A stretch of DNA of 64,000 bases from Acidobacteriota bacterium (lineage in GTDB: Bacteria > Acidobacteriota > UBA890 > WLXD01): assembly GCA_965205505.1 (NCBI GenBank), contig CBDBHB010000009.1, positions 3,103,851-3,167,850 of the forward strand, read 5' to 3'. Made by a program: the position numbers and the translations under genes. This document shows, one piece after another, positions 1-64,000 of this stretch (position 1 is its first letter; each line of letters starts with the position of its first letter). The notes beneath the pieces are model-generated. The model did no database searches and had not been told where the DNA came from. It saw nothing but the letters and a program-made list of their open reading frames with translations.

Positions 1-1919
1 TTGCCATCGGTGGCTCGCTGCTCGCCGCCGGAACCGTTAGCGCATCACCGGCCGTGCCTGGAACGTCAATAGAGCAGACAGCGGTGTCCTACCCGGCGAC
101 CTGGAAGGTCGGCGACTACTACCCACCCAGGCTCACGGGCATGCGCGGCAGCCACCCCGGCTCCTTCGAGGCGGCGCATGCGGTGCGTGACGGCAAGCGC
201 TACGACAACGTCACCGACGTCGACGAGACCTATGACCTGATCGTCGCCGGCGGTGGGCTCAGCGGGCTGGCGGCCGCGTACTTCTTCAAGAAGGCGCTTC
301 CGGAGTCGAAGATTCTGATTCTCGACAACCACGACGACTTCGGTGGCCACGCCAAGCGCAACGAGTTCGAGGTTGATGGCCGTACCGTTGTCACCTACGG
401 CGGCACGGTGTATCTCACCGGGGCCTATACGCACGAGGGCGAAACACTCCTGCGCGACATCGGTCTCGACTGGGATCGTTTCAACAACAACACCGCCTCC
501 AGCCGTGATCTATACGAGGGCATGGGCCTTCAACGCGGCGTGTTTTTCGATCGGGAGACCTTTGGCGAGGACCACCTCGCTATCGGCGAACCCCGATCCG
601 GGGCCAGCGCTGCGGACTGGGAGCAGTTCCTCGCCAGTTCGCCGCTGTCGACGGCGGCGAAGCGCGACATCACGCGCCTATATACCGAGAATGCTGATTA
701 CCTGCCTGACCTCGGTCGGGAGCAAAAGATTGAGAAACTGCGCCGCATGAGCTATCAGGACTACATCCTCAACGTCGTCGGCGTGACGGTGGATGTGGTC
801 CCCTATCTCCTGAAGCGGACCCTCGGCGGTCCCAACGGCGCTGCCGGCATTGATTCGCTCAACGCGTATGCGGCGTTCCGGCACAACTCGCTCCCCGGGT
901 TAAGCGGCCTTGGACTCGGGGATCGTCCGGATCGCAGCTGGCTCGGCGACACCCACAACCCCCTCGAGGGTATCCACTTCCCCGACGGCAACGCCGGACT
1001 CGCACGCCTGATGGTGCGGTGGCTGAACGCCGACGCGCTGCCGGGTAACACGATGGAGGACTCGGTCACCACGCCGGTGCGCTACGAGACGCTGGACCGG
1101 CCCGACAACGACGTCCGCATCAGGCTCAACAGCACCGTGATCGACGTCACCCACATGGGCGAGCGGCGCACCGCAAACGAGGTAGCGCTCACCTACGTGA
1201 GCGGTGACAAAGCGTACCGGGTACACGGTAGCACCTGCGTGCTGGCCTGCTACAACGCTGTCATTCCCCACCTGGTGCGGGATCTTCCGCAGGATCAGAA
1301 GGAGGCGCTCCACATGGCGGTGCGCACCGCCCGGGTATACACCAACGTGCTAATCCGCAACTGGCGGGCGTTCCACGAGCTCGGCCTCAACGGCATCCAC
1401 TGTCCAGGTGGATTCCATCAGAGCATGACCCTCGACTGGTCGACGAAGATCGGCGACTATGGCTTTCCCGAGTCACCCGACGAACCCATCGTGGTGCGCA
1501 TGAACCGCGATCCGATCATGCCGGGCCTCAATGCTCGCGACCAGTTCCGCGCCGGACGCGAAGACATCCTCGCGACCTCGTTCGAGGACTTCGAGCGCAA
1601 TATCCGCGATCAGCTCGACCGCGCCCTCGGGGCGAGCGGCTTCGACGCCGCCGACGACATCCTGGCGATCATCGTCAACCGCTGGCCGCACGGCTACGCC
1701 GGTGCCGCCAACGACCTCTACGATCCCGACTGGGGCTACGACGAGCCACCGTGGGTGCAAGGACGCAAGCGCTTCGGCCGCATCACGATCGCCAACTCCG
1801 ACGCCGCCGCCATATGCCTGACCCAGGCGGCGTTCGACCAGGCGCATCGGGCGGTGAACGAGCTGCTCACCGACGTGCTGCGCCCGGAGTTTCAGTACCC
1901 GTGGGCGGAGCGGACCTGA
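1..1919 (+). CDS. SpdH-like (spermidine dehydrogenase family) FAD-dependent oxidoreductase, copy 1; 5' end lies outside the window
   Basis: Frame is open from the window edge (AIGGSLLAAGT matches the leader of copy 2). Motifs: YYPPRLTGMRGSH, GGGLSG FAD motif, LDNHDDFGGHAKRNEF, HFPDGNA, NRWPHGY. Confidence 0.85.
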   Translation, partial: AIGGSLLAAGTVSASPAVPGTSIEQTAVSYPATWKVGDYYPPRLTGMRGSHPGSFEAAHAVRDGKRYDNVTDVDETYDLIVAGGGLSGLAAAYFFKKALPESKILILDNHDDFGGHAKRNEFEVDGRTVVTYGGTVYLTGAYTHEGETLLRDIGLDWDRFNNNTASSRDLYEGMGLQRGVFFDRETFGEDHLAIGEPRSGASAADWEQFLASSPLSTAAKRDITRLYTENADYLPDLGREQKIEKLRRMSYQDYILNVVGVTVDVVPYLLKRTLGGPNGAAGIDSLNAYAAFRHNSLPGLSGLGLGDRPDRSWLGDTHNPLEGIHFPDGNAGLARLMVRWLNADALPGNTMEDSVTTPVRYETLDRPDNDVRIRLNSTVIDVTHMGERRTANEVALTYVSGDKAYRVHGSTCVLACYNAVIPHLVRDLPQDQKEALHMAVRTARVYTNVLIRNWRAFHELGLNGIHCPGGFHQSMTLDWSTKIGDYGFPESPDEPIVVRMNRDPIMPGLNARDQFRAGREDILATSFEDFERNIRDQLDRALGASGFDAADDILAIIVNRWPHGYAGAANDLYDPDWGYDEPPWVQGRKRFGRITIANSDAAAICLTQAAFDQAHRAVNELLTDVLRPEFQYPWAERT

Positions 1920-1943
1920 TCGCATCACGGAGGGCGGAGGGAC

Positions 1944-2065
1944 TCGGCATGCTCCCTTCGGCCAGCGGTCACCGCTTGGGGGTCGAACGGCTCCTCTGCT
2001 CACGCATCATGGCTTCAGGGTGATGAGCGCCGTGCACGCGAGGCTGCTCGAAGGGAGCATGCCGA
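1944..2065. repeat. 17-bp perfect inverted repeat (TCGGCATGCTCCCTTCG / CGAAGGGAGCATGCCGA) enclosing 88 nt
   Basis: Arms at 1944-1960 and 2049-2065; the right arm abuts the GGAGG RBS of the next gene. Confidence 0.8.
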
Positions 2066-2078
2066 CTGGAGGTACACC

Positions 2079-4094
2079 GTGAACACGACTGACCGCCAGC
2101 TCGGCATGGATCGTGACATCACGCGGCGCGATTTCCTCAACGGCACCAGCATCGCGATCGGTGGCTCGCTGCTCGGCGCCGGAACTGCCGGCGCATCACC
2201 AGCCGTACCCGGAACCACGGCAAAGCAAGCGGGGCTGCCCTACCCCAAGACCTGGGAAGTGGGTGACAACTACCCACCCAGGCTCTTGGGCATGCGCGGC
2301 AGCCACCCGGGCTCCTTCGAGGCGGCGCATGCCGTGCGTGACGGCAAGCGCTACGACGACGTTACCGACCTCGACGAGACCTATGACCTGATCGTCGTTG
2401 GAGGCGGCCTCAGCGGGCTGGCGGCCGCCTACTACTTCAAGAAGGCGCTTCCGGAGTCGAAAATTCTGATTCTCGACAACCACGACGACTTCGGCGGCCA
2501 CGCCAAGCGCAACGAGTTCGAGGTCGACGGCCACACGGTGGTGACCTACGGCGGCTCCGTGTACATGACCGGTGCCTATACGCCCGAGGGTCTGACGATG
2601 CTCCAGGACATCGGCCTCGACTGGGACCGATTCAACAGCACCACTTCCACTAGCTACGACCTGTATGGAGATGGCTACGGAGGAGTGGGCAAGATGGACC
2701 TTCAGGCCGGGGTGCTCTTCGATCGCGAGACCTTCGGGGAGGATCACCTTGCCGTCGGTGAGCCGCAGGGCCGCGCCAGCGCCGCCGATTGGGAGCGCTT
2801 CCTCGCCGGGGCACCGCTCTCGCCGCAGGCCAAGCGCGACATCGTTCGTCTGTACACCGAGAACGCCGACTATATGGCGGGCCTCAGTCGAGAGGAAAAG
2901 ATCGCGAAGCTGCGCCGCATGAGCTATCAGGACTACATCCTCGACGTCGTCGGTGCGACGCCGGACGTGGTTCCCTACTTCCTGAAGCAGACGCTGGGGG
3001 GCCCGAATGGCGCCGCCGGCATCGATTCGCTCAGCGCCTACGTGGCGTTCCGGCACAACTCGCTCCCCGGGCTCCGTGGCCTCGGGCTCGGGGATCGTCC
3101 GGCTCGCAGCTGGCTCGGCGACACGTACAACCCACTCAATCGTCTCCACTTCCCCGACGGCAACGCCGGCCTCGCACGCCTGATCGTGCGCTGGCTCAAC
3201 GCCGCCGACGCGCTGCCCGGCCATACGATGGAGGACTCGGTTACCACACCGGTGCGCTACGAGAGGCTGGACCGACCCGATGACGACGTCCGCGTCAGGC
3301 TCAACAGCACCGTGATCAACGCTACCCACGTGGGCGATCGGCGCACCGCAAGCGAGGTAGCGGTCACCTACGTGACCGGCGACACGGCGTACCGGGTGCG
3401 CGGCAGCACCTGCGTGCTGGCCTGCTACAACGCCGTCATTCCGCACATCGTGCGGGATCTGCCGCAGGAGCAAAAGGACGCGCTCCACATGGCGGTGCGC
3501 ACCGCCCGTGTCTACACCAACGTCCTCATCCGCAACTGGCGGTCATTCGTCAAGCTCGGCATCAACGGCGCCCACTGCCCGGGGAGCTTCCACCAGTTCT
3601 TCAGCCTCAGCTGGACCACCCGGATCGGCGACTACGACTTTACCGAGTCGCCTGATGAACCGATCGTGGTGCGGATGAATCGCGATCCGATTGCGCCGGG
3701 CCTGAACGCACGCGACCAGTTCCGCGCCGGCCGCGAGAACATCCTCGCAACCTCGTTCGAGGACTACGAGCGCAACATCCGCGATCAGCTCAACCGCGCG
3801 CTGGGGGCGGGTGGCTTCGACGCTGCTGACGATATCCTGGCGATCATGGTCAACCGCTGGCCGCACGGTTACGCCGGTGCCGCCAACGAGCTCTACGATC
3901 CCGACTGGGGCTACGACGAGCCACCGTGGCTGCAGGGACGCAAGCGTTTCGGCCGCATCACGATCGCCAACTCCGACGCTGCCGCCATATGCCTGGCCCA
4001 GGCAGCATTCGACCAGGCGCATCGGGCGGTGAGCGAGCTGCTCACCGACGTGCTGCGCCCGGAGTTCCAGTACCCGTGGGCGGAACGGACCTGA
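2079..4094 (+). CDS. SpdH-like FAD-dependent oxidoreductase, copy 2, Tat signal
   Basis: ITRRDFLNG Tat motif; same core motifs as copy 1; C-terminus PEFQYPWAERT. Confidence 0.88.
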   Translation: MNTTDRQLGMDRDITRRDFLNGTSIAIGGSLLGAGTAGASPAVPGTTAKQAGLPYPKTWEVGDNYPPRLLGMRGSHPGSFEAAHAVRDGKRYDDVTDLDETYDLIVVGGGLSGLAAAYYFKKALPESKILILDNHDDFGGHAKRNEFEVDGHTVVTYGGSVYMTGAYTPEGLTMLQDIGLDWDRFNSTTSTSYDLYGDGYGGVGKMDLQAGVLFDRETFGEDHLAVGEPQGRASAADWERFLAGAPLSPQAKRDIVRLYTENADYMAGLSREEKIAKLRRMSYQDYILDVVGATPDVVPYFLKQTLGGPNGAAGIDSLSAYVAFRHNSLPGLRGLGLGDRPARSWLGDTYNPLNRLHFPDGNAGLARLIVRWLNAADALPGHTMEDSVTTPVRYERLDRPDDDVRVRLNSTVINATHVGDRRTASEVAVTYVTGDTAYRVRGSTCVLACYNAVIPHIVRDLPQEQKDALHMAVRTARVYTNVLIRNWRSFVKLGINGAHCPGSFHQFFSLSWTTRIGDYDFTESPDEPIVVRMNRDPIAPGLNARDQFRAGRENILATSFEDYERNIRDQLNRALGAGGFDAADDILAIMVNRWPHGYAGAANELYDPDWGYDEPPWLQGRKRFGRITIANSDAAAICLAQAAFDQAHRAVSELLTDVLRPEFQYPWAERT

Positions 4095-4188
4095 TCGCGT
4101 CCTCGCCAACGCCGACGCGCTGGCACCCACCGAAGATCTCTGTCAGGCTTCGCGCCGACCGAGGCTACGCTGCTATCGAAGGACTGCC

Positions 4189-6183
4189 ATGAGCGCGAAA
4201 GACCGAGAGCTTGGGATGGACCGGGACATCACCCGGCGGGACTTCCTCAACGGGGCGAGCATCGCGATCGGCGGGAGCGCCCTCGGTTCTAGCAGAATCG
4301 CGGGTACTTCAACGAAAGCGGTGACAGCAAGGCCTTCGGGCGGCGCGCCTACGCAGCCCGGCGAGTACTACCCGCCGCGGCTGACTGGGATGCGGGGCAG
4401 CCATGAGGGCTCCTACGAGGTGGCGCACGAGATGCGCTACGGGAAGACCTGGGGCAACGCCGAGGACACCGGCGAGCGCTACGACTTGATTGTCGTCGGG
4501 GGCGGGTTGAGCGGTCTGTCGGCGGCGTATTTCTTCCGCAAGGCGTTGCCGGCGGCGCGGATTCTGATTCTCGACAATCACGATGACTTCGGGGGGCACG
4601 CGAAACGCAACGAGTTCGAGGTCGACGGCAAGCTGGTGATCGGCTACGGCGGCACGATGATGATCCATGGCGCCAACAGCTACCCGCATGAGGCCAAGGC
4701 GCTGCTGGAGGACATCGGGATCGACAAGCCGCGGTTCCTGAAAACAACCGCGCGCGATCGGAGTATCTACCGCGAGATGGGGCTCCAGGCGGGCATCTTC
4801 TTCGACAAAGAGACGTTTGGCTCCGACCACCTCGCGGTCGGTGATCCAGCTGGCTGGGGAGCGGTTCGTAGCACGCTCACATGGACGCAATTCCTTGCCG
4901 ACACACCGCTTTCCGATGGCGTGAAGCGCGACATAGCGCGTGCCTACGATGACAAGACCGACTATCTGGCCGGTTTGACCTCCGAGGAGAAGATCGCGCG
5001 ACTACGGAGGATTAGCTACCAGGACTACCTGCTGAAGGTCGTCAAAGCGGATCCCGGCGTCATGCCGTTCTTCATGCGCCGTGCCGAAGGCGGCTCCAAC
5101 GGTGCCGCCGGGATCGACTCCTACAGTGCCTGGGGCGCGTTTCGGTCCGGTTGGCTTCCGGGCTTCGATGGGCTCGGCCTCGAGCGGCCGCCCCAGAGCT
5201 GGCTCGGCCCGGGGAACGACTTCGGCGACGACATCCATTTCCCCGACGGCAACGCCGCTGTGGCGCGACTGATCGTAAGGTGGTTGATTCCACGCGCCCT
5301 TCCCGGCACGACGATGGAAGATTCGGTGGCGACGCCAGTCAACTATGCTGCCATCGACGACAGCGGCAGCCCGGTTCGGATTCGCTTGAACAGCACGGCC
5401 GTCCACGTCAGCCACGTCGGCGAGCGGCGCTCCGCAGGCGAGGTTGAAGTGACCTATGTGCGCGGCGGCAAGGCGCACCGGGCACGCGGCGCCACCTGTG
5501 TAATGGCCTGCTACAACGCCATGATCCCGTATCTCTGTCCCGACTTTCCCGAGGAACAGAAGGCGGCGCTGAAGATGGCCGTACGCCAACCGCTCGTCTA
5601 CACCAGCGTCATGGTGCGCAACTGGCGAGCGTTCCACGAACTCGGTATCAACAGCTTCTACGGCCCGGGTTGCTACCACGGCAGTGCGATGCTGGACATG
5701 GGACGAAGTCTTGGGGGCTATACATGTGCGCGCACGCCTGACGACCCACAGCCCCTTCACCTGCAGCGAATGCCGGCCAACAAGCCCGGCCTTCCGGCTC
5801 GGGACCAGTTCCGGGCTGGGCGAGAGGAGCTGCTGGCCACGTCGTTCGAGTACTTCGAGTACCGCATCCGCGACGAGCTCGGACGGGCCCTGGCGGGCGG
5901 CGGCTTCGACCCTGCCGAAGACATCGGGGCGATCACCGTCAACCGCTGGCCGCACGGTTACGCGGGCGGCGCCAATGACCTTTACGATCCGGACTGGGGC
6001 TACGACGAGGTCCCCTGGGTCGTAGGCCGGAAGCGCTTCGGCCGCATCGCCATCGCCAACTCGGACGCCGCCGCCACCAGCCTGACGCACGCCGCCATGG
6101 ACCAAGCGCATCGCGCCGTTCAGGAGCTCCTCGGTGACGTGATCAGACCGGAGTTTCAGTATCCCTGGGCTGAGCGGACCTGA
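4189..6183 (+). CDS. SpdH-like FAD-dependent oxidoreductase, copy 3, Tat signal
   Basis: ITRRDFLNG, GGGLSG, DNHDDFGGHAKRNEF, NRWPHGY, C-terminus PEFQYPWAERT. Confidence 0.88.
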   Translation: MSAKDRELGMDRDITRRDFLNGASIAIGGSALGSSRIAGTSTKAVTARPSGGAPTQPGEYYPPRLTGMRGSHEGSYEVAHEMRYGKTWGNAEDTGERYDLIVVGGGLSGLSAAYFFRKALPAARILILDNHDDFGGHAKRNEFEVDGKLVIGYGGTMMIHGANSYPHEAKALLEDIGIDKPRFLKTTARDRSIYREMGLQAGIFFDKETFGSDHLAVGDPAGWGAVRSTLTWTQFLADTPLSDGVKRDIARAYDDKTDYLAGLTSEEKIARLRRISYQDYLLKVVKADPGVMPFFMRRAEGGSNGAAGIDSYSAWGAFRSGWLPGFDGLGLERPPQSWLGPGNDFGDDIHFPDGNAAVARLIVRWLIPRALPGTTMEDSVATPVNYAAIDDSGSPVRIRLNSTAVHVSHVGERRSAGEVEVTYVRGGKAHRARGATCVMACYNAMIPYLCPDFPEEQKAALKMAVRQPLVYTSVMVRNWRAFHELGINSFYGPGCYHGSAMLDMGRSLGGYTCARTPDDPQPLHLQRMPANKPGLPARDQFRAGREELLATSFEYFEYRIRDELGRALAGGGFDPAEDIGAITVNRWPHGYAGGANDLYDPDWGYDEVPWVVGRKRFGRIAIANSDAAATSLTHAAMDQAHRAVQELLGDVIRPEFQYPWAERT

Positions 6184-6291
6184 TCGCGTGACCGACTCCC
6201 TCCACGGTGACGCGTTGACTACGCCGCACAGCACACGCAGGTGCTCCACCCTGGCGTAGGTGCGTGCGTGACCGCCAATGCCACCGGCCTG

Positions 6292-8421
6292 CTACCGGCG
6301 ACCGGCCTCCGCATGCCGTCGGCGCAACTGCTCATAGAGAGAGCGCGTCTCTTCAACCCGCTCTGCCAAGGCCGGCAGCTGCAGGTCCCACTGCTCGATC
6401 AGCAGGTCCCCGGTCTCGAAGGATTCGAGATCCTCCGACGGGTCGATGGGGGTAGAGAGGAGCTCCTGCAGGTGCTGCAGGCGCTCGTCGATGAGCTGTG
6501 GCACAGACTCCGTGTTCCACGTGGGCTGATCGTCGACAACCACGTAGAAAGGGGCGCTGTGGGCCACGGTCGTGTACCAGCGCTCGGCATTTACCCCGTA
6601 GGCGCGGACGGCAAGCCACATGCTCCGGTCCGCGACCAGCGTGGTTTGTAGGTGCGCACGATCCTCGCCGGATTCCACCGGGACCTCCTCCACCACATCA
6701 CCGAAGACCACCAGCTCCAACCGTACGAGCGGCTCGATCTCGGGGTTCATCTTTGCCGTCGCCACGATACTCAGGGGGGCCCCGGCCGCGACATGAATCT
6801 CGGCGCCCATGGGCTGGCCGTTGACCGTGGCGTCGAGAAACGGGCCGTTGGTGACATACGTACGTCCCTCGCCGAACGCGTCGAACCAGGCGTCAGCGCT
6901 GAACGGGCCGTCGAGTTGTACGTACGTTCGCTCCACGCCGGGCAGCGTGGGGCCGAAGTAGGGGTAGTCGGCGCCAGCGGCCGGCAAGATGCGATATCCG
7001 AGGTTGAGGAAGTCGTACCAGAGATCGGTGTACAGACGACCGCCCTGCAGAACCTCGATGAAGTCGATCAGTCCATATGGAATCTCGAGGGCGAGACCGC
7101 GCTCGCCATTGAACAACGACCCCAGGTGCGCGTAACCGGTGATGCCCCCGTCCGCACGGGTCTGCTCGAACACCTTGTGGTACTCGTAGAACGCTGTCGC
7201 ATCGGCATGCGTCGGCCGCCCGATGTTCCAGTGCAGCGTGTGGCCGCGCTGACCGGTTCGCGGGTCTTCCTGACCAGACACGAGCACGGTTCCGTCGCGA
7301 GCAAAGCGACCATCGTTCCCCCACGCAGGCTGGGTGAAATAGGTTCCGCCGATATTGCCCATCTCCACCAAGTTGGCCACATGCAGGTCTTCCGCGGCGA
7401 TCTGCGACCAGACGTCTAGATCGTCGACGCGATCGCGCTGTAGATGAATGTGCGAATCGCCCGAAAACCAACCGCGGCTCGGCAGGTCGTCGTAGCGTTG
7501 CAGCAAGACGGCGACTTCCGTGGTCTCCCCCGCCCCGACCTCGAAGGTGCCGTAGTAGGCGTGGTACTCGATGCCGTGGGTTGCCGCGAGCTCGTAGCTG
7601 CCTACCGGTAGCCGCGCCTCGTAGGAGCCATCGATATAGAAGGCCTGACGGTTCTCGGAGGGCCACATGGTGCGGCGGTTCAACCAGTGGCGACGAACCT
7701 CGTCGATGAACCTCCAGACCGGAATCGCGTCGTCAGATGGTAGCGGCGCGCGACCGGTGGCATCAAAGATGCCCACCCTTGCCGGCATCGTGCTGCTCGT
7801 GTCAGCATCCTCTACGGTAAGCTGCACGACTCCGAATTCCGTCGCCGCCCGTGTGGTCCCGCTACGCTCGATCGATACATCACAAAGCGCCACGGTGCCA
7901 CGGTACACGCCCACCGCGAGATCGGTTTCTTGGGCACCGAGCCCCGCCAGCCGCGCCCGGTCAAGCGTGACCGTGGTCTCGCGGAACGTGGCACCCGGCT
8001 CCACGTCGATGTCCAATCTACCGTGGCCGTCACCGCCGTTGCGGTCCCAGATCACCTGAAAAGGAGAGGCAGTGGTGAACTCCGGAGCGTACGTCAAGGT
8101 CAGAGTAGCGGCCTCATCGATGTCATAGGCGTAGTCGTCGTCGACGTCGAAGGAGACCATGTTGCCGACTACACAGTCCCTGCCGTCGATGGTGCGCATC
8201 TCGGCATGGGCCACATCCATCTCCATGCCGAGCTCCGGATACCCCAGGCCGATGACCTTGGTGAAGTGCTCCTTGTTCCAGGGAACCGGCTCGATGTAAC
8301 GGGCTTCGCGGCGGTCGAGTGCCGCTGCCTCTCTTGCCGGCGCGGGCGCTCCATTGGTGCATGCGGTTCCCAGGATGGCGACGGTGAGAGCTGCACCCGT
8401 AGCTCTGGCGATACGGCGCAT
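6292..8421 (-). CDS. CehA/McbA-family (PHP-fold) metallohydrolase, probable lipoprotein
   Basis: Start at MRRIARATG with lipobox-like LGTAC; WFSGDSHIH, GHTLH, YAHLG, GAD and GRTYVTNGP motifs. Confidence 0.7.
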   Translation of the reverse strand: MRRIARATGAALTVAILGTACTNGAPAPAREAAALDRREARYIEPVPWNKEHFTKVIGLGYPELGMEMDVAHAEMRTIDGRDCVVGNMVSFDVDDDYAYDIDEAATLTLTYAPEFTTASPFQVIWDRNGGDGHGRLDIDVEPGATFRETTVTLDRARLAGLGAQETDLAVGVYRGTVALCDVSIERSGTTRAATEFGVVQLTVEDADTSSTMPARVGIFDATGRAPLPSDDAIPVWRFIDEVRRHWLNRRTMWPSENRQAFYIDGSYEARLPVGSYELAATHGIEYHAYYGTFEVGAGETTEVAVLLQRYDDLPSRGWFSGDSHIHLQRDRVDDLDVWSQIAAEDLHVANLVEMGNIGGTYFTQPAWGNDGRFARDGTVLVSGQEDPRTGQRGHTLHWNIGRPTHADATAFYEYHKVFEQTRADGGITGYAHLGSLFNGERGLALEIPYGLIDFIEVLQGGRLYTDLWYDFLNLGYRILPAAGADYPYFGPTLPGVERTYVQLDGPFSADAWFDAFGEGRTYVTNGPFLDATVNGQPMGAEIHVAAGAPLSIVATAKMNPEIEPLVRLELVVFGDVVEEVPVESGEDRAHLQTTLVADRSMWLAVRAYGVNAERWYTTVAHSAPFYVVVDDQPTWNTESVPQLIDERLQHLQELLSTPIDPSEDLESFETGDLLIEQWDLQLPALAERVEETRSLYEQLRRRHAEAGRR

Positions 8422-8456
8422 CTCCGGTCTCCTGGTTGCGGCGGAGTTGTTCGAGG

Positions 8457-10358
8457 CTACTTCAGCCCGTTTGCCAACATCAGCTCCTGGACGGCTCGAT
8501 CCGCCTGATCGATGGCGACGTTGGTGTACGCCGCCGCGCCAGCGTCGGCGTTGGCGATGGCGATCTTTCCGAAGGGCTTGCGGCCGAGCACGTGCGGACG
8601 CTCGGCATCGGGCACGTCCGGGTCGGCAAGCGTATCGTAGGTGTAGGCATAGCCGTGCGGCCACCGGTTGGCGGTGATCGCCAGGATGTCCTCGACCGGG
8701 TCGAAGCCGCCGCCCGCGAGGGCGCGCGTCAGCTGATCACGAATCTCCAGCTCGATGGTCTCGAACGGGGTCATCAGCATATCGAGCATGCCGGCGCGCT
8801 GCTGGTCCTTGCGCGGCAGGCCAGGCTCGTTGGGGTTGCGCACCATGTGCAACACGATGGGCTCGTCGGGAGACTGTGTGCATTCGTAGCCCCCCATCGA
8901 CACCGGATAGTCGAGGCTGCAGGAGCTGTGGTACATGGCCGGATAGCTGATACGGGAGACTCCCAGCTCCTTGAATGCCCGCCAGTTTCTGATGAACACG
9001 TTGGTGTACATCATCGGTACCTTCACCGCGTAGCCGAGCGCCTCTTTCTGCGTTTGCGGAAGGTCGGGGACCAGGTATGGAATAACGTGGTTCCAGCAGG
9101 CGAGCAGACAGTTGCGGGCTCGTACCCGCACCATCTTGCCGTCCCGCACGTAGGCGCCGCGCACCCAGTCGGCGTGTTCGGGCGCGCCCTCGTGCTCCAC
9201 CCGTACGACGGTGCTGTCGAGGCGCAGCCGCACCGTAGCCCCTTGCTCGTCGAGGCGGTCGTAGCGCAGCGGGGCTTTCAGCACCGACTGCATGTCGTGG
9301 TCGCCGGGCAGCGCGGCGGGAACCAGCCGGTTGATCAGCAGGCGCGCTATGGTGGCGTTGCCGTCCGGGAAGTGGAAGCGGTAGGCCCGGCTGCCCGGCC
9401 AGCGCGGCTCGAGCCCGAGGTCGAGGCCGTCGAATCCGGGCGCTCCGCCCTTCGCCGCCTCCAGCGCCGGCAGCGTATCGACCCGCTTGTTGTTTCGGTA
9501 GCCGCGGCCGAGGAAGAACTTGATCGCCTCCGGGCTGACCTTTGCCACCTCGAGCAGGTAGTCCTGGTAGCTCGTCCTGGCGAGGCGGGCGCGCTTTTCG
9601 ACGCGGCCCACGCCGGCCATGTAGTCGCCGTTGCTGGTGTGGATCCGGATCAGATCCTGGCGCGCCTGCTCCGAGAACGGTGCTTTGCGGAAGAACTCCT
9701 CCCAGGACGCGTCTCCCGGCCCGACCACCAGCCGGTCGGCGCCGAAGGTCTCGCGATCGAAGAAGGTCGCCGAGCCCAACCCCGCGTAGACATTGCTGTC
9801 GACAAACTCGCCAGCACGCGCGACCTCGATGCCCAGATCCCGCACCAGAGCCTTGGCAGCATAGCTGTAGGGGAACGGTGAAACGATGCTCTGGGTGCCG
9901 CCGTAGCCGATCCAGGTCCGCTCCTTGTAGGTGAACTCGTTGCGCTTGGCGTGTCCACCGAAGTCGTCGTGGTTGTCGAGGATCAGAACGGTCTGATCGT
10001 TGCCGAGCGCTTGACGGAAGAAGTGGGCGGCCGACAGTCCCGAGAGCCCGCCGCCAACCACCACCAGGTCATAGACCTCGCCGGTGTCCACGGCGTCAGA
10101 CAAGCTCTCGTAGGCGCCGTCGCGCAGACGGTGCCCCGCCTCGAACGAGCCCTCGTGGCTGCCGCGCAGCCCGGTGAGGCTGGGCGGGTAGCTGGTAGCT
10201 ACACCCTCCGGCGTGAGGTTCGACCCTTTGAGCCCGCGCAGCGCGCTGCGTGTCGCCGCCCACGCGCCGACGCTGCCCACCGCGAAGCCGTTGACGAAAT
10301 CACGCCGCGTGATGCCGCGGCCCATGCCGAGCTGGCGTGCCTTGACCCGATCTACCAT
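8457..10358 (-). CDS. SpdH-like FAD-dependent oxidoreductase, copy 4 (divergent), Tat signal
   Basis: ITRRDFVNG, YPPSLTGLRGSH, DNHDDFGGHAKRNEF, NRWPHGYAY; lacks the PWAERT tail. Confidence 0.88.
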   Translation of the reverse strand: MVDRVKARQLGMGRGITRRDFVNGFAVGSVGAWAATRSALRGLKGSNLTPEGVATSYPPSLTGLRGSHEGSFEAGHRLRDGAYESLSDAVDTGEVYDLVVVGGGLSGLSAAHFFRQALGNDQTVLILDNHDDFGGHAKRNEFTYKERTWIGYGGTQSIVSPFPYSYAAKALVRDLGIEVARAGEFVDSNVYAGLGSATFFDRETFGADRLVVGPGDASWEEFFRKAPFSEQARQDLIRIHTSNGDYMAGVGRVEKRARLARTSYQDYLLEVAKVSPEAIKFFLGRGYRNNKRVDTLPALEAAKGGAPGFDGLDLGLEPRWPGSRAYRFHFPDGNATIARLLINRLVPAALPGDHDMQSVLKAPLRYDRLDEQGATVRLRLDSTVVRVEHEGAPEHADWVRGAYVRDGKMVRVRARNCLLACWNHVIPYLVPDLPQTQKEALGYAVKVPMMYTNVFIRNWRAFKELGVSRISYPAMYHSSCSLDYPVSMGGYECTQSPDEPIVLHMVRNPNEPGLPRKDQQRAGMLDMLMTPFETIELEIRDQLTRALAGGGFDPVEDILAITANRWPHGYAYTYDTLADPDVPDAERPHVLGRKPFGKIAIANADAGAAAYTNVAIDQADRAVQELMLANGLK

Positions 10359-10582
10359 CGTCCCCTCCTGCACAGATCTAATGGGCCCAGGCGCTCGCTG
10401 TCAACTTGGCCTGCTAGCGCGCCAGGCCGATCCAGGCTCCCCCCAAATCCTCTGTGAACCGGTTGTCTTTGCCGTTTGGCATCGGTAGAGTCCGGGCCGT
10501 CACTGTCAAACTGCAATTGGACAGGCGCATGCGCTCCGGCTGACGAACCCGATAGCCCGCCTGTCGAGGGAGGAACAACAAG

Positions 10583-10963
10583 ATGCAAGGTAAGTGCCTG
10601 TGTGGAGGCGTGCAGTACGAGGCCAGTGATTCTCAGCTCATGGCCCATTGCCATTGCTCGCGATGCCAGCACAGCAGCGGAACAGCGCATGGCACGGTAG
10701 TGATGGTGAAGCCTGAGAACTTCAAGATCACGCAAGGCGCCGAGCTCGTGCACAAGTACGAAGAGGATCCGTACACTGCTCGCGTGTCGTGCTCCAACTG
10801 TGGCGGCAACCTCTACCACGGCGAGGTCTTCATCGAGGCCGGCACGCTCATCGGGGATCCAGGCGTGCGTCCCACGATGCACATCATGGTCGACCATAAG
10901 GCGCCGTGGCACGAGATCACCGACGGCCTGCCGCAACACGGGGAGTGGCCACCGAGCGACTGA
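10583..10963 (+). CDS. GFA/CENP-V family Zn-binding protein
   Basis: GKCLCGGV, HCHCSRCQ, CSNCG, HIMV..KAPW; GAGGAGG RBS. Confidence 0.88.
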   Translation: MQGKCLCGGVQYEASDSQLMAHCHCSRCQHSSGTAHGTVVMVKPENFKITQGAELVHKYEEDPYTARVSCSNCGGNLYHGEVFIEAGTLIGDPGVRPTMHIMVDHKAPWHEITDGLPQHGEWPPSD

Positions 10964-11006
10964 GCGTCGCCGGTTACCTGTCGCAGCGCTGACGAACTCG
11001 ACGTTT

Positions 11007-11040
11007 GCGCCCCGACGCCCGGGTTCGGCGGGGCGCTTTT
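11007..11040 (+). terminator. Putative intrinsic terminator
   Basis: GCGCCCCG...CGGGGCGC stem followed by TTTT, downstream of the GFA gene. Confidence 0.6.
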
Positions 11041-11168
11041 CTCATTGGGCGAGGTCTGCGAGCTCGCCGTGTGCCGGCTCGCCCTCCATCAGCGTCAGTA
11101 TCACCTGCGCGTCCGAAAATCACGCCGACACACTCAGGGGCCAGTCCGCAACGCGAGGAGAACGTAGC

Positions 11169-11242
11169 ATGAAGATGCAGGAGCTTCTGAAACCGACGTC
11201 ATCCAACCGGAGTTCCAGTATCCCTGGGCCGAGCGAACCTGA
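11169..11242 (+). pseudogene. SpdH-like relic: RBS and ATG AAG joined to the degenerate last ~20 codons
   Basis: GAGGAG-N8-ATGAAG is followed by CAGGAGCTTCTG..ACCGACGTCATC..CCGGAGTTCCAGTATCCCTGGGCCGAGCGAACCTGA (QELL/TDVI/PEFQYPWAERT*). Confidence 0.8.
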
Positions 11243-11325
11243 TCCGCGTATCCGGAACGTCGACTTGAGGCGACCCGACACTGGTTGCTAAATTCGCGCA
11301 GCCTCCAAGAAGAGAATCGCGGGAC

Positions 11326-12108
11326 ATGACGTGGACGAAGCACCGTTGTTGGCTCTGGCTGTTGGCCTGCGTCTCGCTGATCGCAGCTGCGGGCCCGGCC
11401 GAGCGGGGGCAGAATCCGTACGCCGCCGCGAGCGACGTCGCCGCCGGCGAGCAGTTGTTCTTGAGGAATTGTTCGTCGTGCCACGGTGGGAACGCCACCG
11501 GAGGACGAGGGCCTAACCTCCGACGTCGCCCGTACCGCAACGGCAACGAGGACGCGCAGGTCTTCTCGATCATCCAGAACGGGCTGCCCGGGATGCCCTG
11601 GAATGGCCTCAACGACAGGAGCGTGTGGAGAATTGTCGCCTATCTGCGTTCATTGAGCAGCGGTGTGGTAGAGGTTGCCGGTAATCCGACTCGGGGGCGC
11701 GATTTGTTCTACGGCAGAGCCGACTGCGCCTTGTGTCACATGGTGAACGGTGCAGGCGGCCGCCAGGGACCGGATCTGAGTTGGGTGGGATGGCGACTCG
11801 CCCCCGATGCTCTGCGCACGGCGCTCTTGGAGCCTGGCGCCGAAGTGGAGCCGCGATGGTGGAGAGCTGCCGTCTCCACCCGGACCGGTCAGCAAATCGA
11901 CGGCTACATAATCGACGAGGATCAGTTCACGATTCGTCTCCTCGACGGCAACGACGGGTTGCATGCCCTCAGAAAGCGCGACCTGAATCGACTCGACCGG
12001 AAACTCGACTCACTGATGCCAGCCTTCGGCCGGCTGCTGACCGACGACGAGCTCACCGACGTCATCGCGTACCTAGCCGGCCTCAACGGAGCGGAGAGCG
12101 GTCCATGA
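11326..12108 (+). CDS. Diheme c-type cytochrome with signal peptide
   Basis: CSSCH and CALCH motifs; GPDL; SLMP axial Met motif; stop overlaps the next ATG. Confidence 0.85.
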   Translation: MTWTKHRCWLWLLACVSLIAAAGPAERGQNPYAAASDVAAGEQLFLRNCSSCHGGNATGGRGPNLRRRPYRNGNEDAQVFSIIQNGLPGMPWNGLNDRSVWRIVAYLRSLSSGVVEVAGNPTRGRDLFYGRADCALCHMVNGAGGRQGPDLSWVGWRLAPDALRTALLEPGAEVEPRWWRAAVSTRTGQQIDGYIIDEDQFTIRLLDGNDGLHALRKRDLNRLDRKLDSLMPAFGRLLTDDELTDVIAYLAGLNGAESGP

Positions 12109-13778
12109 GATCCCGCGGCGCGACCCTTTTGCTGGGTTCGGGGTTGCTGGGGTTGGGTTTGTTCATGGTGGTTGTTGCGTTCTCGCTACATGAAGGGGCT
12201 ACCGCTGCTGCGGCACAAGCACCAGGCGCAGCAGCTCCGGTGACTGCCGAGCGCCTCGAGCGGGCGGCCGATGAGCCACACAACTGGCTGATGTATACGG
12301 GCTCGTACGCCAGCAATCAGTACAGCGCGCTGGCACAGATCGACCGCGACAACATCGCCAACATGCGCGTCGAGTGGGTTCACCAGTTCCGCACGCTGTC
12401 GACCGTCGAGACTTCCCCCGTCGTGGCGGATGGGCTGATGGTCATCACCGAATCGCCGAGCAACGTGATCGCCCTCGACGCGGCCACAGGCCGACCCTAC
12501 TGGAAGTACACGCACCCCGTGCCCAAGAAGCTCACCATGTGCTGCGGCCTGAACAACAGGGGCGTCGCCATACTCGGCGATTCAGTCTACGTCGGCACCG
12601 TCGACGGACGGCTGCTGGCGCTCGATCTCAAGACCGGGAGCGTGATCTGGAACGCTGAGGTCGCCCGTCCCGACGCCGGGTACAGCATCACTGCTGCGCC
12701 ATTGATCGTGAAGAACAAGGTCATCACCGGCGTGGCCGGCGGCGAGTATGGCATTCGAGGCTTTCTGGATGCCTACGACGCCAAAACCGGTGAACGCCTG
12801 TGGCGTTTCTACACGATCCCGGGCGAAGGCGAAGTTGGCAACGACTCTTGGGGCGGCGACTCCTGGCGGCGTGGCGGCGCCCCGACCTGGTTGACGGGAT
12901 CGTACGACCCCGAGCTCGACCTGCTTTATTGGGGAACCGGCAACCCGAGCCCGGATTGGAATGGCGACGTCCGACCGGGTGACAACCTCTACGCCAACAG
13001 CGTCGTCGCTCTCGATCCCGAAAGCGGACAGCTTCGCTGGCACCACCAGTTCACGCCACACGACACCCACGATTGGGATGCTAACCAGACCATGGTGCTG
13101 ATGGATGCAACCGTCGACGGCGCCCCGCGCAAGCTGCTGCTGACCGCCAACCGGAACGGCTTCTACTATGTCATCGACCGCGAGAGCGGCGAGTTCCTTC
13201 GGGCCAGGGCCTACGCCAAGCAAACTTGGGCGTCAGGCATCGATGAGCAGGGTCGGCCGATTCTCATTCCCGGCCTCGAACCCAACGAAGAGGGTGTGCT
13301 CGTTTACCCGGGCTGGACGGGCGGCACCAACTGGTGGTCGCCTAGCTACAGTCGCAGCTCGGGTCTGTTCTACGTGCGGTCCATCGACGCCGCCGACGTG
13401 TACTACAAGCGCGAGGAAGAATACATCGAGGGTGATCTGTACTACGGCGGCACCACTGAGGCGGCCGACCACATGGAGAACGTCACGGCTGCGATTCGCG
13501 CCCTCGATCCGTTGACCGGTGACCTGCGATGGGAGTATCCGATCACTCCTTCAGTCTCCTTCGGTGCTGGAATTCTGACGACGGCAGGCGGTCTGCTGTT
13601 CTCCGGCACCGTCGACGGGTATCTATTCGCCCTCGACGATCGCACCGGTGACGTCCTCTGGCACCTCAGCGCCGGCGGAACCGCGCACGCCGCCCCCATG
13701 ACTTACAGCGTCGAGGGCCGCCAGTTCATCAGCGTCGCGGTGCAGAACTCGCTACTTACCTTCGCGCTCCCAGAGTAA
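12105..13778 (+). CDS. PQQ-dependent dehydrogenase, methanol/ethanol family
   Basis: Vicinal CC (MCCGLNNRG), GGEYGIRG, WGTGNP, TPHDTHDWDA and beta-propeller W motifs. Confidence 0.9.
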   Translation: MRSRGATLLLGSGLLGLGLFMVVVAFSLHEGATAAAAQAPGAAAPVTAERLERAADEPHNWLMYTGSYASNQYSALAQIDRDNIANMRVEWVHQFRTLSTVETSPVVADGLMVITESPSNVIALDAATGRPYWKYTHPVPKKLTMCCGLNNRGVAILGDSVYVGTVDGRLLALDLKTGSVIWNAEVARPDAGYSITAAPLIVKNKVITGVAGGEYGIRGFLDAYDAKTGERLWRFYTIPGEGEVGNDSWGGDSWRRGGAPTWLTGSYDPELDLLYWGTGNPSPDWNGDVRPGDNLYANSVVALDPESGQLRWHHQFTPHDTHDWDANQTMVLMDATVDGAPRKLLLTANRNGFYYVIDRESGEFLRARAYAKQTWASGIDEQGRPILIPGLEPNEEGVLVYPGWTGGTNWWSPSYSRSSGLFYVRSIDAADVYYKREEEYIEGDLYYGGTTEAADHMENVTAAIRALDPLTGDLRWEYPITPSVSFGAGILTTAGGLLFSGTVDGYLFALDDRTGDVLWHLSAGGTAHAAPMTYSVEGRQFISVAVQNSLLTFALPE

Positions 13779-13801
13779 GCCGGACGCTGCCCGAGGCCGA
13801 G

Positions 13802-14176
13802 ATGACCACGAATCCACCGGGCGCTTCGCGCAACGCTGACCTTCAGCTTCGGCGAGAAAATCTCGATTCCCCAGCAGTGCAGAAGCTCTTCGCCGCCCTG
13901 AACGCCGAAGTCTCGAAGCGCTATCCGGAGGAAGGTGATAGTCACTTCCGACTCGACGCGGAGGAGATCGTGGACGGTAGCGGAATCGGAGGCGAGTTGC
14001 TGCGTTCGCTCGAAGCAGAGGCGCACGATCTGGCCGTGCACCGCATCCTGCCGGAGTCCGGCAAGCGCCAGGATGCCGCCCTGGCCATGTACGAGCGGGC
14101 CGGATTCCGGCGTGTCGCCAGGTTCGGCGAGTACGCTACCTCGGCACTCAGCGTGTGTCTGGCGAAAGACATCTGA
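13802..14176 (+). pseudogene. GNAT acetyltransferase, apparently missing its central region
   Basis: C-terminal GIGGELL...Q.AALAMYERAGF motif is present; the usual beta2-beta4 segment before motif A is absent. Confidence 0.5.
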
Positions 14177-14192
14177 CGATAGGAGCTGCGCC

Positions 14193-16385
14193 ATGATCGA
14201 AATCGGGTTCACGAGTCAATTGAGCTTCGCCGCCGTATCGCGCACGGCGCTGCCGCGGCGGGTCCTTAGCAGCGTCCTTTCCGTCGCCGTGCTGGCCGTC
14301 CTGACATCGGGCTGTGTCGCAAGCACGGCGAGCACAGATGCGGATGCCGATCGATCGGAGCAAGTCGACGCTCTGTTCAGCCGCTTCACGGACGGGGCTC
14401 AGCCCGGCGTGGCGGTAATGGTGATCCGGGATGGTGAGGTCGTCCACGAGGCCGGCTACGGCTACGCAGACGTCGAAGGGCAGGTTCTGCTGGCACCCGA
14501 TACCGGGGTACGGCTGGGATCGGTCACCAAACAGTTCGTCTGCATGACGGTGATGATCCTGGCCGAGCGCGGACTGCTCGATTATGACGATCCGGTCAGC
14601 AAGTACGTTCCGGAGATCTCCGAACGTTATGGCGACGAGATCACGGTGCGGAACTTGATGAACCACACCGGTGGGCTGCCCAACTACTACCCGGCATTGG
14701 ACGAGTACGTGCCCGACCGCACGCCGAACAACGAAGATGGTGCGGCGGCCTATGCGCGCTGGGGAGAGCCGGTATTTCCATCCGGAGATCGGTACGAGTA
14801 CAGCAACTCCGGATACGAGATCCTGGCCCTCATTGTGCAGCGCGTAGCCGGTGAGCCCTTCGCCGATTTCATCGCAGCGAAGGTCTTCGAGCCGCTGGGG
14901 ATGGCCGGCGCGATCGCCTGGGACGACGCGGCCAAGGTGATTCCCAACCGTTCCTTCGGCTATTCGCCCACCGAGGGCAGCTTCGAGCTCAACGACGACC
15001 ACCGCATGAACTTCATGATGGGTGCCGGAGGCATCTACGCCAGCCTGCAGGACATGTATCGGTGGGACCAGGCCCTGTATACCGAACAGCTGGTGAGCAA
15101 GGCGACACTGAAGCAGGCGTTCACCCCCGCACTGGCGCGTTTCGAAGACATCGGGTATGGCTTCGGCTGGCGCATCGGTGCGTACCAGGGCCACCGACGC
15201 ATCTCCCACGGCGGCAGTTGGGTCGGCTTTCGCACCGCCATCGCGCGCCATCCCGATGCCCAGTTCAGCATCGTCCTGCTGTCCAACCGCGCCGATTTCG
15301 ACAGCAGCGAGTTTATCGATCCGATTACCGACATCTACCTCGATCCGCTCAGCGCCGAGGAGCGGGTCGACAACATTCTGGGCTTCATAGACAGAGCCGC
15401 CCAGCCTGGAGCGGCGGTGCTTGTCGCACGAGACGGCGAGATCCTCTACAGCGGCGGGTACGGCCTTGCCGAGGTGGCCGACAGCATCCCGATCGACGCC
15501 GATACGAACTTCCGGCTGGGCTCGGTGTCGAAGCAATTCGTGGGGATGGCGGTCATGATCCTGGCAAAGGACGGCAGGCTGGGACTCGACGACTCGATCG
15601 CCGAGCATCTCCCCGAGCTGCGGCGGTTCTCCGACATCACCATCCGCCACTTGCTGGTACATACCGGCGGACTGCCCGAGTATTACGACGAGATCGAGCG
15701 GCGCTTCTCCGGGCAGCGGCCCGGCAACGAGGAGGCTGTTTCGGTGCTCGCCGACTGGGGCGAGCCGCTCTTTGAGCCAGGTGAGCGGCACCAGTACAGC
15801 AACCCGGGCTATGACACGCTCGCTGGCCTCGTAGCACGCGTGTCGGGGCAGCCGTTCAGTGAGTTCGTCGACGAACGCATCTTCACCCCGCTGGGCATGA
15901 CCCGATCATTCGTTCCCGACTACGCCGGCAGCTGGCCGTCGGGGCCCGACGATACGCTGCCGCAGATCGACAACCGCGCCATCGGTCACTCCCGAACCGG
16001 TGCCGGTTTCGAGGTCGATGACGACCACATGCTGAACTCGATCGTCGGTGCCGGCGGTGTCTTCTCCACGGTGGCGGATCTACTCCGCTGGGACCAGGCG
16101 CTCTACACGGACCGGCTGGTGAGCCACGCTGCCCTCGACGAAGCGTTTACCTCCGGCGTACTCAACGACGGCAGCACGTTCGGCTACGGCTTCGGCTGGG
16201 GTGTCGACTCGCATCGCGGCCATCGACGGATCTCGCACGGTGGTGCCTGGGTGGGGTTCCGGACGGTGATCGTTCGCTACCCGGAAATCCGCTTGACCGT
16301 GATTGTCCTGACCAATCTGTCCACACGCAATCCGAGCACCCTGGCCGACGAGATCGCCGTGTCGTTCTTCGAGCCAACGGATTGA
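14193..16385 (+). CDS. Serine hydrolase with two tandem beta-lactamase-family (class C-like) domains, probable lipoprotein
   Basis: LTSGC lipobox; two sets of GSVTK/GSVSK, HTGG, YSN and HGG.WVGF motifs. Confidence 0.85.
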   Translation: MIEIGFTSQLSFAAVSRTALPRRVLSSVLSVAVLAVLTSGCVASTASTDADADRSEQVDALFSRFTDGAQPGVAVMVIRDGEVVHEAGYGYADVEGQVLLAPDTGVRLGSVTKQFVCMTVMILAERGLLDYDDPVSKYVPEISERYGDEITVRNLMNHTGGLPNYYPALDEYVPDRTPNNEDGAAAYARWGEPVFPSGDRYEYSNSGYEILALIVQRVAGEPFADFIAAKVFEPLGMAGAIAWDDAAKVIPNRSFGYSPTEGSFELNDDHRMNFMMGAGGIYASLQDMYRWDQALYTEQLVSKATLKQAFTPALARFEDIGYGFGWRIGAYQGHRRISHGGSWVGFRTAIARHPDAQFSIVLLSNRADFDSSEFIDPITDIYLDPLSAEERVDNILGFIDRAAQPGAAVLVARDGEILYSGGYGLAEVADSIPIDADTNFRLGSVSKQFVGMAVMILAKDGRLGLDDSIAEHLPELRRFSDITIRHLLVHTGGLPEYYDEIERRFSGQRPGNEEAVSVLADWGEPLFEPGERHQYSNPGYDTLAGLVARVSGQPFSEFVDERIFTPLGMTRSFVPDYAGSWPSGPDDTLPQIDNRAIGHSRTGAGFEVDDDHMLNSIVGAGGVFSTVADLLRWDQALYTDRLVSHAALDEAFTSGVLNDGSTFGYGFGWGVDSHRGHRRISHGGAWVGFRTVIVRYPEIRLTVIVLTNLSTRNPSTLADEIAVSFFEPTD

Positions 16386-16407
16386 CCGCGCGAGAGGAGC
16401 GCTTTCG

Positions 16408-17172
16408 ATGCGAGGTTTGAGGGGGAAGAACGTCCTGGTCACCGGCGGCGCCAGCGGTATTGGGCAGGCCACCGCGAACCGCTTTCTGGAGGAGGGCTGC
16501 GCGGTTTGTGTGCTCGATCGCAGCGCTGAGGCACGCGAGCGGGTGGCCGGGGAGCTACCTACGCTGGCGGGCGTGATCGACGCAGATGTCTCGCAGCTCG
16601 AGCAGGTGCAAGCAGCGTTCAAGGAGGCCATCGAGCGCATGGGGTCGGTAGACGTGCTGATCAACAACGCCGGGATCAGCATCCGGCACGACTTCCTCGA
16701 GATTACTCCCGAGGAGTGGGACGAGGTGTTGGGGGTCAACCTGAAGGGCGTTTTCCTGGTGGCACAGACGGCGGCACGCCACATGATGGAACGGGGCTCG
16801 GGGGTGATTCTGAACACCGCTTCGACCGGCGGAAGCACCGGCTACCCGCACTACGCCGACTACAACGCCAGTAAGGGCGGAGTGATCGCGCTGACCCAGT
16901 CGATGGCGCTCGAGCTTGCCCCGAAGGTTCGCGTCTGCGCCATATCACCGGGCTACGTGCTGACACCCATGCAGCGCGCCGAGTACAGCGACGCCATGTT
17001 CGATGCGGTCAACCGCAAGATCCCGTCCGGCCGCCACGCGAAGCCCGAGGAAATCGCCGCTCTGTTCGCCTTTCTCGCCTCGGAGGACGCGGCGTTCACT
17101 ACGGGCCACGTGTACGTGGTGGACGGTGCCGAGACCACCGGCGGTCTCTGTAGCCAGTGGAGCCACGATTAG
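16408..17172 (+). CDS. SDR family oxidoreductase
   Basis: TGGASGIG, NNAG, YNASK. Confidence 0.92.
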   Translation: MRGLRGKNVLVTGGASGIGQATANRFLEEGCAVCVLDRSAEARERVAGELPTLAGVIDADVSQLEQVQAAFKEAIERMGSVDVLINNAGISIRHDFLEITPEEWDEVLGVNLKGVFLVAQTAARHMMERGSGVILNTASTGGSTGYPHYADYNASKGGVIALTQSMALELAPKVRVCAISPGYVLTPMQRAEYSDAMFDAVNRKIPSGRHAKPEEIAALFAFLASEDAAFTTGHVYVVDGAETTGGLCSQWSHD

Positions 17173-17181
17173 TTGCCCGCC

Positions 17182-18339
17182 ATGTACGAGGATCCGATGA
17201 GCGAGGGACAAGCCATCGAGGACCCGACCGGCGGCCGGGACTGGACTCGCCGAAAGCTGCTGATGTCGGCTGCTGGAGTGGCGATCGTCGCTCCGTTCCT
17301 CCGCGGACGGCGAGCCAGCACCGAAGCGCCTTACATCATCCGCTACACCTCGCACGTGCCGCGCTCGCATGGCCTCTACACCGAGGGCTTCGTCCCTTTC
17401 CAGAAGTTGGTCGAGGAGGAGATGGGAGATCGCCTTCTCCTGGAGGGCTACATGGACAAGCTGCTCCATGGTGCCCTGGACGGGTTCAAGGCCTCGGTGA
17501 CTGGCATCTCCGACTACACGCACGGTTACGCCGGATACCAGCCCGGTAGTTTCCATCTACTGCACGCGCTGCAGTTACCGTTCCTGTTTGCCAGCCCGCC
17601 CGTCGGCTCGCTGGTGGCCGAGGAGCTCTACCCGAAGCATTTCAAAGCCGAGTACGAGCGCATGGGCGTGTATCTGGCCCACTACGACACCACCAGTCCC
17701 TACAACATCATCTCCAAACTACCGATTCGCACGCTCGAGGACATGCAGGGCATCAAAATGCGCGTCACTGGAGGGCTGACTGCACAGGTCTTCGCGGAGC
17801 TCGGGGTGGTCCCGGTGGTGATGGCGGCGGGCGAGACCTACACGGCGTTTCAGCGCGGCATTCTGGATGCCGTGGCGCTCGGGGCGCCCGACATGGCGAC
17901 CTACCGTCTCTACGAGATCGGGCGTGCCTTCACGCGCGTGGACGTCAACATGCTAGCGCTGCAATACTGCCTGAATCGACAGACCTTCGATGCCCTGCCC
18001 CCCGATATCAAGCACGACTTCTACCGGCTACTGCGAATCCGCAGCCAGATGGCCTGTCAGAACTACTACTCGGGCCCCCGCGCCGATCGCGCCATGACAA
18101 CCATCCTGGATGCAGGGGTAGAGCTGATCGAGCTATCGGAAGACGAGACCCAGCGCTGGCGACAGCGACTGGTACCGCTCAAGGAGCGCTTCATTGCCGA
18201 GAACGAGGCCCTGGGGCTGCCTGCGAGGGAAGTCGTGGACGATCTCGAGCAGCTGGCGGCACAGTACGCCCACCTTACCAACGCAGAGATCCTGCAACGT
18301 GTGACCGAGCATCCGGTGGAATGGATCATTGATTTCTGA
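17182..18339 (+). CDS. dctP: TRAP transporter substrate-binding protein (DctP family), Tat-like leader
   Basis: TRRKLL leader; LPFLF, EDMQGIKMRV, ETYTAFQRGILD; operonic with the small and large permeases. Confidence 0.85.
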   Translation: MYEDPMSEGQAIEDPTGGRDWTRRKLLMSAAGVAIVAPFLRGRRASTEAPYIIRYTSHVPRSHGLYTEGFVPFQKLVEEEMGDRLLLEGYMDKLLHGALDGFKASVTGISDYTHGYAGYQPGSFHLLHALQLPFLFASPPVGSLVAEELYPKHFKAEYERMGVYLAHYDTTSPYNIISKLPIRTLEDMQGIKMRVTGGLTAQVFAELGVVPVVMAAGETYTAFQRGILDAVALGAPDMATYRLYEIGRAFTRVDVNMLALQYCLNRQTFDALPPDIKHDFYRLLRIRSQMACQNYYSGPRADRAMTTILDAGVELIELSEDETQRWRQRLVPLKERFIAENEALGLPAREVVDDLEQLAAQYAHLTNAEILQRVTEHPVEWIIDF

Positions 18340-18360
18340 CGGCGTGCTGGGAGCGATCCG

Positions 18361-18867
18361 ATGCTCGAATTGACCGATCGCTGGTCGGCTCGCGCCTCGC
18401 TGTGGCTGTATCGGCTCGGCGTGTACGGTGGGCTGCCGGCGCTGGTGGCGCTCGTTACCGTCGACGTGTTGCTGCGCTACCTGTTCAACGCCCCGCTACG
18501 CTGGAGCCGCGACGCCAACGGGCTGCTGCTGTTGGTCTCACTCTTCGGCGCCCTGCCTCACGCTTGGGATCGGGGCTTTCACATCCGCATGGAGCTGGTT
18601 CATTCGCGGCTGGAAGGGCGGCGGCGACAGCTCGCCGATCTGCTATCGGCGCTCTCGGGCATCATCGTCTTCGGTGCGTTGGCAGCACAAAGTACTCGGT
18701 TCGTTCCCTACATGGCCGCCACCTGGGAAACCGGCGAGGACCTGATGTTGCCGCTGTGGCCTTTCATGGGGTTCATGGGTGTCTGCAGCTTGGTGTTCGT
18801 GGGGCGGCTGCTGTCTAATCCCGAGGGCAAGCCGACCGATGGGGAGGCGGACAGCGATTGGATGTAA
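18361..18867 (+). CDS. dctQ: TRAP transporter small permease (DctQ family)
   Basis: Four hydrophobic segments; DVLLRYLFNAPL.W and HIRMEL. Confidence 0.85.
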   Translation: MLELTDRWSARASLWLYRLGVYGGLPALVALVTVDVLLRYLFNAPLRWSRDANGLLLLVSLFGALPHAWDRGFHIRMELVHSRLEGRRRQLADLLSALSGIIVFGALAAQSTRFVPYMAATWETGEDLMLPLWPFMGFMGVCSLVFVGRLLSNPEGKPTDGEADSDWM

Positions 18868-20159
18868 CGATCGTCGGCTTGCTCGGGATCGCGCTCCTCC
18901 TCACTCTGCTGATCGTAGGAGTGCCGATCGCCCTGGCCATGGCAGTGACCGGCGTCGTCGGGCTGTGGGTTCTCGAAGGGGCATCGGCCACCCTCGCTCA
19001 TGTCGCCCTGATCCCTTGGGACGAGGGGCGCAGCTTCGTGATCGTGACGATCCCACTCTTCGTGCTCATGGGCCAACTGGTGTTCCATACCGGCCTCGCT
19101 GCCGACCTCTATGATGGCGTGCAGAAGTGGATCGGCAGAGTGCCGGGTGGCCTGGCGATTACCTCCGTGCTGGCGTGCGCCGGCTTCGGCGCCGTGACCG
19201 GATCGAGCATTGCCACGGTCGCCACCATGGGCTCGATCGTCATGCCCGAGATGCGACGACACGGCTACGACGCTCGGCTTGCCACCGGGGCGCTGGCAGC
19301 ATCAGGGACCCTCGGGATCCTGATTCCGCCGAGTGTCATCTTCATCTTCTATGGCGTGATGACGGAGACTTCGATCGGCGCGCTGTTCATCGCCGGTATT
19401 GTCCCCGGCATCCTCACCGCCCTGACGTTCTCGGCGATCATCTTGGTCCGCTGCGCGCTGCGGCCCGAGCTGGGGCCCAAGGGTCCCCCCTCGACCTGGC
19501 AGGAGCGGTTGCGGGCGGTCAACCGAGTGGCGCCGATTGGCAGCCTGTTTGTTCTAGTGATCGGCGGAATCTACGCTGGAATCTTCACGCCTACCGAGGC
19601 TGCCGGCATCGGATGCATGGGCGTAGTTGTCGCGGCCGCGTTGCTCCGCAAGCTGACCCTGACGGCACTTTCGCGCGGTCTCTGCAGTACGGCGCTCATA
19701 GCCTCGATGATCTTCGCCATCATCATGGGCGGCTACCTCATGGCCCGCTTTCTGGCAGTCACCGGGCTGACCCAGGACATCGTCAGCTTTCTCGTCGATA
19801 TGCAGCTCGGGCGGGTGTCGTTTCTGCTGTTGTTGGTCGTGCTGTTCCTGATCCTGGGGGCGATGCTCGACGTCTTCGGCATGCTCGTGCTCACCATCCC
19901 GTTCGTCGTGCCTGTGATTGAGGAGCTCGGCATCGACCTCATCTGGTTCGGGGTCTTCGCCGTGATCATGGCCGAGCTTGCCTTGGTAACTCCGCCGATC
20001 GGGGCAAACGTCTTTGTCATGCGCCGTGTAGCGCCCGAGGTGCCAATGGGCGACATCTTTCTCGGTGTCGCGCCGTTCGTTGCTGGCGTCTTGGGGGTGC
20101 TCGCGTTGTTGATCGCGTTCCCGGAGTTGGCGCTGTGGCTACCGCGGCAGATGGGGTGA
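18861..20159 (+). CDS. dctM: TRAP transporter large permease (DctM family)
   Basis: IPLFVLMG, GTLGILIPPS, FTPTEA, TPPIG. Confidence 0.92.
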   Translation, partial: DVTIVGLLGIALLLTLLIVGVPIALAMAVTGVVGLWVLEGASATLAHVALIPWDEGRSFVIVTIPLFVLMGQLVFHTGLAADLYDGVQKWIGRVPGGLAITSVLACAGFGAVTGSSIATVATMGSIVMPEMRRHGYDARLATGALAASGTLGILIPPSVIFIFYGVMTETSIGALFIAGIVPGILTALTFSAIILVRCALRPELGPKGPPSTWQERLRAVNRVAPIGSLFVLVIGGIYAGIFTPTEAAGIGCMGVVVAAALLRKLTLTALSRGLCSTALIASMIFAIIMGGYLMARFLAVTGLTQDIVSFLVDMQLGRVSFLLLLVVLFLILGAMLDVFGMLVLTIPFVVPVIEELGIDLIWFGVFAVIMAELALVTPPIGANVFVMRRVAPEVPMGDIFLGVAPFVAGVLGVLALLIAFPELALWLPRQMG

Positions 20160-20221
20160 TTGCGCGCGCCGCCGGGACCGTAAGAAGGATCCCTCAGGCA
20201 GCCCCACGGCCCTCCGGTAGC

Positions 20222-22102
20222 CTATTCAACGATCGGTAGGATGACGTGCGACGGGTACTCGGCCGAATGGTGAACGCCGTTGTGCGCCAGTACCCATTCG
20301 GTCTCGTCGTAGTTGTTGCCGCCGGTGTTCATGTTGCGGCTGAAGCGCGGGAAGTTGCTGCTCGACACCTCGAGTCTGACACGGTGTCCGGAACCGAAAT
20401 AGTTGCTGGTGGCGTGCAGGTCGAGGCGGGCCTCGTAGACATCGCCGGCCTGCATCCATACCTTCTTGTCGAACCCTTCCCTGTAGCGCATGCGTAGCGC
20501 GCCCTCTTGCACGTTGAAGGCTCTTCCGTCGGGGTAGACGTCGATCAGCTTGGCAGTGAAATCCGTGTCCTTGGCGGACGAGTCCACATAGAGCACGACC
20601 TCCAACGGCCCGGACACCTCTACGCCTTCGTCAAGCGCCTCCGATGTATAGACGAGCACGTCCTGTCGCATCTCGTTCACCGATTGATCGTATCCGCCCT
20701 GCCCGGTGCTCATGCCCGTGCAGCATGCCTGGCCGCCTAGCGACATCACCGGGGTGGCGGGATCGTAGGTGAATCGATCTGCTGGCTCATCGCCCGGCGG
20801 CGCGGCACTCAGCAACCCGTCGCCGAGTCGACTGTTGGCGCGGCCACCGCTATGCAAGTAGAGCTTCCTGTAGCTCGTACCGGCAGGCGGCCATGTATCG
20901 GCGGAGCGCCACTCGTTCATTCCCATGAGGTAGTAGCTCACGTGCGGCATGTCGGTGACGCTGTTGTCGATTCCCTTCAGCCAGTAGTCGAACCAGTCGA
21001 GATAGAGATCGACGTAGCCCTTGCGCGCATCGCCGAGATCGCGCTCGCCGACGATGGTGCGCTCGGCAGCAGCACTGTGGCTGCAGTGGGTCGTCGGGGC
21101 GACGATGAGGAACTGGTTGTCGCGCGCCCTTTGGCCCACCGAGCTCTCACGCATCTGGTTGAACAGCATGAGCGTCTCGCCGACGGCGAAGTCGTACCAG
21201 CTGTCCACATACAATGCCGCTGTGTCGAACCTGTCGTCGGCGCGAACGAAATCCAGCTCCTGAAAATACTCCGCTTCCGGAGTATTCGAGGCGTAGTCTT
21301 CGTAGTCGGTCTCGGCAGCGCCCGACTTCTTCACCACATCGATGATCGGCAACGTCCAGTAGAGCCCGAGCCGATCTGCCCGCTGACGTTCAGGGCCGGT
21401 GCGGAAGAGTTTGGCCTGTTCGGATCCGAACCACTCTTCGCGGTCGACCCAGTCGGGAGGCCCGTAGAAGAGTTTGGTCGGGTTGCTGATGAACCAGCCT
21501 GCGGTTTGTGCCAGCTCGAAGGCGCCACCATCGAACGACGCCCATGGCCGACCGGGTGAGTAGTACGTCCCTGACGGAGCCATCGCGATGGCCGCCACGT
21601 GATTGGGATGCTGCGCCGCCATTAGCTCCAGCTGTACCCCACCGCGATACGAGCAGCCAAAGGTCGCCACCTTGCCGCTGGACCAGGGCCGCGTGCTCAA
21701 CCACTCCACGGTGTCGTATCCGTCGTTACGGTCGGTGGCGTGTACCACGTATCGACCCTCCGACTCGTAGCGGCCGCGGATGTCCTGCATGGCGACTACA
21801 TAGCCCTGACCAACGAACGTCTCGACGTCGACCCGGTTTCCACCCTCCTTGCCGTACGGCGTGCGCACCAAGATCGTCGGCAGCGGCTCCGTCGCCCCCG
21901 CGGGGAAGTACAGGTCGGTCGACAGTTCGGCCCCGTCGCGCATCGGCACCATGACGCCGACATCGGGCCGAACGGAGTACGTGGCCTCGCGGCTATGGCC
22001 TCCGTCCATCTGCGCCCAACCTGTACCGATGGAGATCACGGTGGCCAGACTCATACACACGGCGAAGAGAGTGCTGCGGAGCTCTTCACGTCGAATGGTC
22101 AT
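20222..22102 (-). CDS. CocE/NonD family hydrolase, secreted
   Basis: VPMRDG, RTPYG, QDIRGRY.SEG, GCSYRG nucleophile motif, SSSNFPRF.RN. Confidence 0.9.
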   Translation of the reverse strand: MTIRREELRSTLFAVCMSLATVISIGTGWAQMDGGHSREATYSVRPDVGVMVPMRDGAELSTDLYFPAGATEPLPTILVRTPYGKEGGNRVDVETFVGQGYVVAMQDIRGRYESEGRYVVHATDRNDGYDTVEWLSTRPWSSGKVATFGCSYRGGVQLELMAAQHPNHVAAIAMAPSGTYYSPGRPWASFDGGAFELAQTAGWFISNPTKLFYGPPDWVDREEWFGSEQAKLFRTGPERQRADRLGLYWTLPIIDVVKKSGAAETDYEDYASNTPEAEYFQELDFVRADDRFDTAALYVDSWYDFAVGETLMLFNQMRESSVGQRARDNQFLIVAPTTHCSHSAAAERTIVGERDLGDARKGYVDLYLDWFDYWLKGIDNSVTDMPHVSYYLMGMNEWRSADTWPPAGTSYRKLYLHSGGRANSRLGDGLLSAAPPGDEPADRFTYDPATPVMSLGGQACCTGMSTGQGGYDQSVNEMRQDVLVYTSEALDEGVEVSGPLEVVLYVDSSAKDTDFTAKLIDVYPDGRAFNVQEGALRMRYREGFDKKVWMQAGDVYEARLDLHATSNYFGSGHRVRLEVSSSNFPRFSRNMNTGGNNYDETEWVLAHNGVHHSAEYPSHVILPIVE

Positions 22103-22157
22103 CTGGATCTCCTGATCTGCATTCGCACTCGATAGCCTGGCTGGACAGCCACCCCTG

Positions 22158-24131
22158 CTAGACAGCCACCCCTGCCTTGAGCCCTTCGAAGACCGCTTCC
22201 TCGGCGGTACGCGGGCAGAGACAATCACCAATGGCGACGACCTCACCGTCGAAGCCCACCAGCTCGGCCTCGAGATCGTTCACGGCAGCGTGCCCCATGG
22301 CCAGCACGAGCGTATCGCAGCCCGCGTACGTAACCTGTTCGCCACTCGTCGTGTGCACGAAACGGATCGTGCCGTCGGCCGCGGCTCGCGCGAGCCGCAG
22401 GAGCGGCACGACCTCGACTCCCAGGCGATGCACCGCGCCCACCATGAGGTCGCGCACGTACTGCTGGATGGTCTCTCCGGGCATGGTGCCGTTGACACAC
22501 AGCCGCACCGGATGCCCGGCGAGGGCGAGCTTCTGGGCGATCCCGAGACCAACCCAATCGCAGCGCCAATCGGCGACGACAACAGAGCCATTGACTTCGA
22601 CCTCGTCCCGCAGGATCTGCCAGGCAGTAACTGTGTGCGCCTCGTCAATCCCCGGAATCTCCGGTATGTACGGCTTGGCTCCGGTGGCAAGAACGACAAC
22701 ATCCGGCGAGCGCTGAGCGATCAGCTCGCCGGTGACGTCGACGCCGGTGATGAGCTCCACGCCTGCGGCCTCGACCTCGCGCACCAAGTTCCGGGTCATG
22801 CCGCCGATCTCGGCACGTTCTGGGAGTGCCGCGGCCAGCAGAAGTTGCCCTCCGAGCTCCGGCGAACGCTCGCAAAGAACCACCTCGTGGCCCCGCTGGG
22901 CCGCCACCGCTGCTGCTTTCATGCCCGCCGGCCCCCCGCCGATGACGAGGATCTTGCGCCGCACATCGGCCGAGCGTAGCTCGCCGTAGACCAGCTCGCG
23001 CCCGCTCTCGGGATACTGGATACACGAGATCGGTACTCCCATGTGCATGTGTCCTATACAGGCTTGGTTGCAACCGATACAGGTTCGAATCTCGTCCAGA
23101 CGACCCTCGCCGGCCTTGTTGGGCATCTCCGGATCGCTGATCAGCGCCCGCGTCATGCCGCACAGATCGGCCTGGCCTGCCACCAGGATGCGCTCGGCAT
23201 CGACGGGATCGACCGTCCGCCCGGTTACGATCACCGGCTTGCCCACCACAGCACGCACTGCCGCGGCATGGGGTGCCACAGAGGATCTCTTGGTCTCCAT
23301 GGGCGGCACTATGTGGGCGGAGCTTCCCAGCGTCGTGGAGGCCCCTGTCACGACGCTGAAATAGTCGAGCTCGCCATCGGCGTCGAGTGTCTGGCAGATA
23401 TCGACTACCTCGTCAGCGCTCAGGCCGTCCGGGTGGAGCTCGTCGGCCGAGATACGCAGTCCGATGACCATGTCGCCGATTCGGGCCCGTACTGCCGATA
23501 CCACTTCGCGAACGAGCCGGAGGCGATTGGCGAAGCTGCCGCCGTAGTCGTCGTCGCGCCGGTTCACCCGCGCGTTGAGGAATTGGGCGATCAGGTAGCC
23601 GTGACTGCCGACGATCTCGACTCCGTCGAACCCGGCTCGCTGCAAGCGCTCGGCACCATCGGCAAAGCCGCTGATGATCTCGTCGATAAGACCCTTCGAC
23701 ATCGCCCTGGGCATGACGTGAAAGCGCTCGTTCGGGACCGCCGACGCCGAGTACGCCACCATCGCGCTACCGTCCTCGGTCTTGGGGAAGATCTCTCGTC
23801 CAGGATGGAACAGCTGACCGAATACGGTGCAGCCGTACCCGTGGCATGCGTCGGCGATCTTGCGAAACCCTGGGACGCAGTTGTCGCTGGTCGCCATGAT
23901 GATGCGCGGGGTATACCGCGAGCTGTCGTGGATCCCGGCGATCTCGGTGATGATCAGCCCGACCCCGCCTGCCGCACGAGCGGTGTGATAGGCAGCGGTG
24001 GTGTCGCTGGGCACACCGTTCTCGGCCATCATCGTGTCGTGTCCGGTCGACACGATGCGGTTCTTGACCGTGACGTTGCGAATCGTCAGCGGCGAGAACA
24101 GCTCCGGGAGGGCACTTCTCATTTCAACCAA
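22158..24131 (-). CDS. OYE-like NADH:flavin oxidoreductase with Fe-S and FAD domains (TMADH/DgcA-like architecture)
   Basis: KNRIVST, HGYLIAQFL, NRRDDDYGGS, CIGCNQAC, IGGGPAG. Confidence 0.85.
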   Translation of the reverse strand: MVEMRSALPELFSPLTIRNVTVKNRIVSTGHDTMMAENGVPSDTTAAYHTARAAGGVGLIITEIAGIHDSSRYTPRIIMATSDNCVPGFRKIADACHGYGCTVFGQLFHPGREIFPKTEDGSAMVAYSASAVPNERFHVMPRAMSKGLIDEIISGFADGAERLQRAGFDGVEIVGSHGYLIAQFLNARVNRRDDDYGGSFANRLRLVREVVSAVRARIGDMVIGLRISADELHPDGLSADEVVDICQTLDADGELDYFSVVTGASTTLGSSAHIVPPMETKRSSVAPHAAAVRAVVGKPVIVTGRTVDPVDAERILVAGQADLCGMTRALISDPEMPNKAGEGRLDEIRTCIGCNQACIGHMHMGVPISCIQYPESGRELVYGELRSADVRRKILVIGGGPAGMKAAAVAAQRGHEVVLCERSPELGGQLLLAAALPERAEIGGMTRNLVREVEAAGVELITGVDVTGELIAQRSPDVVVLATGAKPYIPEIPGIDEAHTVTAWQILRDEVEVNGSVVVADWRCDWVGLGIAQKLALAGHPVRLCVNGTMPGETIQQYVRDLMVGAVHRLGVEVVPLLRLARAAADGTIRFVHTTSGEQVTYAGCDTLVLAMGHAAVNDLEAELVGFDGEVVAIGDCLCPRTAEEAVFEGLKAGVAV

Positions 24132-24149
24132 CCAAAGCCTGGTTCGTCA

Positions 24150-25610
24150 TCAGTACGGTGCCTCGACATCGCCCATCTCTACGTAGACGCTCTTGAGCTG
24201 CGTGTAGTGATTGAGGGTGGTGAGGCTGTTCTCCCGACCGATGCCGGATTGTTTCGTGCCGCCGAACGGCATCTCGATCGGCGTGATGTTGTAGTTGTTG
24301 ATCCAACAAGTGCCGGCCTCCAACTGCGCCACCACTCGATGGGCGCGTTGAATGTCGCTGGTGAACACACCGGCAGCCAGGCCGTACATGGTGTCGTTGG
24401 CCCGTTCCACCACCTCGTCCTCGGTCTCGAAGGCGAGTACCGCCATCACCGGGCCGAAAATCTCCTCCTGAACGATCTGCATGTCGTCGCTGCACCCATC
24501 GAAGACGGTCGGTTCAACGAAGAAGCCGTTGGTCAGTTCCGGATCATCGGGCGGTCCACCGCCACACAGTAACTTGGCTCCATTCGCCTTACCGGTCTCG
24601 ATGTAGCTGATCACCCGGTCTCTGTGCTCGGCCGAGATCAACGCCCCGACGTGCGTCCCGGGGTCGAGTGGATCACCGATCCGCATCCGTCCGACGCGCT
24701 CCAGCAGACGATCGAGGAACTGACTGTGGATACTGCTCTCGACAAACACGCGTGTGCCGTTGGAGCAGATCTCCCCCTGGGTATAGAAGTTGGCCATGAT
24801 CGCCGCCGAGACGGCGTTCTCGAGGTTGCTGTCGGCGAAGATCAGCAGCGGCGACTTGCCGCCCAGCTCCATCGTGACGTGTTTGAGCGTACTGGCGGCA
24901 TCGGCCATGACGAGCTTCCCGGTCGCGACCTCTCCGGTAAGCGACACCTTGGCGATCCCTGCGTGGCGGGTGAGAAGCTGGCCCGTCCGCGCGTCACCCT
25001 GCACTATGTTGAACACACCATCCGGTACCCCGGCCTCGGTAAATATCTCCGCCAGCTTCGGGGCGGTGAGCGGCGTGAGCTCGGCCGGCTTGAAGATCAT
25101 CGCGTTGCCGCATGCCAACGCCGGCCCCGACTTCCAGCAGGCGATCTGCAACGGGTAGTTCCAGGCGCCAATACCGGCACACACCCCGAGAGGCTCGCGG
25201 CGCGTGTAGGCAAACGACGTGCCCAGATCGAAATGCTCGCCGTGCAGGCTGGCCGCAAGGCCGGCGTAATACTCGATACAGTCGGCACCCGATAGCACAT
25301 CGACGACCGAGGCCTCCTGAATCGGCTTGCCGGTATCCAGAACTTCCAGATGCGCCAACTCGTCGTTGCGCTGCCGCAACAGCGCCACGGCGCGGTTGAG
25401 GATCCGTCCGCGCTCCGCACCGGTCATCGTCGACCATTCCTCGAAGCCCGCGCGCGCCGCGGCTACGGCGCGATCCACGTCTTCGGCGCCGGCCTGTTGG
25501 ATGCTGCAGAGCACCTTGCCGGTGGCGGGATTGATGGTCTCGAACGACTCACCGCTGGTGGCGGCCACGTACTTTCCACCGATGTACAGCTGTTGATCAG
25601 CAATTGTCAT
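24150..25610 (-). CDS. betB: Betaine aldehyde dehydrogenase
   Basis: [56 protein letters not shown]. Confidence 0.88.
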
Positions 25611-25622
25611 CAGTGCGTCCCT

Positions 25623-26309
25623 TTACTCCGCCTCGACGAACTCATCGACCTCGTCGTCGGGCATTGCCCCGCCGTCGCTCGAGAGGAGCTCGGCCGGATA
25701 GTGCTCTGCCCAAACGGCGATGATCTCGTCCAGCGGCACATCCGCATAGTGACCACGGTCGTGCACGTATTCCATATAGCGATTGCCGTCACGGTCGGAC
25801 TGTTGGAACAACGAGTCGTTACGACCATCGAACGACATCGGCTCGACGTTGAAGCGCTCACAGAGTGAGGCGTTGAACGCCGGCGTGGCCTTGACCCACC
25901 GGCCGTCCAGGTACAGCTCCGCGTAGCCGTGGAATACGAACAGGTCGGTTTGCATCTCGCGCTTCAATCGCTCGCTGGCGAGATGGTTCACGACGTCGCC
26001 GAACCCCAAGCGACTAGGGATTCCGTGCACGCGCGCCGCTGCTGCGAGCAGCGTCGCTTTGCTGATGCAGAACCCGAACCCGTTCTCGAGCACGGCGCTC
26101 GCGCGCATACCCTCGACGGTTAGGTCGATCGTATAGGGGTCGTAACGGAAACTGTCCCGCACACGGTCGTGCAAGCCAACGGCCTTATCAATGTCAGTGT
26201 TCTCCAGGCCGACGCTCTCGCGAGCGAACTCGATGACCGCAGGGTGATCGCTGTCGATGAAAGGCGTCGCCACCGAGTATTGGTCGAATTGGCTGTGCTG
26301 CTCGCTCAT
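25623..26309 (-). CDS. Transglutaminase-like family protein
   Basis: GFCISKA (Cys), FHGYAEL (His), WVKATPAF. Confidence 0.82.
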   Translation of the reverse strand: MSEQHSQFDQYSVATPFIDSDHPAVIEFARESVGLENTDIDKAVGLHDRVRDSFRYDPYTIDLTVEGMRASAVLENGFGFCISKATLLAAAARVHGIPSRLGFGDVVNHLASERLKREMQTDLFVFHGYAELYLDGRWVKATPAFNASLCERFNVEPMSFDGRNDSLFQQSDRDGNRYMEYVHDRGHYADVPLDEIIAVWAEHYPAELLSSDGGAMPDDEVDEFVEAE

Positions 26310-27119
26310 GCGATCACTCCCTGGCCTAGACCGCGTATCTGGTCGATGTATTCCTGCGGAAACACCATATTCGGCGCGCAGTCATAGCTGAACACGGCGA
26401 TCATGCGCGGCCTGGATCCAACGCCTATTTCGGTCACTCGATGAATCGACTCATCGCCCCTGAACAGGGTAAACGTGCCCGCCTGTATCGCCGGGCGCTT
26501 GGCGAGCTGTTCTGGTCGCGCGAAGATGTCGGCTAGCGCCTCGTAGTTCTCGTTGCCCTCGTCGCGAACGTAGGGAACATATTCGAACTCGCCGCCAGAG
26601 TCGGCCTCGCTCAGCAGCAGAGAGAATACCGCGGCATTGCCGTCGAAGTGCCAGCCGTTGCAATCGCCCGGGCCGCCCACGTGCACGGTGAGTGCCAGAT
26701 GCGGGCAGGCGCTTCGAAACAGCGTCTCGTACCCGAGCACCTGTCGTACGAACTCGGTCAGATGCTCGGAAAGGTACAGCTGCCGGATAAGGCTGTCGTT
26801 GGGAATCTGATGGTTCAGAACCTGATGATAGCGGCAGTCGTGCGTTGCAGTTCGCGGATGGCCCGGCGGCCATTCCATGTCGTCTGCGTCGTAAGCGGGG
26901 CGCGCGCGGTCGAACCGGAACGCTTCACCGCGGAGGGCCCTCCACTTCTGCGACCATACGTCGCACAACGTCGGGTCGGACGAACCCCGGCAACAAGCAG
27001 AGCGCGCCCTCGTCCAAGTCGGCGCCGCACTCGGCGACCAGGGCGCGCATCCGATGGCTCTCGGGCTCGTCGAGCGGGTAGCGGTCGAAATCCAGCAGTT
27101 GTCGCAGCGCACTGTCCAT
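26306..27119 (-). CDS. 2OG-Fe(II) oxygenase (HalD/BesD-like fold, HxD type), frameshift near 26940
   Basis: N-terminal part MDSALRQLLDFDRYPLD is in one frame; C-terminal part with GWHFD, GGEFEYVP, LFRG..SIHRVT and R.IAVFSY is in another. Confidence 0.72.
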
Positions 27120-27238
27120 CGGGCCTGTCTCCCGTGGTAGGTTTCGTTCTCGGCCGGCCCAGACATTGGACGTTCGGAAAAACGCGAGCAAGCGCCGTGT
27201 CGGCGATCCAGGCGCGTAAGGGTGCCGTAGGAGACAAG

Positions 27239-28690
27239 ATGAACGACAAGTCGGGACATTCTGGTGATCGCAGCAACGCCTCCAAGGTAAGCCGGCGCGA
27301 CTTCGCGCGCTCGTCGGTGGTTGCGGGCGCCGTGGCAGTGACTCTCTCCACCCCGCTGCGTGCCAACACCGTCGAAGCGGCAGGCCGGAGTCTCGAGCAA
27401 GGGGGCGGCAGATTCCCGGATGGCTGGAGTCCGGGCACGACCATCCCCGCTAAGTACTACCTGGACGAGGAGATCTACCTCAAGGACGAGGCGATCATCA
27501 AAGACAATCTCTGGTTGCTAGCCGATCACGAGAGCCGCATTCCCGACGCCGGAGACTACTTCGTTTTCGCGTACGGGCGTGGCGACAGCATCCTCGTGGT
27601 ACGGAACAACAAGGGAATGGTCAACGCGTTTCACAATGTCTGTCGCCATCGCGGATCACGTCTCTGTCGTCACGATGCGGACTCGGTTCCGGCCGATCCG
27701 CGTCTCTCCGTCAAGCAGCTGGGCCAGGCAGGCAGCTCCCCGGTGTTTCGCTGCCCATACCACGCCTGGACCTACGACATCGATGGCAGCCTGATCTACG
27801 CCTACGGCATGCAGGACGACTTCGATCCGGCCGCAAACGGCTTGCGGCGATGCAATATCAAGACCTACGAGGGCCATATCTTCCTGCACCTCGGCGAGGG
27901 TGAAGCGCCCGACTTCGAGCCAACGGCGCAGAGCATCCGTCGGATTTGCCGGCGTCACGGCACGGCGCAGCTCAAGGTCGCGGCGCGACGCCAGTACCCA
28001 GTGCGCGGCAACTGGAAGCTCGCCGTGGAGAACTTCCTCGAGTGCTATCACTGCGGACCGGCTCATCGGTCGCTGGTGACGGCCCATGACTGGGACTATG
28101 CGCTCTCACCCGCACAACGCGCCGAGATCGAGGAGGAACTGGATACCTGGGTCACTGGCGAGGCTCGCCCCGGAGACGGCGGAGGAGGAATGGGCGGTGG
28201 CAGCATCGCCGACGGATTGCGAAACAACGTTGGCGTTGGGCGGGGCTTCCTCAATCCGGGCGTCCAGACCGGATCGCTCGATGGCAGGCGAGTGGCGCCA
28301 CTGCTGCCGACGTTCGACAAGGCAACGCATGGGTTCAGGGAAGCTGAGACCGGATGGTCGAGCGCCTACTGGGCCGCCTACGACGATCACGTCGCGATTG
28401 CGCGCTTCACACCGCGGGACGTGGAGCTCACCGACTGCGAGATCCTGTGGCTGGTGCATCCGGACGCGCAGGAGGGCCGCGACTACGATGTCGAAGATCT
28501 GATTGCCCTGTGGCACGTGACCATCCAAGAGGATATCTGGATCGTCGAGAACAACCATGCCGGTGTGCGATCGGGAGCATACGGAGCCGGACGCTACTCC
28601 ATTCATGAGACTTTCAGCGGGGGCAGCCCTGGAGGCTTCGTGCGCTGGTACATGGGGGTTCACCGTGGTGACGATCCCGGCCCGGTCTAA
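27239..28690 (+). CDS. Rieske non-heme iron oxygenase alpha subunit (GbcA/CntA-like) with twin-arginine leader
   Basis: SRRDF plus a hydrophobic stretch; NVCRHRG...CPYHAW; NWKLAVENFLECYHCGPAH; QED. Confidence 0.85.
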   Translation: MNDKSGHSGDRSNASKVSRRDFARSSVVAGAVAVTLSTPLRANTVEAAGRSLEQGGGRFPDGWSPGTTIPAKYYLDEEIYLKDEAIIKDNLWLLADHESRIPDAGDYFVFAYGRGDSILVVRNNKGMVNAFHNVCRHRGSRLCRHDADSVPADPRLSVKQLGQAGSSPVFRCPYHAWTYDIDGSLIYAYGMQDDFDPAANGLRRCNIKTYEGHIFLHLGEGEAPDFEPTAQSIRRICRRHGTAQLKVAARRQYPVRGNWKLAVENFLECYHCGPAHRSLVTAHDWDYALSPAQRAEIEEELDTWVTGEARPGDGGGGMGGGSIADGLRNNVGVGRGFLNPGVQTGSLDGRRVAPLLPTFDKATHGFREAETGWSSAYWAAYDDHVAIARFTPRDVELTDCEILWLVHPDAQEGRDYDVEDLIALWHVTIQEDIWIVENNHAGVRSGAYGAGRYSIHETFSGGSPGGFVRWYMGVHRGDDPGPV

Positions 28691-28797
28691 ACGTGGCGTG
28701 CCGGAGGCGCCTTCCCTACTGATGAAAGCTGCTGTAACGGAAACGGTGCGTTCACCGTTCGCGCCCTGCTAGTCCTGTAGCGCTGAGGAGTCACTGC

Positions 28798-29266
28798 ATG
28801 AAGAAGTCCGACCTCGACCTCGGGATGAATCGCCCGATCACCCGCCGCGATTTCCTCAACGGTGCGAGCGTCGCCGTTGGTGGCGTGGGCGCCATCGGCG
28901 CCGCTTCGATGCCGTCAGGCGGAGTCGACGCGACCGAAGCAGGCAGCACCCACCAGGGCCCGGGTCCCTTCGGCGACGAGTACTACCCGCCATCCGGACC
29001 GGGATATCGAAGCGATCACCGTCAACCGTTGGCCGCATGGTTACGCCGGAGCCGGAAACGATCTGTACGACCCGGAATGGAGCTACGACGAGGCGCCGTG
29101 GGTCGTCGGTCGCAAGCGCTTCGGTCGCATTACCATCGCCAATTCCGACGCGGCTGCAGTGTGTCTGACCTCGGCCGCCTTCGATCAGGGGCATCGCGCT
29201 GTTCAGGAGCTACTCACGGACGTCATTCGGCCTGAGTTCCAGTACCCCTGGGCGGAGAGAACCTGA
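28798..29266 (+). pseudogene. SpdH-like gene with a large internal deletion
   Basis: MKKS..ITRRDFLNG..EYYPP is joined out of frame at ~28992 to (D)PDRDIEAITVNRWPHG...PEFQYPWAERT*. Confidence 0.88.
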
Positions 29267-29464
29267 GCGGGATTCGGAGCATCCGGCTCCCGGGAGTGCC
29301 CGCGGAGATAAGCGCAAGGACGGGCACGCAGTCGTAGCGACGTGTAGTCGTGCTGACAGGAGCACCGGCCAAAACGCTTGGGCTCGCTGTGCGTTCGCAT
29401 TAGCTTAGTAGTGACAACGGAAAAAGCTCCCCTCGGCACTCGATTCACGAATGGAGAGTCGGCC

Positions 29465-30608
29465 TTGACCCTCGACGCCTCGCTACGTATCGCCGCTTTG
29501 GTGACGCTCACGCTGCTACCGGCCAACGCTGCTGCCCAGTGCCTCGTCTCGGAAGCCGACATCGTGAGCGGCGCCGCGCGCGACGCCATCCCTGCGCTGA
29601 CCAACCCGGAGACGATTTCCGCCGCCGAAGCCGACCTCCTCCTAGCACCCACCGACACGGTGCTCGGCGTGGTCCGAAACGGCGAGGCGCCCGAACGTCG
29701 CTGAGTCTATGGTCGCAGATGATGGTGAGCGGCATCTGCGTCGTTGACGATCTCGTGCCACCACAGAACGCGCATCGGATACGCTCGCCGGGTCGTACAT
29801 GATGAGGTTGTTGTCGAACAGTAGACCGGACGTACCGAAGATCATGTGCTGGCCGTCGAGGACGGGGTCGTATACCAAGCTGCTGCCCGGTGAGCGGGCA
29901 ATAGCTCACCGCGATCGGGACTGTTCACCAACCTCATCATGTACGACCGAACGTCGCTGAGTCGCCGAGGACGTCGGGTCGTACATCTCGCACCGGCCAA
30001 GTCTCTACCCTGTCACGGAGACCACATGGGCAGGCTGGAAGGCGATGCATCCCGACACCACGGCGATCAGCTTCGACACCGGCTACTCGCGCGACTACGA
30101 CCGCTATCCATACGGCGACTACGATACCGTCAGCAGTACACGGCTCCTTTTCCCTCACAGCTTCATCGACGACCGTCTCCCGCTCAAGGCGCTGGTACAC
30201 GGGATCGCGCACGACGGCACGGCGCGGGCCTATCCGCTCGACGATCTGACCGCCTCGGAGAGTCGCGTGGCGTTGAACGATCAGATCAACGGGCGTGCCT
30301 TGCTGGTGGTAGTCGACCGCGTCCGCGGTATGGTCGTCTCCTTCGATCGCCGGGTTCGATTCCGTAACAAGAAGGGAAAGTGGAAAACGAAGAAGTTCTT
30401 CTTCGATGTCGTCGATGGCGAAGGGTTTCCGTTTCTCCTCAAAGACCGCCAAACGGAGTCTACCTGGAACCTGCAGGGTGTGCCCGTCGGCGGTGAGCTC
30501 GTCGACAATGTGGAGGACGGAGGCCTGCCGCGAATCGCCGACGCATACAACGCGTTCTGGTTCGGCTGGGCGTCGTTTAATCGCGACACTCAGATCTACG
30601 AGCAGTAG
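29465..30608 (+). pseudogene. DUF3179-family protein with internally rearranged and inverted segments
   Basis: DAIPAL, TTW..WK..HPDT and AFWFGW..F are on +; AYP..L.WHEIVND and SYCPLTG/FGTSGLLFDNNLIMYD are on -. Confidence 0.75.
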
Positions 30609-30616
30609 TGGGCGTA

Positions 30617-31045
30617 TCAAACATCATCGGTGCTCAGGACGTCAGCGTCGGCTATGGCCAATTGCTGTCCGCTCCGTAGGCGGCGATAGTCGTCGCGATC
30701 GACGACCAACACCGGCAACTTGGTGTCGTAAAGCTCTCGGGCGATCATGGCCGCCACCAGGATGGTGATGTTGGGCTCCGGCAGAATCACGGCGGCGGGG
30801 CCGTTACCGAGCTGAATAGCGTCGGCCAGCGCGCCTGGGGAGCTGGTGCTGCCGCGCGTGCCCGGCATGACCAGGATTCTCCCGGCGACACATTCGCCAA
30901 GCTGTGGATGATGCTCATCGACGATGCGGCCGGATTTGGGATCGAGGCCTCCCCAGAAGCTCAGCGGCTCTTCCAGGACAAGCGTCTCACCTCCACACTC
31001 GCCGTCGAGGAGGATCTCGGTGGCGCGCAAGACCTCAGCAGCCAT
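30617..31045 (-). CDS. Aconitase X swivel-domain (small) subunit, DUF126
   Basis: PLSFWGG.DP.SG.I.D.HHP, GRILVMP..RGS.SS. Confidence 0.85.
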   Translation of the reverse strand: MAAEVLRATEILLDGECGGETLVLEEPLSFWGGLDPKSGRIVDEHHPQLGECVAGRILVMPGTRGSTSSPGALADAIQLGNGPAAVILPEPNITILVAAMIARELYDTKLPVLVVDRDDYRRLRSGQQLAIADADVLSTDDV

Positions 31046-32294
31046 CGGCCCAGAACTCGGTATCGGAGGTAATGCGGCCGCTCGCAGCGGCTCGCACACA
31101 GTCTTCCAGGCTCGCGAACGTCGGCCGCGATCCCAGTCCACCAGGTGCGTAGTAAGCCCACTTGGCGGAGTTGGTCACCACGCGCCCGTCGCAGCCCGAG
31201 ACCAAGGGAGCGTAGTAGGTGCATCGCCCGGTCACGGGCGTCGCCCCGGCGGCACGCAGCAGATCGAGCCAACCGCGGTCCTCGATCTCCCCGAGTACAT
31301 GGTCGCTTGTCGATATGTAGAACTGGACGCCTTCAGCGACGTGAACCCTCTCGAGCAACGGCATCAGCTGTTCGAACTCGGCGAGCGAGAAGTGCGGTGT
31401 CCCGAGGCACACCGCCCCGACGTGTCCGCGGCCACCAGCTCCGAGCTGCTCGGCCGCCGCCCGGAGGTCGTCCGGGCCGACACAAACCCGAGAGCTCGCG
31501 GGTCGTCCCTGGGTCGCTTCTGCCAGCGTTGTGGCTTCCGGCGTAATGCCGACGGCGTGGAAGAGCTTCAGCGAGCCTGAAGCCGCACCGGCAGAACCGA
31601 TGGCTCGGAGCTGCTCGGTGCTCGCAGTCGACGGCAAGCCGACGATCGCCGGGATTTGATCGCCGACAGTTCGCCCGACGAGAAAGCCGAGCACGTGAAA
31701 GAAGCGGTCGTCGCCGAGCCAGGTCGCGGGGAGATGCTCCAGCTCCACCACAACGGTCGCACGGCGGTTCTCCGTCCGATGCAGCCCGGTGTCTGGAGCA
31801 CGACCGGTGATCGCCGCGCACATATCCAGGAACTCGACGTAGGCGTTCGTCCGCGCGCCCAGAATCGAGTTGGCATAGGCCACCGCGCTCGACTCGGTCC
31901 ATGCGACGTGCTCGCCTCGCTTGGGCTCGGCCCGCACGTGATAGGGAGCACAGGTCATCGTGGGGCGACAACCCATCTGCTCGTAGAGCTCGATCAGACG
32001 GAGGCTCGCATTCCTGTCGGCCGGCTCGGAGTCCGCGAATCGTTGCAGGTTCAAGGAGCAGCTGGTCAGCGTGGTCGGCACGGCAACCCGCGTACCGAGC
32101 TCGATGAGCTTTTCCGCAAAGTCGATGTTTGCCTGGCCATTATTGTAGGAGCTACCGACGTGCGCCCAAGTGATGTCGATCAATCGTGGCGCACGCGTCG
32201 CTTCCGCCACTCGGACGATAAGGCGCATGGCGAACTGAGCACCGGCTCCGTTGCCGCCTGTCAGTGTTGCCTGATCGGCAGCCGTGAGCTCCAT
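31035..32294 (-). CDS. Aconitase X catalytic (large) subunit, DUF521
   Basis: TCAPY, WTESSAVAYANSILGARTN, LGTPHFS. Confidence 0.88.
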   Translation of the reverse strand: MELTAADQATLTGGNGAGAQFAMRLIVRVAEATRAPRLIDITWAHVGSSYNNGQANIDFAEKLIELGTRVAVPTTLTSCSLNLQRFADSEPADRNASLRLIELYEQMGCRPTMTCAPYHVRAEPKRGEHVAWTESSAVAYANSILGARTNAYVEFLDMCAAITGRAPDTGLHRTENRRATVVVELEHLPATWLGDDRFFHVLGFLVGRTVGDQIPAIVGLPSTASTEQLRAIGSAGAASGSLKLFHAVGITPEATTLAEATQGRPASSRVCVGPDDLRAAAEQLGAGGRGHVGAVCLGTPHFSLAEFEQLMPLLERVHVAEGVQFYISTSDHVLGEIEDRGWLDLLRAAGATPVTGRCTYYAPLVSGCDGRVVTNSAKWAYYAPGGLGSRPTFASLEDCVRAAASGRITSDTEFWADGC

Positions 32295-32298
32295 TTGG

Positions 32299-32577
32299 CT
32301 AGTGGCCTGTAACAGGGGAATCGATAGCGGCGCAGGTGGGATTTGCGGGCGAGATCAAGGAAGGGTGAGGAAGGCGATGCCTTAGCCATCCTCGACGAGC
32401 CCTGACGCCGAGATCGCCCGCATATCGCTCCTGCCCTCCGGGTGGCCGCGGGACCGGCCACCTTCGGCGTCGCGGCGCCTCGACGATACACCCAGCATCG
32501 CCCTCGTCGCCGCTCCTACAATTCGCCCCGGTCGCGCGCGCCACAAACGTCACCGTACTTATGATCAGGAGCACTAG
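32299..32577. mobile_element. ~280-bp structured MITE-like element, copy A
   Basis: Bounded by CTAG on both sides, the right one being the glnT stop codon; imperfect TIRs CTAGTGGCCTGTAACA / TGATCAGGAGCACTAG; two inverted GGCGATG..ATC(G/C)TCGA hairpin motifs. Confidence 0.7.
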
Positions 32578-33908
32578 TAATACTCGAGATAGCGGTCAAT
32601 CTCCCACTCTGAGACGTGACGCTGGTACTCGCCCCACTCCATGTCCTTGACCTTGAGGAACTCGTCGATGAACGCAGCGCCGAGCTGATCGCGGAACAGC
32701 GAGTCAGCCTCGAGGGCGTCGAGTGCGGCGCGCAGGCTCTGCGGCAGAATGCCGACACCGAGCTTCACGAGATCGTCGATCGGTGTCGTGTAGTGGTTGA
32801 AGTTCTGGGGCTCACCTGGATCGAGCCCACGATCGATTCCGTCGAGGCCCGCGGCGACGATCGCGGCCGTGGCAACATACGGATTACAGCTGCCGTCCGG
32901 CAAGCGCAGCTCGAGCCGACCGTGCGGTACGCGCACCATGCTCGAGCGGTTGTTGTCGCCATAAGAGATGTAGGCTGGCGCCCATGTGGCCCCCGAAAGC
33001 GTGTTGCCAACGACGAGGCGCTTGTAGGAATTGACCGACGGTGCACAGAGCGCCGCCAGAGCCGGGGCGTGCTCTAGCAGCCCGCCCAGAAAGCTGTATG
33101 CGAGGCTCGACAGACCGAGGTTACGCTCGTCCGATTCGTCGCCGAACAGCGGCGTACCATCGCCGTCGTCGATCGACATGTGGAAATGCGTGCCGCTCCC
33201 GGTTCGCCGCGTCGCCGGCTTAGGCATGAACGAGCAAATAATGCCGAGCTCTCTGGCGATCTCGCCAGCCGCCATGCGGAAGAACACGTAGCGATCGGCG
33301 GAGGTCATCGCCTCCGTGTAGGTGTAGTTGATCTCGAACTGGCCGTTGCCGTCCTCGTGATCGATCTGGTACACGTCGAAGCCCACCGATACCAGCGCGT
33401 CGACGAGCTTTTCGATAAAGGCTGTGCTCCTCGACAGACCTTTGTAGTCGTAGCACGGCTTGTCGAGCCGGTCCGTGGGATCCGCAGGGCCGAGCGAGCC
33501 ATCCTCTGCGCGCCGCAGCAGCATGAACTCGGGCTCAATGCCGGTGTTGAGCGTCCAACCGCGATCTGCCAGGCGAGCTAGTTGCTGACCGGCAATTTGA
33601 CGCGTGTCCAGCGGCCAGGGTTCGCCGCTCACATGGCCGACGCAGACGACACGCGCGAAACCCTCCTGCCAGGGCACCAGGCTCAGCGTCGACGGGTCCC
33701 CCACCGCCATGAAGTCGGGGTCGTGCGGCTCCTGGCCGAGGCCCCAGACGGCAAAACCCGCGAAGCCGGCGCCGTCGGTGAGAACGTCCTCGTAGTGACT
33801 CGCCGGAACCGCTTTTGTCTTCGCCACCCCATGAATGTCGACGAACTGCGCCAGAACGAACTTCACCCCGTTCTTCTCGAAGAAGGATGCCGCGTCTTTG
33901 CCTGTCAT
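32574..33908 (-). CDS. glnT: Type III glutamate-ammonia ligase (GlnT / gamma-glutamylmethylamide synthetase-like)
   Basis: [54 protein letters not shown]. Confidence 0.85.
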
Positions 33909-33921
33909 GGTCTCCACCGAT

Positions 33922-34204
33922 TTAGCAGGGTGCTCAAGAAAACTCTGGCGGGTCTGGTGCGTGGCTCTTGCTGGCCAGATCAAGGAAGAGCGACGATGGC
34001 GATGCCAGGGCGCATCGTCGAGGAGCTGTAACGCTGAGATCGTCGGCAACCCCAACGCCCTGAAGAGTTACGGGGTCTTGCGGCGATCTGCCTCGTTGAG
34101 CCCCCTGGACGATACAACAAGCATCGCCTGCGTCGTGCCGCCAACGGGCGAGAGAACCTTGCTTGGTCTGATCCGCGCCGCGTTCCCCGTTGCCAGCGCG
34201 CTAG
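33922..34204. mobile_element. ~280-bp structured MITE-like element, copy B
   Basis: Left end TAGCAGG...GGGTCTGG...GGCCAGATCAAGG resembles copy C; right end CTAG is the LytTR stop codon; same paired hairpin motifs. Confidence 0.65.
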
Positions 34205-34970
34205 AAGGGCACGATGACGCGCAGGTTGGCCGCCATTTTGCGGCTGGCAACGAGCGGCGTTCCATCTCCGAGCATGACGCGGTAACGGCCCCCGAACCAG
34301 CGCTGGATCTCGCGCACGTGGCCGGATGTTGACCAGCGTGGCCCGATGGATGCGGATGAACTGTGCTGTGGGTCGAGCCGACGGGCCAGTTTGCACCAGG
34401 GTGGAATCGACGATGTGGCTCTTGGCCGCCGTGGTGGCCGCGTAGACCAGCTTGTCCTGAGCGTAGAAGTGGGTCACCTCTTCGATCGGTAGCACCAGCG
34501 TACGGTCGCCGATGCGGATGCCCAGCCGGCGCAAGAATCCCTCCGCAGCGGCAGGCGTCGATCTCTCCACCAGACGTTGTACTCGCTCGAGGAGGTCCGC
34601 CTGGCGCTGTCCGGAGTGGTATCGACGGACCTTTTCGAGCGCCCGTCCGAGCCCCTCGGAATCGACCGGCTTGAGCAGATAATCAACGCTTGCTACTTGA
34701 AACGCCTCGAGTGCGAACTCGTCGTAAGCGGTGGTGAATATCACCAGCGGGCTTTCTTCGAGCTCGCGCAGCAGGTCGAAGGCGGTGGCACCGCGGAGCC
34801 GAATGTCGAGCAGCAGCAGGTCGGGATGGGAAGCGGCAATGACCGAGGTAGCGGCGGCCACGGTGTCAGCCTGGGCCGACGATCTCGACGTCCGGGTGCT
34901 TCGACAGCAACCGGCGCAGCCGCAGTCGCGCCGGCGGCTCATCGTCGATAATCACCGCCCGGAGCGTCAT
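34201..34970 (-). CDS. LytTR-family response regulator, several frameshifts
   Basis: MTLRAVIIDDEPPAR, PDLLLLDI, IFTTAYDEFALEAF, DYLLKP, FIRIHR, ending ASRKMAANLRVIVPF*; spread over different frames. Confidence 0.8.
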
Positions 34971-36020
34971 CGAAGCTCCTCGCACGGTAGCTCCAGCACA
35001 ACGATCGTCCGTTGCAGGGTTTCGTCGCGCCGCGCCGCGCCCAGTAGGGCGCGCCCCTTGTAGTGGAGCGCCAGTTGCTCACGGACGAGTCGCATTCCGC
35101 TGCCGCCCTCTGAGCCAACCGGTTCGTCTGCTCGGGCGGCGCAGGCAAACCCCGGCCCATTGTCGCGGATCTCGATCCGTACCGTATCGCCGTCGGCCCG
35201 CACCAGGATCTCGACCTCACCGCGACCCTCCGATCGCGAAGCGCCATGCTTGACCGCGTTTTCGACCAGCGGCAGCAGGAGCATGCCCGGCACCGCGATG
35301 CCGGCCAACTCGTCGGGACAGTCGATGCGAGACCAGAGCTGGTCACCGAACCGGTGTTGCTCGATGCTCAGATAGTCGGCGACGGCATCGAGCTCGCTGC
35401 GCAGGGAAACGGACTCGGCCTCGCCGACCTGAAGCGCCTGCCGGAAGTGGCGTGACAGCGCCAGAGTCATGCGCTCGGCTCGCTCGGGATCCTCACGAAT
35501 CAGGGCGGTCAAGGTGTTGAGAGCATTGAATAGGAAATGCGGTCGGACAAGGGATCGGAGTCGAGCCATCTCGGCCGTCTGACGCTGCAGCGACAAATCA
35601 CGCTGTCGCAGGCGCGACGCATGCAAAGCGGTAAGCGCGTGATCGATACGCTGCTGCTCTGCCGCCGCCCGCCAGAGTCCGGCGCCGAACAACAAGGCGA
35701 TCGGAGCGGTGACGGTGAGCAGCCGCGGGATGGAATAGGCAGCGAGACCCGTATCGGCAGAAATCAGGCCCCAGCGGCCGATCAGTCCCAGGACGGCGTG
35801 AAGGGAGATCGCGGTCAGCACCAGCGTTGGGCAGGCTCGGCAGCACCAACGCCAGAGCCTCGTGCGCTGTGCCCGGCGCGCGCACCAGGCGACGGCTCAG
35901 CAGGAACACCGCTGCGATGGCGACGCAGGTCAGGTTACTGAGCCCCGCCGCCACCACCAGGATACGCAGCAGGTTGCCGGGTCCACGCGGTATCGAGGTG
36001 GCGAAGATCACCTCTGCCAT
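34967..36020 (-). CDS. LytS-type sensor histidine kinase; frameshift near 35830; 5' end probably replaced by an integrative-element end
   Basis: PHFLFNALN, EQHRFGD.L, LVENAVKHG, DNGPG; the start lies inside the core site at 35999-36019. Confidence 0.8.
35999..36019. other. Putative left attachment core site TGGCGAA-GATCACC-TCTGCCA
   Basis: 7-7-7 imperfect palindrome at the point where coding sequence gives way to a more AT-rich spacer upstream of the integrase; arm-like repeats at 36144-36164. Confidence 0.6.
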
Positions 36021-36171
36021 CGTCCAGATCCGGTGCATTCCTAAGTTGACCTATTAGTCCCTAAGCATCAGTAGAGTCAGATAGTTACGGGTATTCGTCC
36101 ATCTTGCGTGTTCCCCGGACAATCCGCTACATTCCAGCCTGTAATGGTGGAATTAGAGGGGGATGCATAAT

Positions 36172-37148
36172 ATGGCCGATGCGCAAGCAACTGCACCGAA
36201 ACCCAGCCCTCGGCGCAAGAGCGGCAAGCACCCGGAGCGGGCCTGTCGGCGGCGTTCGTACGCACGGTAATGAAGCCGGGCCGGTACTGCGATGGACACG
36301 GCCTGTACCTGAACGTGATCCCGAGCGGAGCGCGCAGCTGGGTACAGCGGATCGTGATCCAGGGCCGTCGCCGGGAACTGGGTCTCGGAGGCTACCCCTT
36401 GGTGTCGCTGTCGGAGGCGCGCGAGGTGGCATTTGCCAACCGCAAGCTGGCACGTGCCGCGGTGACCCGCTGGCAGACAAGCGCCGGGCGAGGGCATGCC
36501 GACATTCGCGCAAGCAGCGGCCAAGGTGTATGAGATGCACCGCCCCGGGTGGCGCAACGCCAAGTATGCGGCGCAATGGAAAACGGAGTTGCGCACCTAT
36601 GCGTACGGGGCGCATCGGTGAGATGCCGGTGTCGGAGGTGACGACGGCCGAGGTGTTGGAGGTACTGGGTCCGATCTGGCATGACAAGGCCGAGACCGCA
36701 CGGCGGGTGCGGGCGCGCATCGGTGCGGTGATGAAGTGGGCCATGGCGCAGGGGTACCGTGGCGACAACCCGGCTGGTGAGGCGATCACCCAGCCCAGGC
36801 GCACGCACCGCAAGCGGCGACAGCATATGCGGGGCGTTGCCGCATGCCGAGGTGGACGGTGCAATCGAGGCGGTGCGGGCTTCGGATGCCTCCGGGGTGG
36901 TGAAGCTGGCCCTGGAGTTCCTGGTGTTGACGGCGGCCCGCTCCGGCGAGGTGCGGTTGGCTACCTGGCAGGAGATGGACCTGGAGGCGAGGGAGTGGAC
37001 TCTTGCACCCGAGCGCATGAAATCGAACCGGGCCCACCGGGTACCGCTATCGGGCCGGGCAATGGAGATCCTGCGCCAGGCGCGGGGGCTTGGGGGGCCG
37101 CCCCGCGCCGAAGCCGCGGGCCTAACGGGGACGGCAGCCGGCCCCTAG
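36172..37148 (+). pseudogene. P4-like tyrosine integrase with arm-binding domain, frameshifted and C-terminally truncated
   Basis: PGRY.DGHGLYL.V..SG.RSW, LGLG.YP.VSL.EAR, LTAARSGE, RMK...HRVPLS; no HxxR or catalytic Tyr region. Confidence 0.88.
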
Positions 37149-37360
37149 GAGCCGTCAGGGCGCGCCTGACCGTCCTTCTCAAGGATGGTCGGCTCAAGGA
37201 TGGTCGGCACGACGTCGATGACGAGCCCGGCAAAAAGCTGTGCCACGAGCTCGTTGGCAGACCGGTCTCGCACTTCGTCGGACGTTCCGAACTGTACGAC
37301 GCGGCCGCGGTCTAGCACCGCGATGCGGTCGGACACGGCCAGCGCGTCGTCAACCGTCGC
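37145..37360 (-). pseudogene. C-terminal fragment of an ABC transporter ATP-binding protein
   Basis: DALAVSDRIAVLDRGRVVQFGTSDEV...NELVAQL. Confidence 0.6.
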
Positions 37361-37639
37361 GCGTGGCGTAGATCACCGTCCGGTGTTCGGGCCGCTAACG
37401 TAACCATACAGCTCGCGCACGAACCCACGACAGGTCTCCGCCGTCCGCGAACGCTGGGTTGCCGCACAGGTCGTCGACCAGCAGCAGATCCGGCAGATTC
37501 TTCATCGTTCGGCGCGGCCCCCTCCCACGAGAATCCCTTCCCCTCGCCCTGCGGTTCACGATCCGACCCGTCGAGCGCCATGTTCGGGAACGCATAGCGC
37601 CGGACGCCCCGGAGAACACCGCGCACCAGATAACGGTCC

Positions 37640-38108
37640 GGCTTGTTGACGTCGAGCTCGATACCGGCACGTCGATCGGTTCACACCCACGATCCGGCAC
37701 GCCCGGCACTCCCTCAGCCCCAAGCGCTGCTGCAGCCATACCGCTGCTTGCCGCCGCATCGCGGGCGTCACCATTTTCGCAACACAACTTCCTTGAGCCC
37801 CTGGTTGTCCAGCGTCAGATCTTCCACCGCATTCTTGAGCCGCCGGTTGTCACGCTCTAGCTCCTTGAGCCGGCGCGTCTCACTGATATCCAGCCCCCCG
37901 TACTTCGCCTTCCACCGCTAGTAAGTGCCCTCGCTGAAGCCATGCTCCTGGCACACGTCCTTGACCGCCTCGCCGGCCTCCACCTGGCGCAGGATCCTGA
38001 TGATCTGCTCTTTGCTATACCGCCTCTTCCTCATGTAGCCGTCCCGGCCCTAATCTAGCCCGGAGAACTCACACTCGCGTCGGATCAGTTTTCGGGGGAG
38101 ACAGGTCA
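37640..38108 (-). mobile_element. Truncated IS3-family element (IS407-like): left end, orfA and the start of orfB
   Basis: End sequence TGACCTGTCTCCCCCGAAAACTGATCCG; orfB MVTPAMRRQAA...RACRIVG.NRS..RY breaks off near 37640. Confidence 0.85.
37768..38034 (-). CDS. IS3 transposase OrfA (missing from the supplied ORF track)
   Basis: MRKRRYSKEQIIRILRQ...GTYYRWKAKYGG...RRLKELERDNRRLK...RKW*. Confidence 0.88.
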
Positions 38109-38289
38109 AGATGTCTCGTGCATTAGCGCCAGTAGGACTGACCAGCCCCCACGGTTAGTACCAGTGTGCGCGCCGAGACCCCGCCACCGATGAAGAGCGA
38201 GGACGCGGAGTGAGGACCGACTGCGCCCTGGCCGCGTGAGATAGCGCCGAGACAATTCACCCCGACATCAAGGGGCGCCACTGGCGGTT

Positions 38290-39075
38290 TCACTTCCAAT
38301 GGAACTGGCGATCATTCTTTGGCGCGATGATTCCGGTGGCGTCTATCAGATTCGCCTGGCGGGCCCGCATGATCTCGAACCTGGGCTCGTACTCGTACAT
38401 GAACCCCACGAGTTCGATTCGATCCTCGTCATGAATCAAGAAGCCACGGGCCGCCGCTGGAACCGCTCAAATCCGGCTTCGCCGGCAACCTCTCGCCTTG
38501 TGGCCAGTACCAGGTGGCCGAGTCGAGGCAGAACGCCATGTGGTTCTCGGAGCAGCAGTCAACGCTCCCGATGAATGACACGAAGTCGATAGACATCGTT
38601 GATGGACGTTCGCCTTCAGCCTGCGCGCAACGGTTCACAGGGTAGCCGCCGAAATGATGCGATCGTTCTGATTGCCGGTTGTCGGCGACCAGGTTTCTGT
38701 CTTGTAGACTCTGAGATGATCGCCCCAGCTATCCAGTGTGAACTCAGGAATTCTGAACGTGGCCAGATCCCAACCCTCTTTGCCACTTCGGTCAATGACG
38801 TTGTGCACAGGGTCGAACGGTGCGCTCCCAAGCTGGCAGAACGCATCAGCGTAGTGGGCCTTGTGGCCCTCATAGGCTTCCAGGACATGATTGGCCGTAA
38901 CACCGAAGACGGTATGAGGTGTCTCGATGACGCACATCGAACCGTTGCCAAGAATCTCGTTACCGTTGATCTCCCACCAGATTGGCGCACAGTACGACAT
39001 CGTTCTTAGACGCAGTTTGGGCAGGCGTCCGTTCTTCTCGGCGGAGTCGTACTTCTTACGCTCGGCCTTGTCCAT
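38290..39075 (-). CDS. Trypsin-like serine protease domain protein, two frameshifts
   Basis: VTANHV (His), WDLATF (Asp) and LSGSSGGP (Ser) occur in order across adjacent frames. Confidence 0.6.
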
Positions 39076-39371
39076 TCCCGAGGTCCCTTCCAATCTGCCC
39101 TTTTGCGCACTAGGAAGCGCGATCTCCCGGGGCAGCTCTGTAAGTTAGTCCGCGCCCGGCTGCTGGCGACGAGACTAGTACTTCCTCGCGCCGTGGGCCC
39201 GTCCGCGACTACGGTGACAGGGTTCCTTCTCCGATCCCCCCGGCCCACGGGCTAGAAGCCTGGTTCATCCGCAGAGGCTCCGCCGGACCGGCAAGATGCA
39301 CTATGTGACGATGAGCTAAGCACCACAGCCATGTAGCGTGGCGTCGGGTCCGGCGCTATAACTCTGCAACC

Positions 39372-40869
39372 ATGACAAGACTCGGGATTTGCCTGGTCGT
39401 CGTATCACTAGCGCTCGTGTCGCCATCGGGCAACGCCGCTGGGCAGCACGATGCCAGACACCGCCTGATCGGATCCGGCGAGCTGATCATGCCGGTCGGT
39501 CGGGGACGATGGCAGGGTTACACGTCGGAGCTGTCGCCCGAACAGCGTGCCACGCTTGGCTCCGACATCACCGCGGCCGAGTACGCCAGGGTCCACGCTG
39601 CGCTCGACGCGTACGAGCGCACATACGGGTTGCTGCTGGCAACCAAAACTGACATCCCGAACCGCTATCGCTTCTACCCGCAGGCCGGGCTGCACGAGGG
39701 CGACCTGTTCTTTTCCGGCTTCGTCGACCTGGACCCGACCCAAGGAGATGCCGCCATCTTGGATTGGAACTGCACCGACTACACCTATGATGGGCACCAG
39801 GGACACGACTCTGACGTGCGGAGCTTCGCGTTCCAGGACATCGGGGTGCCGATCTACGCCGCGCTGGACGGACGCGTGGTCGCTGCTCAGGACGGTAATC
39901 CCGACCGCTCGACGACGCTGACGTACAAGCCCGCCAACTACGTCATCATCAGCCACGGCGGCGGTCAGCTGTCGCTGTACTGGCACATGCGCAAAGGCAG
40001 CGTCGCGGTCAAGATGGGCGATGACGTCGTGGCCGGGCAGAGCATCGGCATGACGGCCTCGAGCGGCTACAGTTCCGGACCGCACCTGCATTTCGAGACC
40101 TGGGTGAATCGGGTTGCTACCGAGCCGTTCGCAGGCCGCTGCAACCCGGGCGCCAGCGGCTTCGTCAAGCAGCTCAAGTTCAAGCGCAACACCTACCTGT
40201 TGGACGCCGGATCACCCACGAAGAACTCCGCACTCTGCCCGAGGACAAGCTGCCACCCGAGCAACTGCCCTCGTCGGGCCAGTTTCAAACCGACGATGAG
40301 TGGCTCTACATCTGGTTCCTGCTGCAGAACCTACCGGCCAACAGCACCCACCGGGTGGTGTTCCGGCGGCCCAACAACTCCGTCGCGTTGGACACTGGCG
40401 CGCGTGAGCTCGGCAACATCGATTCTCTCCACTACAGCTGGTGGAGGCAGCGCTGGATCGTCACGGCATGCGCGTGTTCACCGGCACCTGGAAGCTCGAG
40501 CTGCACGTCAACGGCAAGAAGCTCGCCACGATGCCCTACGAGGTCATGACCAAGCGGGATCCCGAACTGAACCGGGCGCCGGTGGCGCTCAAGAGGGTCA
40601 AGTTTCGCAACAAGCCGAAGGCCCACAGAGTGCCATTGTGCGAGCTCAAGTACCCGCTGGTGACCGACGACCCCGACTACGACGTCGTCTCGTACCGGTA
40701 CGTGTGGAAAGTAGACGGCAGGGTTGTGCGCGACGTCACCATCGCAGCGCACTCCGACGCCCTCGCCACCGACCTGTTTGCCAAGGGCGACCGCCTGGAG
40801 TGCACCGTAACGCCGACGGACGGCGATCTGCAGGCGCGCAGCAAGTCGGTCCGCTCCAAGGTGAGGTAA
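39372..40869 (+). CDS. Secreted M23-family metallopeptidase, frameshifts near 40210 and 40460
   Basis: Signal peptide; YDGHQGHD (HxxxD), YWHM, SSGPHLHFE. Confidence 0.8.
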
Positions 40870-41014
40870 GCGAACGCGCGAAGGGCAACGCATCCTGGAG
40901 CGAAATCCTCGGGAGCGACCCGGCCACCAGGTAGGCGGAAACCGTCGACGGAAGAGGATTACCTCGGAGAATCTCATCCGGCCTCAGCACTGTTGAAAGC
41001 GGACCAGCGCCGAA

Positions 41015-41034
41015 ATGTTAGATAGATGTTAGAT
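41015..41034. repeat. ATGTTAGAT direct repeat, 11-bp period (integrase arm-type-like)
   Basis: Copies at 41015-41023 and 41026-41034, ~85 bp from the tRNA-Leu fragment. Confidence 0.55.
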
Positions 41035-41117
41035 CGCTGAACGTTCAGCTTGGAACGTGAGCGTCGAGATCCGGCCTCTTGTCGATCGGATCTCCCTTGT
41101 ACAGAGCAACTTACGAG

Positions 41118-41176
41118 TAGTGCCCAAGGAGGGACTTGAACCCACACGGGCTGCGCCCACTAGGTCTTGAACCTAG
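41118..41176 (-). tRNA. tRNA-Leu(CAA) 3' fragment, att-like; not a complete tRNA
   Basis: CTAGG-TTCAAGA-CCTAG anticodon arm, long variable arm, GTGGG-TTCAAGT-CCCTC T arm, ending GGCACTA; no D arm or 5' acceptor strand. Confidence 0.82.
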
Positions 41177-41375
41177 TGGGGGGGGCGCGGGCGCGGGCGG
41201 TGCCCTGCTCGGTGTCTCGACGACTGCGTGCACGGAACACACAGGCAACAACGTGGCCACCGGCCGTTCGGGCCGTCGCAGCCTGTAGTATTTCGCCAGC
41301 TTGATCACGTCCTTTGCTCGCTGACAGAAAATGTCCTAGTTCAGCTCGATCCGCTTTCGAGTCACCGCAACCCTC

Positions 41376-42097
41376 ATGCTGCCCCTTGCCATTGTTGGTT
41401 GCGACCCGTCTAGTGAAGTTCTCCCTTTCCGGATTCAGCCCCAGAGACCGGTTGAGCAGTTGGAAGTCGAAGCGCTCGCGGCAACTCCACCCGTGGAACA
41501 GGGACAGCGACTGCGACCCGATCTGGTCGATCTTTCGCTGCTGGATTCGGAGCTGCGATTCGATATCAGCTACGCGGGAAGCAACAACTTTATGGGCACA
41601 CCCTTTTACCGGCAGGCCAAAGCCTATCTCCAGCGGCCGGTGGCCGAAGCCCTGGTCGCAGCCCATAAGGATTTGCAGCAGCAGGGCTTTGGCTTGATGA
41701 TCTTCGACGCCTACCGTCCCTGGTACGTCACCTGGATGTTCTGGGAGGGAACCCCCGAGAATCTTCGGCAGTTCGTGGCCGATCCAGCTTCCGGCTCACG
41801 GCACAACCGTGGGGCAACTGTCGATCTGACCCTTATCACCTGGAATCGGGCCGGCCGGCTGCGATGGGAAGCGGGTACGACGAATTCACTGAGCGATCTT
41901 ACCCCGATTACCAGGGGTCGACCGCTCAGGAGCGGGACAACAGGAATCGCCTCACAAGAGCGATGGAAAAGCAGGGATTCACCATCTACCCTTACGAATG
42001 GTGGCATTTCGACTACCGAAACTGGTCGGAGTATCCGATCCTGAATCTGATCTTCGAAGAGCTAACATTACGCGGTGGCGTGCGTCCAAGCGATTGA
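41376..42097 (+). CDS. D-alanyl-D-alanine dipeptidase (M15D, VanX/DdpX-like), lipoprotein-like leader, frameshift near 41845
   Basis: NNFMG, IFDAYRPW, GSRHNRG..VDLT, MGSGYD, EWWHFD. Confidence 0.85.
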
Positions 42098-42117
42098 GGG
42101 TTGGAGTTAGCTGAGGC

Positions 42118-42510
42118 ATGGGAAAGCGGAGACTCATCGGGCAGCAGGGCTTCTGGCCACTGGCGCTGCTGTGGCTGCCAGCAGGAGTGGTCGCGACCGC
42201 GTGGGTGCGCTTCGCGCCTGGGAACGGGCCGTGGGCGGAGCCAGAGATGTGGCTGATGATGATGCTGATGGCGGCGCAATCCCTGATCGTGGTCGCGCCC
42301 TGCGGCCTGCCGCTCGCCCTCGGGTGTCGGCGGCTCTGGCGGCTAGGCTACCGCCGCGAAGCCTGGACGGCGGGGATCGGACTCGGCGCCATCACAGTGG
42401 TGGCATCGCTGGTGGCGGGATTGCTTGGTCCGCTCGCCATCGCCCTGTACGCGGTTGTCTTGAGCCTCCCGGTATGGATCGCCTGCTGGTGGTTGAAGCG
42501 GCGCACCTGA
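42118..42510 (+). CDS. Hypothetical membrane protein
   Basis: 130-aa hydrophobic ORF with GAGG RBS. Confidence 0.6.
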   Translation: MGKRRLIGQQGFWPLALLWLPAGVVATAWVRFAPGNGPWAEPEMWLMMMLMAAQSLIVVAPCGLPLALGCRRLWRLGYRREAWTAGIGLGAITVVASLVAGLLGPLAIALYAVVLSLPVWIACWWLKRRT

Positions 42511-42658
42511 CCGATCGATGTCCCCATTCAGCCCAGGCATGACGACGATGGACCGCGGCTGGTAATAGCAAGTCGTAAAGGGACCTTTGCGGCGGGTTAA
42601 AAAGGGACCCCCTATGTAGTCGTAGAGGCGGTTTCCACGGCCGCGGGGTCCTGCAGCG

Positions 42659-43405
42659 TTATGGTCCTCCCTTTCGACGTCGGCCTCTGTCCTTAGCGGC
42701 CCTGAGTCGGTAGCTGTTGCCTTCGGTCTTGAGCACGGTAGCGTGGTGCACGATCCGGTCGATCACCGCAGCGGCCGCCGTGGCATCCAAGAACACCTCG
42801 GACCACTTGGCGAACGGCAGATTCGTGGTCACCACCACGGAGCGGCGCTCGTACACCCGGGTGATGAAGCGGAACAGTAGATCGGCTCCTTGCTTGTCGA
42901 ACGGCACGTAGCCGAGCTCATCGAGGATGACCACGTCGTAGCGCGCCATCTGCTCGAGCTTTCTGGACAGCCGGCCGTCCTGCTTGGCCTCCACGAGTAT
43001 GTTGGTGAGCTCGGCAGCGGTGGTGAACTTCACCCGGTAGTCCTGCTGGCAGCAGGCCATCCCGAGCGTGATCGCCAGGTGGGTCTTGCCGGTACCGACG
43101 GAGCCGACGAACACCACATTGGCCGCCTCTCGGACCCACTCGCAGCGGAACAACTCCAGCACCTCGTCCCGATCCAGCGTCGGCTGCGCCTCGAACTGGA
43201 AGGCATCCAGCGTCTTGAGCATCGGGAAGCGCGCCTCCTTCACGCGCCGCTGGATGCGTCGCTCTCGCCGGCCCGTTACCTCGAGCCTCGCCAGATCGGC
43301 CAAGAACTCCGCATACGGTTGCCGGTGGCTGCGTGCCTGCTCCGCCACCGTTCGCCACTGTGAGGCCATGCTCGTCAGGTACAGGGTCCGCAGATCCTCC
43401 GGCAG
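42659..43405 (-). CDS. istB: IS21 helper ATPase IstB; N-terminus fused to truncated IstA
   Basis: GSVGTGKTHL Walker A, ILDELGY Walker B, TTNLPF..W, DRIVHH. Confidence 0.9.
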   Translation of the reverse strand: MPEDLRTLYLTSMASQWRTVAEQARSHRQPYAEFLADLARLEVTGRRERRIQRRVKEARFPMLKTLDAFQFEAQPTLDRDEVLELFRCEWVREAANVVFVGSVGTGKTHLAITLGMACCQQDYRVKFTTAAELTNILVEAKQDGRLSRKLEQMARYDVVILDELGYVPFDKQGADLLFRFITRVYERRSVVVTTNLPFAKWSEVFLDATAAAAVIDRIVHHATVLKTEGNSYRLRAAKDRGRRRKGGP

Positions 43406-44517
43406 ATGCGGTGGCTCCAGCACCTTGGCTCCCTGTCGAAACGAACGGGCGTGCTTGGCCACCACTTCATCGGCCACCGCCACCTCCACCCGGTCGTGGT
43501 ACAGCTTTACCCACGCTGGCCGGTAGGCGTGTCGGATCGGCACCGAGTAGTGCGCCCCGTCCACCCGTACGTGCCCGAACTTGTCCACCACCCGGGCCAG
43601 AGTTCGGCAGCTTGGCGGCGGGTGTGCCGGTAGTGGCCGCAGATGCTGGCGCTCCGCTTGCCACGCCTGCCTGACCGTGCGGCCATCCGCCAACCGACGG
43701 TTATCCAGATCCGCCTCGAGCTCCTGCACCATCAGCTCGTTGAGCTGCTCGAAGTTGTCGATACTTGGCATCGGGCGGAACACGTTGTTGCGCACGTACT
43801 TCACCCCGCCCTCCACCGAGCCCTTCTCCCATCCCTTGCCCGGGGGGCGCAGAACTCCGCCGCGAACGGATACGAACCTCGGAACCCGTTGAAGGCATCC
43901 GTCTGTTTCCGATCCCGACCCCGGAACACCCGCTTCACCGCCAGCGACGTGTTGTCCAGCACCACCCGGCTCGTCACCCCGCCGAAGTACTCGAACGCCT
44001 TCTGGATCCCGTCCAGCAGGCACTCCAGCCTCTCGAGCGCGTACGCCCTGGCGAAGTACACGTTGGAATACGGCAGCGTCGCCACGAACAACTTCAGCTT
44101 CCGTGGCCGTCCCTGGATCAGCGCCCAGGACTCACCGAAGTCCACCTCCATCGTCTGCCCCGGCTCCTGGCTCCGATGCACGTACGCTTCCTTCCGATAC
44201 AGCTCGCCACGCGACTCCGCCACGTACTCCCGCACCGTCCGTCCCGGAACCGCTCCCGCCATCGGCAGCAGCAAGCGCCGGATCCGCTTCGCACTGATCC
44301 GTGCATCGGCTTTCAACCAGCCCTCGATCTGCTCCCGCCACGGATCCAGCCGCCGCCCACGCCGGGGCGTTGCCCGCAGCAGCGGCGCCTCGTCTTTGTC
44401 CAGCGCCCGACGCACGGTCTTGATGTTTACCTCCAGCCGTCGGGCTATCTCCTTCTTGGCGATCCCATCCACGACGTGCATGTGCCGAATCTCGGCCCAC
44501 TGAGACACTCTGATCAC
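43406..44517 (-). pseudogene. istA: IS21 transposase IstA, frameshift near 43840, C-terminus deleted
   Basis: N-terminal HTH; EVDFGE, LDNT and WEKGSVE DDE motifs; runs in frame into istB. Confidence 0.85.
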
Positions 44518-44992
44518 CTCCTCGGGTCCTCCTGGATCGGGTATCCGAAACGGTCTATTGCTTCCGTCTCGCTACCCCACCAGGGGGGCCCAGTCCAGCG
44601 CTTCTCAGGGGGTCCCTTTTCAGTCTGCCGCTACCATCGGCTCGCTTAGACTCCCGCACCCCTATGCAAGGCCGGGTGTGGGGGCATTCGCTGCGCATCG
44701 GTCGGCGCAGGACCACGCCGTCGCGGGCGCTTCCCCGGTTGAGATGCTGCAGGCCGGTCACGCTGGCACTCGTCAGCCATGCCAGTACGCTACGCACTCG
44801 GTGAGCTCGCCACCCGTGGCCCGTGGCACGGATGCGCTTCGGCCAGTAGCGCAAGGCGGCCGTCAGCAATGCGGCGCGCTCGGTGTCTCGTTCGGTTGCG
44901 ATCGTGCAGGGGGCGCTATGAAAATGTTTCCCCAGAATCGCTTCCTGAACGCGCGGCGAGGCTTCAGGCTAGATACCAAAGTGCCTTCCGGG

Positions 44993-45720
44993 CTACGAGT
45001 GAAAAGCCCCCATCAAACCACCTCCCGGAAAGCCATAGAGTTTCAAGAGACCTTCGCGAAACGCAGGGTGTAGCGGTGCGTGCTTGCCTAGCTCGTCAAG
45101 CGCTCCCTTCAGCCCTCCGCTTCCCGTCCGCGCCGTTAATTTCGCCGCCGATTCGACCGCTGAGATCGCTTCTTTCGTAGCATTCCTGTAGTCGGCGGGT
45201 CCACGCAGCTTCTCCACCGCAGTTCGGATGTGCTCGGCCACAAGGGTAAGTCCCGCGGTTTCCGCGATGGCGATCGCGTCCTCAATGGCCTCGACCTCGG
45301 CTTCGGACGAGATCGGCACCAGGATGCCATCGACGCAACGGTACGCGGAGGCCTCCCTCGTGACGACTTCATTCAACTGGGTTTCCTTGTCCTCGGTTGA
45401 GGCCCCGGGAGACCAGCACTCGGACACCAGGAACTCAACGAACTCGTAGGCCCTGTGCCACTCCAGCTTGTAGAACATCTCCTTGATATGGCGTCTACAC
45501 TCTTCTTCCGGGTAGGGGACTTCGTCGACCGGTCTTGGCTCGAAGTCACGGCAACGCGCAGCGCGAGCTGGTGCCAGCAAATGCCACTTGGGTCACTCCG
45601 TGGGTTCGACGTGTACCAGTCGCAGATCAGGTTCCAAAGCGAGTTCCTCAACGGCTCGTCCATGGAATCCGTCTGCAGCGCATGCGCACGCGTGATGCCC
45701 ATGCGCTCGGAGAACCTCAT
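44993..45720 (-). pseudogene. AbiJ-NTD4-like protein, frameshifted and apparently C-terminally truncated
   Basis: MRFSERMG...LRNSLWN, LEW..AYEFVEF, DYRNA.KEAISAVES, LHPAF..GL.KLYG; family recalled from motif appearance only. Confidence 0.55.
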
Positions 45721-45748
45721 GCTCAAAATCATCCCCGTGTGCTAGCTG

Positions 45749-45769
45749 CGTGACTGCTCCGTGACCGCT
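45749..45769. repeat. CGTGAC(T/C)GCT direct repeat, 11-bp period (arm-type-like)
   Basis: Copies at 45749-45758 and 45760-45769, next to the tRNA-Thr fragment. Confidence 0.55.
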
Positions 45770-45792
45770 TGGATTGTCAAATAGGAGAATCC

Positions 45793-45836
45793 TAGAGCCG
45801 GCGAGGGGACTTGAACCCCGGACCTGCTGATTACGA
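45793..45836 (-). tRNA. tRNA-Thr(CGT) 3' half, att-like fragment
   Basis: Reverse complement TCGTAATCAGCAGGTCCGGGGTTCAAGTCCCCTCGCCGGCTCTA; tRNA similarity stops in the anticodon loop. Confidence 0.8.
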
Positions 45837-45880
45837 TTAGACTCCGACACGACAGCGCCGCCGCGGGACCCCGGACCCCC

Positions 45881-45994
45881 AACCACGCCGGGGTTCGCTC
45901 TGGAGCCTACGGAGCTGGGCGCTACGCCCGCAGCGAGGGTGGCCCGAGGGGCTTCATCAGGTGGTACATGAACCAGCTCATCGGCGCCCGATAG
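45881..45994 (+). pseudogene. C-terminal fragment of a Rieske oxygenase paralog
   Basis: NHAGVRSGAYGAGRYARSEGGPRGFIRWYMNQLIGAR* matches the C-terminus of the gene at 27239-28690. Confidence 0.8.
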
Positions 45995-46161
45995 CCCATC
46001 GACGTTACGGCGGCGATAGAGAGTACCGCTCGGACCGCGTCGCGAACACCAAGTCGGCACAGGCCAACGTCCGGTGCCGTCTCTTGTTGCAGGATCAGAC
46101 TGGGCCTCCCCCGATTTCCCGGACACCTTTGGAAGCCCGATAATGGGCTCGGAGGTGAAGC

Positions 46162-46455
46162 ATGGGGTCACGACGGCGGTACAGTCGCGAGTTCAAGATT
46201 GAGGCAGTGAGGATGGTGACGCAGCTGGGCCATCCGGTGTCTGAGGTGACCCGGGATCTGGGTGTTGGCCGCGGCATGTTGACCAAGTGGCGCAAACAGC
46301 TCCAGGAGCAGGGGGTCACGGCGTTTCCGGGCGCGGGGAAGATGCCCGACCAGGACCTGGACGGGCAACAGCTACGGCGGGACCTGCGGCGAGTACGGCA
46401 GGAGCGCGACATTCTAAAAAAAGCGTTGGCGATCTTCTCGGAACGCCCGCGATGA
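46162..46455 (+). CDS. IS3 transposase OrfA
   Basis: RRRYSREFKIEAVR..., ERDILKKA. Confidence 0.9.
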   Translation: MGSRRRYSREFKIEAVRMVTQLGHPVSEVTRDLGVGRGMLTKWRKQLQEQGVTAFPGAGKMPDQDLDGQQLRRDLRRVRQERDILKKALAIFSERPR

Positions 46456-47447
46456 AGTACCCGATCATCAAGCAACTGTCCGGCAAGTTCCCGGTGCGGC
46501 GGTTGTGCAAGATGCTCGAGGTGTGTCACGGCGGTTACTACGAGTGGCGAGGAAGGGGGCCGAGCCCGAGAGCGCGAGAAGATCGCCGTCTACGTGTGCA
46601 GATCAGAGCTGCATTCCGAGAGAGCCGCGACCGTTACGGAAGTCCGCGCATCCACAAGCAACTTCGGCAACGAGGGATCCGCTGCTCTCGCAAGCGGGTA
46701 GCTCGGCTGATGCGCCAGGAAGGACTTCGAGCTCGCCAACCCCGTCGGTTCCGGGTGACAACACGGCCCACACCTGGGCGGTCAGCGGCGCCCAACGTGC
46801 TGGCACGGCGCTTCACGGTGGATGCCGTGGACAGCGTCTGGGTGGGCGACCTGACATACCTGTGGACGCAGGAAGGATGGCTATACCTGGCCGTGGTGAT
46901 GGATCTGTGCTCGCGACGGATCATCGGCTGGGCGGTGAGCGAGACGATGACGGACGATTTGACGCTGGCGGTCCTGGATCAGGCCTTGGAGCAACGCCGT
47001 CCCGGTTCCGGAGTGCTCCATCACAGCGACCGCGGCAGCCAGTACAGCAGCGACGATTACCTAGACAAGCTGCGTGACCGTGGCTTCACCATCAGCATGA
47101 GCAGGAAAGGAGACTGCTGGGATAACGCGCCGATGGAGAGTTTCTTCTCTACCCTGAAGTTCCAACTCGGTGGCTGCTTCAGTTCCCGGGCGGCGGCCCG
47201 AGCCGAGTTGTTCCACTACATCGAAGTGTTCTACAACCGGGCTCGCATGCACACCTCGATCGGAGACCAGAGTCCGGCTCAGTTCGAGGCGGCAATGCGG
47301 CGGCCAGGCCAGAGCGGCCAATCAGCTGTGGAAGCTGACGCGCCCGTGGAAATCGACTCCCGATTTCCACCGTCGCTTGGACAACGCTCCGCGTTGCCAA
47401 CAGCTCCCACAGCCGCTAATACGACTACGACAATGGATCTTAACTAA
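46452..47447 (+). CDS. IS3 transposase OrfB (DDE)
   Basis: YGSPRI, WVGDLTY, HSDRGSQY, DNAPMESFF, YIEVFYNR.R.H. Confidence 0.92.
   Translation: MKYPIIKQLSGKFPVRRLCKMLEVCHGGYYEWRGRGPSPRAREDRRLRVQIRAAFRESRDRYGSPRIHKQLRQRGIRCSRKRVARLMRQEGLRARQPRRFRVTTRPTPGRSAAPNVLARRFTVDAVDSVWVGDLTYLWTQEGWLYLAVVMDLCSRRIIGWAVSETMTDDLTLAVLDQALEQRRPGSGVLHHSDRGSQYSSDDYLDKLRDRGFTISMSRKGDCWDNAPMESFFSTLKFQLGGCFSSRAAARAELFHYIEVFYNRARMHTSIGDQSPAQFEAAMRRPGQSGQSAVEADAPVEIDSRFPPSLGQRSALPTAPTAANTTTTMDLN
47325..47413. repeat. 89-bp multi-hairpin palindromic element inside the IS3 3' end
   Basis: GCTGTGGAAGCTG / CAGCTCCCACAGC closing stem; inner hairpins GTGGAAATCG / CGATTTCCAC and CAACGC / GCGTTG. Confidence 0.7.
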
Positions 47448-48065
47448 GTGTCCGGGAAAGCGGGGCAAGGTCAGACCAAGGGCGTCCTGTCGTGTTTTCA
47501 GTCACTGCAGCCGCGCCGCGAGACATCTCCACCCGCAACGCTTGCTTGTTCTGCTTGGAGTCCGTAACGAACTGCCTTGCTGATAGCCATTACCTTGTCT
47601 CTCGTCAGTAGGTTAGGGGTTCACTCGGGACTTCCTAGCTTAAGCTCTTATCGTGCTGCATGAAGAGAGGGCAGCTGGTTCTGTGCCGCATGGCGGATGG
47701 GCGCGCCGCATTGCTGCGTGTTCTGTCCGTGACCGATCAAGCAGTGGAACTCACCGCTGTTGGAGGGCCACCGACCTGGTACCGGCGCACCGAGGTGTTC
47801 CGAATGGATGGTGCGCTCCTGGCGGCGCTGGTCCGCGCCCGCGCTTGCCGGCGACACCGTAGACCTCGAGGCGCTATGGGACCAGGCAGTGCCTTGGTCA
47901 CCTGAGGGGTGAAAGGTACAGCTCGGGGATGCCCGTGAAGGTCGGCTCGCTGAGCCCCAGAGGTCCAAAAGAGTCCGGGGTATTCCCCGAAATAATGGTG
48001 GGAATAGTGCGGGAATGTTCGACTAGTTGTTCATGTAACATATTGTAGATAAGCAGTTTATAAGA

Positions 48066-50411
48066 ATGAGTGTGGCGGACGGTATCGGCGCCAACACGGC
48101 GATGTTCACTTGGATCAACGGGATGCTCCTGAAGCCCCTCAGGGTGGAGCACCCTGAGCGTTGGATGCAGCTGTCTATCGTGCGGGCGAGCGGTTTTCGC
48201 AGCAGCTATTCGTATCCGAACTTCCTCGATCACCGAGAGCGCAACCAGGTGTTCGACGCTATGTACGCATACCGGATGGCACCGGTAAGCGTGAGCTTCG
48301 GAGCCGAAAACCAGCGCAGCACGGCCGCCGTGGTCAGCGCCGGATTCTTCGCCGCACTCCGCCCCGAGCCGGTGGCGGGACGAACTTTCACCGAGGCCGA
48401 GGACAGCGTGCCCGGCCGCGACGCGGTGGCGGTGATCAGCTACGGCTTCTGGCAGCGTAACTTCGCCGGTGAACCCAGCGTGGTGGGGCATGCGTTCCAA
48501 CTCAACTCGTATCCGTTCACGATCGTTGGCGTTATGCCCGAAGGATTCGGGTTTGCGCGTATCGAACCCAGCGTCGATCTCTGGGTACCGCTTGCGATGC
48601 AGGAGATCGCCCGACCCGGTTCGGGAACCCTCGAGGAACGCGGCAGCGGTTTCCTGGCGGCCTACGGTCGTCTGCGCCCGGGCGTCAGTCTCGAGCAGGG
48701 TAGCGAGGGCATGAACACCATGCACGCGGCGCTAGTCGAGGAGTACCCCAACGCGCTCGAGGGCACGACCGTTAACCTCGAACCAGCCACACGGTCGTAC
48801 CTCGGACCCAACTCCGGCGCGGTGGCATCGATCTTCACGGTGCTGATGGGTGTGGTTGGCAGCGTCCTACTGATCGCCTGCGCCAACGTCGCCAACTTGA
48901 TGCTGGCGCGCGGAGCCGATCGACAGAGAGAGATCGGCATCCGGCTGGCGCTCGGCGCCGGGCGGCGGCGAGTGGTTCGCCAGCTGCTGACCGAGAGCTT
49001 GATGCTCGCCGCCGCCGCCGGCATCACCGGCGCCGTGTTAGCGGTGTGGATCAGCCGAGCCGTGACTTCGTTCCAGCCGCCGCTCCCGGTACCCGTCAGC
49101 TTCGACATGCCAATTGACTTGAGGGTTCTGGCATTCACCACCATCGTCGCGCTAGCCACCGGCCTGGTCTTCGGGCTGCTGCCCGCTCTGCGCGTATCGC
49201 GCCCGGAGCTAGTCGAAACGCTGAGGGGCGGCGGGCGAGTTACCAGCGGAACGCGCTTGAAGAACACGCTGGTGGCCGCAGAGATCGCCATGTCGCTCGC
49301 ACTGCTCATCGGAGCGGCGCTGTTCCTCAGGAGCCTGCAGAACGCCAGCGCCATCGATGCGGGGTTCGATGCCAACAACGTGCTCGTCGCCTCCATGGAT
49401 CCTTCGCTTCAAGGCTATGGCGACGATGAGGTCGGGGCCTTTTATCGACAGCTGGTCGACTACGTACAGCAGCTACCAGGGGTTCGCGCGGTATCGCTCG
49501 CCGAGATGTTGCCGATGGCCCCGGGCACACAGCAGTGGGGCGCCTCGATCGAAGGCTATGAGCCCACCCAGGATGAGCGCATGAACCTCGACTATAACTA
49601 CATCAGCCCAGGGTACTTCGAGAGCATGGGTGTGCCTCTGGTGGCTGGGCGTGAATTCGACTGGGACGACGACCTGGCGAGCGCCGGCGCCATCATCATC
49701 AACGAGACCATGGCCGAGCGTTTCTTCCCCGGTGAGTCTGCCCTCGGCCGCAGGGTCAGTAGCGGCAACATGGAGCGTCAGATCGTCGGCGTGGTTCGCG
49801 ACTCGAAGTACTACTCGCTGGGAGAGCAACCGCTGTCGTACATGTATTTCCCGTTCATGCAGTCGAACCAGTCGGCGCTTTCTCTGCATGTACGCAGCGC
49901 TGCCGAGCCACAAGCCTTGGTCGCCGCGGTGCGCGAAGAAGTCCGGCGGCTCGATGCCGAGCTACCGATCTTTGACGTACGCACCATGGAGTCACAGATC
50001 GGAATTGCCCTGTTGCCGGCACGACTGACCGCTGGGTTGCTGGGCATTTTTGGATCCTTCGCCCTGTTGTTGGCCGCCGTAGGGCTCTACGGTGTCATGG
50101 CTTATGCCGTTGGTCAGCGAACACGTGAGATCGGCATCCGCATGGCTCTAGGCGCCTCCAGCGGCGACTTGGTCCGCATGATTCTGCGCCAGACACTGGT
50201 TCTGCTCGCCATCGGGCTGAGCGTCGGATTGGTCGCCGGCGCCGGTGTGGGGCGCGCCGCCGAGAGTCTTCTCTACGGCGTGGACTGGGTCGACAGCACC
50301 GCTTTCGGGGGCGCCATCGCGGTCATCACTGTTGCGGTATTGCTCGCCGGCTTCATGCCGGCACGGCGCGCCTCCCGAGTCGATCCGGTGAACGCGCTGC
50401 GTGTCGAGTGA
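48066..50411 (+). CDS. Duplicated MacB/FtsX-type ABC permease (ADOP-like), 5' truncated
   Basis: Begins at GIGANTAMF without the preceding N-terminus and first TM segment; LLIACANVANL, REIGIRLALGA, RTREIGIRMALGA, RRASRVDP..ALR.E. Confidence 0.88.
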   Translation: MSVADGIGANTAMFTWINGMLLKPLRVEHPERWMQLSIVRASGFRSSYSYPNFLDHRERNQVFDAMYAYRMAPVSVSFGAENQRSTAAVVSAGFFAALRPEPVAGRTFTEAEDSVPGRDAVAVISYGFWQRNFAGEPSVVGHAFQLNSYPFTIVGVMPEGFGFARIEPSVDLWVPLAMQEIARPGSGTLEERGSGFLAAYGRLRPGVSLEQGSEGMNTMHAALVEEYPNALEGTTVNLEPATRSYLGPNSGAVASIFTVLMGVVGSVLLIACANVANLMLARGADRQREIGIRLALGAGRRRVVRQLLTESLMLAAAAGITGAVLAVWISRAVTSFQPPLPVPVSFDMPIDLRVLAFTTIVALATGLVFGLLPALRVSRPELVETLRGGGRVTSGTRLKNTLVAAEIAMSLALLIGAALFLRSLQNASAIDAGFDANNVLVASMDPSLQGYGDDEVGAFYRQLVDYVQQLPGVRAVSLAEMLPMAPGTQQWGASIEGYEPTQDERMNLDYNYISPGYFESMGVPLVAGREFDWDDDLASAGAIIINETMAERFFPGESALGRRVSSGNMERQIVGVVRDSKYYSLGEQPLSYMYFPFMQSNQSALSLHVRSAAEPQALVAAVREEVRRLDAELPIFDVRTMESQIGIALLPARLTAGLLGIFGSFALLLAAVGLYGVMAYAVGQRTREIGIRMALGASSGDLVRMILRQTLVLLAIGLSVGLVAGAGVGRAAESLLYGVDWVDSTAFGGAIAVITVAVLLAGFMPARRASRVDPVNALRVE
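48073..48093. other. Putative right attachment core site TGGCGGA-CGGTATC-GGCGCCA
   Basis: 7-7-7 palindrome at the junction between an AT-rich spacer with arm-like repeats (47997-48016) and the GIGAN codons of the permease. Confidence 0.65.
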
Positions 50412-50602
50412 GCGCGCGGACCAACGTCCTTCGTAGGCCGGCTTGCCGTTGACGATGCTAAAGACCGTTCATCATTCGCCACCGCGATGAAACACCGCGC
50501 TTGGACGCTTTTGGCTTCTCCAGGGTCAGCGGGCTCGTTATGCTGTGGGTAGTCACGAGCGTGGCAAGTTCATGTTGAGACAGGGACTGGGACCGCGCAA
50601 CT

Positions 50603-50637
50603 CGCCGGCCGGCTCGATAGCCAGCCGGCGTTTTTTT
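50603..50637 (+). terminator. Intrinsic terminator
   Basis: CGCCGGCCGGCT-CGAT-AGCCAGCCGGCG followed by T7. Confidence 0.7.
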
Positions 50638-50927
50638 GCCTGCGGAGCGTGTTCAAGTCGCGTCTCGCTCGGCGAGCCAAGCGCGCTTCGCAGCGGCGAT
50701 ACCTTCCAGCGTCTCGGTACCCGGTCCGTTCTCATCGCTGGACTCGATCGCCGTCTGCTCAATCGCAAATGGCCCGGCTGCTCTCCCGTGGTGAGAGCCG
50801 ATCTATTCCGCTAGGCTGAGCAGCCTTTGCGGAGCCCGCCCCTTCCCGAACCCGCGACCGGCGATCTGGAAGGCCGAGGCTGATCGACCATAACCCCGAC
50901 CACCTACCAAGTCCTGGTGATCGCCCG

Positions 50928-51728
50928 CTAGGCGACGCGACGTCCAGGCGTCGCCATATCAGGGTCATCAGCGAGACTGAACGCTGCGACGGTAGGCTCC
51001 AGGATCGCCAGCAGCGTGTCGAACTCGATGGCGATCACAGAGCTCCAACATTTTGCTCTGTTCGCACGACGTACTGTTCCCTGACTGGTAGTGGGGCTGA
51101 CCCGACCCTTGCTCTCAAGAAGGCGGATGCGGCAACGTGACCCCAGCGGCACATCCGGCTGATCCACACGTGCCAACACCCCACTGCGACTTAGATTAAG
51201 TGTCACGCCGCGCAAGGCAGGAAGATCGCATTCCGCTACTTCAACGCGGATCGGATAGCAGGCTTCAAAGCGTGGAAACCATTCAACGACGAGCCGTGGT
51301 GCGATGTCTAGGTGATCGCAGAGCTCCTCGAACCAGGAGCTTTGGAAGAATTCATTCGGGTGTCCATACTCAACGACTTTCGTCAAGTGCTTTCGTTGGT
51401 GCGAAGAGATCAGCTTCCGATCGTGTATCTCGTGGAGGAAAACACTGTCATCGACAGCCTGCTTGAGAACCGCCGTGAAGAGCCTGCGACAGGCGTCCGG
51501 ATCGTACTCCTGTTGCAGGGAGCGACCTTCCCGAGCGACTCCTTGAACGTCACTCCTAGGCTGCTGTGCTGCAGGTGTGGCGATTACTCTCGACATCGTC
51601 TTGCACTTCTGCACGAAGCCCCGATATGCCCCGTTGAGGGCGCGCCGCCGACTGTGCCGGATCCTAGTCGTAACATCAGCGACGCGCCCACCGGGCGTTT
51701 CCCTGGTCTGGGCAAGAGGGAGACCCAA
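50928..51728 (-). CDS. Hypothetical protein with C-terminal PilZ-like domain; start uncertain, possibly a fusion of fragments
   Basis: PRF...PIRV, TLNLSRSGVL (NxSxxG) and terminal IAIEF. Confidence 0.45.
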   Translation of the reverse strand: MGLPLAQTRETPGGRVADVTTRIRHSRRRALNGAYRGFVQKCKTMSRVIATPAAQQPRSDVQGVAREGRSLQQEYDPDACRRLFTAVLKQAVDDSVFLHEIHDRKLISSHQRKHLTKVVEYGHPNEFFQSSWFEELCDHLDIAPRLVVEWFPRFEACYPIRVEVAECDLPALRGVTLNLSRSGVLARVDQPDVPLGSRCRIRLLESKGRVSPTTSQGTVRRANRAKCWSSVIAIEFDTLLAILEPTVAAFSLADDPDMATPGRRVA

Positions 51729-51959
51729 ATCTATTGCTGAGACTCCGTATGTACTCTATGAAATGTATCGAACGCATTAGATCAGTTCAACATAGTTTTC
51801 ATATGTTCAGATAAGTCGAACTGTTCAAATCTAATCAATAGTAACTTCCAAGGGACGAATAGGGTCACGAAAGTCGTGTCCTTTCCCTCGAACTGGCCCA
51901 AGGCGCCTCAGATCGCCGGCCTACCCGCCAGGGAGCCGGCGTTCCAGCATCTCCGAGGC

Positions 51960-52365
51960 CATCATCCCAAGCGGATCAGGCGGGTATCACGGTAATCTGC
52001 GCAACGTTCAGCTGACGACTGGTGGCGCCCAACCCATCCATCGCCGAGCGTAAGACCCGGGCAGTGACGCCTTCTACTACCGCATCGTGAACAAGCGCGG
52101 CGGCGACCCAGATATCGGTCGCAAGCTGCCGCGCATGTTTCTCGCCGCCGGGGTGAGCGAGGTCGGCCTGCACGCCGTGCAGCCAATGTCCCTCGTTGGT
52201 GAAGCGAAGCACATCAACCCGGTGACGTTGAGTGCCATCGGCCCGGCGGTGCTCGCTGATGGGTTAGCGACAGAGGACGAGCTCGCGCAGATCGAGTCAG
52301 AGCTCGAGGAGTTCGCCAACGACCCGGCAACTTTGGTCGCAGCGCCGCGCGTGTTCCAGGTCTAG
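51960..52365 (+). pseudogene. C-terminal fragment of a SAM-dependent methyltransferase
   Basis: GGDPDIGRKLPRMFLAAG...GLATEDEL...PRVFQV resembles methyltransferase C-termini; no start or GxG motif found. Confidence 0.45.
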
Positions 52366-52579
52366 GGACGTCGCACAACCGAGTAGAGGGCGGTTTTCGG
52401 CAGATACGGCTGCTTCGGTCGTTGCCGGTGTCGCCTCACTCGTAGGAGTAGGTTCCGCTTGGTACGTATGCCCCGGATACGTAGCCCTCCGGTTCTTTAC
52501 CCTGGCTTTCCCTAGCGACCGACGGGCCCGGTGCTAAGCTCACGACTTCTACCCTAACCACGGTCGCGGAGCTGTGTTC

Positions 52580-53299
52580 ATGCAACGGATCCTCGTTATC
52601 GACGATGATGCCGAGCTCTGCGAGCTGGTGAGCGAGTACGTTCGTGCCGAGGGCTTCGAGGTCGACGCGGTGCACGATGGCGAGGCCGGCCTCAAGGTAG
52701 CGCTTGCCGGCGACTACGCGATGGTGCTCCTCGACGTGATGCTGCCTGGCATCAACGGCTTTGAGATCTTGCGGCGACTCCGAGCCCATTCCCAGATACC
52801 GGTCTTGATGCTCACGGCTCGCGGGGACGACGTCGACCGTATCGTCGGGCTCGAGATGGGAGCCGACGATTACCTTCCGAAACCATTCAATCCGCGAGAG
52901 CTGGTGGCGCGGATCCGAGCGATTCTGCGCCGCGCAGACGAACGCATGACATCACGTGGGCTTGCCGTCGAGGTCGGCGACGTACATCTAAACGTCGGCG
53001 CGCGCACTGCTCAGCGCGGCGGCGACGAGGTACATCTCACCGCCGTCGAGTTCGAGGTGCTCGAAGAGCTAATGCGAGCTGCCGGCAAGGTGGTGTCGCG
53101 CGAGCATCTCACGCTCGAAGTGCTCGACCGTGAGTACTCCGCCCTGGATCGCAGCATCGACATGCACGTGAGTAACCTGCGCAAGAAGCTCGGTCCTCGG
53201 CACGGCGGCACGGAACGTATCAAAACCGTACGCGGCGTGGGATATATATACACGCTACCCGCGACCCATGAAGGGGAAATCGCTCCCTCCGGGAGCTAA
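52580..53299 (+). CDS. OmpR/CpxR-like response regulator
   Basis: ILVIDDD, LLDVMLP, MLTARGDD.DRIVGLEMGADDYLPKPF, DRSIDMHVSNLRKKLG, KTVRG.GY. Confidence 0.93.
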   Translation: MQRILVIDDDAELCELVSEYVRAEGFEVDAVHDGEAGLKVALAGDYAMVLLDVMLPGINGFEILRRLRAHSQIPVLMLTARGDDVDRIVGLEMGADDYLPKPFNPRELVARIRAILRRADERMTSRGLAVEVGDVHLNVGARTAQRGGDEVHLTAVEFEVLEELMRAAGKVVSREHLTLEVLDREYSALDRSIDMHVSNLRKKLGPRHGGTERIKTVRGVGYIYTLPATHEGEIAPSGS

Positions 53300-53303
53300 C
53301 GCC

Positions 53304-54683
53304 ATGCACCGACTGTTTATCAAGATCTTCCTGTGGTTCTGGCTGGCGATGGCGTTGGTGTGGTCGGCGTTCTCGCTGCCCACCCAGCTAACCCAGAATG
53401 AAGACGTCGTCGACCGGTTTCGGGCACTCACCGGACAACGGCTGGTGCTCGCCGGACGAGTGGCGGTCAGTTTGGGTCGCCGATCGGATGAGGCAGTCGC
53501 TCAGTTCATGTCGGATCTAGAAGAGGAGGGTGCGCCCTACCCCTTCGTGTTCGATGTCGAGCTCAACGAGGTAACCGGGCGGTTGGCGCCCGAGGAAGCA
53601 CGGGCGACGGCGGCCGAGGCTTTCGACAACGGGGTCGTTCACGGCGGGTTCAGTGGCTCCGGCCCCTACGCCGGACGCTCGTTCGTGGATCGCAACGACA
53701 ATACCTATACGGTCGTGCAGCGCCTCCCGAGCCGTCTCGACCTGCCGCCACCCAGCGTGCTGCCCATCGTCATCCGATGGTTGGCCGTGCTGCTGACGTC
53801 GGGCCTGGTTTGCTACGCGATGGCGCGCTACACGCTGTCGCCGGTCAGCACGCTCAGCGCCGCAACCCGGCGCTTTGCGGAAGGCGAGCTCGACACACGT
53901 GTGAGCGGCGATCTCGGCGGGCGCCGTGACGAGCTTGCCGCCCTGGGGCGCGACTTCGACGATATGGCCGAGCGAATCGGCACGCTGCTAGAGAGCCAAC
54001 GACAGCTCCTCAGCGACATCTCTCACGAGCTACGCTCGCCACTTGCGCGACTGTACGTTGCGCTGGGCCTGGCGCGCCGTCAAAGCGACGATTCAGTGGC
54101 AAATGCGCTCGACCGCATCGAGCAGGAGACCGAGCGACTCAACGAGCTGATCGGCCAGTTGCTGGCGTTGACCCGCTTGCAAGACCCCGAGTCACTCGCC
54201 GATCGGCAGCCGGTGGATCTTGTCGCCCTGGTTCGCGCGGTGATCGATGACGCCGACTACGAAGCCCGAGAGTGCGGCAAGTCAGTGCAGCTCGATATCG
54301 CCGGAGCCTGTACTACGCGAGGGTTCGAGGAGCTGTTGCGGCGCGCCATCGAGAACGTGGTGCGCAATGCGATTCGCTATACGCCACCCGGATCAGCAGT
54401 GCAGGCGTCGCTCAGCGTCGCCCAGAACAACGGTTCTACGGAGGCGACGATCCACGTGCGCGATCACGGGCCGGGCGTACCCGACGACGAGCTCGACCGC
54501 CTGTTCCAACCGTTCTATCGGGTGGGCTCGGCGCGCGACCGAGAGCGCGGCGGCACCGGCTTGGGGCTGTCGATCAGTCAGCGAGCCGTGCGGGCCCACG
54601 GTGGCACAATCAGCGCTACCAACCCCGACGATGGTGGTCTCCTCATAGAGATCAAATTGCCGGCGTCGACCGACCGCGCCTAG
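53304..54683 (+). CDS. CpxA-like HAMP sensor histidine kinase
   Basis: Two TM segments, HAMP domain, DISHELRSPLAR, ENVVRNA, DHGPG, GGTGLGL. Confidence 0.93.
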   Translation: MHRLFIKIFLWFWLAMALVWSAFSLPTQLTQNEDVVDRFRALTGQRLVLAGRVAVSLGRRSDEAVAQFMSDLEEEGAPYPFVFDVELNEVTGRLAPEEARATAAEAFDNGVVHGGFSGSGPYAGRSFVDRNDNTYTVVQRLPSRLDLPPPSVLPIVIRWLAVLLTSGLVCYAMARYTLSPVSTLSAATRRFAEGELDTRVSGDLGGRRDELAALGRDFDDMAERIGTLLESQRQLLSDISHELRSPLARLYVALGLARRQSDDSVANALDRIEQETERLNELIGQLLALTRLQDPESLADRQPVDLVALVRAVIDDADYEARECGKSVQLDIAGACTTRGFEELLRRAIENVVRNAIRYTPPGSAVQASLSVAQNNGSTEATIHVRDHGPGVPDDELDRLFQPFYRVGSARDRERGGTGLGLSISQRAVRAHGGTISATNPDDGGLLIEIKLPASTDRA

Positions 54684-54747
54684 TCACATCTGGCAAACCC
54701 GTGCAGCGCCCTTGCTGTCGCCTGGCCCGGTGCCCGCCGCGACGTAC

Positions 54748-55086
54748 CTATAGAACCACCGTGCGCAGGATCGTCGTGACGAGTGCGATCACCACGGCTC
54801 CGAGGATGGCTGGAATCCAGCCGTCGATCTGGAATCCCTTCACGAGGGCCGAAGTGAGCATCAACAACGCGGCCTTGTGGCCGTTGTTGATGCTGCTGGC
54901 GCTGCCGCTCAAACCTCATGACGCTCGGATTGTTCACTTTCGTCGTCAGCGCGGTGTTGTGGCGAGCCCCAGCACCATGGCCGCGATCAGCGCAGTGCCG
55001 AAGTCCCGCACTTTGAAGCCCGGAACGATGTAGGTGGTTGCCAGGAGAGCCCCAGCGCTGATGAGCCACAGAACAAGGAGCCGCAT
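54748..55086 (-). pseudogene. YvlD/DUF360 ('phage holin family') 4-TM membrane protein with an internal ~73-bp inversion
   Basis: MRLLVLWLISAGALL..VPGF.V and AALLMLTSALVKGFQIDGWIPAILGA are on -; the middle PLLMLLALPL(N)LMTLGLFTFVV is on +. Confidence 0.78.
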
Positions 55087-55137
55087 GAAACGGTGCCTCC
55101 GTGTGGAGTTACGTTCAGTTGTGCCGTCCGGGCGCGT

Positions 55138-55572
55138 TCAATTTATCCACTGGAAGAACTCCACCGTATAGCCGCCCGGGTCGCGCACCAGGAAGGCGCG
55201 TACGGGAACGTTGGCGGAATCTGCCGGGTTACTAAGAATCTCGACCCCGGCCCGGCTCAGGAGCTCATGCCAGGCATCGACGTCCGTAGTGACGAAGCTG
55301 AGCATGACCGCGTTGTCATCGCGCGACCGATGCGCGCCACGGCTCTCGTCGACGATCCCCACCGAGGCTGTCGGCGTGATCGCGAAGATCCTCACCCACC
55401 CCTGATCGAAGGTTGGCCGGAGCTGCAAAACGCCCTCGTAGAAGCTCGCGGCGGCCTCGAGGTCAGCGTAGTACAGAAACGTGACCTGCGAATCGATGGG
55501 CGGCGGTGGCGGCACCGGCGCTTGCGGGAGCAGGGCGGCGAGCAGTAGGGCCCACGAGATTGCGGTGGTCAT
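55138..55572 (-). CDS. VOC/glyoxalase family protein with signal peptide
   Basis: FLYYADLEAAASFY..VL.L, F.VRDPGGY.VEF. Confidence 0.82.
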   Translation of the reverse strand: MTTAISWALLLAALLPQAPVPPPPPIDSQVTFLYYADLEAAASFYEGVLQLRPTFDQGWVRIFAITPTASVGIVDESRGAHRSRDDNAVMLSFVTTDVDAWHELLSRAGVEILSNPADSANVPVRAFLVRDPGGYTVEFFQWIN

Positions 55573-55655
55573 CGTTCCTCCCTTGGCGAGCAGGCGCTCA
55601 GGACCCCTGCACAGCATTGCACCCGGAGCCGTTCGACGTCAGCATCGCACCGGTA

Positions 55656-56598
55656 TCAGAGCCCCGGCAAGCGCACCGACTCCGGGTCGCTCGGAAGGGC
55701 GATGATCGTCCCGCGCTCGCCATCGACAATCTCCTTCAGCTCGCTCAAAGAGCCCAATCGCCGCCGTGCCCCCGGCAAGCTCGGCGAACCGGCAAGCCGC
55801 CTCGACCTTCGGTCCCATCGAGCCGGCGCTGAAGCTCTCGTGCAGCAACTCTTCTGGCGTCGCTCGCCGGATGGCCTCCGCCTGCGGCGTTGCCCAGCCC
55901 CGATACACAGCATCAACGTCGGTGGCCATGACCAGCATGTCGGCGTTGAGCTCAACTGCCAGCAGAGCGCTGGCAAGATCCTTGTCGATGACGACCTCGG
56001 CACCACCTAGCTTCCCCTCCTCGTCATACATCGTCGGGATACCACCCCCACCGGTGCAGACGACGATCACCCCCTGCTCCACGAGCCAGCGAATCGGACG
56101 GATCTGGAAGATGTGCTGCGGTCGCGGCGACGGCACCACGCGCCGCCAGCCGGCGCCATCGGGAGCCACCGTCCAGTCGTGCTCGGCTGCAAGTCGCTTT
56201 GCCTCGGCCTCGTCATACATGGGGCCGATCGGTTTGGTCGGATGATCGAACGCCGGATCCTCCGGATCGACCTGGACCATCGTGAGAATAGTGGCGAAGG
56301 GTTGTTCGTACGGCAGCAGATTTCCCAGCTCCTGTTCGATCAGGTACCCGATCATGCCTTCGGTCTGGGCGCCAAGCACATCTAGGGGGAAGGCTTCGAC
56401 GGCATCATAGGCATCGGCCTGCAACGCCAGCAGACCCACTTGCGGCCCGTTGCCGTGCGAGATTACGAGCTGGTGCTCCTTCGCCACGGGCGCCAGGGCA
56501 GCCGCCGCCAGCCGGACGTTGAGTCGCTGCTGCGCGCTGCTCACCGGCTCGCCGCGGCGCAGGAGGGCGTTGCCGCCGAGCGCCACTACGATACGCAT
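55656..56598 (-). CDS. arcC: Carbamate kinase, frameshift near the 3' end (~55760)
   Basis: [51 protein letters not shown]. Confidence 0.9.
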
Positions 56599-56710
56599 GC
56601 GGGTTTCCGGGGCACGCGTCGTCTCAACAGGCCACTAGTGCGATCGGTCATAGCGTGGCTGGCGCCGGGAGGCCCGCATCCGGCGGCTCGGCGGCAGGCG
56701 CCCGCCGTGA

Positions 56711-57451
56711 TCAGCTCCCCGCCAGTTGGTCGAGGATCTCGCGTAGCTTCGCCTGAATTCGGCGGACGTTCTGCGGCCCCATGCGTAGCAAGTGTTTCTG
56801 CGGCAGGCTCAGTCCCTCCAGCGCGTCGTCGCGATACGTCAGACGCCCGACCGCATCGACCAGCTCGGGAGGGTCATCGACCACTGGTGTTGCCAGCAAT
56901 GCACCGAATGCTTGTCGCAGACGCGGCTCGAAAGGGCGCTCCTCGCCGATCAGCTCTGTGTACGCGGCGTCTGCCAGCAACTCGACGCGCCGAAATGCGC
57001 TGACGGCAGCGCGCGCATCGAGGTCTGCGAGCGCCACCCCGACGGAGTCGTAGCGCCGGTAGCTGCCGGGATCCATGTACCAGGCATCGTCCCGATAGAG
57101 CGCATCGAAAGGCTGCTCGGGCGCCAGGAACGACAGGTGCCTTCCTGGGCTCTCACCGCTGGCCACAGCGTCGACGACGGCAACGAAGCGTCGCATCACG
57201 TCCGAATCCTCGAGCGCCTTGGCGAGCAGCGGAGCCAGTCCGAGCATGGACGTGGCGCGGCGCACGATGTCGTCGCTGCCATCGAGCGCTGGCAAAGGCG
57301 GTTCCGGCTCCGCGATCGGCAGCGGCACAGTCAACGACTCGACGACGGCCGCCGGCTCTTCGACCGGCGGCTCTTCGCCGCCGCGGAAGTACCATACGGC
57401 GGCCACAATAAGCAGAATTACCGCAGCGGCGATCAGTGCGGGACGTTGCAC
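56711..57451 (-). CDS. DUF3014-like membrane-anchored protein
   Basis: N-terminal TM segment; LPALDGSD, SYRRYD, LEGLS..QK.LLRMGP.N. Confidence 0.75.
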   Translation of the reverse strand: MQRPALIAAAVILLIVAAVWYFRGGEEPPVEEPAAVVESLTVPLPIAEPEPPLPALDGSDDIVRRATSMLGLAPLLAKALEDSDVMRRFVAVVDAVASGESPGRHLSFLAPEQPFDALYRDDAWYMDPGSYRRYDSVGVALADLDARAAVSAFRRVELLADAAYTELIGEERPFEPRLRQAFGALLATPVVDDPPELVDAVGRLTYRDDALEGLSLPQKHLLRMGPQNVRRIQAKLREILDQLAGS

Positions 57452-57537
57452 GACGGACCTCCAGGATCTCGAGAACGCTACTTCATCCTACACGAGCTCC
57501 CACAGCTTGCGCCGGAAACGCGCCCGCCGCCCCGCGT

Positions 57538-58476
57538 CTACCTCGAGCTCTTCAGGAAACGTAGAAACTCCCCATTGGTGCCGAGCAGCATCGTCGTATC
57601 CTGTCTCAGTGTCTGCTGATATACCTCCAGCGTCTTGACGAACCGATAGAAATCGGCGTCGCGGTTGTACGCCTGGGCGTACACATCGGCGGCCGTGGCG
57701 TCGGCGGTTCCCATGATCTCCTGCGCCTGGCGATACGCTCCCGAGCTGATCGTACGCAGCTCACGTTCCTTTTCGCCGCTGATCCGCGCCGCCTCTCCGG
57801 CGCCCTCCGATCGAAACTGCTCGGCAATTCGCAGCCGCTCCGAGATCATGCGGTTGTATACCTCGCGCCGCACTTCCTCGACATAGTTGATGCGCTTGAA
57901 GCGAAAGTCGAGGATCTCGATCCCCAGATCGGACGTCCGCCCCTGCGCCGCGACCAGGACCTCGGACGCCAATATATCTCGGCCGGACTCGATATCCGCC
58001 ACCGTCTCGCCCTCGGCGATGGCACCGAGCTCGTCGCCCGCCGCGATGTCGCGGTTGGTACTACGCACCACCTCGATCAGGTCGTGGTTGGCGATCGTGT
58101 TGCGGGTCTCGCCGTCGAGAATGTCGTCCAGGCGCGACTGGGCACCACGCTCGTCGCGAAGCCGCTGGAAGAACAACAGAGGGTCAGTGATATGCCATCG
58201 CGCATAGGTATCGACGTGGATGAAGCGCTTGTCGCGCGTCGGCAGCTGGTTGCTGTCGCCGTCCCACTCCAGAAACATCTTGTTGAAGAAATTCGCCGTC
58301 TGGATGAACGGCAGCTTGTAGTGCAGCCCGGGTGTATCCACCGCATCACCGACCGGCGAGCCGAACTGGGTGATGACCACTTGCTGAGTCTCGTCGACGA
58401 CATAGACAGCCCCGCTGAACGCCAAAACGGCTGCGACCAACAGGATTCCGAGTAACACCATTCCTGTCTGCTTCAT
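57538..58476 (-). CDS. hflC: FtsH protease modulator HflC
   Basis: SPFH domain; V..RMISER.RIAEQFRSEG; downstream of hflK. Confidence 0.92.
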   Translation of the reverse strand: MKQTGMVLLGILLVAAVLAFSGAVYVVDETQQVVITQFGSPVGDAVDTPGLHYKLPFIQTANFFNKMFLEWDGDSNQLPTRDKRFIHVDTYARWHITDPLLFFQRLRDERGAQSRLDDILDGETRNTIANHDLIEVVRSTNRDIAAGDELGAIAEGETVADIESGRDILASEVLVAAQGRTSDLGIEILDFRFKRINYVEEVRREVYNRMISERLRIAEQFRSEGAGEAARISGEKERELRTISSGAYRQAQEIMGTADATAADVYAQAYNRDADFYRFVKTLEVYQQTLRQDTTMLLGTNGEFLRFLKSSR

Positions 58477-59501
58477 TGGCTTGGCTCCTGGCTAGCGATC
58501 GCCGCCGGGAGCGCCGGTTGCATAAGCCCCCCCTGGAGGTTGAGCAGCGGCAGGAGTCCGTCGATGTCCTGGTCGATGATCACCTTCTGCCGGATGGATG
58601 GCAGCAAGTCGAGCATGGTCTCGAGGTACAGGCGACGGCGCGTGACCTCCGGCGCCCGGCGGTACGCTTCGTACACCGCCAGGAAGCGGGCCGCGTCGCC
58701 TTCGGCGCGGTTCACCCGGTCGACCGCATAGCCCTGGGCCTGCTCCACGGCCCGCAACGCCTCACCGCGGGCGGCGGGAACCTCGCGATTAAACTGCGCC
58801 CGCGCGTCGTTGATCATACGCTCGCGCTCCTGCTGCGCCTGATTGACCTCGTTGAACGATGGCCGTACCGGATTCGGTGGGTTGACGTCTTGGAGAACGA
58901 TCTGCTCGACGCGAATGCCGGTCTCGTACTGGTCGCACATCTCCTGCAATCGTCGCTCCACCTCCGACGCGATCTCCTGGCGCCCAATGGTCAGCACCTC
59001 GGTGACGCTGCGGTCACCCACCACGGTTCGTATCACGGCCTCGTTCATGTCTCGGAAGGTTTCCGTGATGTTTCGAACTTTGAACATGTAGAGGTACGGG
59101 TCGGACACTCGGTATTGCGTCGTCCACTCGACCACGGCGACGTTGAGATCGCCGGTAAGCATGGCCGACTCCTCGGCCACCGAATCGAACTGCGACCTGA
59201 CATCGGCGCTCACGGTGCGGAAGCCGAACTCCTGTTTCAGCTGCCGCTGCACCGGCACCTTCCATACCACCTGAATTGGCGCAGGCAGCTTGAAATGCAA
59301 CCCCGGCTCGTTCGACGATGTGTACTCGCCGAACGTCAAGATCACCCCGACTTCCTCGGGGGACACCGTATAGACGGTGCTCCACAACAGCACTAGACCA
59401 ATGATGACGGCGGGAATCAGCGCCATCATTCGACCCGATAATTGGATATTGGGCGGGCGGAACTCGCCCACCTTCAGATTGCCGAAATCACCACGTTCCA
59501 T
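58473..59501 (-). CDS. hflK: FtsH protease modulator HflK
   Basis: MLTGDLN, LQDVNPP.PV..SFNEV, APEVTRRRLYLET. Confidence 0.92.
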   Translation of the reverse strand: MERGDFGNLKVGEFRPPNIQLSGRMMALIPAVIIGLVLLWSTVYTVSPEEVGVILTFGEYTSSNEPGLHFKLPAPIQVVWKVPVQRQLKQEFGFRTVSADVRSQFDSVAEESAMLTGDLNVAVVEWTTQYRVSDPYLYMFKVRNITETFRDMNEAVIRTVVGDRSVTEVLTIGRQEIASEVERRLQEMCDQYETGIRVEQIVLQDVNPPNPVRPSFNEVNQAQQERERMINDARAQFNREVPAARGEALRAVEQAQGYAVDRVNRAEGDAARFLAVYEAYRRAPEVTRRRLYLETMLDLLPSIRQKVIIDQDIDGLLPLLNLQGGLMQPALPAAIASQEPSQ

Positions 59502-59585
59502 GTCCGGGCTCCTTTGCACACGTGGACAGAGACACTTCCACTACGGCTTGCTGGGGTCTGCGTCAAGACACTAGGGTATCGCGTA

Positions 59586-59863
59586 TAGCAGGCCGTGGTG
59601 AAAGTGTGGTGGGTCTGGTTACGGCGAGTTGGGGCCAGATGCAAGGCGGCCTGACACTGGCGATGCCCTAGCCATCGTCGAGGAAGGCCAACGCCGCAAG
59701 TGGCCCCAAATCGCCGTAACCCTTCGGGCGACAGGGGGTTGCGCGCGTATCCTGCGTCGTTCCTCGTCAACGATGGCGTAACTATCGCCTCCTTCTCTCT
59801 CCTTGCCTCCACTTCGCAAGACCCTGTCGCCAGACCCACCACACTTTCACCACGGCCTGCTAG
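59586..59863. mobile_element. ~280-bp structured MITE-like element, copy C
   Basis: Perfect 33-bp TIR (59586-59618 / 59830-59862), TAG at both ends, paired internal hairpin motifs. Confidence 0.85.
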
Positions 59864-59892
59864 ACGCGCACCGACCACGTTGCCCACAGAGT

Positions 59893-61640
59893 TCATCCGT
59901 CTACCCGGAACGCGAGCATCATGCCAGCGTGCAGATGCTCGGCGATGTGGCAGTGGAGCATCCAGTCGCCGGGGTTGGTAACGTCGACGAGAAGATCCAT
60001 CGTCGAGGCAACCGGCACGATCGTGGTGTCCTTCCAGACCAGGTTCGGATTGGCCACGCCGTCCATCTCGAGCACCAGATAGCGCTGTCCGTGAATGTGG
60101 ATCGGATGGTTCATCGGGTGTAGGGGTTCCGGATCGTTGAAGATCCGGATCTTGACGACGTCGCCAACCTGGAAAGTCCACTCGATGTCCATGTTCTCGA
60201 GCCCGGTGGCGCGATCGCGCAAGATCCACCGGATCTCGTTACCGGTCGCCAGCCAGTTCATCATCGGCATGGTGTCGTTCCATTCCATGGGCGGGGAGTA
60301 GAGCCCCCTCTCGAACTCCATGGAGAGAATGATCGGCAGCGGCAACTCACCGACCTCGAGGCTGAGCTCTAGCTCATAGTCCGGGGAGCGCGAGAAGTGC
60401 GGGCGGAACGCTTCGATATCGGCCTGGACATCGCGGTTCTCACGCAAGATCGCGAACTCGGTGCTCAGATCGGGCTCGGCGCCGGCGTCGGCGACGTGCA
60501 CCATCCCGAGATGGTCCACGTGCGGATAGAACTCGCCGCGAAAGTGGTTGATGGCCTGTACGGTGTTCTCGATCGGCACGTCACCAGGCTCGCCGAAGCG
60601 CACCTCCACAACGTAGCGCTCAGCGGGCGCAATCGGCACGCTCGTCACCCATTCCTCGCGCTCGAACTTACCCAAGTCGGACGCCACGACCTTGATCGGC
60701 GCTCCCCCGAACGTGACATTGAACGTGCGTGAGTTGGCCACGTTTGTCAGGTAGAAACGGACCACTTCACCCCGCGCCACCTCGAGGCTGTAGTCGGTGC
60801 TGCCGTTGACCAGCATGACGTTGCCGAAGCGGCCCATCAGGGTGTGCGTTGGCTCCTCCTCGCCCCAAGGGATGATGCCGTGCGCATCGATCAGGATGTC
60901 GTCGAGAATAAGAAACTCCTCGCGATGCGCCGCACCGTAGTAGTCGGGATCGGCGGACACGGCCAGCAAGTTGCCGTACAGACCCAGATCCTGCTGGATG
61001 TCCTCGCGCAAGTGAGGGTGATACCAGAACACGCCCGCGTCGGCGAAGTACACCTCGTAGCGGAACGTCTGGCCTGTACGCACCGGAGCCTGGGTCAGGT
61101 CGGCGACACCGTCGAACCCGGTTGTCGAGCCGGAGACCGTGCCAGTGCACGGTGGTTGGCATAGGGATCTCGTTGCGGAACAACACCGTAACGGTCGCCC
61201 CGGCTGGCGCTCTCAACATGGGCCCCGGGTACTGGCCGTTGTAGCCGAACATCAGGTACTCCCGGCCGTTGATCTGGCGCCGCACGATCGACGCGGTGAG
61301 CTCGATCTCATCGCCGTCTGCCAGGTCCATCAGCTCACGTGGACGCGCCACGGGAAAATCCGTCACATCGGCGCCATGCGCCGGGATGAAGGGCTTGACG
61401 CTCGGCGTCGCCGCCTCCAATCCAGGCATCATCGGCATGTTGGAGTCCATCGGCGGCATGCGCCACGCCAGCGCATCCCCGGTCGGGGCCATGCCCTCCA
61501 TCATGTGCTGCTGATGCGACATCTCCTGCTGTGGAGGAGTCGGTTTCGCGGCCTCGCCCTGCTGCGAAACAGCCGTGCCTCCGCCGCCCACGATCAACAA
61601 GGCCACGAGCGCCCCAAGCGGCGCGGCGGCGCGGCGTCAA
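59893..61640 (-). CDS. Multicopper oxidase with Met-rich N-terminus, frameshift near 61115; start approximate
   Basis: TVHWHG, FWYHPH, HPIHIHG, HCHIAEH....M. Confidence 0.88.
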
Positions 61641-62243
61641 TAGCCGTACGTAGTGCATGGCTCGAGCTGGAACGGGCCGTGTCCCGCCATCGTATGCATG
61701 CGTCCAGACCGCGACATACCGCGAGCAACGATCGGCCCGCTCCAACGCGGTCTCGCCTCGTCATCCGGCTCCAACGTGACCACCACCAGGAACTTGTTCC
61801 AGGTGGTCTGGCCACCGATGGCGCCGCCCGCATCCAGCCTTCCAAGTCGTTTGACCTGGTCCAACGAGGCGGTCGTCAACCACGCGATGTACACGCCTGT
61901 GGGCTGCGTGTTGAGTCCCTGCAACTGCAAGTCCACGTTGTAGATGTACTCCCCCGTTGAACCTACGGCGATCCCCGAACGGGGACCGCGCGAAGCTGAC
62001 GTTCCCAACGCCGCTGGCGCTGCGAGCGCCGGGAACACGTCGTGTCGACACGAGCTCGATGGCGTAGTAGGCAGGCGGCGCAGCGGGCTCGCCCAGCCAC
62101 CGCGCGCTGCAGACGCCGGGAGCCACCACCAACGGCCTCGCCCAACCCTCGCCTGGCAATAGCATCGTCGACCCGAGGCTCATTACCAGCGCCGTCACCA
62201 GCAGGGGGCCTGCCACCAGACAGGGTGGGCGCGGACAACCCAT
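61637..62243 (-). CDS. Secreted hypothetical protein, frameshift near 61975
   Basis: Signal peptide; start and stop overlap both neighbouring genes; C-terminal MSRSGRMHTMAGHG. Confidence 0.55.
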
Positions 62244-63595
62244 CAGCGCTGCCCGCCGACCGTTTCGTCCCATTTTTGCGCGCTCGAGATGTCCGGCACG
62301 CCCCAGTCGGCGCCGTTCCAGCCCCCGAACCCTTCCATCCGGAAAGCCCAGAAGCCAGTGCTCATGTCAGAGCCCACGATGAGGCCGTCGGCATTACGCA
62401 CGTCGACGCCGAACAGACCGTTGAACATGGCCGATCGGTCCGAATTGGGCGGCCCCAGGTAGGTATCGTAGTAGGCCACGGTCACCGGGTTCTCCGGGTC
62501 CATTAGGCTGAATATCTGCAACCCGTCGAGGTAGCCGGACACAAAGACATACGGGTAGCGCACTTCATGGTTGTGTACCAGGTTTCGCCAATCGGCGGTC
62601 CAGGCGCCCACACGGCGTACGGATGTTCTGCACCTCGCCGTCGAGCGCCGGCTTGAGGTCGAAGATGCGCAGCGGTGCGTACTGATACTCGGACTCGGCA
62701 ATCACGTAGCGGCCGTCGGAGGTGGGGGTGAACGTGTGCCCGAAGCCCACCCCACTGATGCCGGTAAGCGATACCACCAGCGCCGGGTTTTCCAGGTCTG
62801 TGATGTCGTAAATGTAGTAGCCGCCACTGCCGCCACCGTAGAAAGCGATCACTCTGTGTATCCTCGTGGAACCCGGCGTACATGTCGTGGTATCCACGGA
62901 ACTGCGAGTCCGCTTCCATACCCACCGGGACCTTGGCTACTAGGGCTTCGTCCATGTGCCCTTCGACGACGTGTGCCATGTCGTAGACGTGCGCGTACGG
63001 CCCGGAAACCGTGCTGAACAGCAACGGCCGACCGTTGGAATGCTTGTACATGAAGATGTTGTGAAACCCGCCGGGATGCTCGGGGGCGCGGATTCGCGCC
63101 ACTTCCTTGACCTTCGATACGTCCGGCAGGTCGGTGACGTCGAGCACGACGGCCCCGAGATCGGCGTCGGGACCCCCTTGTCCGAACTGCAACGACTGCA
63201 CGACGTAATAGCGACCGTCCCACTTGAAGTACTTCACATCCATTCCGCCGAGCGGTAGATGGAGATCCTGATCCTCGATGCGCCAGCGATAGATCACTCT
63301 CGGATCCCGAGGATCGGACAGATCGATGATGTCCATCCCCCTTCTCGCCCGCGAAGCCGTAGACCATCCGTCCGACGTAAGCGAAGGGGCGTGACACCTC
63401 CTGCTCGAGCTCGATATCAGACACGTTGAGCCGCGGTCCGAGCGGAAGATGCGACAACACTTCGATGTTGTCGCTACCCGGCTTGTGCGGCGTCCATTGC
63501 GGCGTGCCCTGGGTCTCTTCGACAGCGACTACTGCGGGGACGAGCGCCAGGGTCGTCATCACTGCCACGATAGCGCTCAGCGTGTGACGTCTCAT
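62243..63595 (-). CDS. Secreted LVIVD-repeat-like (beta-propeller) protein, several frameshifts
   Basis: Signal peptide; repeated DIIDLSDP.DP, VLDVTD.P, IYDITD.ENP and IFSL.DPENP units; several His-containing motifs. Confidence 0.65.
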
Positions 63596-64000
63596 TCAGT
63601 TGACCTCGGTTCGAAAATCGCACGGCTACTCCCAGCATTCTAGTCGCTGCCGCGCAAGGCGCGTAGCAACCTCCCCCGGCCGCGTGCGTTTGTAGCACCT
63701 GATCCCCTTCAACGCCGACTTGGCCGCCTCGTGGGGCAGCTCGACGCGCTCTGTAGCGATCTTTGTTCAATGGCCTGATACCCGCGTGAGTGCTTCGGGG
63801 ACGGATCAAAGAATGGCGGCGCCAGCGGCGGGCACTGTGTCGCGCTGGTGTAGCCGACCCTTCATTGCAGCCTGTCGGTTTGCAGCTGGCTGGAAGCGGG
63901 AACCTCTGCTCTCGTGGCAGGGACTCGGCGCGATCCATGCCGCGTCTTCTGCGGCCACTCGGCAGGTCGGGATCGAGCCCCTCCCAGCTCCCATAAGTCT

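What the first reader, a model, noticed from the sequence alone, without database searches (positions are those of the whole stretch)
27239..29266. Rieske oxygenase with a twin-arginine leader, an extended Rieske loop and no reductase, followed by a Tat flavoprotein gene
Seen: the N-terminus is SKVSRRDFARSSVVAGAVAVTLSTPLRA. The CxH and CxxH ligands are 34 residues apart and the insert contains a second CRH. No ferredoxin, reductase or beta subunit is in the window. The next co-oriented gene is an SpdH-like Tat flavoprotein, now a relic. Known: GbcA/CntA/Stc2-type oxygenases are cytoplasmic, have roughly 15-20 residues between ligand pairs and need an NAD(P)H reductase. Inference: this may be a periplasmic amine/betaine oxygenase supplied with electrons by exported flavo-, quino- or cytochrome proteins, which would be an undescribed electron route.
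Basis: partly seen in the sequence, partly recalled or inferred. Interest (0 to 1): 0.72.

Follow-up and report, generated by a model that had tools for sequence, protein, structure and literature searches.

The report
Exported Rieske oxygenase lacking a reductase
This intact gene encodes an iron-sulfur oxygenase of a type known only from the cytoplasm, yet it and its whole family carry a conserved export signal and an extra loop beside the iron-sulfur cluster, so it probably works in the periplasm on electrons that do not come from NAD(P)H.

Summary
Window 27239-28690 (+) encodes an intact 483-aa Rieske non-heme-iron oxygenase alpha subunit. Its closest solved relatives are 3N0Q, stachydrine demethylase Stc2 and carnitine oxygenase CntA. 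It has an SRRDFAR twin-arginine leader and a 17-residue insert between the two Rieske ligand pairs.

Both traits belong to a family. They co-occur almost perfectly across 270 homologs, arose once on the tree, and are under purifying selection. This Acidobacteriota genome holds 17 full-length paralogs, all with leader and insert, and 27 SpdH-like genes.

No FNR/ferredoxin-type reductase lies near any copy, and the genome has no beta subunit. The recurring direct neighbour is a Tat-exported homolog of spermidine dehydrogenase SpdH (FAD plus surface heme b, both heme histidines conserved). The copy downstream of this gene is a deletion relic.

Export and a periplasmic, NAD(P)H-independent electron supply are the best reading. 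The donor is not shown. Gammaproteobacteria pair SpdH-like genes with leaderless relatives, so that link may be metabolic rather than redox.

Seven literature searches and two recent reviews gave no description of exported Rieske oxygenases. This scan noted the same family earlier in other genomes.

The parts
27230..27233 (+). Shine-Dalgarno-like GGAG, 5 nt before the ATG
   Evidence: Read directly from the sequence.
27239..28690 (+). Intact CDS of the Rieske non-heme-iron oxygenase alpha subunit (483 aa, P0001)
   Evidence: Translation. Pfam Rieske plus Ring_hydroxyl_A. AF2 model with pLDDT 86.4. Foldseek top hits 3N0Q, Stc2 and CntA. dN/dS of 0.12-0.16 against orthologs.
27239..27364 (+). 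Twin-arginine leader, residues 1-42. It has a variable n-region, S18-R19-R20-D-F-A-R24, 16 uncharged residues (S25-L40), then R41-A42.
   Evidence: Sequence. RR invariant in 80 of 80. Family-wide conservation. dN/dS of 0.09-0.20 for residues 14-42. Disordered in the model. TIGR01409 gives no hit on this copy, but 19.4 bits (cut-off 16.7) on a paralog.
27512..27802 (+). Rieske [2Fe-2S] domain (residues 92-188), with ligands C135, H137, C172 and H175
   Evidence: Pfam PF00355. The four ligands are invariant in 110 of 110.
27674..27724 (+). 17-residue insert (D146-G162) between the two ligand pairs, carrying the conserved D-x-R-L-S-V-x-Q-L-G motif
   Evidence: Gap in the alignment to 3N0Q. S, V, Q and G are invariant within the clade. 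pLDDT is 87-88. dN/dS is 0.05-0.16.
27968..28609 (+). Catalytic domain (residues 244-457), with invariant N258-W-K, E268, H271, H276 and D432
   Evidence: Pfam PF00848. Invariant columns. Alignment to 3N0Q.
28798..29266 (+). Relic of the cognate SpdH-like flavocytochrome gene. The Tat leader plus about 66 codons are joined out of frame to the last 90 codons. About 500 codons are deleted.
   Evidence: tblastn of the intact L001 ortholog. TIGR01409 scores 23.5 bits on the leader.
29378..30608 (+). DUF3179 gene broken by frameshifts. It is intact (364 aa) at the same place in the related genome G118.
   Evidence: Pfam matches to profile positions 1-37 and 141-292, in two frames. Intact ORF at L103:6118-7212.
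1..1919 (+). SpdH-like paralog. It starts 163 bases before the window and ends a tandem RO-RO-SpdH-SpdH-SpdH cluster that begins upstream of the window.
2079..4094 (+). Intact Tat-leader SpdH-like flavocytochrome (671 aa)
   Evidence: PDB 7D9F SpdH at E 7e-126. TIGR01409 scores 22.4 bits.
4189..6183 (+). Intact Tat-leader SpdH-like paralog (664 aa)
8457..10373 (-). Intact Tat-leader SpdH-like paralog (638 aa)

Best explanation
The gene encodes a functional Rieske monooxygenase of the beta-subunit-less Stc2/GbcA/CntA lineage. These enzymes perform oxidative C-N cleavage of quaternary or N-methyl amines.

The cofactor-loaded protein is most likely exported through the Tat pathway to the periplasm of this diderm Acidobacteriota bacterium. 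It may be released there, or held on the membrane by an uncleaved leader. In the periplasm it would hydroxylate an amine-type substrate with O2.

The periplasm contains no NAD(P)H. The two electrons needed per turnover would therefore come from exported heme-bearing proteins, not from an FNR/ferredoxin reductase. The candidate encoded beside it most often is an SpdH-like flavocytochrome b, which oxidises an amine at FAD and releases electrons through a surface heme b. Quinohemoprotein PQQ dehydrogenases and small c-type cytochromes are the other recurrent neighbours. The conserved 17-residue insert beside the Rieske cluster would be the surface remodelled for such a donor.

Shown here: the gene is intact and under selection; the catalytic residues are conserved; leader and insert are coupled and arose once; reductase and beta subunit are absent; SpdH-like genes are linked.

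Inferred: export, the donor's identity, the role of the insert and the substrate class.

This copy has lost its cis-encoded SpdH-like partner. If it needs one, it must use one of the 27 paralogs in trans.
For: Enzyme identity:
- Pfam Rieske plus Ring_hydroxyl_A.
- Best PDB sequence hits are 3N0Q (5e-52), Stc2 3VCA/4QUP and CntA 6Y8J.
- The AF2 model (pLDDT 86.4) matches the same entries in Foldseek.
- C135, H137, C172, H175, E268, H271, H276 and D432 are invariant in 110 of 110.

Leader:
- The sequence is SRRDFAR followed by 16 uncharged residues.
- RR is invariant in 80 of 80.
- All 17 paralogs in this genome carry it. The one leaderless GbcA-like copy has a normal loop.
- In 270 homologs the counts are 114 long-loop with leader, 113 normal-loop without leader, 24 long-loop without leader, 4 normal-loop flagged as having a leader, and 15 with no Rieske motif found. 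The 24 are mostly truncated gene calls, and the 4 are false RR matches inside the mature domain.
- The long-loop group is one side of a branch with support 100, on a tree built without the leader and insert columns.
- The leader core has dN/dS of 0.09-0.20 and the whole gene 0.12-0.16.
- TatC is present.

No classical partner:
- No Fer2/FNR reductase or ferredoxin among 119 neighbours in this genome or 79 in other genomes.
- No Fer2 or small Rieske ferredoxin lies within 20 kb of any copy (with the coordinates).
- The genome has only 2 NAD_binding_1 ORFs and no Ring_hydroxyl_B.

Heme-protein neighbours:
- An SpdH-like gene lies within 700 bp of 6 of 17 ROs and within 10 kb of 10 of 17.
- One is present in 12 of 21 Tat-clade loci from other genomes.
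- It is intact directly downstream of the ortholog in L001.
- It is homologous to PaSpDH at 1e-126 to 1e-142.
- Both heme b histidines are invariant in 90 of 90. PaSpDH passes electrons from FAD to a surface heme b (PMC12564564, passages read).
- PQQ dehydrogenase fused to cytochrome c occurs in L007, L008 and L091. Small cytochromes c occur next to the RO in L005 and L016.
Against: - No signal-peptide predictor was available. TIGR01409 gives no hit on this protein's own N-terminus, and gives hits below its cut-off, or none, on five of the six other RO leaders tested.
- The c-region reads LRA and is not a clean AxA, so cleavage is uncertain.
- In Gammaproteobacteria a Tat SpdH-like gene lies beside a leaderless, normal-loop relative (L025, L028, L029, L052). 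The linkage can therefore exist without any possible direct electron transfer.
- 15 of the 27 SpdH-like paralogs are more than 10 kb from any RO, and 7 of the 17 ROs have none within 10 kb.
- SpdH-like genes occur in 25 of 201 sampled genomes of the phylum, but the exported RO in only 5 of 201. One of those five gave no SpdH-like match with this query.
- Orthologs of this gene in G118 and G069 have no SpdH-like neighbour.
- Thermodynamics: PaSpDH heme b transfers electrons from about -0.14 V vs Ag/AgCl (PMC12564564). Oxygenase-type Rieske clusters are usually near -150 mV vs SHE (recalled). Unless this cluster is shifted, the step would be uphill.
- The leaderless relatives also lacked an adjacent reductase, so the absence of a reductase nearby is weak evidence on its own.
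Confidence: 0.58

Rival explanations
1. The oxygenase is exported, but its link to SpdH-like genes is purely metabolic: the two enzymes act on successive steps or on related amine substrates. Its electrons then come from something not identified here, such as a membrane quinol-linked protein or an unlinked periplasmic carrier.
For: Gammaproteobacterial loci pair a Tat SpdH-like gene with a leaderless RO, together with a class III aminotransferase, an AraC regulator and transporters. SpdH-like genes are five times more widespread than the RO in the phylum sample. Orthologs exist without an SpdH-like neighbour. Neighbourhoods are rich in periplasmic hydrolases and TonB-type receptors, as in nutrient-processing islands.
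Against: No alternative donor family is conserved next to the RO. The heme-bearing neighbours (SpdH-like, PQQ dehydrogenase with cytochrome c, small cytochromes c) are the only recurrent redox proteins. The highly conserved insert sits at the cluster, which suggests a dedicated protein partner.
Confidence: 0.2
2. The protein stays in the cytoplasm. The RR stretch would be a non-exporting N-terminal extension, for example for membrane association or chaperone binding. The enzyme would use an unlinked cytoplasmic reductase, as some Rieske oxygenases do.
For: TIGR01409 does not score this copy's leader. Leaderless relatives also lack an adjacent reductase. Two FNR-type ORFs and 13 Fer2 matches exist elsewhere in the genome.
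Against: The invariant RR, the F-A-K/R motif, an uncharged h-region, a variable n-region and a low-complexity linker make up the anatomy of a Tat signal. A paralog's leader passes TIGR01409. The genes sit among Tat-leader proteins. Two FNR-type ORFs would have to serve 17 paralogs.
Confidence: 0.1
3. The enzyme is exported but needs no external reductant. It might perform a four-electron oxidation or desaturation in which the substrate supplies all electrons. Or it might run on a peroxide shunt, with the Rieske cluster acting only as an internal relay.
For: No dedicated donor is universally encoded next to the gene. 7 of the 17 paralogs have no SpdH-like gene within 10 kb, and many loci have no heme protein nearby.
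Against: The full Rieske-to-iron relay (E268, H271, H276, D432) is invariant, as in reductase-dependent relatives. The conserved surface insert at the cluster argues for a docking partner. From recall, no such self-sufficient chemistry is established for this lineage.
Confidence: 0.07

Closest known systems
Stachydrine (proline betaine) demethylase Stc2 (PDB 3VCA, 4QUP-4QUR) and the uncharacterised 3N0Q protein
   Same: These are the best sequence and fold matches: E 5e-52 to 4e-47 and Foldseek E 1e-31 to 3e-33, at about 29% identity. They share the Rieske plus catalytic domain layout, the N-W-K...E-C-Y-H-C...H motif and the lack of a beta subunit.
   Different: The solved proteins start at about residue 66 of this one, so they have no leader or linker. 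They have 17 fewer residues between the ligand pairs. They are cytoplasmic and NAD(P)H-reductase dependent (established knowledge, recalled).
Glycine betaine monooxygenase GbcA (NCBIfam NF058607) and carnitine monooxygenase CntA (PDB 6Y8J)
   Same: GbcA is the best NCBIfam model, matching over residues 66-472. CntA is a clear homolog in sequence and fold. Both belong to the quaternary-amine Rieske monooxygenase group.
   Different: The score is 212.9 bits against the equivalog cut-off of 670. This protein has a leader and an insert. No GbcB/CntB-type FNR-plus-Fer2 reductase lies near any copy.
Tat-exported Rieske proteins of cytochrome bc1/b6f and of arsenite oxidase (AioB)
   Same: Each is a Rieske [2Fe-2S] protein with an N-terminal twin-arginine signal that is exported folded. 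This genome's own bc1-type Rieske protein has such a leader. The Tat review PMC13673990 describes these proteins (passages read).
   Different: Those are small electron-transfer subunits with CxHxGC...CxCH motifs and no catalytic iron domain. The review contains the word 'oxygenase' zero times.
Spermidine dehydrogenase SpdH of Pseudomonas aeruginosa (PDB 7D9F-7D9J), for the neighbouring or relic gene
   Same: E 1e-126 to 1e-142 over the full length, with a Tat-type leader. Heme ligands His54 and His562 align to invariant H82 and H582.
   Different: Identity is about 40-45% by the printed alignment. This clade has a conserved C-terminal extension (...RPEFQYPWAERT) beyond the end of PaSpDH. There are 27 paralogs in one genome. 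The substrates are unknown. The copy next to this RO is a deletion relic.

Membership tests
Rieske non-heme iron oxygenase alpha subunit | Rieske [2Fe-2S] ligands CxH...CxxH | tested here: met
   C135, H137, C172 and H175 are invariant in 110 of 110. Pfam PF00355 scores 47.9 bits against a cut-off of 20.3.
Rieske non-heme iron oxygenase alpha subunit | Catalytic domain with 2-His-1-carboxylate iron site | tested here: met
   PF00848 scores 90.6 bits. H271, H276 and D432 are invariant and align to the conserved His, His and Asp of 3N0Q. Assigning them as iron ligands rests on homology, not on a structure with metal.
Rieske non-heme iron oxygenase alpha subunit | Overall fold | tested here: met
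   AF2 pLDDT 86.4. Foldseek probability 1.00 to 3N0Q, Stc2 and CntA, with target TM-score 0.74-0.83.
GbcA (NCBIfam NF058607 equivalog) | Score above the curated cut-off | tested here: not met
   212.9 bits against 670.
Stc2/GbcA/CntA-type quaternary-amine monooxygenases | Alpha-only enzyme, no beta subunit | tested here: met
   PF00866 gives 0 matches in the genome, which is 96% complete.
Stc2/GbcA/CntA-type quaternary-amine monooxygenases | Glutamate three residues before the first iron His (the bridging residue) | tested here: met
   E268 is invariant in the E-C-Y-H271 motif. That this Glu is the bridging residue is recalled from the CntA literature and was not read here.
Stc2/GbcA/CntA-type quaternary-amine monooxygenases | Dedicated NAD(P)H reductase (FNR plus plant-type ferredoxin domain) as partner | tested here: not met
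   None among 119 plus 79 neighbours. No Fer2 lies within 20 kb of any copy. The genome has only two NAD_binding_1 ORFs.
Stc2/GbcA/CntA-type quaternary-amine monooxygenases | About 16-19 residues between ligand pairs, and no signal sequence | tested here: not met
   34 residues and an RR leader.
Stc2/GbcA/CntA-type quaternary-amine monooxygenases | Substrate is a quaternary or N-methyl amine | not testable with these tools
   Context only. Conserved synteny with ALDH, TRAP transporter, AcnX and GS-like genes, and an OpuAC transporter near a paralog cluster.
Tat substrates | S/T-R-R-x-F-L-K-like motif followed by an uncharged h-region | tested here: met
   S18-R-R-D-F-A-R24 followed by 16 uncharged residues. 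RR invariant in 80 of 80, and F and A in at least 90%.
Tat substrates | Recognition by a curated Tat-signal model (TIGR01409) | tested here: inconclusive
   No hit for this copy. 19.4 bits (cut-off 16.7) for paralog L091:6407, 15.0 bits for L016 and 7.6 bits for L001. The SpdH-like leaders score 22-23 bits. SignalP and TatP were not available.
Tat substrates | Tat machinery present | tested here: met
   Two full-length TatC matches and one fragment.
Tat substrates | Demonstrated Tat-dependent export | not testable with these tools
   This needs an experiment.
SpdH-type flavocytochrome b (the downstream relic) | Full-length FAD domain plus both heme histidines | tested here: not met
   Only residues 1-~66 and 568-657 remain, in different frames. 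Intact paralogs and the L001 ortholog keep H82 and H582.

The most novel reading that the evidence does not exclude
A dehydrogenase-driven periplasmic oxygenase. An SpdH-like flavocytochrome b oxidises an amine at FAD. It hands the two electrons through its surface heme b directly to the Rieske cluster of the exported oxygenase, docking on the conserved 17-residue insert. Quinohemoprotein PQQ dehydrogenases or c-type cytochromes would do the same in other loci. O2-dependent C-N or C-H oxygenation would then run outside the cytoplasm with no NAD(P)H, paid for by a second substrate oxidation.
Probability: 0.25. Interest if true: 0.85.

Novelty: new variant of a known kind. Interest (0 to 1): 0.74.

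Why it matters
Every characterised Rieske oxygenase is a cytoplasmic enzyme fed by an NAD(P)H reductase chain. That requirement shapes both the textbook mechanism and all biocatalytic uses.

This monophyletic family has hundreds of members in the protein collections searched and is expanded to 17 copies per genome in one genus. It is built for export and has a remodelled surface at the cluster. If it is exported, an unknown way of delivering electrons to this enzyme class must exist, and oxygenolytic breakdown of nitrogenous compounds can begin in the periplasm of soil Acidobacteriota.

It would also suggest a physiological electron acceptor for SpdH-type flavocytochromes. The passages read name only cytochrome c and artificial acceptors for them. 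The claim can be tested directly with export assays, redox titration and reconstitution of a natural gene pair (P0003 with P0271).

Tried and rejected
- Complex prediction on the natural L001 pair (RO residues 69-476 with SpdH-like residues 66-657, both as alignments) gave no verdict. The score was 0.00 against a mark of 0.32, and the controls were not run. This counts neither for nor against binding. The monomer was used because of the 1000-residue limit, although the enzyme is expected to be a trimer.
- The TIGR01409 scan of N-terminal peptides was inconclusive for this copy.
- The 'second CRH' as an alternative or extra ligand pair was rejected, because H145 is not conserved.
- GbcA identity was rejected on score.
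- A periplasmic Rieske ferredoxin as donor was rejected. The two small Rieske proteins in the genome have no leader and lie more than 200 kb from any copy.
- A class IA FNR-plus-Fer2 reductase elsewhere in the genome was not found. Neither of the two NAD_binding_1 ORFs lies next to a Fer2 match.
- The Pyr_redox_2 protein in L003 sits beside a TPP enzyme and looks like a lipoamide-dehydrogenase type. It was seen in one locus only.
- Seven literature searches gave no paper describing an exported Rieske oxygenase. One candidate hit (bioRxiv 10.1101/2021.05.19.444901, passages read) refers to a Tat signal on an amidase, not on the oxygenase.
- ORFs under 150 aa were left out of the Pfam scans of this genome's neighbourhoods (119 of 126 selected ORFs scanned; the 7 dropped were SpdH-like). 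Small ferredoxins were therefore covered only by the genome-wide Fer2 and Rieske searches.
Full report
**What is there**

The ORF listed as 26648-28690 has its likely start at the ATG at 27239. GGAG lies five bases upstream. The product is 483 aa (P0001). Pfam finds a Rieske domain at residues 92-188 and the catalytic domain of ring-hydroxylating alpha subunits at 244-457. The best NCBIfam model is the glycine betaine monooxygenase GbcA, at 212.9 bits against a cut-off of 670, so the protein is a relative and not an equivalog.

By sequence, the closest solved structures are 3N0Q, stachydrine demethylase Stc2 (3VCA, 4QUP) and carnitine monooxygenase CntA. An AlphaFold2 model built on 110 aligned sequences has mean pLDDT 86.4. 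Residues 1-49 are disordered and the mature domain mostly scores above 90. Foldseek returns the same entries first. C135, H137, C172 and H175, and also E268, H271, H276 and D432, are invariant in all 110 sequences. The catalytic apparatus is therefore intact.

**The two odd features**

The N-terminus reads ...K-V-S18-R-R-D-F-A-R24, followed by 16 uncharged residues and then R-A. There are 34 residues between H137 and C172. The alignment to 3N0Q shows one clean 17-residue insertion, D146-G162. The 'second CRH' is present, but H145 varies (CRD, CRQ) in many relatives. I give it no meaning.

**Both features are family traits**

The search for homologous proteins returned 2425 hits. The 120 best are 47-99% identical and show the same leader and the same loop. 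I applied a simple rule to 270 homologs from two searches: RR followed within six residues by at least 13 uncharged residues. The counts were as follows.

| Loop | Leader by rule | Count |
|---|---|---|
| long | yes | 114 |
| normal | no | 113 |
| long | no | 24 |
| normal | yes | 4 |
| no Rieske motif found | - | 15 |

By inspection, the 24 long-loop proteins without a leader are mostly gene calls that start inside or after the leader, or fragments. Three have an obvious SRRDF leader with a shorter h-region. Three have loops of 29-31 residues and belong to other clades. The four normal-loop 'leaders' are RR pairs inside the mature domain.

A FastTree tree was built from 394 columns, with leader and insert columns excluded. 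It puts all 80 long-loop rows on one side of a branch with support 100, which means a single change. Within 80 clade members RR is invariant, and the insert carries invariant S, V, Q and G in a D-x-R-L-S-V-x-Q-L-G motif.

Between this gene and its orthologs in two related genomes, dN/dS is as follows.

| Region | dN/dS |
|---|---|
| whole gene | 0.12-0.16 |
| leader core, residues 14-42 | 0.09-0.20 |
| insert | 0.05-0.16 |

The leader is therefore translated and constrained. The generic Tat model TIGR01409 does not score this copy's N-terminus. It passes one paralog (19.4 bits against 16.7) and the SpdH-like leaders (22-23 bits). TatC is present.

**Organism and expansion**

The best foreign locus is an Acidobacteriota MAG at 82% identity. 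The window's genome is 5.98 Mb and 96% complete. It holds 17 full-length paralogs at 44-58% identity, plus two fragments. All 17 have leader and long loop. One leaderless 412-aa GbcA-like copy has a normal loop.

In a sample of 201 genomes of the phylum, only 5 have a match at E<=1e-100. Four of these are in this genus and one is in another family.

**Neighbourhood**

No FNR-type reductase, plant-type ferredoxin or Rieske ferredoxin was found among the neighbours scanned.

- This genome: 119 neighbour ORFs of at least 150 aa within 8 kb of the paralogs.
- Other genomes: 79 neighbours in Tat-clade loci.

Genome-wide, no Fer2 or small Rieske protein lies within 20 kb of any copy. There are only two NAD_binding_1 ORFs and no beta subunit.

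The recurrent neighbour is a roughly 650-aa Tat-leader protein homologous to Pseudomonas aeruginosa spermidine dehydrogenase SpdH (E 1e-126 to 1e-142). PaSpDH passes electrons from FAD to a surface heme b held by His54 and His562 (PMC12564564, passages read). Both histidines are invariant in 90 of 90 homologs.

This genome has 27 full-length SpdH-like genes. Six of the 17 oxygenases have one within 700 bp, and 10 of 17 have one within 10 kb. In other genomes, 12 of 21 Tat-clade loci contain one, often directly adjacent and co-oriented.

Other recurrent neighbours are:

- PQQ dehydrogenases fused to cytochrome c
- small cytochromes c (L005, L016)
- Amidohydro_3 enzymes
- M28 and S15 peptidases
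- sulfatases
- TonB-type outer-membrane proteins

**This copy's own partner is dead**

In the orthologous locus L001 the order is ALDH, transglutaminase-like and HalD-like genes on the minus strand, then RO and SpdH-like on the plus strand, then AcnX. In the window, the SpdH-like gene is reduced to its first ~66 codons joined out of frame to its last 90, which are 99% identical to L001.

Orthologs in G118 and G069 have no SpdH-like gene nearby. G118 has an intact DUF3179 gene there instead, and that gene is frameshifted in the window. The oxygenase is therefore kept under selection without a cis partner.

**Interpretation**

The leader's anatomy, its invariance and its coupling to a conserved insert at the cluster fit best with a Tat-exported, periplasm-facing Rieske monooxygenase that does not use NAD(P)H. 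So do the missing reductase and beta subunit and the setting among Tat-exported redox and hydrolytic enzymes. In solved relatives the cluster region is where redox partners dock (established structural knowledge, recalled).

The identity of the donor is open. The evidence against a direct SpdH-to-Rieske route is real:

- Gammaproteobacterial loci pair a Tat SpdH-like gene with a leaderless, normal-loop relative, plus an aminotransferase and transporters. This points to a shared pathway.
- SpdH-like genes occur in 25 of 201 sampled genomes, against 5 of 201 for the oxygenase.
- The reported working potential of PaSpDH heme b lies well above typical oxygenase Rieske potentials (the latter recalled).

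A complex prediction gave no verdict.

**Novelty**

Seven full-text searches found no description of an exported Rieske oxygenase. A 2026 Tat review contains 'oxygenase' zero times (passages). A 2025 Rieske oxygenase review contains 'periplasm', 'signal peptide' and 'twin-arginine' zero times (term counts). Subscription journals are not covered.

This scan noted the same family earlier in two other genomes. Those are AI notes, and they agree with what I tested independently here.

I class the finding as a new variant of a known kind. Export is about 85% likely on anatomy alone. I put the full best explanation at 0.58.

Noticed in passing
window 1-10373 and genome-wide: SpdH-like flavocytochrome genes are greatly expanded. 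There are 27 full-length paralogs in a 6-Mb genome. Four intact copies lie in the first 10.4 kb of the window, continuing a tandem RO-RO-SpdH-SpdH-SpdH cluster that starts upstream of the window.
   Followed up: partly
window 29378-30608: A DUF3179 gene with a lipoprotein-like N-terminus is split by frameshifts here. It is an intact 364-aa ORF directly downstream of the orthologous oxygenase in G118 (L103:6118-7212). The region 28.8-30.6 kb is decaying.
   Followed up: partly
G000:C9:2059140-2059433 (outside the window): A TatC fragment (profile positions 2-97 of 208, in a 139-aa open frame) lies about 0.8 kb from the RO-SpdH-RO-SpdH cluster at C9:2060262-2068061.
   Followed up: no
L001:10814-12784 and alignment A3: The acidobacterial SpdH-like proteins share a nearly invariant C-terminal extension (...D-V-I-R-P-E-F-Q-Y-P-W-A-E-R-T) that runs beyond the last aligned residue of P. 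aeruginosa SpdH. Its function is unknown.
   Followed up: no
window 22158-26306 (-) and 30617-34052 (-): The oxygenase is flanked by conserved synteny. On one side lie an Oxidored_FMN+Pyr_redox_2 flavoprotein, an aldehyde dehydrogenase, and transglutaminase-like and HalD-like genes. On the other lie the two AcnX subunits and a glutamine-synthetase-like gene. The arrangement is shared with G118 and partly with L001, and suggests amine, betaine or hydroxyproline-type catabolism.
   Followed up: partly
G000:C9:2062231-2068061 and C8:1167626-1169167: Three paralogs have an even longer Rieske loop, with 42-44 residues between the ligand pairs. Each is directly followed by an SpdH-like gene.
   Followed up: no
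L016:2916-4792: In a Chloroflexi MAG, the Tat-type oxygenase overlaps by about 30 bases a downstream 192-aa c-type cytochrome gene, and an SpdH-like gene lies upstream.
   Followed up: partly
window 36104-37312: An ORF with a phage-integrase central domain. Integrases and transposases also lie near several paralog loci (L098, L101, L092, L097).
   Followed up: no
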